Shown here in pieces: positions 1-51,135 of a DNA stretch of 51,135 nt. The number at the start of each line of letters is the position of its first letter. Within the stretch, counting starts at the first letter, position 1. The stretch is from Candidatus Dojkabacteria bacterium (GTDB lineage Bacteria; Patescibacteriota; Dojkabacteria; SC72). The translations under genes and the position numbers were made by a program. Location of the stretch: contig JBMNHB010000001.1 in the NCBI GenBank assembly GCA_050950145.1, positions 1-51,135 on the forward strand, given 5' to 3'. The notes beneath the pieces are model-generated. The model did not search any database. It worked only from the letters and a program-made list of their open reading frames with translations, and had not been told where the DNA came from.

Positions 1-1353
1 TTTTATCCCAACTGGTGTCGCCCAGAAAGATCTATGAGTGAATATGATATACCTGGATCCGCAACTGCTAGATCTGTATTCGCAAGATTAGGATATGCCT
101 ACTTAGGGACAAGAGGAGAATTAACAGGAGAACCATTTACTAAACTTAGAATACAAGGAGTAAATCCAATTACCCTCACAGTTGAAGGAACATTCTCTGG
201 TTATGCAATAAATGAGATATATGTGGAAGGAGATTATGCATACCTTGCAACAACGAATGATGACAAAGAAGTTGTGATTTTAGATATTTCAAGTTTACCT
301 TACACAGAGGTGGGATATGTAGATACTCCAGATTCATGGAATGCATATAGTGTATTTGTAAAAGGAAACATCGGTTATGTTGCTCACAGTACATATGTAT
401 CAACATTTAACCTAGATCAAAAAACAGGAAAACGAGATATTTTGAATACAATAAATGTAAGTCTCATTCCTTGGATTGCAACCGTAAGTCAGATATATGT
501 AAAAGATAATTACCTCTACGGAGTATTAAACTGGGACTGGTATGAGTTTGCAATTATAGATGTAACAAACCCATACTCTATGAAATTAATATCAAGAACA
601 AGTGTTAACAACCAACAGGTATATGATATGTATATATCTGAAGATGGAAACCGAGCCTACTTTGGAACAAATATTTCCAGTAACGAGAACGAGTTCTTCA
701 TAATAGATACCTCAACCAAAAAGGGAAAAAGACCTATCATAGCATCTGTAAATACAGATATGACAGTAAGAGCTCTATCTGTTGTGGAAGATGGAAATGT
801 AGCAATACTTGTTGGCACGGGTGGACAAGAGTATCAGGTTTACAACATTTCTAATGAAACTAATCCAATAAAGTGTGGAGGAATGCATATAGATAATGGA
901 ATATATGACATAGATTCACTTACAGACCCACAAGGTAATGCATTCTCATATATAGTTACAGGAGACACTAATAATGAGTTCAAAATCATTCGTGGTGGTC
1001 CAGGAGGAGGAGATGAAGAAACGGGAAACGGATATGTACCTTCTGGAAATTATCTATCAATCATCTCTGATTCCAAATCAACAAACTCAACATATTACAC
1101 CCTTTATCTTCTTACTCAAGTACCAGAAGGAACGACCATGGAAGTACAATACAGAATTAGTGATAGTCCAACAATGGTTGGTGCTCAATGGAGAGGTCCT
1201 GATGGAACTCCAAACACGTTTTACAGCACAACTGGGACATACTCATTACCACAAGGGACAAAAGGAAGATACTTCCAATACAGGGTTAATTTCACAGGAG
1301 ATACAGAACACACACCTTTACTTGAAGAATTAGTAGTAAGCTATGAAAAATAA
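1..1353 (+). CDS. LVIVD-repeat beta-propeller surface protein (5'-partial at window edge)
   Basis: Frame 1 has no stop between base 1 and the ORF-track ATG at 34, so the gene probably starts upstream of the window. Repeated ~40-aa units (IYVEGDYAYLATTNDDKEVVILDISS, IYVKDNYLYGVLNWDWYEFAIIDVTNP, VVEDGNVAILVGTGGQEYQVYNISN) resemble LVIVD repeats. The stop overlaps the next gene by 11 nt. Confidence 0.6.
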   Translation, partial: FYPNWCRPERSMSEYDIPGSATARSVFARLGYAYLGTRGELTGEPFTKLRIQGVNPITLTVEGTFSGYAINEIYVEGDYAYLATTNDDKEVVILDISSLPYTEVGYVDTPDSWNAYSVFVKGNIGYVAHSTYVSTFNLDQKTGKRDILNTINVSLIPWIATVSQIYVKDNYLYGVLNWDWYEFAIIDVTNPYSMKLISRTSVNNQQVYDMYISEDGNRAYFGTNISSNENEFFIIDTSTKKGKRPIIASVNTDMTVRALSVVEDGNVAILVGTGGQEYQVYNISNETNPIKCGGMHIDNGIYDIDSLTDPQGNAFSYIVTGDTNNEFKIIRGGPGGGDEETGNGYVPSGNYLSIISDSKSTNSTYYTLYLLTQVPEGTTMEVQYRISDSPTMVGAQWRGPDGTPNTFYSTTGTYSLPQGTKGRYFQYRVNFTGDTEHTPLLEELVVSYEK

Positions 1354-1822
1354 AAAACTAAAAGGCGTAACATTAGTTGAAACCCTACTCTACATAGGCT
1401 TGTCCTCTATCATCCTCTTTGTAGTCCTTAGCTTCATGCTCTCCACCCAAGAGGCAAGCAGTAGAACTTCTGCAAAAACCAAAACACATCAAGCATCTCA
1501 ATTCATTCTAGAACACTTACACGAAACATTTAGACAAGTAAAAAGCATAGATCAAACAAGTTCTGTTTTTAACAATGATAATGGAAAACTCTTTGTTGTT
1601 TTCTCTGATGGTATGAGAAACTATTCACTTACAAATTCACAAATTCTTTTTGATAGTACCCCTATTACTCCAAAGACAGTCAATGTTACAAAATTCCTCT
1701 TAGAGCCAATAAGAGACAAGAAAGATACCTCCATAATAGCTGTTAAGATCACAATACACTTAATCTCTACAGAAGATACAAATGTTAGCGAGGATATTAA
1801 TTTCTTAGGTGTTATACGCTGA
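1343..1822 (+). CDS. Type IV pilin / pseudopilin with prepilin-type N-terminal methylation motif
   Basis: The N-terminus KLKG/VTLVETLL (Gly-1, Glu+5) is followed by a ~20-residue hydrophobic helix. The gene lies upstream of a prepilin peptidase gene. Confidence 0.65.
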   Translation: MKNKKLKGVTLVETLLYIGLSSIILFVVLSFMLSTQEASSRTSAKTKTHQASQFILEHLHETFRQVKSIDQTSSVFNNDNGKLFVVFSDGMRNYSLTNSQILFDSTPITPKTVNVTKFLLEPIRDKKDTSIIAVKITIHLISTEDTNVSEDINFLGVIR

Positions 1823-2223
1823 TGAAATTGAAAGTAAAAAAAGAACAACAGAAAGGATATATTGCACTAACAACTGTTCTAGTTGTTCTTCCATTACTTC
1901 TACTAACAGGAATTAACTTAGTTTACGAAAATATTACAGAGATGGTTGCTGGTAAAATGAGATTTGACTACAACATATTAGAACTCAATGCAGAAACTTG
2001 TTTGGAGGAATCAGTTAGGAAGATAAAGTTTAATCCACAATATACAGGAACATTGAACTTCAGTCTAACTGGATGGAGTTGTGAGGTTACTGTACAAAAT
2101 GTTCCTACCAAAACAGGATTTAAACTACTAAATATCGTTGCAAATGATGAACTTAATAATGTTGTCATTATAAACAAAGAATTAAATACTAATACTGATC
2201 CTTTTGAAATTTCAAATATTTAA
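1822..2223 (+). CDS. Minor pilin-like protein (weak call)
   Basis: A basic N-terminus is followed by the hydrophobic segment KGYIALTTVLVVLPLLLL. The ATG overlaps the upstream TGA (TGATG). It lacks Glu+5, so it is only pilin-like. Confidence 0.35.
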   Translation: MKLKVKKEQQKGYIALTTVLVVLPLLLLTGINLVYENITEMVAGKMRFDYNILELNAETCLEESVRKIKFNPQYTGTLNFSLTGWSCEVTVQNVPTKTGFKLLNIVANDELNNVVIINKELNTNTDPFEISNI

Positions 2224-2794
2224 AAAATTTAAAACTACAGAGTGGATATTCTTTATCTCCTACCTCCTCTCTATCATCCTCCTTACATACAGACTTTTTT
2301 CAAACTGTATACCTGGAGTTAACTGTGTGGTATATGAAAAGATTATCTACTTAACTACCCTATCTATCATATTTGGTGTTTTGGGATATATAGCTTACAA
2401 AGATTTTAAGACTATGGAGATAGACAATCTAACCTCATTAGTTCTAATGCTTTTTTTAATAGTGATTACTGTTATTCTTTTCTTTATACCTGATTACAAA
2501 GATTGGGCTTTTCAGAAATTACTAGGAGCAATTATTTTAGGTTCTGTTTTTCAATTAATTGTTTTACTTACAAAAGAAAAAGGTTTAGGACAAGGAGATG
2601 TTAGGTTGGCAATTATTTCGGGGATTTTAGTAGGTATGGATAATCTAATACTATGGTTATATGTAACAATATTTAGTGCATTGATATATGGGTTATTTTT
2701 GGCTAAGAAAAAGAAAAAGTTTAAGGGTTTGAAAATACCTTTTGTTCCTTTTATGGTGTTGGGAATGGTTGTAATACTCTTAATTCTTATTTGA
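2204..2794 (+). CDS. A24-family prepilin peptidase (short form, no methyltransferase domain)
   Basis: Polytopic membrane protein with GLGQGDVRL (the GxGD aspartyl motif) and an earlier Asp in YKDFKTMEID. The ORF-track start is TTG, so the exact start is uncertain. Confidence 0.7.
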   Translation: MKFQIFKKFKTTEWIFFISYLLSIILLTYRLFSNCIPGVNCVVYEKIIYLTTLSIIFGVLGYIAYKDFKTMEIDNLTSLVLMLFLIVITVILFFIPDYKDWAFQKLLGAIILGSVFQLIVLLTKEKGLGQGDVRLAIISGILVGMDNLILWLYVTIFSALIYGLFLAKKKKKFKGLKIPFVPFMVLGMVVILLILI

Positions 2795-3321
2795 CAGACA
2801 AATTATTAATGAAAAATCTTAGAGAATACAAAAAATTTTTGATTGTTGGAGATTCTGGAAGAGGAAAGACTACTATGGCTAAATTCTTAGCAGAGAAATT
2901 AAAAATACCACATACAGAATTAGATGACTTTTACTGGATAAGAAAATTCTCAATAAAAAGAGAGAAAGAAGAAAGGTTGAAGATGGTCATAAAATTTTTA
3001 GAAAAACATAAAGAATGGATTATAGAGGGGACATCTCGCGATATGGTTAGCCTATGTATGAATGATGCAGAAATAATCGTATATATGTCATTCCCCAATC
3101 TTTTTACACAATTATTTTATATTACAAAAAGAGCAATACAAAAGAAAGAAAAATTTTTACCATATTTAGATTTGTGCTATACAACGGTATTGAAAAAATA
3201 CAAAATAGGCAAAAAGTATAAAGGAAGACTCTCTATAAAAGAAATACTGGAAAGATATAAGAAAAAGGTAATTCCCCTAAATAGTTGGAAAGATATTGAA
3301 GATTTTAAGAAAAATTTTTAA
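2791..3321 (+). CDS. P-loop kinase, adenylate-kinase-like / FlaR topology-modulation family
   Basis: Walker A motif VGDSGRGKTT and WIIEG core. The ATG at 2809 may be the true start. Confidence 0.55.
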   Translation: MTDKLLMKNLREYKKFLIVGDSGRGKTTMAKFLAEKLKIPHTELDDFYWIRKFSIKREKEERLKMVIKFLEKHKEWIIEGTSRDMVSLCMNDAEIIVYMSFPNLFTQLFYITKRAIQKKEKFLPYLDLCYTTVLKKYKIGKKYKGRLSIKEILERYKKKVIPLNSWKDIEDFKKNF

Positions 3322-3338
3322 TATCTTGTATTAAGAAT

Positions 3339-3710
3339 ATGAGTTTAATAGATTACACAAATAAAATTAAAAATATAGATAAAATCTTTCTTGAAAAGAA
3401 AGATAATATTGAATATATTAATCTCCAAATTAGTAAAGATGTTAGATTAGCTAGAGTACAGAAAGGTTTAACACAGAAAGAATTAGCTGAGAAAGTAGGT
3501 ACCAAACAAACAAGTATATCTAGATTAGAATCAGGTAGACTCTCTCCTTCTATTTCTTTTTTAAGTCAGATAGCAACTGCTTTAGATACTGAACTTATCT
3601 CCCCTACCTTTGCATCAATACAGAAATCTAAAAAGAATACTTCTAAGAACTATCACAAACCGAACCTATTACTTGCAACAGAGTTAAGGGATAAGAGAAA
3701 AAAGAATTAA
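3339..3710 (+). CDS. XRE-family helix-turn-helix transcriptional regulator
   Basis: LTQKELAEKVGTKQTSISRLESG is a typical Cro/C1 HTH. Confidence 0.75.
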   Translation: MSLIDYTNKIKNIDKIFLEKKDNIEYINLQISKDVRLARVQKGLTQKELAEKVGTKQTSISRLESGRLSPSISFLSQIATALDTELISPTFASIQKSKKNTSKNYHKPNLLLATELRDKRKKN

Positions 3711-3796
3711 TAAAAATCATAAAACAACCCTATCTCACATCTAGGATATAGTTCTTTTTTAGAATGTATTGAAAAAATATATTCAAAATCCTTACC

Positions 3797-4218
3797 TGGT
3801 GGAGACGATGGGAATTGAACCCATGTCCAAAAGTATCATCTAGCACCATATACAAACATATCTAATCTTGTTTAGTAAGATATACCTAAAAGACTAGACA
3901 AAAAGTATATCTCCTCAGTTATACTTCTCAATCAACTACCCTACTGACCTGATAGAAGATCGTACCCTAATAACGACTGTCTTAGATTCCTCATTAGGGA
4001 GAAGAATAAAAGACACTAACCAAAATCAATTAGTTAGACTGATGCAAAATTGTATGCATAGGCTGGAGCTGCAAATGCTGCTCTTAGTCCTGCGCTTACT
4101 TTATCTGCAAAAGCGACGATTTTATTTTTTACACTTATCTTGTGTGTTAAGAATAACGAACTTAACAAACGGTTTGTGATAACTAGAATCAAGCTTCTGT
4201 CGATAGCCTGACGTCCCC
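3797..4218 (-). ncRNA. ssrA: tmRNA (transfer-messenger RNA)
   Basis: The reverse strand starts GGGGACGTCAGGCTATCGAC and ends GGACATGGGTTCAATTCCCATCGTCTCCACCA. This gives a T-arm plus a 7-bp acceptor stem with G3:U70, discriminator A and an encoded CCA. An internal frame following a GTC triplet (GCT TTT GCA GAT ... TTT GCA TCA GTC TAA) gives the candidate tag AFADKVSAGLRAAFAAPAYAYNFASV. Confidence 0.9.
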
Positions 4219-4241
4219 ATATTGGTAAAGAACTACTCTAT

Positions 4242-4250
4242 ATTATACCA
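4242..4250 (-). promoter_or_regulatory. Extended -10 (TGGTATAAT) likely driving pre-tmRNA
   Basis: The reverse strand reads TGGTATAAT, 23 nt upstream of the mature GGGG 5' end. It overlaps the TAA stop of the upstream CDS. Confidence 0.5.
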
Positions 4251-4752
4251 TTTCTGAGGGGTTTTTTCTACTCAATGTTGTAAGAATCCTATTCAAAAGC
4301 ATAGCATACTCCTTCTCACTAACCCTGCCTTCAGAATTAGCAGCAAATCCTGCATCTTTCCTAATCATCTCGTAGGTAATACCACCTCCTAAATCCTCCC
4401 GAAGACCTATTCTATCTATCCTTGTTTCTGCCAAATTCCTATTCGCAATCTCAACGGCTTTCTCCAAATCACCACCTCTTTGTTCTATAAATTTAAGAGA
4501 ACCTATATGAGAAAATATAATAAAAGTTGTTACTTTCTGTGCATGATCTAAATCTTCTATTTCAATACCAAAGGTTTTAAGATATTCTGTTTTCTGTTCA
4601 TCATACTTTGAACCAAAACTAGTAACTCCTTCTCCTTTGTATTCCAAATTTTCTAATGATAGCTCTATCCCCTGAATATCTTTTACTGTTATCTCTGTTT
4701 TTAAAGTTGATTCTTTTTCTGTATCTGTTTCAATATTAAAAATATCTTCCAT
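4243..4752 (-). CDS. Hypothetical acidic protein, no recognisable motif
   Basis: 169-aa ORF. It has its own TGGTATAAT about 30 nt upstream of the ATG and no SD. Confidence 0.5.
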   Translation of the reverse strand: MEDIFNIETDTEKESTLKTEITVKDIQGIELSLENLEYKGEGVTSFGSKYDEQKTEYLKTFGIEIEDLDHAQKVTTFIIFSHIGSLKFIEQRGGDLEKAVEIANRNLAETRIDRIGLREDLGGGITYEMIRKDAGFAANSEGRVSEKEYAMLLNRILTTLSRKNPSEMV

Positions 4753-4809
4753 ATTTATTAAGGGTTATAAGTTAATGAGATATTATACCATTTTTAACAG
4801 TATCCCACA

Positions 4810-5304
4810 CTAATAATCCTCTATCCTTTTAACAAACTCCATAACCATATCTCCACTAATCCAACTATTTAACTTCAAATATCTCTTAGCTTGTTTTACA
4901 ACCTCTTTCTTTTTTAAAACACCCTGCTTTAATAATTCCTCTAATATCCATAACAAACCATGAACATCAACACCAAAATACTGAGCCTTTTTCCTAAGAG
5001 CATTATCTGAGGTACACAAAACCATCTCTTTTTTCTCAGCCACATGTAAAACAGATATATCTACAAGTGAAAGCTCAGGATTATTAGCATGCTTTACATA
5101 CAACTCAAAAACCTCTTCAGAAGTAAATTCATAAACATTAAAATGCTTAATATATTTCTCAAATTCATCCTTCTGATCTATTATCTCATTATGTACAAAA
5201 TCAGGTATCCATAATTCAAACTTAGAATGAGCAAAAACTTCAAGAAGCCCTAACTTAATCAAATCAATCAATACACTGGTATCATTTACAACTACACCTG
5301 TCAT
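4810..5304 (-). CDS. PIN-like nuclease domain protein (COG2405/DUF3368-like), putative toxin
   Basis: The N-terminal VVNDTSVLIDLIKLGLLEVF, the central LVDISVLHVA, and CTSDNALRKKAQYFGVDVHGLLWILEELLKQG follow the PIN-like DUF3368 pattern. The ATG overlaps the upstream stop (ATGA). Confidence 0.6.
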   Translation of the reverse strand: MTGVVVNDTSVLIDLIKLGLLEVFAHSKFELWIPDFVHNEIIDQKDEFEKYIKHFNVYEFTSEEVFELYVKHANNPELSLVDISVLHVAEKKEMVLCTSDNALRKKAQYFGVDVHGLLWILEELLKQGVLKKKEVVKQAKRYLKLNSWISGDMVMEFVKRIEDY

Positions 5305-6368
5305 GGAATGAGGTTGATGAAGTTAAGAATCTCCTCTTCACTCTTACCAGACAGTGCAGCCGCTTTATTCCTAGTAATCTTCTCTTCAGAAACACCCCTT
5401 CTTAACAAAGAAAGAAACCTAGTAGGTTCTTCAACTATATGACACTTCTTACCTGGCTCTTCCTCTCTCCATCCCTTTTGAGAAATATATTTGAAAAATT
5501 TATTCTTAAGCCCTTCACTTATCAAACCCAACTCAAAAGCTCTATATACAATAGCTTGCATAGATGCTCCAAAATATATTTTAAGAGCTTCTAATTCTTC
5601 AAAAGAAAGAACTCTTCTTCTACCTCCAAATTCTCTAACAAAAACCTCTCTAGGCATTAAAAATGCTTTTGCAAATCTGTGGCATAGCTTCTCTATTTCT
5701 TTAGATGATAAATCCTCTGGAAACTGTAAAACTAAATGCCCTAACTCATGTAGAACAGTTAGCCTTTTCCTGTCTACTGGCATATTTTTATTAAAAGCAA
5801 TTACAGTAAAATCTCCAATCTTCCCACTCAAACCATCAAAAGCATCTCCTTCAATATCAACATCTACTAACTTAATTCCTTGGTCTTCTAACAATTCCAC
5901 TACACTAATTATTGGATCAACCCCTATATTCCAAACCTTTCTAATCTTTTCTACTAAAGATTCAATTTCTTCTCCTTTTTTAATATTCAAATCTTTTGAA
6001 TCTATTGGTAAAAGAAAGTTAGAAGACTCCCCCATTATCTTCTCCAATTCTAGAAGTTTCTCTACCCTATCTTTAATCACATACTCTATTTTAGTAAGTT
6101 CCTTTTTAGTAACTTTAGAATTCTTCTTACGATATTCTATTTGTGAAAAGGTAAGGTTTGAAGGCGTGAAGAAATAGTCAATCTTAACATCTAAAGCTTT
6201 TGCTAAGGCATTAAGAATACTACTACTAGGCACCATAACCCCTTTCTCATATTTAGAGATTGCATTTTTAGAAACAAGGTTATCTATTCTTGCAACAAGA
6301 TTATCCATGGAAAGCCCAGACATTTTTCTTGCTGTTTTTATCTTTTCACCAATGAAAACTTTGTTCAT
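5301..6368 (-). CDS. XRE HTH fused to ImmA/IrrE (COG2856) zinc metallopeptidase
   Basis: The N-terminal HTH (IKTARKMSGLSMDNLVARIDNLVSKNAISKYEKG) is followed by the HELGH zinc-binding motif (LTVLHELGHLVL) of ImmA/IrrE peptidases. Confidence 0.75.
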   Translation of the reverse strand: MNKVFIGEKIKTARKMSGLSMDNLVARIDNLVSKNAISKYEKGVMVPSSSILNALAKALDVKIDYFFTPSNLTFSQIEYRKKNSKVTKKELTKIEYVIKDRVEKLLELEKIMGESSNFLLPIDSKDLNIKKGEEIESLVEKIRKVWNIGVDPIISVVELLEDQGIKLVDVDIEGDAFDGLSGKIGDFTVIAFNKNMPVDRKRLTVLHELGHLVLQFPEDLSSKEIEKLCHRFAKAFLMPREVFVREFGGRRRVLSFEELEALKIYFGASMQAIVYRAFELGLISEGLKNKFFKYISQKGWREEEPGKKCHIVEEPTRFLSLLRRGVSEEKITRNKAAALSGKSEEEILNFINLIP

Positions 6369-6374
6369 ACCTGT

Positions 6375-6428
6375 GTGGTTGACAAATTATACTTAATTAT
6401 ATTCAAACAGGTTACTTTTGTCAACCAC
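6375..6428 (-). promoter_or_regulatory. Consensus sigma70 promoter bracketed by a perfect 12-bp inverted repeat (candidate operator pair)
   Basis: The reverse strand reads TTGACA (6419-6424), N17, TATAAT (6396-6401). The repeat arms are GTGGTTGACAAA (6375-6386) and TTTGTCAACCAC (6417-6428). One arm overlaps the -35; the other lies between the -10 and the ATG at 6368. Confidence 0.65.
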
Positions 6429-6537
6429 TACCACCAGAAGCATATCTCCAATACCAAGGTTCATTCATAATTCCGAACTCATTATCTTTAGGAAATGATT
6501 CTTTTCAGTATGTGCAAATTTTACACATACTTCTTCT

Positions 6538-7275
6538 CTACTTCCTCCTACCATACTCCCACATACCAATACTTGTAGCTACTGAAAGATTTAATGAATC
6601 AATCTCACTTGAATGTGGAATGTATATACTTTCACCCTCTCTTTTCTCCATTGTTTTGTAACTACTATCTAATCCCCTACCCTCATTACCTTGTATAAAA
6701 GAGAATGGTTCTTTGAATTCTACTTCTAATATATTTTTTGCTCCATCTAACATAAAAGGATACAAATTATGATCCTTGTAAACCTCTGTATACTCTGTAA
6801 TAGTATTAAAATATCTAAAATGCACTCTAAACAGTGCTCCCATTGTAGATCTAACAACCATAGGGTCAAAAATATCAACACCTGGTTTAATTATTGCAAG
6901 ATTCTTAAACCCAAAACCAACCATAGTTCTAATAATTGTACCTAAATTACCAGTATTACTAGGATTTACTAAAACAATATGGTTTTTCTCACTCTCTAGT
7001 TCCTCCTCATACTTCTCAAATACACCTACTACATATGTATTCTCCTTGTATGCAATCCTATCAATTAACTTATCATTCTCCTCAAAAGGAATATTCTCTC
7101 TCTTACAAATATCTAATATTTCAGAAACACCATCACTCTTCAAACCTTCTTTCTTAACCAGAATCTTTAGAACTTTTTCCTTCTGAAATTTTAATAAATC
7201 TAATACAGGATATGCTCCAAAAGCATATGAAAAATTAAATTTCTTTTGATATCTTTTTAATTTTGGTAACTGCAT
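6538..7275 (-). CDS. SpoU/TrmH-family RNA 2'-O-methyltransferase
   Basis: Motifs NLGTIIRTMVGFG, GNEGRGL and IPHSSEIDSLNLSVATSIGMWE. Confidence 0.75.
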   Translation of the reverse strand: MQLPKLKRYQKKFNFSYAFGAYPVLDLLKFQKEKVLKILVKKEGLKSDGVSEILDICKRENIPFEENDKLIDRIAYKENTYVVGVFEKYEEELESEKNHIVLVNPSNTGNLGTIIRTMVGFGFKNLAIIKPGVDIFDPMVVRSTMGALFRVHFRYFNTITEYTEVYKDHNLYPFMLDGAKNILEVEFKEPFSFIQGNEGRGLDSSYKTMEKREGESIYIPHSSEIDSLNLSVATSIGMWEYGRRK

Positions 7276-7276
7276 A

Positions 7277-7687
7277 TTACTTCTTACCTTTCTCTTTTAT
7301 TATCTCATTTCTAAGTTCATTTGCATAACCTAAAAAAAGAGATATGTATGCAAATATCTGAGTAAAAATACCATATACTGAATTACTTGTAACAAAATGG
7401 AAAATTGCAATTAACGAAAGAAGAAGTCCAAACATATTCCAGTATGTAAAATCATTAAATATCCATGATCTGGTAAAAGGTTTGTTGTCTTTTTTAAGAA
7501 ATATTCCTAAAAATGCTGAGAATATTAAAAGAAGAGATGGAAGGAATATGCTTGTGTATGTTATTTCTTTAGTAAAAAGTTCCTTTAAGTCTAGTATTTT
7601 AGGTAGAGAGAGAAACAAAATTAAAGATATTATTAATACTGAGAACTGTATTATCCAATGAGTTTTATCTATTTTTTGTTTCTTCAT
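7277..7687 (-). CDS. Hypothetical membrane protein
   Basis: About four hydrophobic helices. It has a strong SD (GGGGAGGA, 5 nt before the ATG). Confidence 0.5.
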   Translation of the reverse strand: MKKQKIDKTHWIIQFSVLIISLILFLSLPKILDLKELFTKEITYTSIFLPSLLLIFSAFLGIFLKKDNKPFTRSWIFNDFTYWNMFGLLLSLIAIFHFVTSNSVYGIFTQIFAYISLFLGYANELRNEIIKEKGKK

Positions 7688-7737
7688 CTATTCCTCCCCT
7701 CTCTGATTATATTCTCTTTCTAACATTTTTAACAATT

Positions 7738-7771
7738 TTGACATTTAGCACTCCTTATGTTAAAGTGCTAA
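7738..7771 (+). promoter_or_regulatory. Promoter TTGACA-N17-TAAAGT overlapped by a CIRCE (HrcA operator) inverted repeat
   Basis: TTAGCACTC-N9-AAGTGCTAA at 7745-7771 differs at one position from the consensus TTAGCACTC-N9-GAGTGCTAA. The -35 is at 7738-7743 and the -10 at 7761-7766. Confidence 0.75.
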
Positions 7772-7836
7772 CAGATAACCAAGAGAATTCTTTTGAATTT
7801 TCTTTATCAATTATTTAACTTTATTTCACAAAACAT

Positions 7837-8295
7837 ATGAAAGATGTAAAAAGAAAAGATGGTACTCAGTTACCAGTTAGTAGATATACTCCAATAAGAA
7901 GCGTTTTTGATGATTTCTTTGGAATGCCTTCTTTAATGGATGAATTTTTTGTAAGACCTTCAATGCCAAGATATCCTAATATATCTGCAGATATATGGGA
8001 GGAAGATGATAATTTCTTTGTAAAGATGGCTCTTCCTGGTGTTAATAAGGAGAATATTGATATTGAAGTAGAGGCTGATTATGTAAGAATTAAAGGTGGT
8101 CAGAAAAAAGAAGAGAAGGATGATTCAAAGAAAAAGTTCTACTTTAAGAGTCTTGAAACACAATTTGAACAGACATTTAATCTTCCAACTGCTGTTGATG
8201 CAAGTAAGGTTGAAGCATCTTTTAAGGATGGAGTATTGGAGGTAAAGCTTCCAAAAGCAGAGGAATACAAAGCTAGAAAGATTAGTATTAAATAG
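7837..8295 (+). CDS. hsp20: Hsp20/alpha-crystallin small heat-shock protein
   Basis: ADIWEEDDNFFVKMALPGVNKENIDIEV ... FKDGVLEVKLPK is a typical alpha-crystallin domain. Confidence 0.85.
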   Translation: MKDVKRKDGTQLPVSRYTPIRSVFDDFFGMPSLMDEFFVRPSMPRYPNISADIWEEDDNFFVKMALPGVNKENIDIEVEADYVRIKGGQKKEEKDDSKKKFYFKSLETQFEQTFNLPTAVDASKVEASFKDGVLEVKLPKAEEYKARKISIK

Positions 8296-8339
8296 GTTTA
8301 TAGACGAATAGGGAAGAGAAACATTATTATCTATAAAAC

Positions 8340-8867
8340 CTAATAATCTGATTCAAAAAATGAAAACCATGGATGTTTAATTTCCTTGTACTCAACAAAC
8401 TCTGATTCTCCATGATAGTCTTTTGGAATATCTTCTGTGTAAATTATTCCTTGTATTTTACCACCAGTAGCTAATCCCGATGTATATGTAAGATATTCAA
8501 CATACATATTCTCGTTAATATTGTTACACCTCATACCCCTTACTGCTCCCAAATCAAAAAGTCTTTTTCTAATATCTCTAAGTTCTTCTGTTTTCATGTT
8601 AATTCCCGATATGTTCTCTGGACTTGTCCATGTATTATCAATCCTACTTAAGCCATTTTTACACCATACAAGAAGCTCTTCATTTAAATCAATATACTTC
8701 TTTTCATTTTTAAAAAATAGATCTGACATCTCTTCTTCACTTCGATATGATCCATTGGTAAGAGATGTTTTTACAAAGTAAAACAAAAGGACGCCTAGTA
8801 AACAGATAACAATTGAAATACCTGATAACCATTTTAATTTTTTCTTAGATTCTGAATTTTTATTCAT
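8340..8867 (-). CDS. Hypothetical membrane-anchored protein
   Basis: The ORF-track start at 8990 runs through a tRNA gene. The internal ATG at 8867 (MNKNSESKKKLKW...) gives a signal-anchor protein. Confidence 0.5.
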   Translation of the reverse strand: MNKNSESKKKLKWLSGISIVICLLGVLLFYFVKTSLTNGSYRSEEEMSDLFFKNEKKYIDLNEELLVWCKNGLSRIDNTWTSPENISGINMKTEELRDIRKRLFDLGAVRGMRCNNINENMYVEYLTYTSGLATGGKIQGIIYTEDIPKDYHGESEFVEYKEIKHPWFSFFESDY

Positions 8868-8905
8868 ACATTCATTGGAATTAATTAAGATTTTTTGTTC
8901 TTGAC

Positions 8906-8996
8906 TGGCGGAGAGAGAGGGATTCGAACCCCCGGTATGGATAAACCATACAAAGCTTTTCGAGAGCTTCCCTATCAACCACTCAGGCATCTCTCC
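8906..8996 (-). tRNA. tRNA-Ser (anticodon CGA), CCA encoded
   Basis: The reverse strand is GGAGAGATGCCTGAGTGGTTGATAGGGAAGCTCTCGAAAAGCTT...GGGGGTTCGAATCCCTCTCTCTCCGCCA. It has a 7-bp acceptor stem, anticodon stem AAGCT/AGCTT with loop CTCGAAA, and a long variable arm. Confidence 0.9.
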
Positions 8997-9000
8997 AGGC

Positions 9001-9591
9001 TCAGATTATACCATCCTTTAACTTTTGAATCTCTCTTTTAATGTTCTCCCTGGCTTTTTCTTCATGTTTTCCATATGCCTCTTCTGTTTGAAAAATCCTT
9101 TCCTTGGCAAGAAAACTCTCAAGAACCTTAATTCTTCCTTCTCGATATACATCGTCTGAATAGATAAAGTATTCCTTTCTAATATTCCTGATGTTTCTAT
9201 TATACTCTTCTGTAGGTTGTGCTAAAGATACCAAATCCGCATCTAAAAATATCTTAGAATCCTCATCTCCTTCAATCGGAATATGTGTTTTAGTTGCAAG
9301 AATCAAGTTTACAGCATGCTCTATTGTTTCTTTAGATACCCCTGCATGCTCAAGTTCTCTTCTACAAAGCTCTGCACTATCCTCTTCGTTAGTATTTGAA
9401 GTAACATCATAAACAGAATCATGAAACCAAGTTGCATAGAAAACAGCTTCTTTGTCTATAATTTTTTCTTTCTGCGATTCTAGAAAGTTAAGCATATACT
9501 GAATATGCTCCATATTATGATAATATCTTCCCTCTCCTTGATACCTGAATGTTAAATCAAAAAGAATCTCTTCTCTTTTTTCTTTTTTCAC
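9001..9591 (-). CDS. HD-superfamily metal-dependent phosphohydrolase (COG4339-like)
   Basis: YHNMEHIQYML and ATWFHDSVYD motifs. GTG start. Confidence 0.6.
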   Translation of the reverse strand: MKKEKREEILFDLTFRYQGEGRYYHNMEHIQYMLNFLESQKEKIIDKEAVFYATWFHDSVYDVTSNTNEEDSAELCRRELEHAGVSKETIEHAVNLILATKTHIPIEGDEDSKIFLDADLVSLAQPTEEYNRNIRNIRKEYFIYSDDVYREGRIKVLESFLAKERIFQTEEAYGKHEEKARENIKREIQKLKDGII

Positions 9592-9595
9592 ATCT

Positions 9596-10270
9596 TTAAA
9601 CCTTCTCTAAAGGAATATATTCACCATATGAAATAATATCTATCTTTTTCTGTTTCTTAATCTCTTCATAGAGAAGATGTTTCTGTAATATTACAAATAT
9701 TGCATCCTTATCCTTCTCTCTTGCTAACATAATCAACATCTTTGGGAAATTTAATTTTGTATTTACTAAAATTGTATATATTCCTTCTTTTTTTGTAATG
9801 TAAAAACTATCTAACATATACCATTCATACAATTTTCCTGTTGTTTCTATCCCTCTCTTTGTTATCTTATGCTTAACAATCAAAGGTTTTGTAGTAGCTG
9901 CAGCATAAAGTACAAAAAGCATTGAAATTATGGCCGCTATTAGAAAATATTTACCTAAAACTGCAAGAAGAGCTATAAAGGCAAGAGAAAGAGCAAGAAT
10001 TATTAAAAAGCCCTTACTATTTAAGTTTATCTGATACCTCTCTGGAGCACTCCACTCAAAAAGCTTAATATTTTGAACAACTTCCTTCTTTTGTACAGGA
10101 TCTTCTTCTAACTGAATCTCCCCTTTTACAATCTTCCTTCTTCTTTTATCTTTCTCATCTTTAATAGCTTGTTTCTTGGCTTTTTTGATAGCCTCCTCTT
10201 TATCCCTAAGAGCTTTCTCTCCTGTAAGAAAATCTGCTAAATTTTTCAAAGAATCTTTTTCTTTTGCCAT
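9596..10270 (-). CDS. Hypothetical two-TM membrane protein
   Basis: The ATG at 10270 (MAKEKDSL...) avoids overlapping the upstream gene. It has a lysine-rich N-terminus, two TM helices and a soluble C-terminal domain. Confidence 0.5.
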   Translation of the reverse strand: MAKEKDSLKNLADFLTGEKALRDKEEAIKKAKKQAIKDEKDKRRRKIVKGEIQLEEDPVQKKEVVQNIKLFEWSAPERYQINLNSKGFLIILALSLAFIALLAVLGKYFLIAAIISMLFVLYAAATTKPLIVKHKITKRGIETTGKLYEWYMLDSFYITKKEGIYTILVNTKLNFPKMLIMLAREKDKDAIFVILQKHLLYEEIKKQKKIDIISYGEYIPLEKV

Positions 10271-10284
10271 AAATCTATTTAATA

Positions 10285-10653
10285 TCATACCACAAAGATT
10301 AAAAAGAGTACTACCAAAAATATACCCAAACCCCAAAAGAAACTAATTACATGAAAAATATGTAAAAGAAAAACAATTAGTAAACCAAAAGTTAAAAGAG
10401 AAGAATATTTAATACATTCTTTAATAACTATTCTCTCTTCAATATTCTTTTTAAAAAATCTTTTAATTATGTAAAAAATAATATTAAAAAAAGAAAAAAC
10501 CGTTGTAAAAAGAAGAAAAGTAAAAACAGAAAAATTAGTCCAATCTATCTCATGAATAGATGTTCTAGGTAAAAAATTATCATTATTAAATAGGAAAAAC
10601 AAAAAACTTACAGAGAAAAGAAAAGTAAAAAGGATTGTAAAAAGAAATTTCAT
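10285..10653 (-). CDS. Hypothetical membrane protein
   Basis: 122-aa Phe/Leu-rich ORF with about four hydrophobic segments. Confidence 0.4.
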   Translation of the reverse strand: MKFLFTILFTFLFSVSFLFFLFNNDNFLPRTSIHEIDWTNFSVFTFLLFTTVFSFFNIIFYIIKRFFKKNIEERIVIKECIKYSSLLTFGLLIVFLLHIFHVISFFWGLGIFLVVLFLIFVV

Positions 10654-10733
10654 TTTTTCTGTTTTACTAGGATTTAATCAAATAATTCAAGGTATTTTAA
10701 GATTTTACAACTAATTTTATTTCTTAAAATATT

Positions 10734-11411
10734 ATGAATGTATTAATTATAGAGAATTCTGAGACTCTTTCACAGATTATGAGTAAGACATTAGATTCTT
10801 ACGGTTACAAAGTTACTCTAGATAATGAAAATTTTAGTAGTAAGGTATTTGTAATTGATAATATTTTTAGTTTTTTGATAATAAATACAAAGTTACAGGA
10901 CGGAAAGACAGAAGAGATTTTAGATTTTGTCTTAGAGAAGAGTCCTGATACTAAAATACTTGGTGTTTGTAATAGTAGAACTTGGATAGAGAAAGTTAGT
11001 TTCTTAAACAAAGGAGGTGATGATGTTCTTAGTTATCCTTTTCCTATGCAGGAACTTTTAGCTAGAATTCAATCATTAAATAGGAGACCAAAAAGTTATC
11101 TTGATAGTAATATTTCATTAGGAGATTTGACATTAGATTTAGATAGTAAAAGTATATACAAGGGAAATGAGGAAATAGAGGTAAGGAATAAAGAGTATGA
11201 TCTTTTTGAGTATTTGGTGAGAAATAAAGAGAGACCTATTTCAAGATGTGAACTATTAGATCATGTATGGGATTATCGTCAATATGTTGGTTCTAATACT
11301 ATTGATGTACATGTAAACAGATTAAGAGAAAAGTTGGAAGATAGTAATGTTATAGAAACAGTACATGGTGTTGGATATATTGTTAGAGATAAAAAACCTA
11401 AAGCATCATAG
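10734..11411 (+). CDS. OmpR/PhoB-type response regulator with degenerate (pseudo-)receiver domain
   Basis: The C-terminal winged helix (YDLFEYLVRNKERPISRCELLDHVW...IDVHVNRLREKL) is intact. The receiver has EN for the acidic pair, Asn51 at the phospho-acceptor position (FLIINTKLQDG), Cys for the conserved Thr and Tyr for the conserved Lys (LSYPF). Confidence 0.75.
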   Translation: MNVLIIENSETLSQIMSKTLDSYGYKVTLDNENFSSKVFVIDNIFSFLIINTKLQDGKTEEILDFVLEKSPDTKILGVCNSRTWIEKVSFLNKGGDDVLSYPFPMQELLARIQSLNRRPKSYLDSNISLGDLTLDLDSKSIYKGNEEIEVRNKEYDLFEYLVRNKERPISRCELLDHVWDYRQYVGSNTIDVHVNRLREKLEDSNVIETVHGVGYIVRDKKPKAS

Positions 11412-12516
11412 GCATAACTAGATGCACAAACTCTGTATCTCCTTCAATTTTAAATACTCCTGGTTTAACAGGATCAGTACATTCAAATACAATATCTTCA
11501 GAATCTATATGGTTTAAAATATCAGTAAGTAATCTTGCACTAAAAGCAATTTTAATATCACTACCTTCTACTTTTCCTTCAAAAACACTCTGATTCTTAC
11601 CTAAATCACTCTGTATAGCAGATAGGGATAATTTCCCTTCTTTGTTAATATCTAAAACCATCTTATTCCCTAAAACTGATCTTGCAATAATATTAACAAC
11701 CTTAAGAGAGTTAAGAAAATCATCTCTCTTTATCAAACATTTTGTCTCAAAACCTGTTGGAATAATCTGTTTGTACTCTGGAAACTCTCCATCAATTAAT
11801 CTTGATACCAAATCTACATCAGAAAGTCTAAATAAAACCTGATTTCTATCCTCAAGAATATATATATTTACCCACTCCTCATCGGTATCTAACTCAGAAA
11901 TAATATATGTTAATTCTGAAAAAGCTCTTACAGGAACTAAGAAATTCTTCTTACCACTACCCTTCTCTATCTTTACACTCTGTTTTGAAAGTCTTAAACC
12001 GTCTGTTGCTATAAAAGAAACAGTATCATCTTCAACCTCTACTTTGACACCTGTTAAAACAGGTTTAATATCATCACTTGCAGCTGCAAAAGCCACCCTA
12101 TTTACTGCTTGTACAATATCAACTTTCTTAACTCTGAAATCAAACTTCTCTTTCTCTACAGTTGGAATATTAGGAAAATCATCAGAAGGCATAGTATTAA
12201 AACTAGCTGTATTGTTAGATGTTGAGATATTAAAATTCTGTTTTACAATATCAATATCAACTTTTTCTTCAGGAATTGAATTAACAAACTCTGATAACTG
12301 TTTAGCTGGTGCTGTAATCTTACCATCATCTTGAATATCTGCACCTATCCATGTACTAATACTTAACTCAAGATCTGTAGTCTTCATTGTTAACTTTCCT
12401 TTATCACTCTCAAAGAGAACATTACTTAGTATTGGTAAACCTGGTTTTGTTGTAACAATTCTACTTACAATATTTAAATATTTAGAAAATGTATCTTGAT
12501 TACAAGAGAATTTCAT
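11398..12516 (-). CDS. dnaN: DNA polymerase III beta sliding clamp
   Basis: 372 aa, directly downstream of dnaA. MKFSCNQDTFSKYLNIVSRIV...PILSNVLFE and the three-domain length are typical. Confidence 0.9.
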   Translation of the reverse strand: MKFSCNQDTFSKYLNIVSRIVTTKPGLPILSNVLFESDKGKLTMKTTDLELSISTWIGADIQDDGKITAPAKQLSEFVNSIPEEKVDIDIVKQNFNISTSNNTASFNTMPSDDFPNIPTVEKEKFDFRVKKVDIVQAVNRVAFAAASDDIKPVLTGVKVEVEDDTVSFIATDGLRLSKQSVKIEKGSGKKNFLVPVRAFSELTYIISELDTDEEWVNIYILEDRNQVLFRLSDVDLVSRLIDGEFPEYKQIIPTGFETKCLIKRDDFLNSLKVVNIIARSVLGNKMVLDINKEGKLSLSAIQSDLGKNQSVFEGKVEGSDIKIAFSARLLTDILNHIDSEDIVFECTDPVKPGVFKIEGDTEFVHLVMPMML

Positions 12517-12970
12517 AGTTCTTAATATTTATATTAAATAGTGGGTAGTTTTATTGAATTTTCTATCTCTACATGATTATACCCTAAATCTTTCCACAAA
12601 TGTATCTAATATATTTCTTTTTTTATAAATTGAAGTAATAGGAATAGTAGTGAGTATGGATATGTAGATAACTTAAGAAATTTTACTTAAAAAGTTTTTA
12701 TCATCAAGATTTTTTACACTATTTATCTAGTGGATATCTCTACCTCTAACTTATCTACTAAGAAAACAGAGAACATTGTAAGAACAATAGAAGTGAATGT
12801 GGATTACTTTCTAGTATAACTTAGGATAATTCTTAATTATCTGTGGATATTACAAACACCTAAAAACTATCATTTTGAAAGAACTTCTACGAAGTTGTAA
12901 TATTTCTTGAAGGTTAAAATTTGAAATTATTCACATTCTTATCCTTAAGTTATTCGCAATGTTATCCACA
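12517..12970. other. Probable oriC (DnaA-box cluster in the dnaA-dnaN spacer)
   Basis: One perfect TTATCCACA at 12962-12970. One-mismatch boxes at 12927-12935, 12842-12850 (reverse) and 12798-12806 (reverse). Two-mismatch boxes at 12729-12737, 12655-12663 and 12590-12598. AT-rich tracts lie at about 12600-12720. Confidence 0.7.
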
Positions 12971-14401
12971 CTACCCTCTCAACAACTGAATACATTTATC
13001 TACCTTATCTTGAAACCTAGAATCGTTACTTATCATATCTTCTATCTTTTCATAAGCATGAAGTACTGTTGTATGATCTTTCCTATTCACCTCTCTTGCA
13101 ACTCTTTCAAGTGGAAGTTGCAATTCTTTTCTTAAAATATACATAACCACTTGTCTACACTGTGCAACATATGCAGTCCTTCTATTTCCTTTAATCTCTG
13201 CTGGCTTAACATCAAAAACTTCTCCAACTGTTGTAATTACTTTAGTTGGAGTAATCTTCTTTCTTTTAGAATCTAGATCTACTTGAAGTAATTTAGCAAT
13301 ATCTTCATCGCTAGGATTTAAACCTAACTTAAACAGAGAAGTGACTTTTGTTAACGCACCTTCTAATTCTCTAATATTGCTCTCAATATTTTTTGCAATC
13401 ATTTCTAAGTATTCGTTAGGAACATCAACATTTTTTTCCTCTAAAGATTGTTGTAATATTGCTAATCTTGTTTCATAATCAGGTGGTTGGATATCTGCAA
13501 CCATACCTCCTTGAAACCTGGTTCTTAACCTATCTGTAATATTTTTAATCTCTTTTGGTGGTCTATCTGAAGCTAATACTATCTGTTTGTTTGAATCATA
13601 AAGAGCATTAAATGTATGGAAGAGTTCTTCCTGTGTTCTTGGAAACATCTCAACAAACTGAATATCATCAATCATTAATAAATCTACTGTTCTATACTTA
13701 TTCCTAAACTCATCATTTTTCTTTGTTTTAATAGCATCAACCATTTCATTAAGGAATGTTTCTGTTGTTGTATACACGACTTTTTTACTTGGTTGTTGTT
13801 TTAATACTTCATTTCCTATTGCCTGCATCAAATGTGTTTTTCCAAGCCCACTATTTCCATAGAAAAATACTGGGTTATATGCATTACCTAAATCATTTGC
13901 AACTGCTTCTGCTACTGCTTCTGCAAGTTCATTACTTTTACCGACGATAAAGTTAGAAAAAAGATATCTTGGGTTAAGTTTAGAAACCTCAAGTCTTTGC
14001 TCATATCTCTCTTTATCTCTCTTGGCCGAATCAAAAAGATCCATTGGCCTATTTTCGTTTGGATCATGATACTCATACTTACTTTTTTGTTTTTCTTTAA
14101 CAGAACCCTTAAGGTTTATCTCTACTTCATAATTTTGTCCACTTGCTTTTCTTAAAGCTTGTTTTAATGAAGCTCTGTAATCTCGTAATATTTTTTCTCT
14201 TTTGTAATCTGCATCACAAGAAAACTGTACAACCCCATTATTTACATCTTCAATGTATATACCAGTAAAAAGACTTAGGAATATTCTGTTTCCCAACATT
14301 AATTTAAGATGTTCTTTTGTCATCTTCCATAGATCGTCAGTATCCACCAAGCTATTTTGTTGTATATTTTTGAAGTAACCTTCAAAATCTGCTTTATTCA
14401 T
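12971..14401 (-). CDS. dnaA: Chromosomal replication initiator DnaA
   Basis: AAA+ Walker A GNSGLGKTHL, box VII, and a C-terminal DNA-binding helix (DHTTVLHAYEKI). The ATG at 14401 is preferred over the TTG at 14407. Confidence 0.95.
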   Translation of the reverse strand: MNKADFEGYFKNIQQNSLVDTDDLWKMTKEHLKLMLGNRIFLSLFTGIYIEDVNNGVVQFSCDADYKREKILRDYRASLKQALRKASGQNYEVEINLKGSVKEKQKSKYEYHDPNENRPMDLFDSAKRDKERYEQRLEVSKLNPRYLFSNFIVGKSNELAEAVAEAVANDLGNAYNPVFFYGNSGLGKTHLMQAIGNEVLKQQPSKKVVYTTTETFLNEMVDAIKTKKNDEFRNKYRTVDLLMIDDIQFVEMFPRTQEELFHTFNALYDSNKQIVLASDRPPKEIKNITDRLRTRFQGGMVADIQPPDYETRLAILQQSLEEKNVDVPNEYLEMIAKNIESNIRELEGALTKVTSLFKLGLNPSDEDIAKLLQVDLDSKRKKITPTKVITTVGEVFDVKPAEIKGNRRTAYVAQCRQVVMYILRKELQLPLERVAREVNRKDHTTVLHAYEKIEDMISNDSRFQDKVDKCIQLLRG

Positions 14402-14651
14402 ATACAAAGCTATTCATATTAATGACAGTTTGGTTTGGAGGGCAGTCTCTGGTCGATTGGGACTCTGTTACATTATATTGAATTTTTACAAAATGTGGAT
14501 ATCTATATTTAAGATATTCTAAAAGGTTGTAAGAAGGAGACTTTTTATTATTGATAGAAAACTCTAATAATATTAGAGAACCTTTGAAATATTTGCTAAA
14601 TACTTTTCATTACTATATAATCAGCTTGATTTCAGATTTTTAAAGAATATT

Positions 14652-14834
14652 ATGAAAAGAACTTACCAACCAAACAACATGCGTAGAATTAAAAAACTTG
14701 GCTTTATGGCTAGAAACAGCTCTGTTGGAGGTAAAAATGTTTTAAAGAGAAAAAGAGCAAAAGGTAAAAAGTCTCTCTCAGCAAGTGAAGAATACAAGCT
14801 TTTGAGAAAGAAGAAGACAAAAAATATTAGATAG
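14652..14834 (+). CDS. rpmH: 50S ribosomal protein L34 with a C-terminal extension
   Basis: [44 protein letters not shown] aligns with canonical L34 and is followed by 16 extra residues. Confidence 0.9.
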
Positions 14835-14841
14835 AAATAAT

Positions 14842-15195
14842 ATGCTGCCTAAAAAATACAGGTTATCAGCGAAAGAATTTCAGAATCTCTACAAAAATGG
14901 TTTTAAAGTCAAAGGGAAATACGGAATGTTAATTTCAAAGTTAAATTCCAAAGACACTCCCCTTTTTGGTTTTGTTGTTAGTAAAAAAATTGGAAAAGCA
15001 GTACAAAGACACAGAATGACAAGACTTTTAAGAGTAATTTCAATGGATGCTGTAAAGGAATTTGAACTAAAAGGAAGAAGTTTTCAATACATAGCTTTTG
15101 AGTTTTGTGATAGTTACAAAGATTTAAAAGAAGAATTTTTTAGTCAAGTGAAGCAAATTTTAGAAAATGAAGAAAATAGTACTTTGGTTAATTAA
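14842..15195 (+). CDS. rnpA: RNase P protein component
   Basis: Follows rpmH. Contains the [19 protein letters not shown] (RNR-like) motif. Confidence 0.85.
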
Positions 15196-15406
15196 ACAGT
15201 ATCAAAAAACATTCTCACTAGATCATGGTATTCGTGGGAAACTAAATCCTAATCTGCGATATTGTAAATTTATCCCTACTTGTTCTGAATATGGATATGA
15301 GGCAATAGATAAATATGGAGTTTTTAAGGGTAGTCTTTTAGCTTTAAAAAGGATTATGAGATGTAATCATAAAACACCTACTGGTACATACGACCCTGTT
15401 CCTTAG
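15167..15406 (+). CDS. yidD: Membrane protein insertion efficiency factor YidD
   Basis: [36 protein letters not shown] is the YidD signature. Confidence 0.85.
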
Positions 15407-15458
15407 TACTGTTTTGTGATATAGTGCGAATTACGATTTTAATTAATTAACAGAAAAA

Positions 15459-16325
15459 ATGTTTTCTTGGATCTGGACAAATGTACTTTATAATCCAATT
15501 TTTAATATCTCTATTTCCCTTTACCATATATTGGGAGACAACTTAGGACTTGCGATCATAATTGTCGCAATTATCTTCAGATTACTTCTTCTTCCTCTGG
15601 TTAAAAACCAAATGGAAATGACTAGAAAGATGGCTGCTTTAAAGCCACAATTAGATGAATTACAGAAAAAATACGGCAACAACAAAGAGAAATTAGCACA
15701 AGAGCAGATGAAATTGTATAAAAAAGCAAAATATAACCCATTAGGTTGCTTAGGTTCCTTTATTCCACAGATTTTAATAATCCTTGTTCTTTTTCAAGTA
15801 ATTAAAAACATTGCAGCAAGTAATTTAAATGGTATTTATCCATTTATTCATGAATGGATTTCAAATGGGCAAGAAATTACGATTAATACAAAATTCCTAG
15901 GACTAGAACTAACTAATATTTTTATGCAGCTAGAAAACAAGTTTAGTGTAGAAGGAATTCCTTACTTAGTAATTGCCCTTCTAACAGGTGTCGCTCAGTA
16001 CTTTACAACAAAGTTTACAAGATTAATGCAAAATCCAGAGTCTAAAAAAGAAGAAAAGAAACCGAAAAAGAAGAAAGACGAGGAAATCTCTCCAGAAGTG
16101 CTTCAGGAAAATATGAATAAATCGTTTGCATTTATGCTTCCTGCAATGACAGCATATTTTGCAATTAAAATGCCAGCATTTCTTGGAATCTATTGGATTG
16201 CACAATCTTTTGCTTTAATTATTCAATACATGGTTTTAGATTGGGATAAAACGAAAAAGGGAGCACAGAACCTGTTATCTATCTTTAAGAAAAAGAGAGA
16301 AATAGAAGAGAAAAAGAACAAGTAG
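15459..16325 (+). CDS. yidC: Membrane protein insertase YidC (short form)
   Basis: It lies in the conserved rnpA-yidD-yidC order. MTRKMAALKPQLDELQKKYGNNKEKLAQEQMKLYKKAKYNPLG is typical. Confidence 0.85.
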   Translation: MFSWIWTNVLYNPIFNISISLYHILGDNLGLAIIIVAIIFRLLLLPLVKNQMEMTRKMAALKPQLDELQKKYGNNKEKLAQEQMKLYKKAKYNPLGCLGSFIPQILIILVLFQVIKNIAASNLNGIYPFIHEWISNGQEITINTKFLGLELTNIFMQLENKFSVEGIPYLVIALLTGVAQYFTTKFTRLMQNPESKKEEKKPKKKKDEEISPEVLQENMNKSFAFMLPAMTAYFAIKMPAFLGIYWIAQSFALIIQYMVLDWDKTKKGAQNLLSIFKKKREIEEKKNK

Positions 16326-16388
16326 GAAGAAAAAAGAAAGAGTTAGGATTGTCCAATGATTTTGAAATAAATTTTAAATATTATCTTT

Positions 16389-16868
16389 ATGAAAGATAAA
16401 GAAATACTTAAATTAGTTGAAGAAGAGATAGAAAAACTATCTTCACTTCTCAATATTGAAAGCGAGAGGTTTGTTGATATAGAGGATGGAGAGGAAGATA
16501 TGAAATATATCAAAGTTAGATTTGAGGGAGAAGATTTGGGATATATGATTGGTAATAGAGGGAGACATTTAGATTCTCTACAATTCATTCTTCAAGTAAT
16601 TTTAGGTAGGAAATTGACAGAAGATGTTAATTTTAGGGTATTTGTTGATGTCGGTGGTTATAGAAAAGAGAAAGATGATAAACTAGAGCAGATAGCATTA
16701 GAGAAGGCAGATAATGCAAGAATATTAGGAGAACCTATTGAATTACCACCAATGAAACCTTCAGATAGAAGAATTATTCATCTAGCACTTATGAAATTTA
16801 AAGATATTTCAACAGAGAGTGTTGGTGAAGGAATGGATAGACACATTGTCATCACCCCTATCAAGTAA
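16389..16868 (+). CDS. jag: Jag/SpoIIIJ-associated KH + R3H RNA-binding protein
   Basis: Position after yidC. It has a KH-like GYMIGNRGRHLDSLQFIL and an R3H motif DRRIIHLAL. Confidence 0.75.
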   Translation: MKDKEILKLVEEEIEKLSSLLNIESERFVDIEDGEEDMKYIKVRFEGEDLGYMIGNRGRHLDSLQFILQVILGRKLTEDVNFRVFVDVGGYRKEKDDKLEQIALEKADNARILGEPIELPPMKPSDRRIIHLALMKFKDISTESVGEGMDRHIVITPIK

Positions 16869-16892
16869 GTGTTCTCGTGGTAGAATAGCTTA

Positions 16893-18314
16893 ATGTTAAA
16901 AAAGTTTTTCAAAAAGAAAGACATAGGAATAATTCTCATTTTTGTCTTTGTTTTTGCTGTTCTATCTTTTTTTGCAAAAGAATCTTTATCTAGATATTTT
17001 TCAGTTTTACTGTTTTTAATTATCTTTCTTTTGACTTTTCTTTTTACAAAAAATATATTCTTCTCCTTTCTAACTTTTCTTTTTCTTACACTTCCTTTTA
17101 ATATTACATACCAACTACCAATTGCTTTTGAAAAAACATTAGTTAATAATATCCATGTTAACTATCTTGTTCCAACTGTTTCCATTTTAGATATAGGTGT
17201 TTTTATATTCCTGATATCTCTTCTCATTACTAAACTCAACTATTTCAAAATTATATTTCATAAATACAAAATATCTTTTCTTCTTTTTACAATATTTCTC
17301 TTAATTCAAAACATTTTATTTAAAGATGTTTTGGTAGCTTTGAATTCCCTCCGTTTCTTCTCATATCTCTTCTCTTTTTTACTTTTTCTTGAATATTTTA
17401 GAACATCAAAACTCACTAAAAAACAGATAATTATTTGTTCTACTACCCTACTCTTTTCAATATTAATACAAGGAATTATTGGATACTTACAATTTAAAAG
17501 AGGAGCATCTTTAGGTCTAAAATATCTAGGAGAATCACAAGTAGCTGCAGGTCTTCTTGGATCTAGTTTTATATCTCTCTCAGGTAAAGCTATTCTTCGA
17601 TCATATGGAACATTCCCTCATCCGAATATTTTAGCTGGATATTTTCTTCTGTCATTTTTCATTTCAATATATTTTCTTAAAAAGGTTGAAGGTAAGTGGA
17701 AAGTTTTACCAATAGTTGGTATGACATTATCTTCCATATTTATATCGTTTACTTTCTCTAGGTCAACAATTTTTCTTTTTGTTATAACTATCTTTGTTTT
17801 ACTTTTTCGTACAATCTTTACAAAAAAGAAACTTTTCTTTTTTTCAACTCCCCTACTCCTTGAAAGATTCTCATCTCTTTTTCAAAGAACAGATACTGGT
17901 GTAGTTGATAGAAAAAATCTTCTAAAAGCATCTCTACCCATTATTAAGAAAAATATGTTACAAGGAACAGGTTTAGGAAAGTTTATACAATATATGGGAG
18001 AAGATGCACCTTTGACCAAAAATGGTCTTTACCTTTTACAACCGGTACACAATATTTTTGTATTGCTTCTTACAGAATTTGGGCTTTTTGGTTTTCTTTC
18101 TTTTCTTTTCTTACTTTTTGATATTCTTAGAAAAAACATTCAGAAAATTAATATATTTGTTCTCTTAGTCTTGCTTACTGTTATTGGAATTGGTTTGGTT
18201 GATCACTACTTTGTATCTTTACCTCAAGGCTTAATAATGTTTTGGATATTTATAGGTTTAGTTATATTATTCTCAAAAGATTTGAGAAAGAACAAAAAGA
18301 ATATAGACAGTTAG
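16893..18314 (+). CDS. O-antigen ligase/Wzy-like polytopic membrane protein
   Basis: More than 10 TM segments with a central loop, resembling the Wzy_C family. TGGTAGAAT lies 6 nt before the ATG. Confidence 0.5.
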   Translation: MLKKFFKKKDIGIILIFVFVFAVLSFFAKESLSRYFSVLLFLIIFLLTFLFTKNIFFSFLTFLFLTLPFNITYQLPIAFEKTLVNNIHVNYLVPTVSILDIGVFIFLISLLITKLNYFKIIFHKYKISFLLFTIFLLIQNILFKDVLVALNSLRFFSYLFSFLLFLEYFRTSKLTKKQIIICSTTLLFSILIQGIIGYLQFKRGASLGLKYLGESQVAAGLLGSSFISLSGKAILRSYGTFPHPNILAGYFLLSFFISIYFLKKVEGKWKVLPIVGMTLSSIFISFTFSRSTIFLFVITIFVLLFRTIFTKKKLFFFSTPLLLERFSSLFQRTDTGVVDRKNLLKASLPIIKKNMLQGTGLGKFIQYMGEDAPLTKNGLYLLQPVHNIFVLLLTEFGLFGFLSFLFLLFDILRKNIQKINIFVLLVLLTVIGIGLVDHYFVSLPQGLIMFWIFIGLVILFSKDLRKNKKNIDS

Positions 18315-19181
18315 CATTACAAAACCTTCTTTTCTAGTTATGTAGTATTTTTTACCAAAAAGGGCTAAGAAGAAAAATATTATCAAACTAAAAATGATAA
18401 ATAATACTGCTGGTAGAAATGGTTGAAAGTTTAATGTATTGAAAAATGATGCAAGCGCTGGAGTGAATAAAATATTGATTAAAGTTGCTCCGAGTATATT
18501 TCCTAGGCTTAGCTGTAAATTACCCCTTTTAATGACCTCTAGGGACGTTACAAGCTCTGGTACACTGATACCTATACCCACTATGAAGTAACCAATTGTA
18601 GAATCTGCAATTTTATACTGATCCGCAAAGAGCAAGAATTGATCTGTTGATATTTTACCTGTAAGAATTAAGAGTACAAATGAAGCTATTAGTATTAGAG
18701 CATTGAATTTAGAAGTTTTGTGAGTAATTTTAACTGTATTATTCTTTCTTGCAAGAAGAACAGTAAGTATATATGCAATTATCGTGATAATTCCTGTAAC
18801 CCATGTGAATTGAAATCTAAATAATAAAAGTAAAACCAAAAGAAAAATAGAGGCACCTAATGTTATAGGTATATTTTTATCTACATCTGATTTGTGTAAC
18901 TTGTATTTGGTAAAGAAACTTAGTACCCCTATTAGCAAAGTAGTATTTACCAATGCACTTCCTAAGAAAGTAGACATTGCAAACTCTGTATCACCGTGAG
19001 CTGAACCAAATGCGCTAATTACGATATCTGGTAATGCTGTACCTATGGAAATTAGAGTAAAACCTATTAGGAAGCCACTTATCTTTAGTTTCTTGGCAAC
19101 TGCTAATGATTGATCAACAAAAACTTCAGCAGAAACTACTAATACAGCGAGACAGATAACGGCGTACAATAGGTGTAACAT
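18273..19181 (-). CDS. CaCA-family sodium/calcium exchanger membrane protein
   Basis: Two alpha-repeat motifs, GTALPDIVIS and GISVPELVTS. Confidence 0.7.
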   Translation of the reverse strand: MLHLLYAVICLAVLVVSAEVFVDQSLAVAKKLKISGFLIGFTLISIGTALPDIVISAFGSAHGDTEFAMSTFLGSALVNTTLLIGVLSFFTKYKLHKSDVDKNIPITLGASIFLLVLLLLFRFQFTWVTGIITIIAYILTVLLARKNNTVKITHKTSKFNALILIASFVLLILTGKISTDQFLLFADQYKIADSTIGYFIVGIGISVPELVTSLEVIKRGNLQLSLGNILGATLINILFTPALASFFNTLNFQPFLPAVLFIIFSLIIFFFLALFGKKYYITRKEGFVMLTVYILFVLSQIF

Positions 19182-19270
19182 ATGAACATATTACATTAAA
19201 AAGGTATTTATTGACAATGGCATCTTTTGATTGAAATTCTAACTTTTTTGGTTTTTATTTTTCTTTTTTT

Positions 19271-19477
19271 CTAACAACAGACAACCAAATCTACATAGCG
19301 TGATGACAAAATAGGGTTTTTGCTTTCCTTTGCTCTTTTTATCCAATATTCCAATATTTCTTGATCCACTTGCTCTGCAATATCTTCTTTTGTTGGCTCA
19401 TATTGTTTATCTTTTTTGAGAAGATCTTTTATTTTCTGTGCAATATTATACTCACCACGAAAAGACACAGGAGTCAT
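19271..19477 (-). CDS. Small hypothetical protein (possibly a gene remnant)
   Basis: 68-aa ORF with no recognisable motif, beside the R-M module. Confidence 0.25.
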   Translation of the reverse strand: MTPVSFRGEYNIAQKIKDLLKKDKQYEPTKEDIAEQVDQEILEYWIKRAKESKNPILSSRYVDLVVCC

Positions 19478-19628
19478 TTGTTCTCGTTCTAAACTTTCAA
19501 GATATTTTTTACTTCATTATTGAGCATATTTTTGATAAAAACTACTGCAGATAATCGACTATGGATTTTCTATTTTCTTTCTATTATACTGTGAGTATAG
19601 ATTTAATAAAAGGTAAAGTCAAATATTT

Positions 19629-21161
19629 ATGCTTACAAAAAAACAGAAACAAGTTTTAGACTTTATATCCTCTTATCACAAGAAAAATGGATATGCCCCC
19701 TCTTTGGAAGAGATACGGAAAAAACTTAAAGTCGCCTCTGTTTCAACAGCTCATTTTCATGTAAAAAATTTGCAGAATTTAGGATTTCTCGGGAAGCAAG
19801 ACAACAGACCAAGATCAATTGGTATTTATGAAAATGAGAAAATGGTAAATATTCCCTTACTCGGATTAATTATAGCTGGTCAACCTATTGAAGCGATACA
19901 AAGTCAAAACAGAGAAACAATCGCCGTTCCAAGAAGTAAAATATCTCTCAATGGTGAATTTTATGCTTTAAGAGTAGTTGGCGACAGCATGATTGATGAA
20001 AACATAAATGACGGCGATTTGGTTTTAGTTAAACAACAAAATACTGCCGAGAATGGACAAAAAGTAGTTGCCCTTCTGGACAACTATGAAGCTACTTTGA
20101 AAAATTTTTATAAAGAAAAAAATTATATAAGATTGCAGTCTGCGAATAAAACAATTGAGCCAATTATTATAAAAAGGAATAGAAAGCTAACAATACAAGG
20201 TATTATTATTGATGTAATAAGAAACGAGAAAGAAATACAAGCTGAAAAACTTTTAGAAAATAATGAAATAAAAAGGAATCAAACACTCCCTTTGAATAAA
20301 ATTATTTTAGGCGACGCCGTAGAAGAATTAAAAAAATTACCAAATGAAAGTTGTGATGTTATTATTATTGATCCCCCATATAATATCGGAAAAGATTTTG
20401 GAAATAACTTGGATAAGCGTGAATTAAAAGAATATGTTGTTTGGTGTAAAGAATGGATAAATGAATCAATTCGAATTATGAAGTCTACTGGAACAATGTT
20501 TGTTTATGGGTTTAGTGAAATACTCGCTTATCTTTCAGTTGAAATTCCGATCAATAAGCGTTGGCTTATTTGGCATTATACAAATAAAAATGTTGCTTCT
20601 CTTAATTTTTGGCAAAGAAGTCACGAGGCTATAATTTGCGCTTGGAAAGATAACCCAATTTTTAATAAAGATAATGTTAGAGAGCCATATACCGAAGGAT
20701 TTTTAAATGGAGCCGCGGGAAAAGTTAGGAAGGGAACTATTGGGAGATTTAGCAGTAGCGGAAAAGAAACAATTTATAATGCTCACGCGGGTGGTGCCTT
20801 GCCTCGTGATGTAATAAAAATACCAGCTTTAGCTGGTGGTGCTGGAATGAATGAAAGGTGGTTTATTTGTAAAACTTGTAAGAATCAAGTTTTTGAACCA
20901 AGAGAATTAAAAAATCACAAAAACCATGAAATAGTTAAACATCCGACACAGAAACCTCTTAAATTATCAAAAAAATTAATATTGTCTGCTATGCCTCAAA
21001 AAGATGGTGTTGTTTTAGTGCCATTTGTTGGTACTGGCTCCGAGTGTGTGGCAGCAAAAGAATTAGGACAATCTTATGTCGGTTTTGAAATAAATCCAGA
21101 TTACATCAAGTTAGCAGAAAAATATATAGAAAAAGCTAAATACACTCCTAGATTATTTTGA
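19629..21161 (+). CDS. Fusion protein: full-length LexA (wHTH + S24 autopeptidase) joined to a beta-class N6A/N4C DNA methyltransferase
   Basis: Residues 1 to about 200 are colinear with LexA: Ala83-Gly84 in LIIAGQP, Ser120 in VGDSM, Lys158 in ATLKNF, ending DVIRN. From about residue 225 onward the sequence is IIIDPPYNIG (motif IV), then HPTQKP and FVGTGSE (motif I). Confidence 0.85.
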   Translation: MLTKKQKQVLDFISSYHKKNGYAPSLEEIRKKLKVASVSTAHFHVKNLQNLGFLGKQDNRPRSIGIYENEKMVNIPLLGLIIAGQPIEAIQSQNRETIAVPRSKISLNGEFYALRVVGDSMIDENINDGDLVLVKQQNTAENGQKVVALLDNYEATLKNFYKEKNYIRLQSANKTIEPIIIKRNRKLTIQGIIIDVIRNEKEIQAEKLLENNEIKRNQTLPLNKIILGDAVEELKKLPNESCDVIIIDPPYNIGKDFGNNLDKRELKEYVVWCKEWINESIRIMKSTGTMFVYGFSEILAYLSVEIPINKRWLIWHYTNKNVASLNFWQRSHEAIICAWKDNPIFNKDNVREPYTEGFLNGAAGKVRKGTIGRFSSSGKETIYNAHAGGALPRDVIKIPALAGGAGMNERWFICKTCKNQVFEPRELKNHKNHEIVKHPTQKPLKLSKKLILSAMPQKDGVVLVPFVGTGSECVAAKELGQSYVGFEINPDYIKLAEKYIEKAKYTPRLF

Positions 21162-21842
21162 TGAATTATCTATTTCTTTTTTCTTAGGCAGAAATGTTTC
21201 TGCTGTAAAAACAACAAAACCATTATCAAATGCCTGTGTTCGCTTGTCTTCTAAAAATCTTAGGTATGGTAATCTAAATTTGCCCTTTTTTGTTTTTGGA
21301 TTAGATAAACAAGTTGGTACTTCGTATTTTATATCTATATTTTCTCCATTATTTTTCTTTTTTCTTGGTAGTGGTACTCTGCTCATTACTCCACTAAAGC
21401 TTGTTTTCTTTACTTGATAATTTAAAATATGATTTTTGTACTTAACTCTTATATCAGCACCCAAGGAATCTAGTTCTCTTGACATACTTACTGTTCCTTT
21501 GCCAAAAACAGACTCGGCAACATAACCACCATGAATTTGGGTTATTAGACTCGCCCAAGTTCTATAAATTCTAGCTTCTATGCCTCGTGCAAAGCAATTC
21601 TGGCACATTGTTATTTTCTTTCTAAATTTTTCAAGCAGTTCCTTTTTTTCTTCCAAGTATCTTTCATAAAAATTTTCAAAAGAAATAAATTTCTTTTCTT
21701 CCCAATAAACTTTATATAAAAGATTAATTGCTTGTATCTCTTTGGGTAAATCCATTTCAACAATCTTAATACTACTATATTTCTTTCTATAGTCTTTTAG
21801 TGGTACTGTTTGTAAAAATTTGTCAAATTTTTCTAAATGCAT
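21153..21842 (-). CDS. Candidate type II restriction endonuclease partner
   Basis: 229-aa ORF converging on the methyltransferase with a 9-bp overlap. GADIRVKYKNHILNYQVKK is a possible D...QxK variant of the PD-(D/E)xK motif. No family was recognised. Confidence 0.4.
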   Translation of the reverse strand: MHLEKFDKFLQTVPLKDYRKKYSSIKIVEMDLPKEIQAINLLYKVYWEEKKFISFENFYERYLEEKKELLEKFRKKITMCQNCFARGIEARIYRTWASLITQIHGGYVAESVFGKGTVSMSRELDSLGADIRVKYKNHILNYQVKKTSFSGVMSRVPLPRKKKNNGENIDIKYEVPTCLSNPKTKKGKFRLPYLRFLEDKRTQAFDNGFVVFTAETFLPKKKEIDNSSK

Positions 21843-21933
21843 ATTTTAAACAAAATAATTTATTTTAATATATCTTTGTAAGATCTTGCAAACCTATTAT
21901 GTCAATTCTACCAAAAATGAGAGATTTGTAGCT

Positions 21934-22023
21934 TGGCGGAGAGAGTGGGATTCGAACCCACGGTATGATTTCTCATACGAACGCTCTCCAAGCGTTTCCT
22001 TTCGACCACTCAGGCATCTCTCC
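21934..22023 (-). tRNA. tRNA-Ser (anticodon GGA), CCA encoded
   Basis: The reverse strand is GGAGAGATGCCTGAGTGGTCGAAAGGAAACGCTTGGAGAGCGTT...GTGGGTTCGAATCCCACTCTCTCCGCCA. The anticodon loop is TTGGAGA and the variable arm is long. Confidence 0.9.
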
Positions 22024-22028
22024 ATACA

Positions 22029-22105
22029 TGGCGTACCTGGCCGGAATCGAACCGACAACCTACTGCTTAGAAGGCAATTGCTCTATCCGATTGAGCTACA
22101 GGTAC
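22029..22105 (-). tRNA. tRNA-Arg (anticodon TCT), CCA encoded
   Basis: The reverse strand is GTACCTGTAGCTCAATCGGATAGAGCAATTGCCTTCTAAGCAGTAGGTTGTCGGTTCGATTCCGGCCAGGTACGCCA. It folds as a cloverleaf with anticodon loop CTTCTAA. Confidence 0.9.
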
Positions 22106-22148
22106 ATTGCAACAAGTATTTTATCAAAAAACTTATGAGAAATAAAGG

Positions 22149-23942
22149 TTAAAGGACTTCTTTAAACTCTATAAATATTCCTCCTTGTCTTGTAGGGAAG
22201 TACTTTAGATTCTTTGGGAAGCTAGGAGGTTCAAATACTACCTCTGTTTCTTTATCAGAGAATACAAACTCCTTTAGAATTTCCATACCATCTACCCATT
22301 TCTTTCCTTTAATTGCATCTATTACTGTCTGTTTTTCAATCTTTGGTTTAACAGATGCTTTTGCAACTAACTTAATCTTTGTACTTTCTGGAGTATTTTC
22401 AACTACAGTGATTTCTTTTTCAACCTCATCACTTAGTGTTAATTCAAGATTCTTATCTGTTTCAAAAAGATTTTTCTCCTGAGCCTCATTTGTTAAAAGG
22501 TCTGATACCTTTTCATCAAAACCATCTTTCATAAAGAAGGTTGCAGTACTGGCTATTTTAAGATTCAAAGTCACTTCTTTTGCTTCTTCTCCTACCTTTT
22601 TATCAGTCTTTATACTATCTTTTACTTCTTCACTCTTTATTGAATCTCCTATTATTTCCCATGATCCTCCTGATTTATCTTTCAAATCCCTTTCTCCTTC
22701 CTCCATTGCAATCTTCTTTAATTCTTCTACAGCACTATTTACATCAGCTTGAGTAAGAACTGTGTATTGTTCTTTGGAACCTCCTGTAATAGCTTGTGAA
22801 GCTTGTCCTCTCATTTGAGATCCACTATATCCCTGTATTGAAAAAGTTGCACCAGATTGTAAGTTATATTCTTCTCCAATATCATTTGCTGTGATACCAA
22901 CTGTTTTTGTATATTCTTCCCCGCACTTATAGACTAACTGGGCATCAGTCTTAAACACCTTACCACCAGAGGAAATTACAGTATGTCCAGCTTCTAATGT
23001 TACAGGTGGTTTATCGGGACAACCGTCTGTATCTAGATAGTGGATTACAATAGTACCTTTTGCCTTCTCTCCCTTATATGCAGTCCCCGTAGCCTTTATC
23101 GTAGAAGATCTGTCTTTTTCAATAGTCTCTCTCTTTATAGGAATCTTTTCTTCTTCAAAATTAACCTCTTTAATATTTTCATCTCCAGTAAAGATCTTTT
23201 CTATCGATGCCTCTCTTGATTGTACATACATCCTAATTTTTACATATGGAGCAGTTTTATAGTAAATAAATGAACCTAATCCTAAAAGTAATACTAAAGC
23301 AACTCCAATCAGTATTAATAATTTCTTTGATTTTGGACTTAGTTTCTTTCCTTCTCTTTTAAATCTTTCTTTAGACGAAACAGGCAACACTTTTTCTTTT
23401 ATCCCTTTTAAGCTAAAACCTTTTGTTGACTGGTCTTTCTTCTCTTCTTCTTGTACTCCTTCTTTTACTATCACTAGAGGTTCAGGTTCTACAATTTCCT
23501 CCTCTGTTGGTAGGTCTTCATCAATACTAATTCCATGATCTGTTTCAATCGTTTCTATCTCTTCTTTTCTTTCTGTTGGTAATGGCTCCTCTTCTTTAAT
23601 AACTGGCTTTGGTGTTAATCTCTCTGTTCGTTTAACAATCTCCTTTTCCCAGATATCTTCTGTTGGTAGTGTTGTTGTCTCTACTGTTGTAATACCAACA
23701 GTATTAGCATTTTTAACTCCTGTTGGATTTTTAATAATCTGAATAATTAAGTATTTCTCTTGTTCATCTGCAGTTTCTTGTATTACTTTAAGATTTATTG
23801 GACTTATTAGTAAGTCAGAATCCTCTGCAAAAGTTAAAACAATCCTTTCATTAGGAGATTCCAAAATACTTGTAACAATATCTGTTAACTCATCTTCTGT
23901 ATTTACAACGACTTTTGTTATCTTCTTACTCTCTTCTTCCAT
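22149..23942 (-). CDS. Hypothetical single-pass membrane protein (acidic N-terminal part, large extracytoplasmic C-terminal part)
   Basis: 597 aa with a TM helix LLILIGVALVLLLGLGSFIYY at about aa 205-228. The ATG lies 17 nt inside the 3' end of ftsA. Confidence 0.55.
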   Translation of the reverse strand: MEEESKKITKVVVNTEDELTDIVTSILESPNERIVLTFAEDSDLLISPINLKVIQETADEQEKYLIIQIIKNPTGVKNANTVGITTVETTTLPTEDIWEKEIVKRTERLTPKPVIKEEEPLPTERKEEIETIETDHGISIDEDLPTEEEIVEPEPLVIVKEGVQEEEKKDQSTKGFSLKGIKEKVLPVSSKERFKREGKKLSPKSKKLLILIGVALVLLLGLGSFIYYKTAPYVKIRMYVQSREASIEKIFTGDENIKEVNFEEEKIPIKRETIEKDRSSTIKATGTAYKGEKAKGTIVIHYLDTDGCPDKPPVTLEAGHTVISSGGKVFKTDAQLVYKCGEEYTKTVGITANDIGEEYNLQSGATFSIQGYSGSQMRGQASQAITGGSKEQYTVLTQADVNSAVEELKKIAMEEGERDLKDKSGGSWEIIGDSIKSEEVKDSIKTDKKVGEEAKEVTLNLKIASTATFFMKDGFDEKVSDLLTNEAQEKNLFETDKNLELTLSDEVEKEITVVENTPESTKIKLVAKASVKPKIEKQTVIDAIKGKKWVDGMEILKEFVFSDKETEVVFEPPSFPKNLKYFPTRQGGIFIEFKEVL

Positions 23943-25173
23943 TTAAATCTTTCTTGTTAATATCATATATAAATTTTGCTAAGGATGCAGGAGTTATATC
24001 AAATACATTTCTTAGATCTTTACTACTATCTGTAATACTATCTAATTTCTCTGGTGTAAAGAATTCAATCTTAGGAACTACAGCAAAAGGTAGAGATTTT
24101 TTCCATGGGAATTCAAGCATAACTTCTTTGATTTCAGGTAGAAGTGATCCACCACCACAAAGGTATATCTGATTTGGGAATGAAGACACATCACCGCATA
24201 ATGAAAAAGCTGTTTTTAATGTCCTCATCCATAATCTTGCAACAGGATAAACAATCTTTTGTACTTCTCTTGAGAGCTCTTTGTTTAAATCTTTCTTTGC
24301 ATATTTAATCTTTCTCTGTTCCGCTACTCTGTATTCTAGGTTTAAAATTTTAGAAATTTCTTTTGTAAATGTTCTTCCTCCAAATGCAAACATTTTTGTT
24401 TCAACAACATTTCCTTTCTCAACTACTGCAATATCTGTTGTTCCTCCTCCAACATCAACAAAGATGGCAGAAAAATCTCTGTTTGAAGACCCTGCAAAGG
24501 CTCTAGCAACTGCGAAAGGCTGAGAAACGATTCCTAGGACATTGAGTTCTAATTCTCTTGCTACACTGCGTAGAGATTCCACATAGGTTTTTGGAGCAAA
24601 AGATGCATAGTAATTAAGTTTTACATCTTTTCCTTTGTACCCAACTAAAGAATCTACAGGCATTCCACCAATTTCAGTTCCTGTTCTTGTTAAATGTAAT
24701 ATCTCAATATCCTCATTTACTAAACCGATTCTCTGTCCCAAATCTTCTTTACCACTTGTCTCAATCTTTGCTTCTATCTGCACTAATATTTTCTCTTCTT
24801 CTTTTTCTGTTACTTCATCATCAAAATTCTCTTCTCTTTGGTAATTTACAACAATGGAAACACCTTGGATATATTCTCCAGCAATACCCATTACAATATG
24901 TTTTGGATACTCTTCGGGATTTAATCTGTCTGTAAGTGAAGACATTGTTAAGCGACAATTAGCAAGTACTGTATCAAGATTTGTGATGATACCACTTTTC
25001 ATTGCATGTTGTTGCTGTTCTACTCTAGAAACTTTGGAAACATTTACCCCAAACTTATTAACATTAAACAAGACTCCCTTAAGAAGTTCTGTTCCAATAT
25101 CTAAAGCTACAATATTATCTTTAGGGTTTAGTACTGTTTTTGAATTACGTTTTAAAAAAGGCAGATTAAACAT
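23926..25173 (-). CDS. ftsA: Actin-like cell-division ATPase FtsA (PilM not fully excluded)
   Basis: ALDIGTELLKG and DVGGGTTDIAVV phosphate-binding motifs. It is 415 aa with an acidic insert consistent with an SHS2/1C domain. Confidence 0.65.
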   Translation of the reverse strand: MFNLPFLKRNSKTVLNPKDNIVALDIGTELLKGVLFNVNKFGVNVSKVSRVEQQQHAMKSGIITNLDTVLANCRLTMSSLTDRLNPEEYPKHIVMGIAGEYIQGVSIVVNYQREENFDDEVTEKEEEKILVQIEAKIETSGKEDLGQRIGLVNEDIEILHLTRTGTEIGGMPVDSLVGYKGKDVKLNYYASFAPKTYVESLRSVARELELNVLGIVSQPFAVARAFAGSSNRDFSAIFVDVGGGTTDIAVVEKGNVVETKMFAFGGRTFTKEISKILNLEYRVAEQRKIKYAKKDLNKELSREVQKIVYPVARLWMRTLKTAFSLCGDVSSFPNQIYLCGGGSLLPEIKEVMLEFPWKKSLPFAVVPKIEFFTPEKLDSITDSSKDLRNVFDITPASLAKFIYDINKKDLNGRRE

Positions 25174-25239
25174 ACTGTAAGTATATCATATTTAGAGGAA
25201 CACAATATGGTATTTGTTTTTTTTGTAAAGTAGTTTGGA

Positions 25240-25295
25240 AAGGATACCGTATTACATATTTAAATGCGAACATATATATGTTCTACGGTATCCTT
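25240..25295. repeat. Nested inverted repeat: a 12-bp stem enclosing the 16-bp palindrome GAACATATATATGTTC
   Basis: AAGGATACCGTA (25240-25251) pairs with TACGGTATCCTT (25284-25295). The perfect palindrome is at 25268-25283. Confidence 0.8.
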
Positions 25296-25301
25296 CTTGA
25301 A

Positions 25302-26069
25302 TTAAGGTCTAATTTTTCTTTTCTTCTTTTTAATTAAACTTTCAATGTATTTATCTACATCTAAACATCTTGTTTCCATATACTCTTTTAAGCGTTTATA
25401 GTTCTTTTCTCTATAAATACTTCCAAACAACATAGGACGATTACTCCATTTCTCAATTCCTATCTCTTCCAAATATCTTCGTGTGTAGTGTTTTGGAGTA
25501 TAGCCGAAGGCAAGATAATACTTTATCTCATTCATCCAGTCATCAATTCTATTGCGATACTCCTCCCGCCACTTATCCTCATCTTCGTTGTTGTTAAACT
25601 CTCGTTTCATCCGAATTAGTTCTTCAATAGCATCTCTGTCCATTTTCTTAACAGTTTCGTACATACCATTTTTAACACCCGGAGATATTCTAAGACCTGC
25701 AAGTTCAGCAAATTTCGCATGATTCCATATATAACCAAAGTCACTCAAAGGATACATCTTATAAGCATTTACACCCTCATACTGGGTTTCAACAATAAAA
25801 ATTTGTTCCAACATTCTTAAACGACTTTCAACAACATCAATAGCTTCATCCAGACTAACTGTTACTTCCTCATGTTCTTCATCTGAAAAAAACCTGTTTG
25901 CTATCAAATAATCAACAATGGTATCTTCTGTAGTTTGCATAAAACCGATTTTAATCTTTGCAGAACCTGTTTCATTCAGTTTTTTTAGTTTATGCAAACC
26001 TTCTGATATTTTACATAAAGTTTCATGGAGAGCTTTTAAGATCTCCAATCTGTTATCTAAATCTTTCAT
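25302..26069 (-). CDS. Hypothetical protein (orphan cassette gene B)
   Basis: 255 aa with SD GAAGGGG 7 nt before the ATG. It has a basic C-terminal tail (KKKKRKIRP) and no recognisable motif. Confidence 0.6.
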   Translation of the reverse strand: MKDLDNRLEILKALHETLCKISEGLHKLKKLNETGSAKIKIGFMQTTEDTIVDYLIANRFFSDEEHEEVTVSLDEAIDVVESRLRMLEQIFIVETQYEGVNAYKMYPLSDFGYIWNHAKFAELAGLRISPGVKNGMYETVKKMDRDAIEELIRMKREFNNNEDEDKWREEYRNRIDDWMNEIKYYLAFGYTPKHYTRRYLEEIGIEKWSNRPMLFGSIYREKNYKRLKEYMETRCLDVDKYIESLIKKKKRKIRP

Positions 26070-26099
26070 TTCAAACCCCTTCTGCCTTATTAGGACAAT

Positions 26100-26600
26100 C
26101 TAATCATTTGTTTTTGTTAATAAAAGTGTTGGGATTCCATACCCATACTTTCCTTTTTTTACTATCCATCTAAACCCTTTTTCCTTGTTTTCCAATAGTC
26201 TGTAAAGGTATAAGCTTGATGGAGTATCTATTTCCACAGAGAATGGTTCGTTACTCTTCTCTATCTCCCCTGTTGTTATGTCAAACATATTAGGGAAAAT
26301 TCTACCAAATAGAGGGTCTATTGGTATTAGGCATTCGTAATCATCCCCTCCAATTGTTATAAGTTCAACACCTCTCCTTATCTGAAAGAAGAATTCTTGA
26401 TCTTCTGTTTTTATCAACATTTTTTCATAAAATCTTGATAAACAATCGATTTGTTCAATGTTTTCTTGATGTTTTCTGTGCGGTTTGTAACTCTGTATTA
26501 TATTGTACAGTATAAACCCTCCACAATAATCATTTGTTTCCTCGATTGTTAAGTTACTTCTATTACCTAAAATGTTTGATGCGTATAGTACTTTTTCCAT
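26100..26600 (-). CDS. Hypothetical protein (orphan cassette gene A)
   Basis: 166 aa with SD GAAGGAG 7 nt before the ATG. No recognisable motif. Confidence 0.6.
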   Translation of the reverse strand: MEKVLYASNILGNRSNLTIEETNDYCGGFILYNIIQSYKPHRKHQENIEQIDCLSRFYEKMLIKTEDQEFFFQIRRGVELITIGGDDYECLIPIDPLFGRIFPNMFDITTGEIEKSNEPFSVEIDTPSSLYLYRLLENKEKGFRWIVKKGKYGYGIPTLLLTKTND

Positions 26601-26642
26601 TTCAATCTCCTTCTACCTAATAGGTAATGTAATCTTTTTTGT

Positions 26643-26701
26643 TTAATACCAACACTCAAACACCTAGTAGTATTAACTAGGAATCTCAATGTTGGTATTA
26701 A
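26643..26701 (-). repeat. Nested hairpin in the 5' leader of the orphan cassette
   Basis: TTAATACCAACA (26643-26654) pairs with TGTTGGTATTAA (26690-26701). The inner stem is CCTAGT (26663-26668) with ACTAGG (26676-26681). Confidence 0.7.
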
Positions 26702-26792
26702 CACATATTAAAAGAGTTTAGAAACGAAAAGAAAAATATATAGACCTTAATTTTTAATGAGCAGAATATCTGTATTACTAGATACCTACTAC

Positions 26793-26822
26793 ATTATAAC
26801 ACACTATGGGACTACCAATCAA
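26793..26822 (-). promoter_or_regulatory. Candidate sigma70 promoter for the orphan cassette
   Basis: The reverse strand reads TTGATT (26817-26822), N18, TATAAT (26793-26798), preceded by TGTGT. It begins 5 nt after the rnj stop. Confidence 0.55.
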
Positions 26823-26826
26823 TTGA

Positions 26827-28530
26827 TTAAACAATAGCAATCATAATAATTGGCTCTCTCTCAGTTCTTTTGTAAATAAGCTTACTAAGGCTCTTTTCAA
26901 GCTCTTCTCTTAATTTATCATAATCAACCTTCTTTGCTTTTCCTTGCTGACTTAACCACATCCTGTGTGTATCAAAAATTGTGTTAGTGATCTCCTTAAG
27001 TAAATCTTGCGAGTGTTTGAAATATATAAATCCTCTTGAAAGGAATTTTGGTTTTCCAATAACCTTATGCGTATTAGCACTAAGATTTAGTATTACAGTA
27101 AATATCCCGTATTCTGCAAGTTGTTTTCTATCTTTTAATACCATATCGCCAATATCTCCGACACCCAATCCATCTATTAGAATAGGTTTAGATTCAATCT
27201 TCTTTCCTCTCTTCCAGTATTTACCAGTATATTCCCACATCTGTCCATCATCTGTTAGATGTATATTATTTGGATTAATACCCCATTTTTTAAGATTCTG
27301 TTTATTAAAATATCTAAAAGTTAATGAACCATGAATAGGCATTACATTTCTTGGTTTAATGAACTCTATCATTGCTCGTATATCTTCCTGATTTCCATGT
27401 CCTGTTGAGTGTATTTTCATATTTACAGTATCTTTCATTAACTCTGCACCAAGAGCTATTAATCTATCTGTCATCCTTTCAATGTTTGAAACATTCTCAG
27501 GAATTTCAGAAGAGGACATAATCACTAAATCTCCTTTCTTTATCTTAATACTCTTGTGTTCATTTAATGAAACCCTGTTTAGAACTGCAAATCTTTCTCC
27601 TTGGCTACCTGTACAAAGAATCAAAAGTTGGTTATCTGGATATTTGTTAATATCTTTTTCCTTTATAAAAAGGGAATCTTCTACTTTGATATATCCATTC
27701 TCTCTTGCTATTCTAATTGCCTGATCCAAACTTCTACCTGCAAGTAGTACCTTTCTATTTGTTTTCTTTGCAATTTCAATTAGTGAGTATAGTCTTGTAA
27801 TCAATGATGAAAATGCAGAAACAATAACTCTCCCTTTCTGAGTAGATATAATTTCTAAGAGGTTTTCAGAGACAACTTTTTCTGATGGAGATTTGCCAGG
27901 AACTGTTGCATTTGTACTTTCTATTAGAGCCAAATCAATTCTTCCTCTTAAGCTTTTTAATTTTTCATAATCTGATTGAGGTTCGTTTGCTGGGGTTAGA
28001 TCAAATTTGAAATCTCCAGAGAAGAAAATATTTCCTTTTGGAGATTCTATAAATATTGAAAAAGCGTCAGGAATACTGTGATTAATACCTATGAAAGTAG
28101 CTTTGAAATATTTACCAATGTTTACTTTTGATTTCCTGTCAACGCTAAATATTTTAACTTTTTTTTCTAGTTTGTATTCTTTCATTTTTGCCTCAATGAG
28201 GGATTTTGCAAAACCTCCTGCATAGATAGGAGGGTAGTCTAACTCAGGTAAAATCCATCTTAAAGCTCCAATATGATCTAAATGACCATGTGTTATTAAT
28301 ATGGCCTTTATGTCTTTTTTGTGTTTTCTAAGATATTTTGTATTTGGTATTAGGTAGTCAATCCCGTACATTTCTTGTCCAGGAAATGAGTATCCTGCAT
28401 CTACCATTACAATTTCATCTTTGTATTGAATGAAGTTTGAATTTCTACCAATCTCAGAAGTTCCTGAGAGTGTACATAGTTTAAGAAAATCCTGTTTACC
28501 ACTTCCATTCCTATTATCTCTGTTTTTCAT
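26827..28530 (-). CDS. rnj: Ribonuclease J (metallo-beta-lactamase/beta-CASP)
   Basis: ITHGHLDHIGAL motif, 567 aa, beta-CASP-length architecture. Confidence 0.85.
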   Translation of the reverse strand: MKNRDNRNGSGKQDFLKLCTLSGTSEIGRNSNFIQYKDEIVMVDAGYSFPGQEMYGIDYLIPNTKYLRKHKKDIKAILITHGHLDHIGALRWILPELDYPPIYAGGFAKSLIEAKMKEYKLEKKVKIFSVDRKSKVNIGKYFKATFIGINHSIPDAFSIFIESPKGNIFFSGDFKFDLTPANEPQSDYEKLKSLRGRIDLALIESTNATVPGKSPSEKVVSENLLEIISTQKGRVIVSAFSSLITRLYSLIEIAKKTNRKVLLAGRSLDQAIRIARENGYIKVEDSLFIKEKDINKYPDNQLLILCTGSQGERFAVLNRVSLNEHKSIKIKKGDLVIMSSSEIPENVSNIERMTDRLIALGAELMKDTVNMKIHSTGHGNQEDIRAMIEFIKPRNVMPIHGSLTFRYFNKQNLKKWGINPNNIHLTDDGQMWEYTGKYWKRGKKIESKPILIDGLGVGDIGDMVLKDRKQLAEYGIFTVILNLSANTHKVIGKPKFLSRGFIYFKHSQDLLKEITNTIFDTHRMWLSQQGKAKKVDYDKLREELEKSLSKLIYKRTEREPIIMIAIV

Positions 28531-28539
28531 ATCGTCTGT

Positions 28540-28548
28540 ATTATACCA
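28540..28548 (-). promoter_or_regulatory. Extended -10 TGGTATAAT, 9 nt before the rnj ATG (leaderless-type)
   Basis: The reverse strand reads TGGTATAAT-acagacgat-ATG. Confidence 0.55.
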
Positions 28549-28555
28549 TATAGCT

Positions 28556-28705
28556 TGATTTCTGGGAGGCCTGGCCTAGGCCTGCCCCGTAAGGGTGTCA
28601 TTTTGCCTTTCTCTCTCTAGCTTTTTTCTGACACCTGTTCTCGGTTGGTCCTCTCTTCCTTTTATGTGAAACTACAGGGTTTTTGAAAGACCTGTCCTTT
28701 TTGTA
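28556..28705 (+). ncRNA. Candidate structured RNA / attenuator of unknown class
   Basis: A locally GC-rich patch. Hairpin GGGAGGCC/GGCCTGCCC lies at 28564-28587. Hairpin GGTGTCA/TGACACC lies at 28594-28635, with a CU-rich loop. ACAGG (28674-28678) can pair with either CCTGT (28634-28638) or CCTGT (28691-28695); the latter is followed by a T-run. Confidence 0.3.
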
Positions 28706-28720
28706 AAAAAGATTGCCTGT

Positions 28721-28729
28721 TGGTATAAT
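28721..28729 (+). promoter_or_regulatory. Extended -10 TGGTATAAT, 8 nt before the valS ATG (leaderless-type)
   Basis: TGGTATAAT-gcagcgat-ATG, with no SD. Confidence 0.55.
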
Positions 28730-28737
28730 GCAGCGAT

Positions 28738-31017
28738 ATGGAAGAAGGTATTCCAAAAACATTTGAATCGGATAAAAAAGAGGTAGAGATATACAAGCTT
28801 TGGGAGGGGTCTGGTCTTTGTAATCCTGATATTATGAAAGAGTTTCTAGAAAAAGAGGATGTTGAAGTTAAATCCTCCTTTACAATTACACTCCCTCCTC
28901 CAAATGCAAACGGAACTCCCCATTTGGGTCATATGTGCGGATATGCTTTTCATGATGTAATTGGAAGATACAATAGAATGACTGGTCACCCAACACTTCT
29001 TTTACCAGGCAAAGATCATGCTGGAATACAAACAGAAACAGTATTCACAAAACTTTTAGAATCTCAGGGAGTTAGTAAACAAGAAATGGGTAGAGAAGAA
29101 TTCTACAAACAGTGTTACGAGTTTTGTTTAGCAAATATGAAAAATGCAAGAGAGTACGAACAGAGAATAGGTCTTTCTGCAGACTTTTCAAGAGAATTTT
29201 TTACATTGGATGAGAGATTAACAAAGATAGTGTACGAAACTTTTTACAAAATGTATGAAGATGGTTTGGTGTATAGGGATAAGAGGATTATAAATCAGTG
29301 TCCGAGTTGTAAAACAGCTCTTGCAGATGTAGATACAGAACATGAGGAAAGACGAGGAATTTTTGCATATATCATCTATCCTTTTGTGAATGAGGAAGAC
29401 AAGAAATTGGCAAAGGAAAAGCTTGGAGTAGAAGGTATTACAATTGCAACAACAAGACCTGAAACAATGTTGGGAGATACTGCTGTAGCTGTAAATCCAA
29501 ATGATGATAGATACAAAGATTTCATTGGTAAAAAAGTTCTCCTTCCAGTTGCAAATAGGAAGATTCCAATAATTGCAGAAGAAGAAACAGATATTGAAAC
29601 AGGAACAGGAGCTTTAAAGATAACACCAGCTCACTCTCCAATTGACTTTGAGATAGGGAAGAAACATGATCTACCAATAGTAAATGTTATTGATGAAGAT
29701 GCAAAAATGACTGGGGATATTCCAGAGAGGTTGAAGGGTATGGGAACGATTGATTGTTCTAAAGCTTTGGTGAAAGAGTTAGATGAAATGGGACTTCTTG
29801 TTAAAATTGAGAATATTAAACATGAGGTAGCAATCTGTGAGAGGTGTAAGACAGCCATTGAACCAATTATCTCCAATCAATGGTACTTAAATGTTGAATC
29901 TTTGGCGAAAAGGGCATTAGAGGCTCTTAAAAAGGGTGATATTAGTGTCATACCACCTGGACAACAGAAGGCTTTGGAACATTTTTATGAAAATATTCAA
30001 CCTTGGTGTATTTCAAGGCAATTATGGTGGGGTCAAAGAATTCCTGTTTGGTATAGTGGTGGGAAGAAAATGTTTGATTGGTTAAATGAAAACAAAGAGA
30101 AAAGTGTTCAGGATTTTGAAAAAGAGTTTAATACAAAAGCAACTGGGAGTGGAGAGATGTTCTTAGGTGAAAATATGCCAGAGTCCCAAAATGGTGAGAT
30201 TTGGGAACAAGAAACGGATGTCTTTGATACTTGGTTCAGTTCAGGACAATGGCCATATACTACTCTTGGAGGACCAGAAGGAGAGGATTTTAAGAAATAC
30301 TATCCAACACAGATGATGATTCATGGAAGAGATATTCTCTTCTGGTGGACAGCTAGGATGTTAATGTTTGGTCTTTACAGAACGGATCAGGTTCCATACT
30401 CTTTAGCTTTGTTAACAGGGATAATACTAGCACCTGATGGTTCTAAGATGTCTAAATCTAAAGGAAACGGTATTGAACCTAGTGAGGTTTTTGACAAATA
30501 TGGAGCAGATGCTTTGAGACTTTGGTACTACATAGATGCTTTGCCAGGATCTAATTCACCACTTAGAGAAGAAAAGATAAAAGGGAATAGGAATTTTGTT
30601 ACAAAAATATGGAATGCTAGTAGGTTTACCTTAATGAATATGGATAATTCTGAATTAGAAGATATTGCAAATTACAATGTTGAAGAAACAGAGAGAGTAA
30701 AAAGGACAAAAGAGCATGTTGAAAAAGTTTCTGCATATATTGAGAAATATCAGTTTAATTTGGGAGCAGAGGAAATTAGAGAGTTTTTCTGGCATCAAGT
30801 TTGTGATGTTTGGATTGAGGAAATTAAAACAGAGATTAAGGATCTAGAGGTTGGAAGTGAATTGAGAATTAAGAAATTGGCTGAGCTTTTGTATATATTA
30901 AAAGAGAATTTGAAGATAATGCATCCTTTTATACCATTTATCACAGAAGGAATATGGCAGGAATTGGTAAATCTTGGTTTAGCAAATGGCTTATTAATGA
31001 GTCAGCAACTAGTGTAA
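28738..31017 (+). CDS. valS: Valyl-tRNA synthetase (short, lacking the C-terminal coiled-coil)
   Basis: PPPNANGTPHLGHM (HIGH motif), PGKDHAGIQTE, KMSKSKGN. The protein ends soon after MHPFIPFITEGIWQEL. Confidence 0.9.
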   Translation: MEEGIPKTFESDKKEVEIYKLWEGSGLCNPDIMKEFLEKEDVEVKSSFTITLPPPNANGTPHLGHMCGYAFHDVIGRYNRMTGHPTLLLPGKDHAGIQTETVFTKLLESQGVSKQEMGREEFYKQCYEFCLANMKNAREYEQRIGLSADFSREFFTLDERLTKIVYETFYKMYEDGLVYRDKRIINQCPSCKTALADVDTEHEERRGIFAYIIYPFVNEEDKKLAKEKLGVEGITIATTRPETMLGDTAVAVNPNDDRYKDFIGKKVLLPVANRKIPIIAEEETDIETGTGALKITPAHSPIDFEIGKKHDLPIVNVIDEDAKMTGDIPERLKGMGTIDCSKALVKELDEMGLLVKIENIKHEVAICERCKTAIEPIISNQWYLNVESLAKRALEALKKGDISVIPPGQQKALEHFYENIQPWCISRQLWWGQRIPVWYSGGKKMFDWLNENKEKSVQDFEKEFNTKATGSGEMFLGENMPESQNGEIWEQETDVFDTWFSSGQWPYTTLGGPEGEDFKKYYPTQMMIHGRDILFWWTARMLMFGLYRTDQVPYSLALLTGIILAPDGSKMSKSKGNGIEPSEVFDKYGADALRLWYYIDALPGSNSPLREEKIKGNRNFVTKIWNASRFTLMNMDNSELEDIANYNVEETERVKRTKEHVEKVSAYIEKYQFNLGAEEIREFFWHQVCDVWIEEIKTEIKDLEVGSELRIKKLAELLYILKENLKIMHPFIPFITEGIWQELVNLGLANGLLMSQQLV

Positions 31018-31128
31018 TTTTTCCAATCTATATGATGTGTTACCCATAGTAATTGTGGGTAAAAAATGGTACAATATGCTTTGCTGTTTTACAAATTAAA
31101 AGAAACTAACCAAACCAAGGAGGTTTAT

Positions 31129-31488
31129 ATGATTATTTTAGATGTGTTGTTTTTTATACTTTTTGCTTTGGGAATTGTTCTGATAGGTCTTTTTTTCTAC
31201 AAGGAGAAGAAAGACAAGTATTGGTCAATTGATAGTAGAGACAATTTTGTTTATGGGATGACATTTTGTTTCTCACTGTCAAAAATTATGAAAATTATTA
31301 GGTTAGCAATAACCACCAATATGGATATTCCAACTTTGGTGGTGTTTGTCCTTACATCAATTCTGACCTTTATCTTTCTATATTTTTCTTTTACAATTGT
31401 TTTAGAAAGAGATCTTGATTCTCTCTCTGAAGAGAACGAGAAATTAAAGGAGAGAATTGCTTCTTTTGAGAAGAGAAAGAATCTATAA
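31129..31488 (+). CDS. Hypothetical membrane protein
   Basis: The internal ATG at 31129 has a strong SD (AAGGAGG, 6 nt spacing). The ORF-track start at 31066 overlaps a TGGTACAAT -10. Confidence 0.5.
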   Translation: MIILDVLFFILFALGIVLIGLFFYKEKKDKYWSIDSRDNFVYGMTFCFSLSKIMKIIRLAITTNMDIPTLVVFVLTSILTFIFLYFSFTIVLERDLDSLSEENEKLKERIASFEKRKNL

Positions 31489-31507
31489 GTTTTAAAAACA
31501 GCGAAAG

Positions 31508-31573
31508 CCTAGATATTATCTAGTATGGTACTTATACCTACATACAGATGAAATTCTAGGTTTTTTCTTTTTC
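31508..31573 (+). terminator. Possible intrinsic terminator
   Basis: CCTAGA (31508-31513) pairs with TCTAGG (31555-31560) and is followed by TTTTTTCTTTTT. The loop is long and contains an inner CTAGAT/ATCTAG hairpin. Confidence 0.35.
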
Positions 31574-31730
31574 AATTAGTAGTTTATACTTAAAAATACT
31601 CTATCTTTCAGTGTAAGTCATAAAAGATTGTTACAACGGGGTTTCATGTGTACCTATAGTGGGATGGTTTTTACCGAAAAAGAGCTCCTTACACCTTTCT
31701 AGATAAGGAGAAATTGACCAACCAGGTTTG

Positions 31731-31739
31731 TGGTATAAT
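31731..31739 (+). promoter_or_regulatory. Extended -10 TGGTATAAT, 5 nt before the metG ATG (leaderless-type)
   Basis: TGGTATAAT-caaat-ATG. Confidence 0.55.
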
Positions 31740-31744
31740 CAAAT

Positions 31745-33190
31745 ATGGAGAGGAAATTATATATAACAACAACACTCCCTTATGTAAATGCAGATCCACA
31801 TATTGGTTATGCACTAGAATCTGTTCAGGCAGATGCAATTGTCAGATATTTTAAGAAAAAATTAGGAAATGAGAATGTTTTTTTTAATGTTGGAACAGAT
31901 GAACATGGACAAAAGATTTGGGATAAAGCACAAGAAGAAGGACTTTCTGTTCAGGACTTTATAGATAAGTATGCTCAGAGGTACAAAGATTTCTGCAAGT
32001 TGTTTTTTATTGAATATGATAATTTCTATAGAACATCGGAAGATTCTCATCACAAAGCAGCACAAAAATTCTGGGAAAAATGTGAAAAGAAAGGAGATAT
32101 CTACAAGAAAAAATATGCTGGTAAATATTGTGTAGGTTGTGAAAGATTTATTACTGAGAAAGAGTTAGTTGAAGGAAAGTGTCCTGATCATGGAACTGTT
32201 CCTGAGGATAGAGATGAAGAGAACTATTTTTTCAAATTAACAAATTATAAAGAAGAACTTTTAGAGTGGTTAGAAAACAATCCAGATGTGTTAAAGCCTA
32301 AACAGAAAAGAGGTGAATTAAAAAAGATAATTGAAGAGATTGAAGATATTAGTATTTCAAGACTAAAAGAGAATTTACCTTGGGGAATTGAAGTTCCAAA
32401 CGATCCTGAGCAAGTTCTTTATGTTTGGTTTGATGCACTTACTAACTATGTTAATGTGATTGGTTTTGGAAGTGATGAAAAGAAACTTAATGAATGGTGG
32501 CCAGGAGTACAGATATTTGGACCTGATAATCTTAGGTTTCAAGGTGCAATATGGCAAGGAATGTTGTCTTCTGCAGGGTTAAAACATACTAAAAAACTTT
32601 TGGAACACGGTATGATTTTAGGTCCTGATGGGAGAAAAATGTCTAAAACATTAGGAAATGTTGTTTCCCCTTTTGAACAAGAGGAAAAATATGGAGCAGA
32701 GGTTGTTAGGTTCTATCTTTTAGTAGGTATCTCTACATTTGCAGATTCTGCATATAAGGAAGATGATTTAGTGAATTTGTATAATTCAAGATTGGCAAAT
32801 AATTTTGGAAATTTGCTTAATAGGGTTATACATTTATCTAATAGCAAAGAAGTAGAAATTAACAAAGAGGATGCTGTTGAGAAAGATTTTAAGAAGAAAG
32901 TGGATGATTATAAGAAAGATGTAGAGAATTTCTATGATGATTATGAAATAGCGCTAGCAGGAGAAAAAATTGATGAGTTGGCAGATTTTGGGAACAAATA
33001 TATTACAGAGAAAGAACCATGGAACAAGGAGTTAAAGAAGGAAGAGAGTGAAAAGATTTTGAATAATTTAAGCTATCTCTTAAAAGTAGTAATTGAATTG
33101 TATTATCCAATTCTTCCAATTAGTTGTGAGAAAGCACTTGTAGCATTGAAAAATAGAGAGACTATAATTCTGTTTAGTAAGATATCATAG
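31745..33190 (+). CDS. metG: Methionyl-tRNA synthetase (minimal form)
   Basis: TTTLPYVNADPHIGYA (HIGH-type motif), CxxC knuckle CVGCERF...CPDHG, KMSKTLGN. Confidence 0.9.
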   Translation: MERKLYITTTLPYVNADPHIGYALESVQADAIVRYFKKKLGNENVFFNVGTDEHGQKIWDKAQEEGLSVQDFIDKYAQRYKDFCKLFFIEYDNFYRTSEDSHHKAAQKFWEKCEKKGDIYKKKYAGKYCVGCERFITEKELVEGKCPDHGTVPEDRDEENYFFKLTNYKEELLEWLENNPDVLKPKQKRGELKKIIEEIEDISISRLKENLPWGIEVPNDPEQVLYVWFDALTNYVNVIGFGSDEKKLNEWWPGVQIFGPDNLRFQGAIWQGMLSSAGLKHTKKLLEHGMILGPDGRKMSKTLGNVVSPFEQEEKYGAEVVRFYLLVGISTFADSAYKEDDLVNLYNSRLANNFGNLLNRVIHLSNSKEVEINKEDAVEKDFKKKVDDYKKDVENFYDDYEIALAGEKIDELADFGNKYITEKEPWNKELKKEESEKILNNLSYLLKVVIELYYPILPISCEKALVALKNRETIILFSKIS

Positions 33191-33227
33191 ATATGCTATA
33201 CTAAATTAGAAAGATTACATACTGCCC

Positions 33228-33782
33228 ATGGCGATATTTAAAAAACAACCAAAAGCAATAAATCTACTGAATCCGGTATATTCTCCACGTGACACCCTTT
33301 CAAAGGCTTATGATTGGATGGTAAATATTGGTAAGTATCTTCTTATTTTTGTTGAAATAATTGTACTTGGAGTATTTTTTTCAAGATTTGTCCTTGATAG
33401 AAAAAATACAGATTTGACAGAAGATATAGAGGAACAACAATCTCTTTTAAACACAGAACCTTGGAAAAGTAATAATATCGCTTATGCTAACTATCAAGAA
33501 CTTCTTTCAGATGTCGGTATTGTAAAAAGTGGACAGAGTTTTGGTTCTAGTATTGTTAGCGAGATTGTAAGTGGTATTCCTATAACTTTATCCTTGAAAT
33601 CATTTTCTTTATCTGAAGATAAGGTGTCTCTTAGTTTTTCTGCTTCAAGTTTGGAAGAAGTGAAAATATATGAATCTTCACTTAAGGAAAATAATCGTTA
33701 CTCAAATGTTGTTTTTAATATCTCAAAAGAAGATGTTGAGATATCAGTAAGTGTTACATTTAATTTAGCTAAAAACGAATAG
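33228..33782 (+). CDS. PilN-like type IV pilus assembly protein
   Basis: The N-terminal AINLLNP matches the PilN INLLP PilM-binding motif. It is followed by a single TM and a periplasmic domain. Confidence 0.5.
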   Translation: MAIFKKQPKAINLLNPVYSPRDTLSKAYDWMVNIGKYLLIFVEIIVLGVFFSRFVLDRKNTDLTEDIEEQQSLLNTEPWKSNNIAYANYQELLSDVGIVKSGQSFGSSIVSEIVSGIPITLSLKSFSLSEDKVSLSFSASSLEEVKIYESSLKENNRYSNVVFNISKEDVEISVSVTFNLAKNE

Positions 33783-34405
33783 TGGCAATAGAAGAGAAAA
33801 GGTCTTCAATAGGCTTGATAACAACAATAAAAGAGGGCAAGGACAAGACAAATTCATACATCACTCTTTCTTTTACCCTTTTGGTTATTGCCTTATTAGT
33901 AATGTTTGCTATTCGTCCAACAATAACAACAATTACAAAAATTAATAAAGATATTAAAGAAAAAGAGAGAATTAATACTATGCTTGCTAGAAGAATTAAA
34001 ACACTAGCCTCACTAGATGATGAATATGAAAGATCAAAAGAGAAATTTGAAACTTTAAGTTTTACATTTCCAGTGGTAGAGAGGCATATTTTACTATTAT
34101 CTAATATTGATCAAATTGTCAGCAGAAATGGATTTAAGTTAAATTCTGTTTCATTAGATAATTATGAAGGGGAAAAATACAATCTTTCTCCTTCGGTTTT
34201 AAAACCAAGTTTAATTCAGCTGTCTGTAACAGGACAGTACAACAGTTTCATTAATCTATTAAAGGATTTAGAATCACTTCCGATGTTTGCAGTTATGGAA
34301 AATGTTAGCTTCTCTAATGTGAAGGATGAAAAAGGAGGACAATCTTTTTCTATCTCTATGCGAGTTTACAGTATCAGAGAGAATAATTTTTATAAACAAA
34401 AGTAA
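33782..34405 (+). CDS. PilO-like type IV pilus assembly protein
   Basis: The GTG start overlaps the upstream TAG. It has a single TM, a coiled-coil segment and a ~120-aa C-terminal domain, in the expected position after the PilN-like gene. Confidence 0.4.
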   Translation: MAIEEKRSSIGLITTIKEGKDKTNSYITLSFTLLVIALLVMFAIRPTITTITKINKDIKEKERINTMLARRIKTLASLDDEYERSKEKFETLSFTFPVVERHILLLSNIDQIVSRNGFKLNSVSLDNYEGEKYNLSPSVLKPSLIQLSVTGQYNSFINLLKDLESLPMFAVMENVSFSNVKDEKGGQSFSISMRVYSIRENNFYKQK

Positions 34406-34407
34406 TT

Positions 34408-34653
34408 ATGGGAGCAATAATTAAAAAATATATGTTTGCCATAATCCTTCTCTTTATAATAGGTATAGTTTGGGCTGCACTTCTCTTCTTCTTTGATTCA
34501 AAAGAGTCAGGGTCAAAAATAGATGTCTCAATATACAGCAATCAGTTAAATGAGAGCTTTGATGAGAAGAATTTAGATGAAACATATAATAGGGTTGTGA
34601 AGACACTTCCTATTTCTCCAAAGGAGTTTATTAACCTGAAGAAAAAGGATTAA
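34408..34653 (+). CDS. Small single-TM protein
   Basis: 81 aa with the N-terminal [20 protein letters not shown]. It is tightly linked to the PilN/O-like genes. Confidence 0.4.
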
Positions 34654-35732
34654 TCTATGTAATCATTTAACTTTTGTTGTGATGATTTTTCTTTAAGCTT
34701 CTTTAATGCTTTTGCTTCAATTTGTCTGATTCTTTCTCTTGTTACTCCAAATTCTTTTCCAACTTCTTCTAATGTTCTTGAAACACCATCTTCTAGACCG
34801 AATCTTAAAGCTAACACTCTTCTCTCTCTGTCTTGTAAGCTGTCTAAAATGTCATGTAGTTGATTTTTTAAGTATTCTCCAGTTGCATAATCTTCTGGAG
34901 ATTGAGATCTATCATCAGGAATAATATCCTGTAATTTACTATCTTTCTCTTCTCCAATTGGTGTAGATAGTGATGTTGGATTTTGATTAATCTTTTTTAT
35001 TTCAGCTATTTTAGTAACTTCAATATCCATCTCTTTTGCAACTTCTTCATCTGTGGCAGGTCTTCCTAGTTTTGTAGCTAGTGTACTATTAACTTTATTA
35101 TACTTATTAATAGTTTCAATCATATGCACTGGGACTCTAATGGTTCTTGCTTGATCTGCAATAGCTCTTGTTATTGCTTGTCTAATCCACCATGTTGCAT
35201 ATGTAGAGAACTTAAATCCTTTTTTGTAATCAAACTTCTCTACTGCTCTCATAAGTCCAATATTTCCCTCTTGTATAAGGTCTAGAAGCTCTAGATTAGA
35301 CTTACTATATTTCTTAGCAATACTTACTACTAATCTAAGATTCGCTGTAATTAGTAGTTGTGTAGCCTCCTCATCACCATTTTCAATTCTCTTTGCAAGT
35401 ATGACTTCTTCTTCTCCTGTAAGTAATGGAATTCTACCAATCTCATAGAGATAGGATCTAATTGCATCTGTTGATAATGTTGACTGTATGGATTTAAGAA
35501 TTTTAATCTTTTTTTCGAGAGTTAGTTCTTCTTGTACTTGTGTTGTGACTGTATCATCAGGTTCTAAAACCTCAATTTCATTATCTTGCAATACCTCAAA
35601 AATTTTATCCAATAGCTCAATATTCTCTTCTATTGTTGGGAAAATGTCTAAAAGATCTTCTTGTGTAAGAAAACCTTGGTCTTTTCCTTTCTTAACCAGA
35701 AGATTAATTGCTTTCTCCTTATTATTCTTCAT
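34650..35732 (-). CDS. rpoD: RNA polymerase sigma-70 factor RpoD
   Basis: Region 2 ([27 protein letters not shown]), region 3 and region 4 ([19 protein letters not shown]). Confidence 0.92.
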
Positions 35733-35744
35733 TGGTTTTAGATA

Positions 35745-35753
35745 TGGTATAAT
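35745..35753 (+). promoter_or_regulatory. Extended -10 TGGTATAAT, 6 nt before the ATG at 35760 (leaderless-type)
   Basis: TGGTATAAT-ttatat-ATG. Confidence 0.5.
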
Positions 35754-35759
35754 TTATAT

Positions 35760-36098
35760 ATGGACAGTACGGACAGTATTACATTACAACGAAAACAATT
35801 TTTTATTGAATCGGTAGCAAGATTTTGTGATAAATGTGGCACTCCTTACACTGTAGATGATCTTAATATCGTCCAGAATACTGGTGCAAGCACGATTATA
35901 CACTTTTCTTGTCATAATTGTAAGGCCAAGCATATTGCAACTTTGGTTTCTCCTCTTGGAGTAACACAGAGAGTGCCATTAAATACAGATTTAGCAGAGA
36001 ATGAACTTCAGAGTTTTTTACAATACAGAACAATTACAGACCAAGAGATTCTAGATGCTTACAATGAACTAAAAGCTGAAAAATTTGTAAAATTTTAA
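35760..36098 (+). CDS. Zinc-ribbon protein of unknown function
   Basis: CDKCGTPY ... CHNCKAKH four-Cys ribbon. Confidence 0.5.
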   Translation: MDSTDSITLQRKQFFIESVARFCDKCGTPYTVDDLNIVQNTGASTIIHFSCHNCKAKHIATLVSPLGVTQRVPLNTDLAENELQSFLQYRTITDQEILDAYNELKAEKFVKF

Positions 36099-39094
36099 TT
36101 AGGAGTATTCCAAATAATTCTGTACTCTGTATCTCTATTTAATTCAAATCTTCCAGATAACTGATTGCTTATTGTATTTAATCCTGCAGAGTTACTTAGA
36201 ACCCAGGTAGGGGGGTAGGAGAGATCTAATTTATATGCATGTTTTCTCTCTCCTGCTTGTTTGAATATGTTTAAGTCTAAAAATATTGTATTTTCCTTCT
36301 GCTCTAATGGAAAATTCATACCTATGCTATCTCTTTCTAGTCTGTAAGAAACTTCAAGACTCTTAATTTCTTTAGATGGGACATTAAACCAACCACCCAA
36401 AACTTTATATCCACTTTCTCGATATACTGCATATTTATTATCTTCCATACCAGATATCTTGAGTATTTGAGCTTCTGCGGGTATGTATATTCTCTGATAG
36501 TTAATATAATCTCCTTGTGGATAAACATTTTCATTGGAAGTATTCTCAACAGTTGCAGTGTATGTAAGATCAATAGTATTTTCATCTTTGATATTTATAG
36601 ATAGCGCTAAATTTTTGTTTAAGTACTGATTAGCTTTGTTTCCTCCCCAATTCCAATCTATTACTATTGGGGCATCATTATATTTACTATCTAAACTTCC
36701 TGCCCAGTTTCTATTGTTAAAGAAGTTAAATGCTTCGTTATTCTTAAATGCAATTTGCAAATGTTTCTCATCTAATGAACTTTGTAGAATATCACTCATG
36801 TCTGCGATCTGTCCTATATCCATGGAAAGTAGTTTCTTAATAATTTCATTTGCTAAGTCTGCAAGGAAAGTTGTTTTCTGGGTTGACCCAGGTGTAAATT
36901 CTCTGTGCATTTGAAAAACTTTTTCATGTAAGTTCTCTCCTGTTATCAATTCATCTTCTCCTGGAACTTCAATTCCACCCCATTTATTAAGTAGTTTTTG
37001 GAAGAAAGTGATGTCTACAGTTATTATTCCATCCACATCATTTCCTTTACCTAAAGCTGAGACAAATTGTTGAGATGCTTCTCTTGTTTCGGAAAGATCA
37101 GGACTCCAGTTTACTAAAGAGAAAAGCCAATCTTTTACACTCAAAGCATTTTGCATAGATTCAGGGGGAGAATATCGTTTTCCTTGAACTCTTAGCGTTC
37201 CATCTGCATTGTATATATCATCAACGAATAATTCTCTTATCTGACCACCCTCTATTCCTATAATTCCGTAACTTGTTAACCATCCACCAGTACTTCTAAT
37301 CTCCGATTCGTTTTGCAAGAGTACAAGGTATCTCTGTCTTTCATTTACTCCAAGAACTTCTGGTAGAAAAGCTGTTGCTTCTCTGTATGTTTGGGTAGCA
37401 ACCTCTGCCTTTTCTACGAAGCTTTTTATTTCCAAAAGTTTATTCTGTGTAAATTTAGGGAATGTATTAACCTCAATATCTTTAAATATTTCATTAGCAA
37501 AGGATATTTTGTAGTTGGCCTCATCTAACATATATCTATTTTGACCTATTTTTTCTAAGTAATCTCTATACTCTCTTGTTGTCGTAGCCACATTATCTTG
37601 AAATGTAACAGCTGGCTTAAAATCTTTAATATATGCGGTTAGGGGATATATGGCCTTTAGAGCTTGTTGCCCACCTTGTACTGCGTTTTGTGTTCCTAGA
37701 AGGATTCTTGAGATATCATTGTAAAATGTTTCTTGCCCAGTTACTGCAAACATCCATGACATATTATCAAAGCTATCAGATACTCTACCTATATTTCTTT
37801 CTATTTTATTTATATTTGCATAATTATTTTCGTTTGTTGTGTCTAATATGGTTTGTGATAGCTCTTTGACTGCAGAGTTAATTACGATTAGTCCAATTGC
37901 AGTCCCTAATATTGGATAGATAACAAAGTAGGAGAAGAGGGTGATCAATACTGCTGTGATTATGCCTTTTACCACTCCTTTCGTAGAAGGTTTAGAACTA
38001 CCTTTGTGTAATTTTATCTTTTTAAACGGTTCAGTTAGGTTATGTATAAATTCACCGAGTTTTGTTTTATTTTCTTTGGTTGTAGGTGCACTCTGAGTTT
38101 TATTAGTATTGTTTGTTGAAATATCCCATGACTTATTTATATTGTCATAGTAAACTTGTATCTGCTCTATCATAGCTTTCTCTAGTGTCATTTGTTGTGT
38201 CCATCCATATTTACTTGCATGAGGTGCTGGTACATATACATCTTGTATAAGGAATTTCTCATCTGGATTGTCAGCAAATTTTATACTCTGTGCTTCAGTA
38301 TTTAATTCTAGGAGCTTGTAAGCTATTGAGAGTGTTGTATAGTCATTTTTATTAGCTAGAGTAATAACTTCTCCTTTTGTTGAATTAGAGAATGTTAGTT
38401 TTAAGATACCGTATGTCGCATCATCTTCCTGTATGAGATTGTGTATATTAAGACCTTCTCCTTTTATTGTAATTTGTCCACCTTGAGTTGCCTCCGATAT
38501 TAATTCATGTACAACAGGGTCTTGAACTTTCTCTATTCCACTACCTATTAATGTACCTACTCTGATTATCCTCGCATTGATATTCGTCTTATCCTTAAAT
38601 TCAGCAACCATTGTCTCGCAATATTTCTGTAATTCAATATTAGAGTAGGGGGAAGGTTTAGATATATTTGCTCCATTTGTTCTATTTGCTAATTCTCTAT
38701 TTAAAGCTAATGAACCAATTAAAGAAAATTTTGCATCATTCTTTTTAATTTGTGTAAGACTTAATTCTAAATATTTTGTTTCTAAAAGGAAATCTTTACT
38801 CTCAAATTCTTCTTGATTTAGCTTATCATTCAATATGTAATATAGATAATCAAATCTTTTAATATTCTTAAAGAGAGATTCGTATCCTTTGAAGTCAAAG
38901 AAATCTACCAATTCTGATCGTTTTAGCTCAGAAATATATTTCCTTGTTTCAGAATTAAATTTATCTATTATGACAACATAACCACCTTGTTCTACTAAAG
39001 TTTTCGCGATTAAATACCCAAGTCTGTTCCCTCCATGTACGAGTATGGTTATAGGTGTGTTACTTTTTACTTTGTTAAATCTTAAGTTACTCAT
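36095..39094 (-). CDS. Fusion of an NAD(P)-binding epimerase-like Rossmann domain, a TM segment and a DUF4012 domain
   Basis: N-terminal ILVHGGNRLGYLIAKTLVEQGGYVVIID, TM at about aa 385-410, and a DUF4012-like RYLVLLQNESEIRSTGGWLTSYG. Confidence 0.55.
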   Translation of the reverse strand: MSNLRFNKVKSNTPITILVHGGNRLGYLIAKTLVEQGGYVVIIDKFNSETRKYISELKRSELVDFFDFKGYESLFKNIKRFDYLYYILNDKLNQEEFESKDFLLETKYLELSLTQIKKNDAKFSLIGSLALNRELANRTNGANISKPSPYSNIELQKYCETMVAEFKDKTNINARIIRVGTLIGSGIEKVQDPVVHELISEATQGGQITIKGEGLNIHNLIQEDDATYGILKLTFSNSTKGEVITLANKNDYTTLSIAYKLLELNTEAQSIKFADNPDEKFLIQDVYVPAPHASKYGWTQQMTLEKAMIEQIQVYYDNINKSWDISTNNTNKTQSAPTTKENKTKLGEFIHNLTEPFKKIKLHKGSSKPSTKGVVKGIITAVLITLFSYFVIYPILGTAIGLIVINSAVKELSQTILDTTNENNYANINKIERNIGRVSDSFDNMSWMFAVTGQETFYNDISRILLGTQNAVQGGQQALKAIYPLTAYIKDFKPAVTFQDNVATTTREYRDYLEKIGQNRYMLDEANYKISFANEIFKDIEVNTFPKFTQNKLLEIKSFVEKAEVATQTYREATAFLPEVLGVNERQRYLVLLQNESEIRSTGGWLTSYGIIGIEGGQIRELFVDDIYNADGTLRVQGKRYSPPESMQNALSVKDWLFSLVNWSPDLSETREASQQFVSALGKGNDVDGIITVDITFFQKLLNKWGGIEVPGEDELITGENLHEKVFQMHREFTPGSTQKTTFLADLANEIIKKLLSMDIGQIADMSDILQSSLDEKHLQIAFKNNEAFNFFNNRNWAGSLDSKYNDAPIVIDWNWGGNKANQYLNKNLALSINIKDENTIDLTYTATVENTSNENVYPQGDYINYQRIYIPAEAQILKISGMEDNKYAVYRESGYKVLGGWFNVPSKEIKSLEVSYRLERDSIGMNFPLEQKENTIFLDLNIFKQAGERKHAYKLDLSYPPTWVLSNSAGLNTISNQLSGRFELNRDTEYRIIWNTPN

Positions 39095-39749
39095 TAGTTT
39101 CTTTGGATAAAATATCTAAAGATATCGGTATTGGTAGTTGATATACTTTTAAATTAAGTTGGAAATTTTCTCTTACAAAAACAGGCAATTCTATTTCCTC
39201 GTATCCATCACTTTCTATCTTGATTTTATGCTCTCCCTCACCTAGCTCTATGTTAGCTAAATTTGATCTGTTTACAAATGAATTGTCAATATATACTTTA
39301 GATTCCTCACTATTGGTAGTTACTGTTAATATCCCTTTCTTTGACAGTGTTCTCATTGGAGTGTAGTAGAGAATAGTTCCATGTAATAAGTCTTCAGGAG
39401 CAATTTCAACATCAATTCTTGCAGAAGTATTTTTTGAAAGTTCAATATTAAAAGAATGTTTTTTATAAAAAGTATCTTCAGGAGCAATCTTTTCTATTTC
39501 AATCAGATATTTCCCCTCTGGTAGATCTTCTATAGTTACAGGTGTTTCTCCTTGATCTTTTCCATCTACCCACACTTTTGCTTTTCCTCTCTGTGTCACA
39601 ACTTCAACTGTTGTATTGTTGTAAAATCTATTAAGAAAAGGTAGTCTTCCAATATATTTCTTAGGAGGAAAGAAGTAAAAGAGAATTGAAAAAAATATTA
39701 TTGTTACGACTACGATAATGGCAGTTTTAAATTTCTTCATATCTAACAT
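39087..39749 (-). CDS. PEGA-domain protein
   Basis: VWVDGKDQGETPVTIEDLPEGKYLIEIEK and VYIDNSFV...LGEGEHKIKIESDGYE. A TATAAT 7 nt before the second ATG (39740) suggests that start. Confidence 0.6.
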   Translation of the reverse strand: MLDMKKFKTAIIVVVTIIFFSILFYFFPPKKYIGRLPFLNRFYNNTTVEVVTQRGKAKVWVDGKDQGETPVTIEDLPEGKYLIEIEKIAPEDTFYKKHSFNIELSKNTSARIDVEIAPEDLLHGTILYYTPMRTLSKKGILTVTTNSEESKVYIDNSFVNRSNLANIELGEGEHKIKIESDGYEEIELPVFVRENFQLNLKVYQLPIPISLDILSKETNE

Positions 39750-39783
39750 TATATGTAGAACTTCTGTCTTTGTCTATTCTTTT

Positions 39784-40992
39784 CTAATATGAATATTTTG
39801 ATTCTGGAGACTCTTCCTTTTCCTCCTTAATCTGTTTTTTGGATGCATGAATGTTTGTATATACTAGGACTGCAATTCCTAGAGCTATTACTAATACTAC
39901 AACGAAATATCTAACAGCTCCTGCAGTTAATATTGCAAATGATCCTAAGAATAGTGTTATTGCTATTTCTACTAATACGACTTGTGTCCTTGTTAATCCT
40001 AGTTTTATCAACTGATGATGGAAATGATCAGGCCCATTTATCTTCATTAGTTCTGTAAAACTCTTTGGTTTATATGTTATATACCTTTTGATAATTACAT
40101 ATGCAAAATCTAGAAGAGGTACAATCAACAATATCAAAGAAGTAGATAGCTTTGCTTCTGCTACTAATGATAATAGACATATTAAGAATCCATATACAGA
40201 TTTTCCTGCAGAACCTGTCATAATTTTTTGTGGAGGTAGTGCGAATACAAAAAATATAATCATTCCTCCCGTTATCAATATGCTAATAGTAGATGAAAAT
40301 ACAGATCCAAACCTTGTTCCGATAATAAAGATTAAGAGGAAGATAATGATTGAGTTACCTTCAATTATTCCAGGAGAACCTGCTGTCCATTTGAATGCAT
40401 TTATACATGCAACTATCCAAAAAATCATTACTAAGTCTCCTGGGAATACAAAAAATTGTTGAATTCCTAGAATAGAGAATTTCCAGGTGTAAGCATCCAA
40501 TGGAAGATTAATAATTGAAAGATTTGTTAAATTTATAACAGAGAAAGCGAGAATAATAGATGCTAGAAGTTGATAGAGGAGTTGTGTTTTTGCTGGTAGA
40601 TTAAAAATATCATCTAATGTAGCTCCTATTGCAAGTATCAAAACAGATACAAGAATGGGTATTGAAAAACTATCTAATTTGAAAAAGAGCAACATTGCTA
40701 GTACTACAGGGATTGTGATTGCTAATCCCCCTAAAGAAGGTGTTATGCCTTCGTGTATTGCTTTCTCTTTATTATCAAACTCTTTCCCGAGTCTCTTAAC
40801 TCCAGGTTTGTATGTAATGTCATACTTGTTGGCGATATACCCAACAATTGGTGTTAAGATTAGAGAAGATATTGCTCCTATTGCAAAGATAGGAAGGTAT
40901 TTTAGATAGTTTGCGAAAGCCTCACTGCAAGAAGATAGATCAATACTATTTAGTAAGTTTAATAGTAATTCAGTTGCTTTTGATGTATCCAT
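39784..40992 (-). CDS. Glycosyltransferase family 4 (MraY/WecA-like polyprenyl-phosphate sugar-1-phosphate transferase)
   Basis: About 10 TM helices, GATLDDIFNLPAKTQLLYQL motif. Confidence 0.65.
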   Translation of the reverse strand: MDTSKATELLLNLLNSIDLSSCSEAFANYLKYLPIFAIGAISSLILTPIVGYIANKYDITYKPGVKRLGKEFDNKEKAIHEGITPSLGGLAITIPVVLAMLLFFKLDSFSIPILVSVLILAIGATLDDIFNLPAKTQLLYQLLASIILAFSVINLTNLSIINLPLDAYTWKFSILGIQQFFVFPGDLVMIFWIVACINAFKWTAGSPGIIEGNSIIIFLLIFIIGTRFGSVFSSTISILITGGMIIFFVFALPPQKIMTGSAGKSVYGFLICLLSLVAEAKLSTSLILLIVPLLDFAYVIIKRYITYKPKSFTELMKINGPDHFHHQLIKLGLTRTQVVLVEIAITLFLGSFAILTAGAVRYFVVVLVIALGIAVLVYTNIHASKKQIKEEKEESPESKYSY

Positions 40993-41462
40993 TAGAGTTT
41001 AATACTTTGAACTAATGTAAAACTTAGGAACAGTATAGCAATTATTGTACTAACCAAGAGTATCTTTGTTAGATGTTTTTCTCGGTTATAGTTTCTTGAC
41101 ACAAAAATCATTGAAATTAAAACAATAACTCCAGTTAATATTGGAACTATATAGATATACTTTGATTCAACTAACATATTTTTAGGAGCGATATAGAATC
41201 GGAATAGTGGAACATATTTTGGAATAGAGTTTATATTTTTGAAAATGAGGTTTACTTGAAAAGCAATCATTACTATACCAAAAACTAACACAGCCCAGAC
41301 TAAAGGATCTTTTAGAAATTTTATAACTTCAAGTTTTAATACTGCAAAATCAAATTTCCTCTTTGCTTTGTAAAATTTATTCTTTGCTGGTTCTTTGATC
41401 TCTAGACCTAACTGTTTTGGATCAATTTCTTTCTCTGTTTTCTTTTTACTTTCTTTACTCAT
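40992..41462 (-). CDS. Hypothetical membrane protein
   Basis: Three hydrophobic helices. TGATATAAT lies 5 nt before the ATG. Confidence 0.45.
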   Translation of the reverse strand: MSKESKKKTEKEIDPKQLGLEIKEPAKNKFYKAKRKFDFAVLKLEVIKFLKDPLVWAVLVFGIVMIAFQVNLIFKNINSIPKYVPLFRFYIAPKNMLVESKYIYIVPILTGVIVLISMIFVSRNYNREKHLTKILLVSTIIAILFLSFTLVQSIKL

Positions 41463-41480
41463 ATCGGATTATATCATTTA

Positions 41481-42269
41481 TTAAACTTTATATATGTTAG
41501 AGAAAAGATAGAAAAAATCATCTAAAGAAATATGTTGTGGTCTTCTATCTAAAATGGTTGTAATCTTCTTCTCTTCTTTGTTAAACAAATAGTTTTTTAG
41601 ATTGTTTGAAAGCTTCTTTCTAGGTTGTTTGTATGCATTCTGAAGGAAAAGGTCAAAATCTTTTCTTACTTTTTTCTTTTTTAATTCTTTATATTGTTTT
41701 TCTTCTGGGGTAAAACTAATTAGGGAACTCATAACTTTTGGCTTTGGTTTGAAAGATTCTGGAGTAATATCCAATATTTTCTTCGCTTTAGAATATATAT
41801 TTGTTCTTGTTGCGAGGAGGTTATTTTTAGGTGGTTGTGCGATGTATTTTTCTGCAACTTCCTTTTGTACTATGAAAAAAGCTGTTGTTTTAAAATATAC
41901 TGATTGTATTATCTTCTCAATAATCTTTTTACTAACATTGTAGGGTAGTGAACCGAAAAAGGTTATGTTTTCAGAAAAATATTTCTTTAGTTCTTCAAAA
42001 TCCCAATCTAAGAAATCTTGGTTTACAACAATATACTCAGGGAAAAGATGTTTAAGATTTAAGGCTAGTAGGTCATCTTTTTCTACCATAACTAGATTCT
42101 TAAGGAAATCCTTATCACGCTCTCCGAACAGTTTAGAGAAATATCCTTGTCCAGGGCCTATCTCAACGAGAATATCTGTTGGGTTTTGAAGAACAATATC
42201 TACAATCTTTTTTGCAAGATTAGGGTTTGTAAAAAAGTTTTGTCCTAATGATTTTTTTGTCTTTATCAT
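41481..42269 (-). CDS. rsmA: 16S rRNA (adenine1518/1519-N6)-dimethyltransferase
   Basis: KSLGQNFFTNPNLAKKIVD and EIGPGQGYFS. Confidence 0.85.
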   Translation of the reverse strand: MIKTKKSLGQNFFTNPNLAKKIVDIVLQNPTDILVEIGPGQGYFSKLFGERDKDFLKNLVMVEKDDLLALNLKHLFPEYIVVNQDFLDWDFEELKKYFSENITFFGSLPYNVSKKIIEKIIQSVYFKTTAFFIVQKEVAEKYIAQPPKNNLLATRTNIYSKAKKILDITPESFKPKPKVMSSLISFTPEEKQYKELKKKKVRKDFDLFLQNAYKQPRKKLSNNLKNYLFNKEEKKITTILDRRPQHISLDDFFYLFSNIYKV

Positions 42270-43195
42270 TAAACTCTAAAATCCCAAACATTATCTTCTT
42301 TCTTATACTCTTTCTTACATTTTTTACACTTAGCTGTATCTTCTTCTATTTTTATATTTCTTTTACAGTTAGGACATGCAAGAATATCTTCTAGATTTTC
42401 ATATTCTACTGTTTTTGATTTTGCTTTTTTAACCTCTGCTTCAAAAACAATGCTTGGAGGTATATTTGAGAAAAATAGTGTGTTTTGAAATATTTTTTCA
42501 AAAAAGAGCATGATATTATCATTAAATATTTTCTTAAAAAAAGGGGATCTTAAGAAAGAGCAACCTCTTTTTTTCTTTATGATGAAACCATTCCTTTCTA
42601 TAACATCTTTAACATATTCAGGGTGGAAGTTGTAGAAAATACCTTCAACATTGTCTTCTGTTCCTTCTGTCATTGCTATTGATGGTTGGGCATATGGTTC
42701 TTTTGAGAAGAAATCTTTATTTCCTTTTAGTAACGCTCTTATCCTTGCCTTTATATGCATTTTATTTGCAAACTCCTGTATATAGTTGGAGTTGTTTTTC
42801 ATTATTCTCTTCAGTTCTTTGAAATATCCTTCAGGATTTTCTATATGATGTAGAACTCTAACCATTAATCCACCATCAAAGATGTTTTCTTTAAAAGGCA
42901 TTTTGTATGCATTCGCCGCTATTAAATGGATATTTGGATATTTGCCTTTTAATACTTCGTAATTTGCTCTTAATGTTTTAGCAGAATAGTCTAGAATTAC
43001 TGGGTTTTTGTAGTTTTTAAAATATGTTGATGTTAATCTTCCATATGATCCACCAACATCTAAAAACCAATCTCCACTCTTATCTTTGAAAAGTTTATCA
43101 AGCAGGTACTTCTCTGATAGATGTTCATATCTCCTTTTTTCCCAATACTGTGAGTAGTCGTAGCTAAATTGATCGTAGTCTGAGACATTATTCAT
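42269..43195 (-). CDS. Class I SAM-dependent methyltransferase with a C-terminal Trm112-like zinc ribbon
   Basis: WFLDVGGSYGRL motif I. C-terminal CPNC...CKKCKKEYKKEDNVWDFR. Confidence 0.6.
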   Translation of the reverse strand: MNNVSDYDQFSYDYSQYWEKRRYEHLSEKYLLDKLFKDKSGDWFLDVGGSYGRLTSTYFKNYKNPVILDYSAKTLRANYEVLKGKYPNIHLIAANAYKMPFKENIFDGGLMVRVLHHIENPEGYFKELKRIMKNNSNYIQEFANKMHIKARIRALLKGNKDFFSKEPYAQPSIAMTEGTEDNVEGIFYNFHPEYVKDVIERNGFIIKKKRGCSFLRSPFFKKIFNDNIMLFFEKIFQNTLFFSNIPPSIVFEAEVKKAKSKTVEYENLEDILACPNCKRNIKIEEDTAKCKKCKKEYKKEDNVWDFRV

Positions 43196-44912
43196 TTTTC
43201 AATTTTTGTAAAATTTTAGTTACTTTTTGTAATTTTTCTAAAGCTAAATTTTTTTCCTCTTCTTTCTCTAATTCTTCACTCATAGCTATCTTGCTAACAA
43301 GGTTTTTCTGTATATTTTTGTAATATGTGACCTTTATCTTCTTTTTAATGTCTTTAATTTCATCTTCTAACTCTACATCGTTTGGTAAGTCCTTTGCATT
43401 GAATATCATGTCCTCTAAAATCTCTTGTATTTCTTCTTTTTTGCCTAAAATTTTTAGTAAATCTTCTCTACTACTCTTTTTGCTTTCTTTTTTAATTATT
43501 CCATATATGTCTAATATCTCTTTGTCTTTAATAAATTTTTCTTCAATGAAGAAATCTTCTTTTCTTTTTTCTGCAAAAAGTAATAATTGGATATATTTTG
43601 TGAATAGGGTTTCTTTTCTCTTTTCTTTTTTCTCCTCTTTCTCAACACTTTCTTTTTTCCTTTTGTTCTGTTCTTTTCCTTTTGTGTTGTACTGGATTCC
43701 TGTAATTTCTTCTAATTTTCTTGTATACAGAGCTTTCGTATTAATATCTTTTACAGCTTCTAAAAGTGGTTTAATATTTTTTCTAATAGTATTAATATCT
43801 TCTAATTTGTTGAAATCTTTTCCTTCAATTTCTTGAGAGAGGATATATGAGAAAGCTTCTTTTTTGTTTTTAATCAAATGCTGAAATTTCTTAGAATCTT
43901 TCTGTATTAGGTCATCAATATCTTTGTATGGAGCAGGAGTAGCTGCATATGGATTCATATCTAACTCTGAGGCAATTGTAAATGCTCTCTTTAGAGCACT
44001 ATATCCTGCACTATCACTGTCAAAAAAGAAGAGGAGATTCTTAGTTAGTGGTAGTAGGGATTCTAATTGTTGTTTTGTTAAACTTGTACCAAGTGGAGCG
44101 ACTATATTCTTAACCCCCGCTTGATATGCGGATATTACATCTGTTGACCCCTCACATATTATTGCTAAATCTTCTTTCCTTATCTCTTGTCTTGATTCAT
44201 ATTGTGCGAAAAGATTGTATGATTTATGGAATAATGGGGTTTCGGGTGTATTCATATATTTGGGTCCATATTCATTACCAGCATTTTGTCTTGCTGTAAA
44301 ACCAATTACATCACCCCTTCTAGAACGAATAGGGAACATTATTCTATCAAAGAATTTTTCTCTCATCTTTCCTTCTTTTTGAACAAACAGACCTGAATCT
44401 TCTAATGCTTTCTTGCTATAACTACCAGATTTTTTAATCTGTAAGAGTAAATCTGGATATTTTGGAGAATATCCAATGGCAAACTTTTTAATTGAATCTT
44501 TGTTAATTCCTCTACCTAGTACATATTCTAATGCCTTTTTATCTCTCAGTAATTGATTGTAGTAATATTTTGTTGCAATGTAGTTTATCTCCTTAATCTC
44601 TTTATGCTTAGTATTTGGTTTTGTTCTTTTAAGCTCTACCCCTGCAACTTTTGCTAATTTCTCAAGAGCTTCTACAAAATCAATATTTTCAATTTCCTGA
44701 ACAAAATTAAAGATGTCTCCTGACCTATTACAACCAAAACATTTGTATCGCTGAATATCTGGACTTACGATAAATGAAGGGGTTTTTTCTTTATGAAATG
44801 GGCATAGTCCTACATAGTTTTTACCTGTTTGTTTCAACCTTACATACTTCTCAATAATTTGGACAATATCTATTCTTTCTTTTATCTCTTCTACTTGGTT
44901 GTTTGGCTCCAT
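43188..44912 (-). CDS. dnaG: DNA primase
   Basis: Zinc finger CPFHKEKTPSFIVSPDIQRYKCFGCNRSGD and TOPRIM (ICEGSTDVIS, FFDSDSAG). The ATG at 44912 lies 7 nt after TGGTATAAT (44920-44928); the ORF-track start at 44939 would cover that promoter. Confidence 0.88.
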   Translation of the reverse strand: MEPNNQVEEIKERIDIVQIIEKYVRLKQTGKNYVGLCPFHKEKTPSFIVSPDIQRYKCFGCNRSGDIFNFVQEIENIDFVEALEKLAKVAGVELKRTKPNTKHKEIKEINYIATKYYYNQLLRDKKALEYVLGRGINKDSIKKFAIGYSPKYPDLLLQIKKSGSYSKKALEDSGLFVQKEGKMREKFFDRIMFPIRSRRGDVIGFTARQNAGNEYGPKYMNTPETPLFHKSYNLFAQYESRQEIRKEDLAIICEGSTDVISAYQAGVKNIVAPLGTSLTKQQLESLLPLTKNLLFFFDSDSAGYSALKRAFTIASELDMNPYAATPAPYKDIDDLIQKDSKKFQHLIKNKKEAFSYILSQEIEGKDFNKLEDINTIRKNIKPLLEAVKDINTKALYTRKLEEITGIQYNTKGKEQNKRKKESVEKEEKKEKRKETLFTKYIQLLLFAEKRKEDFFIEEKFIKDKEILDIYGIIKKESKKSSREDLLKILGKKEEIQEILEDMIFNAKDLPNDVELEDEIKDIKKKIKVTYYKNIQKNLVSKIAMSEELEKEEEKNLALEKLQKVTKILQKLKNE

Positions 44913-44942
44913 TGTTGCAATTATACCATTAAAACCCAATTC

Positions 44943-45878
44943 CTATTCACATTTAATACTATTATTTTCTACAGTACATTCCATTCCTGCCACACCTTTT
45001 TCAGTTGTTGGTGGCCAAGCAAGTAATTCTTCATTGAAATACACTCTTGTATTACTCACTCTTCCAGAGACTATGTGTAACTTGTCTTTAATTTCATATT
45101 CATTAGTAGATGGTTGTACAACCTGTGATAATTTGTTCTCGTTATCTATATCCAACTTAATCCATGCAGCAGAATCAAAGATTTCCAACTTTATCTTGTT
45201 GACTATTATTTCTTCTTTTGGCTCTTCGGTAGGTTTAGTGTAGGTAACCTTTATCGTTTCTACCATCTCTAGTACGCTGTTGTTGTTTTTCTTTGCTTTA
45301 ATTGTAATTAAATTACTTCCCTCTACTAAAGTAATTTCTTTTTGGAATTCTCCATTTTCATTTGTTTCTACTACAACATCATTGATTTCAATAGCTACAT
45401 CTTTTTCTGTTTTGCCAATTACTTTTATATTCTCTTCTGTTATAGTAGATTCGTTTTTAGGAGAGGAGATAGTTAGTTGGGGAGGTTTTTGAAATTTATA
45501 TATCTGGTATCCGATGTATCCAATGATAAGGAAAGAGAATACTATGAGTAACACTGTTATTACTACCTTTGGAGTTATCACAAACTCTCTCTTTTTTCTT
45601 GTTGTGTAAGTATTTTTAGGTGTGTTTTCTTTTTTCTCTTTTGGTATGGGATTTGTTCTTCTGTAGAGTGCTAGGACTTTTTCAACATCTAAGTTTAGAT
45701 ACTTTGCATATATTTTTATAAATCCTGTAAGAAACACTTCTGATTCAAAAGGAAAAAACTCATCTTTTTCAATATATTGTAAGAATCGTTTTTGAATTTT
45801 TGTTTCTGAAGATGCTGTATCTAAGGATATCTTTAGTCTTTCTCTTTTGTTTTTTAATACTTCTCCTACTGTAATCAT
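44943..45878 (-). CDS. RodZ-like HTH membrane protein
   Basis: N-terminal HTH (VGEVLKNKRERLKISLDTASSETKIQKRFLQYIE), a single TM and a beta-rich C-terminal domain. The ATG at 45878 lies 5 nt after TAGAAT; the ORF-track start is TTG. Confidence 0.5.
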   Translation of the reverse strand: MITVGEVLKNKRERLKISLDTASSETKIQKRFLQYIEKDEFFPFESEVFLTGFIKIYAKYLNLDVEKVLALYRRTNPIPKEKKENTPKNTYTTRKKREFVITPKVVITVLLIVFSFLIIGYIGYQIYKFQKPPQLTISSPKNESTITEENIKVIGKTEKDVAIEINDVVVETNENGEFQKEITLVEGSNLITIKAKKNNNSVLEMVETIKVTYTKPTEEPKEEIIVNKIKLEIFDSAAWIKLDIDNENKLSQVVQPSTNEYEIKDKLHIVSGRVSNTRVYFNEELLAWPPTTEKGVAGMECTVENNSIKCE

Positions 45879-45938
45879 GGCCAATTCTACTACTATTTGT
45901 AAGGATTAGGAAGGTATGGGAAATTATTGAGGAGTTTA

Positions 45939-48179
45939 TTAATACTTGTTCTCTGCATCATCACCTAGAATTTCTGAAACATCCTTTACTAAAACCTTTC
46001 TTGGTTTTGAACCCTCTTCTGGTCCAATTGCTCCAGCTTCATAGAGTTCATCTATTATCCTTGCTGCTTTGTTGTATCCAATTCTCATCTTTCTTTGTAG
46101 GAAAGATGCAGATGCTTTCTGGGTTAGTACTACAACCTCAAGAGCTTTACCAAAATCAGGGTCTCTCTGTGAACTAGGTGTTGTGCCTACTTCTCCAGGC
46201 GCTTGTTCCATAGCACTAGTTAAGCTTGAAGAATATTCAATATCCTCTCCCTTTACTTGGGATTTAATTGCATTAACGATATTTTCAGTATCTTCTGTAG
46301 AAGTAAATGTTCCCTGTATTCTAAGAGATTTCGGTGTTGTTTGATCTTTGTACAACATATCTCCATTACCAAGCAATGTCTCTGCTCCAGCCTCATCTAA
46401 AATTACTCTAGAGTCAATGAGAGTAGAAACTGCAAATGCCATTCTTCCTGGGATATTAGATTTAATGAGTCCTGTGATAACATCAACGGTTGGTTTCTGT
46501 GTAGCAAGTATTAAGTGTATACCTACTGCTCTTCCCATCTGTGCAAGTCTTTGGATTTTAGTCTCTACCTCTATACCAGAAGTAAGCATTAAATCTGCCA
46601 TTTCATCAATAACTACAACAATGTATGGCATAGCAGTAAAGCCCATTTTTGCATTGTATTCTGCTAATTTTTTAGTATGAGTCTGCTTTAACTGAGTGTA
46701 TCTTCTCATCATCTCCCTAATTACCCACTCAAGAGCATTTGTAATTAATGCAACATCTGTAATTACTGGAGTTAAAAGGTGTGGTATACCATTGTACATA
46801 CCCATCTCTACACCCATCTTAGGGTCTACCATAATGAATTTAACTTCATCTGGAGTTTTTGTCATGAGTAGACCTGCAAGTAGGGAGTTAATAGCCACAG
46901 ATTTACCAGTACCTGTTGCTCCAGCTACAAGTAGGTGAGGAATCTTTCCTAAGTCTTTAATTGTTGTTTTACCAGTAATATCTTTCCCTAAAATCAAAGG
47001 TAATTCATATCTATCAGCCTCTTGTCTTAACTTCTTAACCATATCTTTGGTGTATACAAAGTTTGGAGTAGGATTTGGTATTTCAACTCCAATAAATGAT
47101 GTTCCAGGAATTGGTGCTTCAATTCTAATTGATGCAGTCTGAGAAGCTAATGCTAGTGCTAAATCATTGCTAAGATTTTTGACTTTAGCAACCTTTGTTC
47201 CTGTACTTATACTTAAAGAGAATCTTAGAACTGTAGGTCCTACAGCAATAGCTACAACTTTAGATTGAATTCCGAAATTCATAAGTGTTCTTTGTATGAC
47301 AAGAGCTTTTTCTTTATATAGTTTTTCATCTTGTTGTTGTACTTCTTTCTCTTGTAGTATATCTATACTTGGAAATACCCAATCTGTATATCTTGGAGTT
47401 TGCTGTTGTTCTCCATCTCCCTCATCCCCCTTTATATTTGCAATTACTTTTTCTGTTTCAAGATCCATCTCTTTCTGTTTTTTATCTCCATGAAGAATTT
47501 CATCTAATTTCTTCTCAGTCTCAGCAGTTGAAGACTCTATATATGGTTCTGTATCATCATCTATCATTTCATTCCCACTTTGTATTTTAATATCGTCTTC
47601 CTTCTTACCTAAGTTTAACTTTTTAAAGAAAGAAAGTAGCTTTGAAGGTTCTTTAGTACCTTCACCTGTGGGTTCTGGTATTGAATCTTCTAAGAAATCT
47701 CTAATTTGTTCTAGTGTAGTTCCTGTTATAAGTGAAAATGCTACAACAAGTGAAATTATTACAATTATTATCTCAATTGCACCTCCAAATACTCCATTAA
47801 GTGAAACATGAAGTATTTTTCCTAATTCTCCTCCTGCACTTTGAAGTGCTTCTGGATTTTCTAATTGTTCTGGTTGTTGCCAGAAGGAAAGAAGAATAGA
47901 TATACATGCAGAGAAAAGAAATATGCCGATTGCTTGTCTTACTGAAATAAATTTCCGAGATTTAAGTAGTAAGAACATGGATATGTATATGAGGAAGATT
48001 CCCCATGGTATTGCCGAGTATCCAAAAATTAGTGCAATTTTATCAAAAAGGATTGATTGTGTTGTAAGGAATGGTGAGCTTACTACTATTAGTCCACCTA
48101 CAAAAAGTATGGTTCCAAAAAGGATTTTACTTTCACTGCTTTTGATTGTTAATTGTTCTTTTTTCTTCTTACGGGGCAT
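45939..48179 (-). CDS. ftsK: DNA translocase FtsK/SpoIIIE
   Basis: N-terminal TM helices, Walker A VAGATGTGKS and a C-terminal gamma wHTH (ASASFLQRKMRIGYNKAARIIDELY). Confidence 0.92.
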   Translation of the reverse strand: MPRKKKKEQLTIKSSESKILFGTILFVGGLIVVSSPFLTTQSILFDKIALIFGYSAIPWGIFLIYISMFLLLKSRKFISVRQAIGIFLFSACISILLSFWQQPEQLENPEALQSAGGELGKILHVSLNGVFGGAIEIIIVIISLVVAFSLITGTTLEQIRDFLEDSIPEPTGEGTKEPSKLLSFFKKLNLGKKEDDIKIQSGNEMIDDDTEPYIESSTAETEKKLDEILHGDKKQKEMDLETEKVIANIKGDEGDGEQQQTPRYTDWVFPSIDILQEKEVQQQDEKLYKEKALVIQRTLMNFGIQSKVVAIAVGPTVLRFSLSISTGTKVAKVKNLSNDLALALASQTASIRIEAPIPGTSFIGVEIPNPTPNFVYTKDMVKKLRQEADRYELPLILGKDITGKTTIKDLGKIPHLLVAGATGTGKSVAINSLLAGLLMTKTPDEVKFIMVDPKMGVEMGMYNGIPHLLTPVITDVALITNALEWVIREMMRRYTQLKQTHTKKLAEYNAKMGFTAMPYIVVVIDEMADLMLTSGIEVETKIQRLAQMGRAVGIHLILATQKPTVDVITGLIKSNIPGRMAFAVSTLIDSRVILDEAGAETLLGNGDMLYKDQTTPKSLRIQGTFTSTEDTENIVNAIKSQVKGEDIEYSSSLTSAMEQAPGEVGTTPSSQRDPDFGKALEVVVLTQKASASFLQRKMRIGYNKAARIIDELYEAGAIGPEEGSKPRKVLVKDVSEILGDDAENKY

Positions 48180-48268
48180 GTATGAGTATATAATAGGATA
48201 TTATAGGGGAATTTTCAAAGGGGAGTATTTTTTTGTTTGTAAAGCATCTTTTAAATACTATAAAACCG

Positions 48269-48297
48269 TTGACTTACTAGTATAAATATAGTATACT
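48269..48297 (+). promoter_or_regulatory. Candidate rpoB promoter TTGACT-N17-TATACT
   Basis: The -35 is at 48269-48274 and the -10 at 48292-48297. This would give a leader of about 110 nt. Confidence 0.5.
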
Positions 48298-48413
48298 CCT
48301 CAAAGTCGCTTGATTTTATGATCGTAAAAGTGGTGTTATGTAGGTCTTTTGCGGACTTTTTGGGCATCACTTTATTCAAGTAATATGTTATAACATAACT
48401 AAAAATTTATCCT

Positions 48414-51135
48414 ATGCTAAAACCAAAAATTAACAGGTCTGGGAGATTAAACCTGGGTTTAAACTATTCAGGAGATTTTGAATTCCCAAATTTAATTGAA
48501 GCTCAGATTAATTCTTTTGAAGCTTTTAAGAAGGAAGGCTTTAAAAATCTCTTTTCCGAGATTAATCCTGTCAAGGATACTATGGAGAAGATGTGGACTT
48601 TGGAATTTAAAGACTTTAGATTAGGTGATACATATAGAACTGTTGAAGAAGCAATTAAGAAAGGTTTGTCATATGAAGTTCCAGTATTTGGAAAGGTCCA
48701 ATTAATGAACAATAGGACAGGGGAGATTAAAGAGCAAGAAATCTTCATTACAGACTTACCAATAATGACTCATGAAGGGGTTTTCATTTTTAATGGAGAC
48801 AGAAGAGTTGTTACACACCAGATTGTTAGAGCAGAAGGTGTCTTGTATGAAGAGTCTGATAAGTTACCAACAAGAACTCTTTACAAGGTGAGATTGATGC
48901 CAGGTAAAGGTCCATGGTATGAGATAGATACAAATAGACACAATGTAATTTCAATGAGAATCCTTCCAAAAAGACCTAAGGTTTTAATTACAGAGCTTTT
49001 AAGAGTCTTTGGGTGGGAGAGTGACGATGAGATTAGAAAGCTTTTTACGGATGTAGATACACATGAGGAGTATAAGTATATAGAATCTACACTTGCTAGA
49101 GATTTTACAAAGAACAAAGAAGAAGCAGTCATCAGTATCTACAACAAATTAAGACCAGATGAGTCTGTAACATTAGAAAGTGCAGAGAGATATATTAAAA
49201 GTAATTTCTTTAATGTTAGAAAGTTTAACTTAGGTAGGATTGGTAGATATCAATTAAATAGGAAGCTTGGAACTACATATGATATTAATGATCCTGAACA
49301 GACAATTTTGTATCCCATGGATATTGTTTTAATTGTTAAGAAACTAATTCAGATTAATAATGGAGTAGTAGAACCAGATGATATTGATCACCTTTCAAAC
49401 AGAAGAGTTAGAAGTGTAGGTGAAATTCTTGAAAGACAGTTAAATGCAGCTATTAGAAGATTGGAGAAGAATATTAAGGATAAAATGAGTTTGTATGGAC
49501 AAGATGCAAAAGTCACACCTTCTATGCTTGCAAGTACAAAACCAATAGCAGCTGCAATTCAATCATTTTTTGGTACAAATGCACTTTCTAGTTTCATGGA
49601 TCAAATCAATATTTTGTCTGAATTGGAGAATAAGAGAAAAGTTACAGCAGGTGGTCCAGGTGGTATTGCAAAAGAGAGAGCAACATTCTCAATTAGAGAG
49701 GTACATAACTCTCATTATTCAAAGTTTGATCCTGTAACAAGTCCAGAGTCTTCAAATATTGGTGTTGTTGTTCAATTAGCAACATTAGCAAGAATTAATG
49801 AATTTGGTTTCTTGGAAGCTCCATACAGAAAAGTTGAAAACAAAGTTAAGAATACACAGAAGGATTTACTAAACAGAATACTAGCAGAAGATGTAAAGAA
49901 GATTGCAAAGGCAGGTACATTAGTTGATGCAAAGTTAGTAGAGAAGATTGCTAAAGAAAAATCTGTTAAAGAAGTTTCCGTTAAACCATTTATAACGGAC
50001 AAGATAGAATATTTAGATGCAATGGAGGAGGAGAAGTTCCATATTGGTTCTGCTACTCTTTCAAAGGATGAATTTGGAAATATCACTGATACGCTACTTC
50101 CTGTTAGGTATAAGGGAGAGTTCTTGCTTGAGGATGTTAACTTGGTAGGCTATGTAGATGCTTTAGCAAATCAGCAAGCAGGTCTTGGTATGTCTCTAAT
50201 TCCTTTTGTATCTCATAATGATGCAATGAGAGCTTTAACAGGAGCTAACCAACAGAGACAAGCGGTTCCTTTGGTAAAACAGGAAGCTCCATTTGTAGGT
50301 ACAGGTATGGAAGAGATTGTTGCAAGGCAATCAGAGTGGGGAATATTTGCTGAAGATGATGGTGAAGTTCTTTACACCGATGCAGAGAGAATCTCTGTTA
50401 AATACAAGAAAGAGGGAGTAAAAGATTACAACTTAGTGTCATTCTATAGAAGTAACGAGAACACATCATTTACACAAAAGCCAGTCGTAAAAGTCGGAGA
50501 TAAATTTAAGAAGGATGATATTTTAGCTGATGGTCCTACTATGGTGGATGGAGAATTCTCAATTGGTATTAATCTTAGAGCAGCTTTAATGTTCTATGAA
50601 GGATATAACTATGAAGACTCAGTAATCATTTCAGATAGAATAGTTAGAGACGATCTACTTACTTCTGTTCATATTAGAGAGCATTCAGTAGATATTAGAG
50701 ATACAGAATTAGGACCAGAGATGATTACTGCTGATATACCCCATGTTAATGATAGGATTTTACAGAAATTAGATATTCAGGGTATTGTTAGATCAGGTGT
50801 ACATGTAAAAGCAGGAGATATTCTAGTTGGAGTAGTTGCACCAAGAGGAGAGAAGGAACTAACAGCAGAAGAGAGATTGCTTAGAGCAATATTTGGAGAA
50901 TCAGCAAGTGATGTTAGGGATAACTCCTTAAGAATACCACATGGAGAAGAAGGTATCGTGATTAGAAGTCTGATGCTTTCAACTGATAAGGGAGATAAAT
51001 TACCTCCAGGAGTTTTACATCAAGTAAAGGTATGGGTCGCAAATACAAAGAAAATTGGTTTTGGAGATAAGATTGCAGGAAGACACGGAGACAAGAATAC
51101 TGTCGCGGCAATCAGACCAGTAGAAGATATGCCAT
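48414..51135 (+). CDS. rpoB: DNA-directed RNA polymerase beta subunit (3'-partial, runs off the window)
   Basis: Uninterrupted frame from the ATG at 48414 to the window end. It contains EAQINSFEAF, DDIDHLSNRRVRSVGE, GFLEAPYRKV and GDKIAGRHGDKN. It is missing from the ORF track only because no stop lies inside the window. Confidence 0.95.
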   Translation, partial: MLKPKINRSGRLNLGLNYSGDFEFPNLIEAQINSFEAFKKEGFKNLFSEINPVKDTMEKMWTLEFKDFRLGDTYRTVEEAIKKGLSYEVPVFGKVQLMNNRTGEIKEQEIFITDLPIMTHEGVFIFNGDRRVVTHQIVRAEGVLYEESDKLPTRTLYKVRLMPGKGPWYEIDTNRHNVISMRILPKRPKVLITELLRVFGWESDDEIRKLFTDVDTHEEYKYIESTLARDFTKNKEEAVISIYNKLRPDESVTLESAERYIKSNFFNVRKFNLGRIGRYQLNRKLGTTYDINDPEQTILYPMDIVLIVKKLIQINNGVVEPDDIDHLSNRRVRSVGEILERQLNAAIRRLEKNIKDKMSLYGQDAKVTPSMLASTKPIAAAIQSFFGTNALSSFMDQINILSELENKRKVTAGGPGGIAKERATFSIREVHNSHYSKFDPVTSPESSNIGVVVQLATLARINEFGFLEAPYRKVENKVKNTQKDLLNRILAEDVKKIAKAGTLVDAKLVEKIAKEKSVKEVSVKPFITDKIEYLDAMEEEKFHIGSATLSKDEFGNITDTLLPVRYKGEFLLEDVNLVGYVDALANQQAGLGMSLIPFVSHNDAMRALTGANQQRQAVPLVKQEAPFVGTGMEEIVARQSEWGIFAEDDGEVLYTDAERISVKYKKEGVKDYNLVSFYRSNENTSFTQKPVVKVGDKFKKDDILADGPTMVDGEFSIGINLRAALMFYEGYNYEDSVIISDRIVRDDLLTSVHIREHSVDIRDTELGPEMITADIPHVNDRILQKLDIQGIVRSGVHVKAGDILVGVVAPRGEKELTAEERLLRAIFGESASDVRDNSLRIPHGEEGIVIRSLMLSTDKGDKLPPGVLHQVKVWVANTKKIGFGDKIAGRHGDKNTVAAIRPVEDMP

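Follow-up and report, generated by a model that had tools for sequence, protein, structure and literature searches.

The DNA analysed here, referred to throughout as the window, comprises 51,135 nt from Candidatus Dojkabacteria bacterium (assembly GCA_050950145.1, contig JBMNHB010000001.1, positions 1–51,135). It contains a gene, lexA-M, whose product joins a LexA protein to a DNA methyltransferase. This gene converges with a restriction endonuclease (REase, R) gene, with a 9-bp overlap at 21153–21161. A decayed candidate defence gene marks the left boundary of the module and a pair of tRNA genes, identified with ARAGORN, the right (Table 1). The convergent 229-aa reading frame and the tRNA neighbours are as described in the original prediction for this DNA.

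Table 1 Features of the LexA-methylase module, numbered by position in the window.
Feature	Position	Strand	Description
Remnant of divergent candidate defence gene (DUF4209 / PADLOC PDC-S39)	19271–19540	−	Decayed; 603 aa when intact; left boundary of module
DnaA-box-like 9-mer	19546–19554	+	TGCAGATAA, degenerate; ~8 nt upstream of −35
Methylase promoter P_M	19562–19590	+	−35 TGGATT (19562–19567), 17-nt spacer, −10 TATACT (19585–19590); read from sequence
Predicted operator	19567–19584	+	Direct repeats TTTCTAT at 19567–19573 and 19578–19584, 11-bp period; fills P_M spacer
Opposing promoter	19594–19622	−	TTGACT (19622–19617), 17 nt, TATACT (19599–19594); promoter scan 10/12
lexA-M fusion gene	19629–21161	+	510 aa
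LexA winged-HTH DNA-binding domain	19632–19814	+	Residues 2–62; Pfam PF01726 LexA_DNA_bind, 1.9e-14
LexA recognition helix			S39-T-A-H-F-H44, within winged HTH; covaries with operator
S24 autoprotease/dimerisation domain	19854–20210	+	Residues 76–194; Pfam PF00717 Peptidase_S24, 1.4e-29
Cleavage site Ala83–Gly84	19875–19880	+	In S24 domain
Catalytic dyad Ser120, Lys158	19986–19988, 20100–20102	+	In S24 domain
Linker, LexA to methyltransferase	20226–20303	+	Residues about 200–225; poorly conserved
Beta-class N6/N4 DNA methyltransferase	20355–21122	+	Residues 243–498; Pfam PF01555 N6_N4_Mtase, 5.3e-34; PADLOC MTase_II
DPPY (motif IV)	20370–20381	+	Residues 248–251; invariant
FVGTGSE (AdoMet motif I)	21024–21044	+	Residues 466–472, FxGxG = F466–G470; invariant
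C2H2 knuckle	20868–20927	+	C414-x2-C417-x12-H430-x2-H433; invariant in 30 homologues
TaqI-family type II REase gene	21153–21842	−	229 aa; PF09573 RE_TaqI, 5.1e-32; PADLOC REase_II
C (controller, HTH_3) gene remnant	21843–21907	−	Last ~65 nt only; by alignment with loci L004–L007 and L034
tRNA-Ser(GGA)	21934–22023	−	ARAGORN; right boundary of module
tRNA-Arg(TCT)	22029–22105	−	ARAGORN; right boundary of module

Profile searches and structure alignments agree with the original reading of the 510-aa ORF as a whole LexA followed by a methyltransferase, and the HMM scan proposed at that time found LexA_DNA_bind, Peptidase_S24 and N6_N4_Mtase in the one frame. The protein scores 176.9 bits over residues 2–199 against the NCBIfam lexA equivalog TIGR00498 (cut-off 110.95), and residues 2–198 align colinearly with the LexA structures of Thermotoga and E. 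coli, the latter as predicted. It has three features of a LexA that can be read from sequence: an N-terminal winged HTH, an S24 domain with an Ala-Gly site and a Ser-Lys dyad, and a score above the equivalog cut-off. The C-terminal half can be superimposed in alignment on beta-class methyltransferases of known structure, best on MboIIA, RsrI and CcrM. The original prediction had correctly placed the cleavage site and the Ser-Lys dyad, and had correctly recognised the beta-class motif order, with DPPY ahead of FVGTGSE, and the CxxC-x12-HxxH knuckle. Between the two halves, the linker has the lowest mean column conservation of all segments of the protein (0.62) in the homologue alignment. An AlphaFold2 model of the full fusion, built from a 30-sequence alignment, was too poor to define the domain arrangement (mean pLDDT 55, pTM 0.45).

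The convergent gene, previously a candidate restriction enzyme, encodes a member of the TaqI family (111.5 bits against PF09573; cut-off 26.1) and retains every residue that is conserved in 90% or more of a set of 45 other distinct homologues. A PDB sequence search with the R protein gave no relevant match. A methylase with DPPY and FxGxG motifs and an adjacent REase gene are two of the features that define a type II restriction-modification (R-M) system. TCGA is depleted in the window (17 observed, 53 expected; O/E 0.32), more so than all but one other 4-bp palindrome. We read the module as a type II R-M system, probably specific for TCGA; that methylation and cleavage share this specificity is inferred from the depletion alone, which is indirect evidence.

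Parts of the window copy are eroded. Upstream of R, the rest of the controller (C) gene and its promoter have been deleted up to tRNA-Ser, while the 73-aa gene is intact in the five loci used for the alignment; a 5-nt deletion at the remnant leaves a weak promoter-like TTGCAA-18-TAAAAT in a promoter scan. No intact C gene was found anywhere in the 51-kb window, so that the arrangement of a C-protein-controlled system, a controller HTH upstream of R and co-transcribed with it, is absent here. The operator found at P_M is not present upstream of R. The neighbouring candidate defence gene, also decayed, was recognised by tblastn and blastn against L004, L005 and L007 and by ORF comparison, and its assignment to DUF4209 and PDC-S39 rests on the intact copy at L004, scanned with Pfam and PADLOC. 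Both reading frames, methylase and R, are undamaged, as is the predicted operator. With its C gene lost and its DnaA box degenerate, the window copy may be partly vestigial.

A family of LexA-methylase fusions

The LexA-methylase fusion represents a large family and is not a one-off. More than 120 clusters at 90% identity, 505–511 aa in length, align over the whole query (100%) and share its three domains; full-length homologues occur in Patescibacteria, in assemblies from NCBI, JGI, ENA and Logan. We recovered 77 genomic loci. In about 55 of them, whose genomic surroundings differ, an RE_TaqI gene again converges on the fusion gene and overlaps it. As to a phage or plasmid origin, searches of 50,697 phage and 72,556 plasmid records gave no match over at least 80% of the protein.

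In a set of 46 long representatives, distinct at 50% identity, every member has LexA_DNA_bind and Peptidase_S24. As the fused enzyme, 32 have N6_N4_Mtase, seven a gamma-class methylase, six a Dam-like methylase and two a C5 methylase, and the partner REases vary as well (TaqI, MvaI/BcnI, R.Pab1 and HNH). On the evidence of these sequences, the LexA module is portable across methylase classes. One locus (L009), the only one of its kind, adds an M.TaqI-like gamma module. Only 18 alignment columns are invariant in the 46 representatives, and A83, G84, S120 and K158 account for four of these. The four residues are likewise invariant in 55 distinct full-length close homologues, in which the LexA part is 53–91% identical. 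Cleavage thus appears to have been selected for.

Most relatives carry a C gene upstream of R in addition to the LexA-methylase gene, and at least 27 related loci retain the C gene in full. It encodes a 73–81-aa HTH_3 protein, lies directly upstream of R in the same orientation, and its product weakly matches the PADLOC Control_protein models and the capH model. The original prediction had LexA standing in place of C-protein control. A LexA on the methylase remains, but the substitution does not hold: most relatives have both regulators, and the window lost its C gene by deletion. Simpler arrangements also occur, with an unfused methylase and R pair at three loci (L068, L069 and L071) and the LexA wHTH alone on the same methylase, without S24 but with direct-repeat operators kept, at two (L066 and L067). 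Since these variants exist, the S24 part is dispensable for a working system.

Predicted operator, recognition helix and promoter region

The architecture of P_M, TTGAyT-17-TATAcT, is shared across aligned loci, and its spacer is filled by the direct repeats of the predicted operator. Within the 51 kb of the window, no other site matches this operator perfectly, and in 0.8 Mb of related loci perfect sites are almost confined to positions 27–65 nt upstream of LexA-methylase start codons. The repeats vary with the recognition helix: ..AH[F/H/Y].. helices pair with TTCTA repeats (48 loci), ..[V/I/T]H[E/Q].. helices with CGG repeats (13 loci), PTIH[Q/E]H with TTAGG and GTAHKH with TTCAC. Helix type and repeat type partition cleanly across loci, although the classes probably represent only about five or six independent evolutionary changes. 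At one locus (L017), two LexA-methylase systems with different helices and different operators lie side by side. When a genome collection was scanned for the exact 18-mer operator, 10 of the 119 loci among the matches listed adjoin LexA fusions, and these 10 include every listed match labelled Patescibacteria; the listed matches are mostly from unrelated taxa with no LexA homologue nearby, and so do not serve to judge whether a regulon exists.

Because the repeat covaries with the helix and occurs almost only at the fusions' own promoters, the fusion is predicted to be a local autorepressor and not a global SOS regulator. A multi-gene regulon with a shared box, the mark of an SOS network, was not detected in the window or the 0.8 Mb of loci, which include no whole genomes. 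Neither a second lexA nor a recA lies within the window; recA and any housekeeping lexA are outside it. The hallmark of SsoII-type control, a DNA-binding domain on the methylase together with an operator in its own promoter, is met, with binding inferred.

The two-fold symmetry of a LexA dimer normally goes with inverted repeats. The direct-repeat operator counts in this respect against a LexA-binding model. An inverted third half-site, ATAGA, downstream of the −10 was considered as part of the operator and dropped, as it is not conserved across loci. Direct-repeat LexA is said to be the subject of a Verrucomicrobia paper, and the Patescibacteria SOS network reportedly that of Sanchez-Osuna et al. 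2017.

Two further elements flank P_M. The family consensus of the DnaA box is TGTGGATAA, the reverse complement of TTATCCACA, and its exact form is present in 52 of 64 distinct homologue upstream regions, with a modal position of −83 from the ATG and a background rate of 0.016 per 150 nt. The window copy has two mismatches. A conserved DnaA box upstream of P_M suggests a second, replication-linked input. The opposing promoter fires leftwards through the operator, its −10 forming a palindrome with that of P_M. It scores at least 10/12 at 40 of the 64 family loci (12/12 at five), a score of 10 being reached by only 16 of 335 shuffled controls, and its −35 is fixed 4–6 nt before the ATG. The genes it faces are unrelated and not conserved. 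A TCGA at 19555–19558 was considered as a promoter methylation switch and rejected, as it is not conserved in relatives.

A predicted damage-responsive switch and its alternatives

We propose that the LexA part binds the two direct repeats in the P_M spacer and represses its own gene. Autorepression is supported by the comparative evidence; binding itself is inferred. As the repressor is, on the evidence of its sequence, a cleavage-competent LexA, RecA on single-stranded DNA would be expected to stimulate self-cleavage at Ala83–Gly84. The winged helix would then be separated from the S24 and methylase parts, and P_M derepressed. Methylase output would then rise when the chromosome is broken or under repair with unmethylated DNA, and R expression may fall as well, through stronger convergent transcription running into its overlapping gene. 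In most relatives, R is under separate C-protein control. Taken together, these changes would amount to restriction alleviation in a type II system. RecA is reported in almost all CPR genomes (preprint, bioRxiv 10.1101/2024.06.21.600076).

The damage switch, comprising self-cleavage and SOS coupling, is inferred and not shown, and self-protection by the R-M system is probably, again by inference, linked to DNA damage. The original prediction that a self-cleaving repressor couples the methylase to RecA-ssDNA is strengthened by the invariance of the cleavage site and dyad in ~45 divergent clusters and by the covariation of operator and helix; it gains support at the level of sequence, with neither self-cleavage nor SOS coupling demonstrated. 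In the absence of any cleavage, binding or methylation experiment, we consider it reasonably likely that the module is a TCGA R-M system with a LexA autorepressor and a damage-cleaved switch that amounts to type II restriction alleviation. An increase in methylase during phage-induced DNA damage would weaken defence, which speaks against restriction alleviation, and degradation of the S24-methylase fragment after cleavage would give the opposite outcome to that proposed.

The LexA part could instead be a binding and dimerisation module only, autoregulating the methylase as in SsoII with neither cleavage in vivo nor a link to damage. Methylase-fused repressors without proteolysis are well known (PMC12707154), and the wHTH-only variants retain direct-repeat operators without S24. 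Dimerisation alone, however, needs neither a cleavage site nor a catalytic dyad, and Ala-Gly, Ser and Lys are invariant in the 46 clusters and the 55 close homologues while surrounding residues drift, which leaves this explanation unlikely. Cleavage might, on the other hand, occur and destroy protection: after RecA activation by damage or phage, the methylase fragment would be degraded, methylation would lapse and R would kill the cell, as in suicide or addiction. LexA fragments are indeed degraded following cleavage in E. coli, R is stable in many post-segregational killing systems, and the modules have candidate defence genes, PDC-S39 for example, as neighbours. Yet derepression would at once resupply full-length protein and methylation already on the DNA persists; no degron was identified, and in this family R is governed by a C-protein of its own, as is usual for ordinary R-M systems. 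We regard such an outcome as distinctly improbable.

It is harder still to sustain the idea that the fusion is the housekeeping LexA with a global SOS regulon, joined by chance to a solitary epigenetic methylase, even though NCBI names the homologues 'transcriptional repressor LexA', the fusion exceeds the lexA equivalog cut-off and the window holds no other lexA. The operator is unique in the window and, in 0.8 Mb of loci, almost restricted to the promoters of the fusions themselves. A single MAG can have two or three fusion copies, some of different specificity, and the module moves between genomic settings together with R and C genes. Stand-alone LexAs of ~200 aa form a separate, more distant set with no more than 49% identity. 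We give this explanation very little credence. That an assembly error or frameshift joined separate lexA and methylase genes, a concern raised at the outset, is already refuted: the full-length homologues, more than 120 and all with these three domains, come from four sources of assemblies, an identical protein is present on three independent contigs, the linker is consistently there, and no internal start codon lies close to the junction. Nothing was found in support of an artefact, although a few loci (L061, L062 and L074) do have frameshifted copies.

A broader form of the damage-switch reading can be offered only tentatively, as a possibility somewhat short of an even chance. LexA-methylase fusions would form a class of R-M control of their own, in which a portable, self-cleaving LexA cassette with an evolvable direct-repeat operator would have been grafted on every major methyltransferase class in Patescibacteria. 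Its damage-inducible methylase would provide the first type II restriction alleviation, with DnaA, acting through the conserved box, as a second input and the opposing consensus promoter as a third layer, and each R-M module would in effect contain a miniature, private SOS circuit.

Relation to known systems

Regulation of type II R-M systems is thought to consist of C-proteins, short methylase-fused HTHs, antisense RNA and promoter methylation; to our knowledge, none of these regulators senses DNA damage. We know of restriction alleviation for type I systems only, and of no description of a type II equivalent. Full-text literature searches found no publication describing LexA-methylase fusions, in line with the novelty claimed originally, and a 2025 review of R-M biology does not mention LexA. 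The fusion is thus an undescribed and widespread R-M control design in Patescibacteria. A cleavable LexA on the methylase would give type II R-M a direct route from self-inflicted or repair-associated damage to more protection, with LexA as a private, mobile, single-promoter switch whose direct-repeat operators diversify rapidly. Patescibacteria are largely without CRISPR and rely on R-M, and the frequency of the fusion among them bears on the balance of defence and autoimmunity in reduced-genome epibionts. The fusions also form a natural series for the study of LexA specificity and cleavage, and the helix-operator pairs are possible orthogonal DNA-damage-responsive parts.

The LexA part resembles the SOS repressors of E. 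coli and Thermotoga in its colinear wHTH and S24 domains, Ala-Gly site and Ser-Lys dyad. It differs in being fused to a 285-aa DNA methyltransferase, in a direct-repeat operator found almost only at its own promoter, in the possibility of several copies of differing specificity per genome, and in the lack of a detectable regulon in the window and 0.8 Mb of loci. In CapH/CapP, an HTH repressor is cleaved by a DNA-damage-activated metalloprotease to allow defence expression, a two-protein arrangement that controls CBASS and similar systems. The sequence from damage signal through HTH-repressor proteolysis to expression of a defence system would be common to both, but the protease here is an intramolecular S24 domain and the regulated product is the repressor-methylase itself. 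Likeness to C-controlled systems of the PvuII/Esp1396I type is confined to the relatives' HTH_3 controller directly upstream of R; that gene is deleted in the window, and the family methylase has an additional, LexA-based layer of control. The TaqI system of Thermus aquaticus shares the RE_TaqI family of its REase, and TCGA is depleted in the window, but M.TaqI is a gamma-class enzyme and the window methylase belongs to the beta class.

Closer in design are M.SsoII, M.Ecl18kI, M.EcoRII and M.MspI, whose N-terminal domain binds an operator in the methylase's own promoter and autorepresses, in a circuit with overlapping, competing promoters (PMC2760811, PMC12707154). A methylase-borne N-terminal DNA-binding domain and an operator in its own promoter are features held in common. 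The SsoII-type N-terminal regions, however, are short HTHs of ~70 aa on C5 methylases and have no protease, in contrast to the whole LexA with S24 autoprotease and cleavage site found here. SsoII-type systems also have a divergent R gene and promoter competition, a requirement not met by the window module with its convergent R and beta-class amino-methylase; its operator is a direct repeat, and its opposing promoter faces non-conserved genes.

In type I restriction alleviation, ClpXP degrades HsdR after DNA damage (PMC12707154, PMC11109961). The proposed likeness is that damage or repair makes unmodified self DNA, to which the cell would respond by shifting towards modification and away from restriction. 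The type I route is proteolysis of the restriction subunit with no dedicated repressor, whereas in the route proposed here a methylase-fused repressor would cleave itself.

The fusion gene and its restriction partner

The domain reading of the original prediction, a LexA joined to a DNA methyltransferase, was borne out by profile scans: the 510-amino-acid ORF matched LexA_DNA_bind, Peptidase_S24 and N6_N4_Mtase, and scored 176.9 bits against the NCBIfam lexA equivalog (cut-off 110.95). Alignment to the LexA structures of Thermotoga and E. coli is colinear over residues 2-198, and the C-terminal half aligns with beta-class methyltransferases; DPPY precedes FVGTGSE and a C2H2 knuckle is present, as had been described. 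Ala83-Gly84, Ser120 and Lys158 lie where they had been placed and are invariant among homologues. The predicted layout was also present in full: a 229-amino-acid ORF (R) converges on the fusion gene, sharing 9 bp with it, beside tRNA-Ser and tRNA-Arg genes. R, previously a candidate restriction enzyme, matches the TaqI family (RE_TaqI, PF09573; 111.5 bits, cut-off 26.1) and retains all residues that 45 homologues conserve at 90% or more; PADLOC labels the pair MTase_II and REase_II. TCGA sites are fewer than expected in the window (17 observed, 53 expected).

Features of the LexA-methylase locus in the window
Feature	Position	Strand	Basis or remark
68-aa ORF	19271-19540	-	decayed remnant of a 603-aa candidate defence gene
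Decayed DnaA box TGCAGATAA	19546-19554		degenerate TGTGGATAA
Methylase promoter -35, TGGATT	19562-19567		upstream of the 510-aa ORF
TTTCTAT direct repeats	19567-19573 and 19578-19584		11 bp apart; fill the promoter spacer
Methylase promoter -10, TATACT	19585-19590		17-nt spacer from -35
Opposing promoter, TTGACT-17-TATACT	19622-19594	-	
LexA-methylase ORF, 510 aa	19629-21161	+	ORF call
LexA_DNA_bind	residues 2-62 of the 510-aa ORF		Pfam
Peptidase_S24	residues 76-194 of the 510-aa ORF		Pfam
N6_N4_Mtase	residues 243-498 of the 510-aa ORF		Pfam
R ORF, 229 aa, convergent	21153-21842	-	ORF call; TaqI-family restriction endonuclease (PF09573)
Weak promoter-like TTGCAA-18-TAAAAT	in front of R		left by a 5-nt deletion
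C gene remnant, last ~65 nt	21843-21907		abuts tRNA-Ser
tRNA-Ser(GGA) and tRNA-Arg(TCT)	21934-22105		directly past the R ORF

The window copy is eroded on both sides. In at least 27 loci, the closest relatives included, a controller (C) gene of the HTH_3 type (73-81 amino acids), weakly matching PADLOC models of R-M control proteins, lies directly upstream of R. In the window, R may be transcribed from the weak promoter-like site or by read-through from the tRNA genes. The divergent 603-amino-acid gene of relatives (DUF4209; PADLOC candidate defence gene PDC-S39) is intact in the related locus L004. Elsewhere in the window, a 355-amino-acid protein (5301-6368, minus strand) joins an XRE-type HTH_3 to an ImmA/IrrE-type Peptidase_M78 domain, a second protease-coupled repressor architecture, and a tmRNA gene (3797-4218, minus strand) has a long predicted tag peptide, VKNKIVAFADKVSAGLRAAFAAPAYAYNFASV.

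An identical fusion protein occurs on three independent contigs, and more than 120 protein clusters (90% identity; 505-511 amino acids) from many Patescibacteria lineages match the query over its full length at 71-92% identity and share its three domains, which excludes the frameshift or chimera considered earlier. Scanning a single genome from each species gave 77 loci. In about 55 of them the convergent RE_TaqI gene is again present and overlaps the methylase gene, yet the flanking sequences vary, which marks the methylase-R pair as a mobile module. The LexA part is less conserved (53-91%) than the methylase part (76-92%). The same pair occurs without any N-terminal extension in three loci (L068, L069, L071), and with the LexA winged helix only, lacking the S24 domain, in two (L066, L067). 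No fusion of this kind was found among 50,697 phage and 72,556 plasmid records.

Predicted operator and promoters of the methylase gene

The direct repeats in the promoter spacer, a predicted LexA operator, are the sole perfect match in the window. Nearly all perfect matches in the 0.8 Mb of related loci fall 27-65 nt upstream of LexA-methylase start codons, and no evidence of a wider regulon was found in this sampled DNA. The repeats covary with the predicted recognition helix of the LexA part: ..AH[F/H/Y].. pairs with a TTCTA core (48 loci), ..[V/I/T]H[E/Q].. with CGG (13), PTIH[Q/E]H with TTAGG (2) and GTAHKH with TTCAC (1). Though the partition is clean, it probably reflects just five or six independent changes. 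From these patterns we conclude that the fusion gene is repressed locally by its own LexA part, binding itself being inferred.

Of 64 distinct loci, 52 have an exact copy of TGTGGATAA, which read on the other strand is the consensus DnaA box; it lies ~12 nt before the -35, at -83 from the ATG (background 0.016 per 150 nt). The box is conserved across operator classes; its constancy while the operator varies points to a host factor, with DnaA the simplest candidate, and suggests a putative DnaA input into methylase expression. Five DnaA-box-like 9-mers (at 12663, 12798, 12842, 12927 and 12962) also lie in the window between dnaN (11398-12516, minus strand) and dnaA (12971-14407, minus strand), in an intergenic region (12517-12970) that is the probable replication origin of the chromosome; next come rnpA, yidC and jag (14842-16868).

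The opposing promoter, with its -35 lying 4-6 nt before the fusion start codon, points leftwards across the operator towards divergent genes that differ between loci. Often stronger than the methylase promoter, it reaches a score of 10 or more out of 12 at 40 of the 64 loci and is a perfect consensus in five. The -10 elements of the two promoters form a palindrome, so RNA polymerase could not occupy both at once. Divergent GIY-YIG nuclease genes (98-118 amino acids) upstream of the fusion in L001/L003 (5551-5907, minus strand), L075 (5593-5889, minus strand) and L034 are positioned suitably for transcription from this promoter across the operator.

LexA parts joined to other methylases

The LexA part alone was searched against 1.84 billion representatives clustered at 50% identity. 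Its ~70 closest matches are mostly proteins of 380-890 amino acids, and stand-alone LexAs of ~200 amino acids turn up only at 49% identity or less. All 46 long representatives contain LexA_DNA_bind and Peptidase_S24, followed by N6_N4_Mtase in 32, a gamma-class methylase (Eco57I/N6_Mtase) in seven, a Dam-like D12 methylase in six and a C5 cytosine methylase in two. Judged by domain composition, the LexA module is a portable cassette carried by DNA methylases of different classes; nuclease partners in the fetched loci are of the TaqI, MvaI/BcnI, R.Pab1 and HNH types. Only 18 columns are invariant across the 46 representatives, A83, G84, S120 and K158 among them, and these four are also invariant in 55 distinct close homologues. 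This argues for selection on self-cleavage itself, beyond DNA binding or dimerisation, although cleavage has no experimental support.

Locus L017 (2916-8214) holds two complete LexA-methylase systems in tandem, each with a C gene: one has an MvaI/BcnI endonuclease, helix STAHHH and TTTCTAT repeats, the other RE_TaqI, helix STVHEH and TTTCGGT repeats, and an additional TTTCTAT-type site lies at 5687. In L009 (6001-9390), a single 1129-amino-acid ORF combines LexA, a beta-class methylase and an M.TaqI-like gamma-class methylase (N6_Mtase and TaqI_C); no RE_TaqI gene follows it.

Proposed switch and known systems

Taken together, the comparative evidence, all of it computational, supports the fusion of an entire LexA to a type II methylase, putative autoregulation through a private operator, and selection on the predicted cleavage apparatus. 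In the proposed mechanism, RecA on single-stranded DNA would stimulate cleavage at Ala83-Gly84; according to a preprint, nearly all CPR genomes encode RecA (bioRxiv 10.1101/2024.06.21.600076). Cleavage would release the winged helix from the rest of the protein (S24 domain and methylase), derepressing the methylase promoter so that methylase rises, and transcription running convergently into the overlapping R gene may reduce R expression. Such a switch would shield unmethylated DNA arising from repair or methylation lapses. Both cleavage and the link to SOS are inferred, which is the chief caveat.

That the fusion is an assembly artefact is contradicted by its recurrence on three contigs, in the homologue clusters and across the 77 loci, and a role as the global housekeeping LexA by an operator that is unique in the window and, in the 0.8 Mb of related loci, almost confined to fusion promoters. 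Two rivals of the RecA-responsive switch, an SsoII-like repressor that acts without cleavage and a suicide trigger that works through loss of the methylase, can be told apart from it only by experiment.

Our literature search found no description of LexA-methylase fusions, and LexA goes unmentioned in a 2025 review of R-M biology, so the novelty originally proposed stands within the literature searched. The fusion passes the sequence tests for LexA but displays no regulon-wide repressor behaviour in the sampled DNA. Restriction alleviation in type I systems is a parallel of the proposed switch (PMC12707154), and the opposing promoter resembles the competing promoters of Ecl18kI (PMC2760811). 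The LexA-methylase is predicted to work much like the methylase-fused repressors SsoII, Ecl18kI and EcoRII; in contrast to these, its regulatory module is an entire, putatively autoproteolytic LexA with a direct-repeat operator, and its R gene is convergent.

What the first reader, a model, noticed from the sequence alone, without database searches (positions are those of the whole stretch)
25302..26826. Orphan two-gene cassette with its own promoter, long structured leader and duplicated translation-initiation region
Two co-directional ORFs of 166 and 255 aa, with no motif I can recognise, lie between rnj and ftsA. They differ from their neighbours in several ways.
- Both have strong Shine-Dalgarno sites.
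- Their initiation regions are nearly identical: CCTATTAGGTAGAAGGAGATTGAAATG and CCTAATAAGGCAGAAGGGGTTTGAAATG.
- A TTGATT-N18-TATAAT promoter starts 5 nt after the rnj stop.
- That promoter would give a leader of about 190 nt containing a nested hairpin at 26643-26701.
- A second nested hairpin lies just past the 3' end of the cassette, at 25240-25295.
The contrast with the leaderless housekeeping genes nearby suggests an acquired, separately regulated module. It could be a toxin-immunity, defence or phage-derived pair.
Basis: partly seen in the sequence, partly recalled or inferred. Interest (0 to 1): 0.65.

Follow-up and report, generated by a model that had tools for sequence, protein, structure and literature searches.

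The report
Portable orphan-gene expression cassette in Dojkabacteria
The two unknown genes between rnj and ftsA are a strain-specific insertion of one member of a small family of self-contained gene cassettes in Dojkabacteria (tiny uncultured CPR bacteria); the cassettes share a promoter and a folded messenger-RNA frame whose two ends can pair, and they carry unrelated genes of unknown function.

Summary

The organism is a Candidatus Dojkabacteria bacterium. Relatives whose FtsA is 97, 96, 91, 87 and 84% identical all have rnj directly followed by ftsA, 41-59 nt apart. The ~1.6-kb segment is therefore an insertion, not conserved synteny.

The same non-coding frame encloses unrelated orphan ORFs at three other chromosomal sites in other Dojkabacteria. 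In order, the frame is:
- a sigma-70-type promoter with a conserved CCYATAGTG spacer;
- a hairpin at the start of the transcript;
- a 10-13-nt box complementary to a second box at the stop codon;
- an optional long leader hairpin;
- a small hairpin plus Shine-Dalgarno site;
- a long 3' stem-loop.

The 5'/3' boxes, the pre-SD hairpin and the 3' stem keep their pairing while their sequences change. This favours an RNA-level "closed-loop" mRNA.

Homologues of the 255-aa protein occur at three sites and never with the 166-aa ORF, so the two genes are not an obligate pair. A toxin-immunity, defence or phage origin finds no support in PADLOC, PHROGs, IMG/VR or GenBank phages. GC content and codon usage match the host.

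The function of the two proteins remains unknown.

The parts
26793..26822 (-). Cassette promoter: -35 TTGATT (26817-26822), 18-nt spacer holding the family-conserved CCCATAGTG, and -10 TATAAT (26793-26798) preceded by TG
   Evidence: Best sigma-70-like match in the region. The CCYATAGTG-N3-TATAAT motif is conserved in every family member.
26765..26786 (-). Stem-loop at the predicted 5' end of the transcript (GUAUCU...AGAUAU), followed by the conserved CTGCTCATTAAAAA
   Evidence: Folds. It is conserved in the window, L001, L023, L040, L043 and L050. It is truncated in L125, so it is not universal.
26741..26752 (-). 5' complementarity box (IR5) AATTAAGGTCTA. The pyrimidine tract ATTTTTCTTTTC follows at 26726-26737.
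   Evidence: Reverse complement of 25300-25311. Paired 10/10 with IR3 in the whole-transcript MFE. The duplex energy is -27.4 kcal/mol against -11.5 +/- 2.8 for shuffles.
26643..26701 (-). Long leader hairpin (25 bp), an optional module of the family
   Evidence: RNAalifold on 6 variants: 10 one-sided changes keep pairing through G-U, and the only disruption is 2 U-U cells at one pair. In the local fold, the SD and AUG are predicted to pair with the pyrimidine tract around this hairpin.
26598..26624 (-). Translation-initiation module 1: small hairpin CCTA-T-TAGG, SD GAAGGAG, and the ATG of ORF166
   Evidence: An identical module directly precedes the ORF255 homologue P0002 in L001.
26100..26600 (-). 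ORF166, an orphan protein
   Evidence: Only 98%-identical copies among 5.8 billion proteins. No family hits. AF2 mean pLDDT 33. dN/dS 0.24, but based on about 8 substitutions.
26067..26094 (-). Translation-initiation module 2, the duplicate: hairpin CCT-AATA-AGG, SD AAGGGG, and the ATG of ORF255
   Evidence: The same kind of duplication occurs in L023/L043, before their second ORF.
25302..26069 (-). ORF255, a member of a three-member Dojkabacteria-only protein family (P0001, P0002, P0004). Predicted mostly helical, with a K-rich tail.
   Evidence: dN/dS is 0.38 against P0002 over 253 codons. AF2 mean pLDDT 61, and no Foldseek match with E <= 0.001.
25300..25311 (-). 3' complementarity box (IR3) TAGACCTTAATT. 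It supplies the last codons (..R-P) and the stop codon of ORF255. The purine tract GAAAAGAAAAAT lies at 25312-25323.
25240..25295 (-). Long 3' stem-loop: a 12-bp outer stem with inner mini-hairpins and no U-tract
   Evidence: Fold z = -5.9. Three pairs show double compensatory changes between hairpin types A and B, plus G-U wobbles. It is not a canonical intrinsic terminator (0 found).
25195..26826 (-). Approximate extent of the segment present in the window but absent from relatives. There, about 20 nt (CTCCCCCTTTTACAAATAACC) sit between the rnj stop and the ftsA -10 box.
   Evidence: Empty-site sequences and their alignment. The boundaries are not clean and no target-site duplication is seen.
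36095..36098 (.). Empty allele of a second cassette site. The 999-aa gene (36095-39094, -) abuts the Zn-ribbon gene (35760-36098, +). In L001/L034 two cassettes lie between the orthologues.
48180..48413 (.). Empty allele of a third cassette site, the ftsK|rpoB intergenic region. L050 carries a variant cassette here.

Best explanation
The segment at about 25195-26826 is a strain-specific insertion. It is one member of a Dojkabacteria-restricted family of self-contained expression cassettes.

**The shared frame, in order:**
1. A sigma-70-type promoter.
2. A stem-loop at the very 5' end of the transcript.
3. A short box that is complementary to a second box at or near the stop codon of the last ORF. 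The two ends of the mRNA can therefore pair and close the coding part into a loop.
4. In some members, a long leader hairpin flanked by a pyrimidine tract that can mask the SD and start codon.
5. A small hairpin plus a strong Shine-Dalgarno site.
6. One or two cargo ORFs.
7. A long 3' stem-loop.

**Cargo.** The ORFs are unrelated, lineage-specific orphan genes. They evolve under relaxed purifying selection.

**History of this copy (inferred).** The ancestral cargo was probably the ORF255-family gene placed directly behind the leader, as it is in L001 and L125. ORF166 was later stacked in front of it together with a second copy of the hairpin+SD module. That event would explain the duplicated initiation region.

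**Shown here:**
- the insertion, with empty and filled alleles;
- the shared frame around unrelated ORFs at four chromosomal sites;
- covariation in the stems and in the 5'/3' boxes;
- the SD-led design in a genome that is almost SD-free and looks leaderless.

**Inferred, not shown:**
- that the frame works at the RNA level, through end protection or processing and control of translation;
- that the promoter is active;
- the mechanism by which cassettes move.

What the two proteins do is not known. My best guess is that they are dispensable accessory functions.
For: **Insertion**
- rnj and ftsA are adjacent (41-59 nt apart) in contigs from relatives whose FtsA is 97, 96, 91, 87 and 84% identical.
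- Only near-identical strains (L007-L012) share the insert.

**Family**
- The same promoter, 5' hairpin, box, 3' box and 3' hairpin surround a range of cargo: a 115-aa ORF, P0002, a 239-aa ORF and its 29%-identical relative, a 56-aa membrane ORF with or without a 309-aa ORF, P0004, and a 127-aa membrane ORF.
- The window itself holds empty alleles of two of those sites.

**Cargo turnover at a single site**
- The SurA-like|M23 site holds ORF56, ORF56+ORF309, or P0004 in different lineages.
- The slot after the 115-aa cassette holds P0002, the 239-aa ORF, or the L049 ORF.

**RNA-level structure**
- The 3' stem has 3 double-compensatory pairs plus G-U wobbles.
- In the leader hairpin, 10 one-sided changes keep pairing through G-U, and the only disruption is 2 U-U cells at one pair.
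- The 5'/3' boxes exist in three different sequences, each complementary to its own partner: TTAAGGTCTA/TAGACCTTAA, TTAAAGTCTAT/ATAGACTTTAG and GACAAAGGTTAT/ATAACCTTTGTC.
- The boxes pair in 8 of 8 whole-transcript MFE folds.
- The pre-SD hairpin changes from GCCT/AGGC to CCCC/GGGG.

**Real genes**
- dN/dS is 0.24-0.51, against 0.03-0.05 for rnj and ftsA.

**SD-led, unlike the host**
-.
Against: - There are no expression data. The promoter, transcript ends and RNA pairing are all predictions.
- The family is small: about eight distinct cassettes, all from a few related populations. Part of the sequence conservation could be shared ancestry rather than selection.
- Taken singly, the 5'/3' complementarity is modest: 9-12 nt, with shuffle frequencies of 0-66 per 1000. 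The windows are AT-rich and of low complexity.
- SD masking is predicted only for the five homologous long leaders. It is weaker in L023 and L040 and absent in the short-leader and L050 variants.
- The 5' hairpin is truncated in L125.
- The insertion boundaries are ragged, there is no target duplication, and no recombinase was found, so mobility is inferred from distribution alone.
- The 3' stem-loop lacks a U-tract, so its role as a terminator is unproven.
Confidence: 0.6

Rival explanations
1. The inverted boxes act on DNA. They would be terminal repeats of a non-autonomous transposon, or crossover sites for an invertase that flips the ORF block relative to the fixed promoter, giving a phase-variable gene switch.
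For: - Every cassette has 9-13-bp inverted repeats bracketing its ORFs, with the promoter outside them.
- The cassettes are strain-variable and sit at several sites.
- The core box begins with TTAA and ends with TTAA, which resembles a duplicated target.
Against: - The box sequence differs completely between cassettes that share the same promoter (L050 against the others). A sequence-specific transposase or invertase would not tolerate that, whereas RNA pairing would.
- Conservation extends well outside the repeats, into the promoter and the 3' hairpin.
- In the stems next to the boxes, G-U-type wobbles occur on the sense strand only.
- All of the roughly 30 contigs show one orientation.
- No recombinase or transposase domain was found among the 37 window proteins scanned against Pfam.
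- There is no clean target-site duplication at the rnj|ftsA junctions.
Confidence: 0.12
2. ORF166 and ORF255 form a two-component toxin-antitoxin, toxin-immunity or anti-phage defence system.
For: - Two small co-directional orphan genes lie in an acquired, separately promoted unit.
- The window carries other variable defence-type genes a few kb away, namely a restriction-modification pair at 19629-21842.
Against: - The pair is not conserved. ORF255 relatives P0002 and P0004 are the only ORF in their cassettes.
- ORF166 has no relatives.
- PADLOC gives no hit. Pfam and NCBIfam give only sub-threshold noise.
- There is no structural match, although the models are of low confidence.
- The other cargo ORFs of the family are unrelated to each other, so the frame is not tied to one function.
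Confidence: 0.08
3. The cassette is a phage-derived moron, or a remnant of a Dojkabacteria phage or plasmid, that kept the expression signals of its mobile parent.
For: - Its anatomy is moron-like: inserted between genes that are adjacent in relatives, with its own promoter and 3' stem-loop (criteria as given in PMC2920897).
- Its translation signals are SD-led, unlike the host's leaderless style.
- ORF255 gives a weak hit to phrog_29992, of unknown function (E = 2e-4).
Against: - No copy of the frame is found in 2.9 million IMG/VR contigs.
- tblastn of either protein finds nothing in 50,697 GenBank phages.
- No phage genes lie nearby.
- GC content and codon usage are those of the host.
- All known copies sit between chromosomal housekeeping genes.
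Confidence: 0.15
4. These are ordinary lineage-specific housekeeping genes, and the similar flanks simply reflect a common promoter and terminator style in this genome.
For: - Composition is indistinguishable from the flanks.
- The native rnj|ftsA spacer (CCCCCTTTTACAAAT) resembles the sequence that follows the 3' hairpin in other cassettes (CCCCGTTTTCCAAAT), which hints at generic promoter-region motifs.
Against: - The genes are absent from five close relatives.
- The window holds exactly one copy of each module in 51 kb, while 45 other genes use neither an SD nor this frame.
- The similarity is not limited to the promoter: the leader upstream of the ATG aligns over about 230 nt, and the 3' module aligns over about 90 nt at 87-88% identity.
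Confidence: 0.03

Closest known systems
Phage 'morons' (autonomous promoter-gene-terminator units inserted between adjacent genes; criteria as listed in PMC2920897)
   Same: - Inserted between two genes that are adjacent in relatives.
- Carries its own promoter and a 3' stem-loop.
- Different cargo occupies the same hotspot in different genomes.
- The cargo is dispensable.
   Different: - It lies in a bacterial chromosome between housekeeping genes, not in a phage or prophage.
- Its GC content equals the host's.
- All members share one elaborate, homologous regulatory frame, which morons do not.
- The 3' stem-loop has no U-tract.
Putative mobile promoters / promoter reuse (Nijveen, Matus-Garcia and van Passel, PMC3575422)
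   Same: Highly similar non-coding upstream regions stand in front of non-homologous genes within and between genomes, and the way they move is unknown.
   Different: - The reused unit here is not only the promoter. It is a two-sided frame: promoter, leader and SD on one side, and a complementary box plus stem-loop on the other.
- The two sides co-vary.
5'-3' UTR pairing in bacterial mRNAs (icaR of Staphylococcus aureus, hbs of Bacillus subtilis) and RNase III processing stems flanking rRNAs and phage T7 mRNAs (cited from my own knowledge, not checked here)
   Same: Sequences at the two ends of one transcript are complementary and could close it into a loop. That pairing could affect stability, processing or ribosome access.
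   Different: - Those are single, gene-specific cases.
- Here the end-pairing is a portable property of a cassette family with exchangeable cargo.
- No RNase III cleavage or regulatory effect has been shown for this family.
Integron gene cassettes (attC)
   Same: Single-ORF units with exchangeable cargo, each followed by an imperfect palindromic element whose structure is conserved more than its sequence. They occur in tandem arrays, as in L001 and L034.
   Different: - Each unit here has its own promoter and leader.
- No GTTRRRY / RYYYAAC core sites are visible in the 3' stem-loop sequences I read.
- The stems are near-perfect, without the extrahelical bases of attC.
- No integrase was found.
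- The cassettes are scattered at several chromosomal sites.
Correia / ERIC-type MITEs that carry promoters and fold into RNase III-cleaved hairpins when transcribed (mentioned in PMC3575422; details from my own knowledge)
   Same: Small repeated elements with inverted repeats that bring promoters and RNA structure to neighbouring genes.
   Different: - In those elements the inverted repeats are the ends of a 100-150-bp element and are constant in sequence.
- Here the repeats are separated by whole ORFs, and their sequence varies while complementarity is kept.

Membership tests
Phage moron | Inserted between two genes that are adjacent in related genomes | tested here: met
   rnj and ftsA are adjacent in L051-L069.
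Phage moron | Resides in a phage or prophage genome | tested here: not met
   The flanks are rnj, ftsA, aminoacyl-tRNA synthetases and the dnaA region. No copy in IMG/VR or GenBank phages.
Phage moron | Own promoter and terminator | tested here: inconclusive
   A strong consensus promoter is present. The 3' stem-loop is stable and co-varies but has no U-tract, and the terminator scan finds none. There are no transcript data.
Phage moron | Base composition different from surroundings | tested here: not met
   GC is 0.32-0.33 against a window mean of 0.31. Codon-choice z is -0.3 and -0.5.
Putative mobile promoter (PMP) | Highly similar upstream non-coding sequence in front of non-homologous genes | tested here: met
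   The region upstream of the ATG aligns across cassettes whose first ORFs are unrelated (ORF166, P0002, ORF56), with a mean column identity of 80%. nhmmer E-values are 1e-13 to 1e-22.
Integron cassette / attC | attC with RYYYAAC...GTTRRRY core sites; promoterless cassette; IntI integrase | tested here: not met
   No such core sites are seen on reading the 3' modules. Every cassette has its own promoter. No integrase domain was found in the window proteins scanned.
MITE / non-autonomous transposon | Terminal inverted repeats of constant sequence at the element ends, plus a target-site duplication | tested here: not met
   The repeats differ in sequence between members. They lie inside the conserved unit rather than at its ends. 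No duplication is seen at the rnj|ftsA junctions.
Invertible (phase-variable) DNA segment | Both orientations present in a population; a site-specific recombinase | tested here: inconclusive
   Only one orientation is seen in all assembled contigs, and no recombinase was found in the window proteins scanned. Raw reads could not be examined.
Type II toxin-antitoxin or toxin-immunity pair | The two genes co-occur as a conserved pair | tested here: not met
   P0002 and P0004 occur without any ORF166 relative. ORF166 has no homologues.
Known anti-phage defence systems (PADLOC-DB 2.0) | Match to a defence-protein model | tested here: not met
   0 families for both proteins at E <= 1.
Known cis-regulatory RNA / riboswitch (Rfam 15) | Match to a curated covariance model at its gathering score | tested here: not met
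   Only sub-threshold miRNA-like hairpin hits in 25150-26900. At gathering thresholds the window yields only tmRNA and tRNAs.
mRNA with functional 5'-3' end pairing | Complementarity between the 5' UTR and the 3' end, maintained by covariation | tested here: met
   Three different box sequences are each complementary to their partner. They pair in 8 of 8 whole-transcript MFE folds.
mRNA with functional 5'-3' end pairing | Demonstrated effect of the pairing on stability, processing or translation | not testable with these tools
   This needs transcript mapping and compensatory mutagenesis.

The most novel reading that the evidence does not exclude
The cassettes are a previously undescribed kind of portable, insulated expression unit in CPR bacteria.

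- The mRNA would be closed by pairing of its two ends and capped by stem-loops on both sides.
- The pyrimidine tract next to the 5' box could pair either with the SD and start codon or, at least in the window's cassette, with the 3' end of the message. If so, translation would be licensed only on full-length transcripts.
- This design would let SD-dependent accessory genes be plugged into a genome that otherwise runs on leaderless mRNAs.
- The units would spread between chromosomal sites and lineages by a mechanism that needs no element-encoded recombinase.
Probability: 0.2. Interest if true: 0.8.

Novelty: new variant of a known kind. Interest (0 to 1): 0.6.

Why it matters
Almost nothing is known about how CPR bacteria such as Dojkabacteria express, regulate or exchange accessory genes.

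- **Strain variation.** The family gives a concrete, sequence-defined handle on strain-level gene turnover. There are four insertion sites, each with filled and empty alleles, and the cargo differs at the same site.
- **An unusual mRNA design.** The co-varying 5'/3' end pairing, stem-loops at both ends and an SD-led leader stand out in a genome region where SD sites are rarer than chance.
- **If the RNA model holds.** It would be a natural, portable "expression cassette" with built-in control of stability or translation. That is of interest for RNA biology and as a genetic tool for CPR organisms.
- **The cargo.** The carried proteins are a compact set of orphan families that evolve quickly and are dispensable. 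They are candidates for host-interaction or conflict functions in episymbionts.

Tried and rejected
**Protein function: nothing usable.**
- Sequence-family searches of both proteins gave nothing. I tried Pfam, PHROGs, PADLOC, NCBIfam and PDB sequences.
- The word-indexed search of 5.8 billion proteins found only near-identical copies plus P0002.
- An exhaustive HMMER profile search of 1.84 billion representatives added only P0004, plus a spurious repeat-motif hit, P0005.
- AlphaFold2 models were poor: mean pLDDT 61 for ORF255 and 33 for ORF166. Foldseek against the PDB found nothing with E <= 0.001. No function can be read from structure.
- hhalign of the ORF255 family against the 309-aa cargo ORF matched only a 17-residue YLEEIG..W motif (probability 35%), so it is not established homology.
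- Pfam found nothing above its curated thresholds for six other cargo or strain-variable ORFs and P0004.

**Known RNA families.** Rfam gave only sub-threshold hairpin look-alikes.

**Phage origin.** Three pattern scans of IMG/VR produced only chance matches, and nhmmer re-screening rejected all 55 loci. tblastn against GenBank phages found nothing.

**Scan noise.** The 18-mer scan of GTDB genomes returned mostly chance hits. Only the Dojkabacteria MAG DATERJ01 was real.

**Ideas I dropped.**
- On the opposite strand, the conserved spacer CCYATAGTG reads CACTATRGG, which resembles T7/SP6-type promoters. I dismissed this because such a promoter would fire away from the cassette into the antisense of the upstream gene, and no single-subunit RNA polymerase was seen.
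- A clean insertion boundary or target-site duplication: none found.
- Recent horizontal spread inferred from flank identity: overall 5'-module identity (72-80%) is not far above that of coding regions (70-75%), so I do not claim it. Only local patches are identical, such as 57 nt shared between the window and L001.
- The extra 171-aa ORF in L063 is not a family member.
- The literature searches found no prior description of this element.
Full report
**1.

On the minus strand, ORF166 (26100-26600) and ORF255 (25302-26069) lie between an RNase J gene (26827-28530) and an FtsA-like gene (23926-25173). The other features are as follows.
- The promoter TTGATT-N18-TATAAT (26822..26793) is the best sigma-70-like match in the region (10 of 12, TG-extended). 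It begins at the fifth nucleotide after the rnj stop.
- A transcript starting about 7 nt after the -10 box would have a leader of about 186 nt. That leader folds better than all 200 shuffles (z = -3.8) and holds a 25-bp hairpin at 26643-26701.
- The 3' hairpin at 25240-25295 folds with z = -5.9.
- The two initiation regions match at 23 of 28 aligned positions. Within this window alone that is only marginally unusual.

The contrast with neighbouring genes is real and strong. Of 45 confidently placed genes, only two have an SD-like motif upstream, and ORF166 is one of them. Random positions give 8%. Nine genes, including rnj and ftsA, have a -10-like hexamer ending 4-12 nt before the start codon, which suggests leaderless mRNAs. 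Base composition and synonymous codon choice are ordinary for the window.

**2. It is an insertion**

FtsA homologues identify the organism as Candidatus Dojkabacteria. The window's own contig is 748,838 bp. I looked up contigs for FtsA proteins that are 97, 96, 91, 87 and 84% identical (loci L051-L069).
- In every one, rnj is followed directly by ftsA with a 41-59-nt spacer that carries the ftsA -10 box.
- Only near-identical strains (L007-L012, with ORF166 98% identical) share the insert.
- About 1.63 kb (roughly 25195-26826) therefore replaces some 20 nt of spacer.
- The junctions are ragged, and I see no target-site duplication.

Its second condition, composition like the flanks, is met.

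**3. The proteins are true orphans**

- Neither protein hits Pfam, PADLOC, NCBIfam or PDB sequences. ORF255 has one weak PHROG hit of unknown function.
- Among 5.8 billion clustered proteins, ORF166 has only 98% copies. ORF255 has a 99% copy and one 61% relative, P0002.
- An exhaustive profile search of 1.84 billion representatives adds one more relative, P0004 (41% identical), plus a spurious repeat-motif match.
- AlphaFold2 gives a mostly helical model for ORF255 (mean pLDDT 61) and no usable model for ORF166 (pLDDT 33). Foldseek finds nothing significant.
- The genes are nevertheless real. ORF255 against the P0002 gene gives dN/dS 0.38 over 253 codons (dS 0.67). Other cargo genes give 0.24-0.51, while rnj and ftsA give 0.03-0.05.

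**4. The decisive lead is the non-coding frame**

The contig that carries P0002 (L001) has different neighbours and no ORF166. Its P0002 gene is nevertheless preceded by the same promoter, leader hairpin and initiation region as ORF166 in the window, and followed by the same 3' hairpin.

I scanned for the conserved 18-mer, or for the promoter plus the 18-mer, in GTDB genomes and JGI metagenomes. I then screened all the loci fetched by that point with nhmmer. This recovered a small family, all from Dojkabacteria.

| Chromosomal site | Loci | Cargo |
|---|---|---|
| rnj / ftsA | window, L007-L012 | ORF166 + ORF255 |
| 1002-aa gene / Zn-ribbon gene | L001-6, L034, L050, L049 | a 115-aa cassette, followed by a second cassette carrying P0002, a 239-aa ORF, or a 29%-identical relative of that ORF |
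| SurA-like / M23 peptidase | L040; L023 and L043; L125 | ORF56 alone; ORF56 + ORF309; P0004 alone |
| ftsK / rpoB | L050 | a 127-aa membrane ORF |

The window itself carries the empty alleles of the second and fourth sites.

The ORF255 family therefore appears at three sites and never with an ORF166 relative, which argues against an obligate two-gene system. Where two ORFs share a cassette (the window, L023/L043), the small hairpin plus SD module is duplicated before the second ORF. In L040 the second ORF and its module are missing precisely.

**5. Anatomy of the frame and evidence that it acts as RNA**

The order is always the same:
1. A -35 hexamer, the conserved CCYATAGTG spacer and TATAAT.
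2. A stem-loop at the transcript start, followed by (C/T)TGCTCNTTAAAAA.
3. The 5' box.
4. An optional pyrimidine tract and long hairpin.
5. A small hairpin and the SD.
6. The ORF or ORFs.
7. The 3' box, which often supplies the stop codon.
8. A long 3' stem-loop.

Covariation supports each structured element.
- **3' stem.** It occurs in two types that differ by two double-compensatory pairs in the outer stem and one in the inner hairpin, plus G-U wobbles.
- **Leader hairpin.** Ten one-sided changes keep pairing through G-U, and only one pair is broken, in two sequences. G-U pairs are tolerated in RNA on the sense strand but would be A-C mismatches on the other strand.
- **5' and 3' boxes.** They are reverse complements in all eight cassettes. 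They occur in three different sequences: TTAAGGTCTA/TAGACCTTAA, TTAAAGTCTAT/ATAGACTTTAG and, in L050, GACAAAGGTTAT/ATAACCTTTGTC.
- **The L050 variant.** It keeps the promoter and 5' hairpin but has a different leader hairpin, a different pre-SD hairpin (CCCC/GGGG instead of GCCT/AGGC) and a different 3' stem.
- **Energetics.** The box duplexes are 7-16 kcal/mol more stable than the mean of shuffles. In unconstrained MFE folds of the whole predicted transcripts (458-1560 nt), the two boxes pair with each other in 8 of 8 cases.

A transposase or invertase site should be constant in sequence. A pairing whose sequence changes while complementarity is kept is what an RNA helix predicts. I therefore favour an mRNA whose ends pair and are capped by stem-loops.

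In the five homologous long leaders, the SD and AUG are predicted to pair with the pyrimidine tract next to the 5' box. In the window, that same tract is also complementary to the purine-rich last codons of ORF255. This hints at competition between a masked and an open state. That step is speculation and is not seen in the short-leader or L050 variants.

**6. What it is not**

- **Known RNA family.** No Rfam family matches.
- **Integron cassette.** No attC-type core sites, no integrase, and every unit has its own promoter.
- **Phage element.** No copy in IMG/VR, and no tblastn match in GenBank phages.
- **Recombinase-encoding element.** No recombinase or transposase domain was found among the window proteins I scanned. 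Those proteins are origin-region and housekeeping functions: dnaA, dnaN, rnpA, yidC, a sigma-70 factor and aminoacyl-tRNA synthetases.

**7. Comparison with known systems**

- **Phage morons.** The cassette works like one: an autonomous promoter-gene-stem-loop unit dropped between adjacent genes, with hotspots that hold different cargo (criteria in PMC2920897). It fails the membership criteria of phage location and deviant GC.
- **Putative mobile promoters.** It fits the descriptive class (PMC3575422). It goes beyond that class because the reused unit is two-sided and its two sides co-vary.
- **End-pairing mRNAs.** From my own knowledge, end pairing recalls icaR and hbs mRNAs and RNase III processing stems. 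Those are single-gene cases.

I rate the locus as a new variant of a known kind.

**8. Verdict**

| Question | Verdict |
|---|---|
| Observation | Confirmed |
| "Acquired, separately regulated module" | Supported |
| "Toxin-immunity, defence or phage pair" | Not supported |
| Function of the proteins | Unknown |
| Best explanation | Portable closed-loop expression cassette carrying dispensable orphan cargo |
| Confidence in that explanation | About 0.6 |
| Main weaknesses | No expression data, and a small family of related sequences |

Noticed in passing
window 19629-21842: A 510-aa fusion of a LexA DNA-binding domain, an S24 peptidase and an N6/N4 DNA methylase (19629-21161, +) converges on and overlaps a TaqI-like restriction endonuclease (21153-21842, -). 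Relatives L059 and L062 go straight from the 580/598-aa gene after ftsA to the Na/Ca exchanger. This restriction-modification pair therefore looks like another strain-specific insertion next to the tRNA genes. A LexA-methylase fusion is unusual and could couple restriction-modification control to self-cleavage.
   Followed up: partly
window, whole (45 genes): SD-like motifs upstream of start codons are rarer than at random positions (2 of 45 against 8%). Many first genes have TATAAT-like boxes 4-12 nt before the ATG. This genome region appears to rely largely on leaderless or SD-independent initiation.
   Followed up: partly
window 11398-16868: This is the chromosomal origin neighbourhood: dnaN (11398-12516), dnaA (12971-14407), rnpA, yidC and a KhpB/Jag-like gene. 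The cumulative GC-skew minimum is not at dnaA but near 28 kb, at the divergent rnj / class-I aminoacyl-tRNA synthetase spacer.
   Followed up: no
window 4810-6368 and 3339-3710: An HTH + M78 (IrrE-like) peptidase protein (5301-6368) overlaps a weak PIN-like ORF (4810-5304). A separate Cro/C1-type HTH protein lies beside the tmRNA gene (3797-4218). These could be toxin-antitoxin, defence or mobile-element remnants.
   Followed up: no
window 22149-23942: A 597-aa protein overlaps the end of ftsA by 17 nt. It is conserved in this position in all relatives (580-598 aa) but has no Pfam or NCBIfam hit. It is possibly a divergent division protein specific to this lineage.
   Followed up: no
L063 2519-3034 (-): A relative with 97% FtsA identity carries an extra 171-aa orphan ORF between the aminoacyl-tRNA synthetase and rnj, which other relatives lack. 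It has none of the cassette signatures. Orphan-gene turnover around rnj therefore also happens by other routes.
   Followed up: yes
L051-L058 about 8150-11248, against L059-L062 about 8230-9180: Downstream of the ftsA operon, close relatives differ. Some have large unannotated ORFs (629-660 aa and 632-848 aa, no Pfam hit), while others have the Na/Ca exchanger directly. This is another variable region.
   Followed up: no
window 25300-25311; L001 922-931; L050 about 14250-14262: In four of the nine cargo 3' ends I examined, the ORF reads into the 3' complementarity box and takes its stop codon from it (..R-P-stop in ORF255 and in the 115-aa ORF). The K-rich tail of ORF255 is encoded by the purine tract that is complementary to the leader's pyrimidine tract. 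Part of the C-terminus may therefore be shaped by RNA pairing rather than by protein function.
   Followed up: partly
window 26598-26655 against L001 1176-1233 and L007: The last 57 nt of the leader are identical between the window and the distantly related L001 cassette. The near-identical strain L007 has a different patch here, one that resembles L023. This mosaic pattern suggests gene conversion between cassettes.
   Followed up: partly
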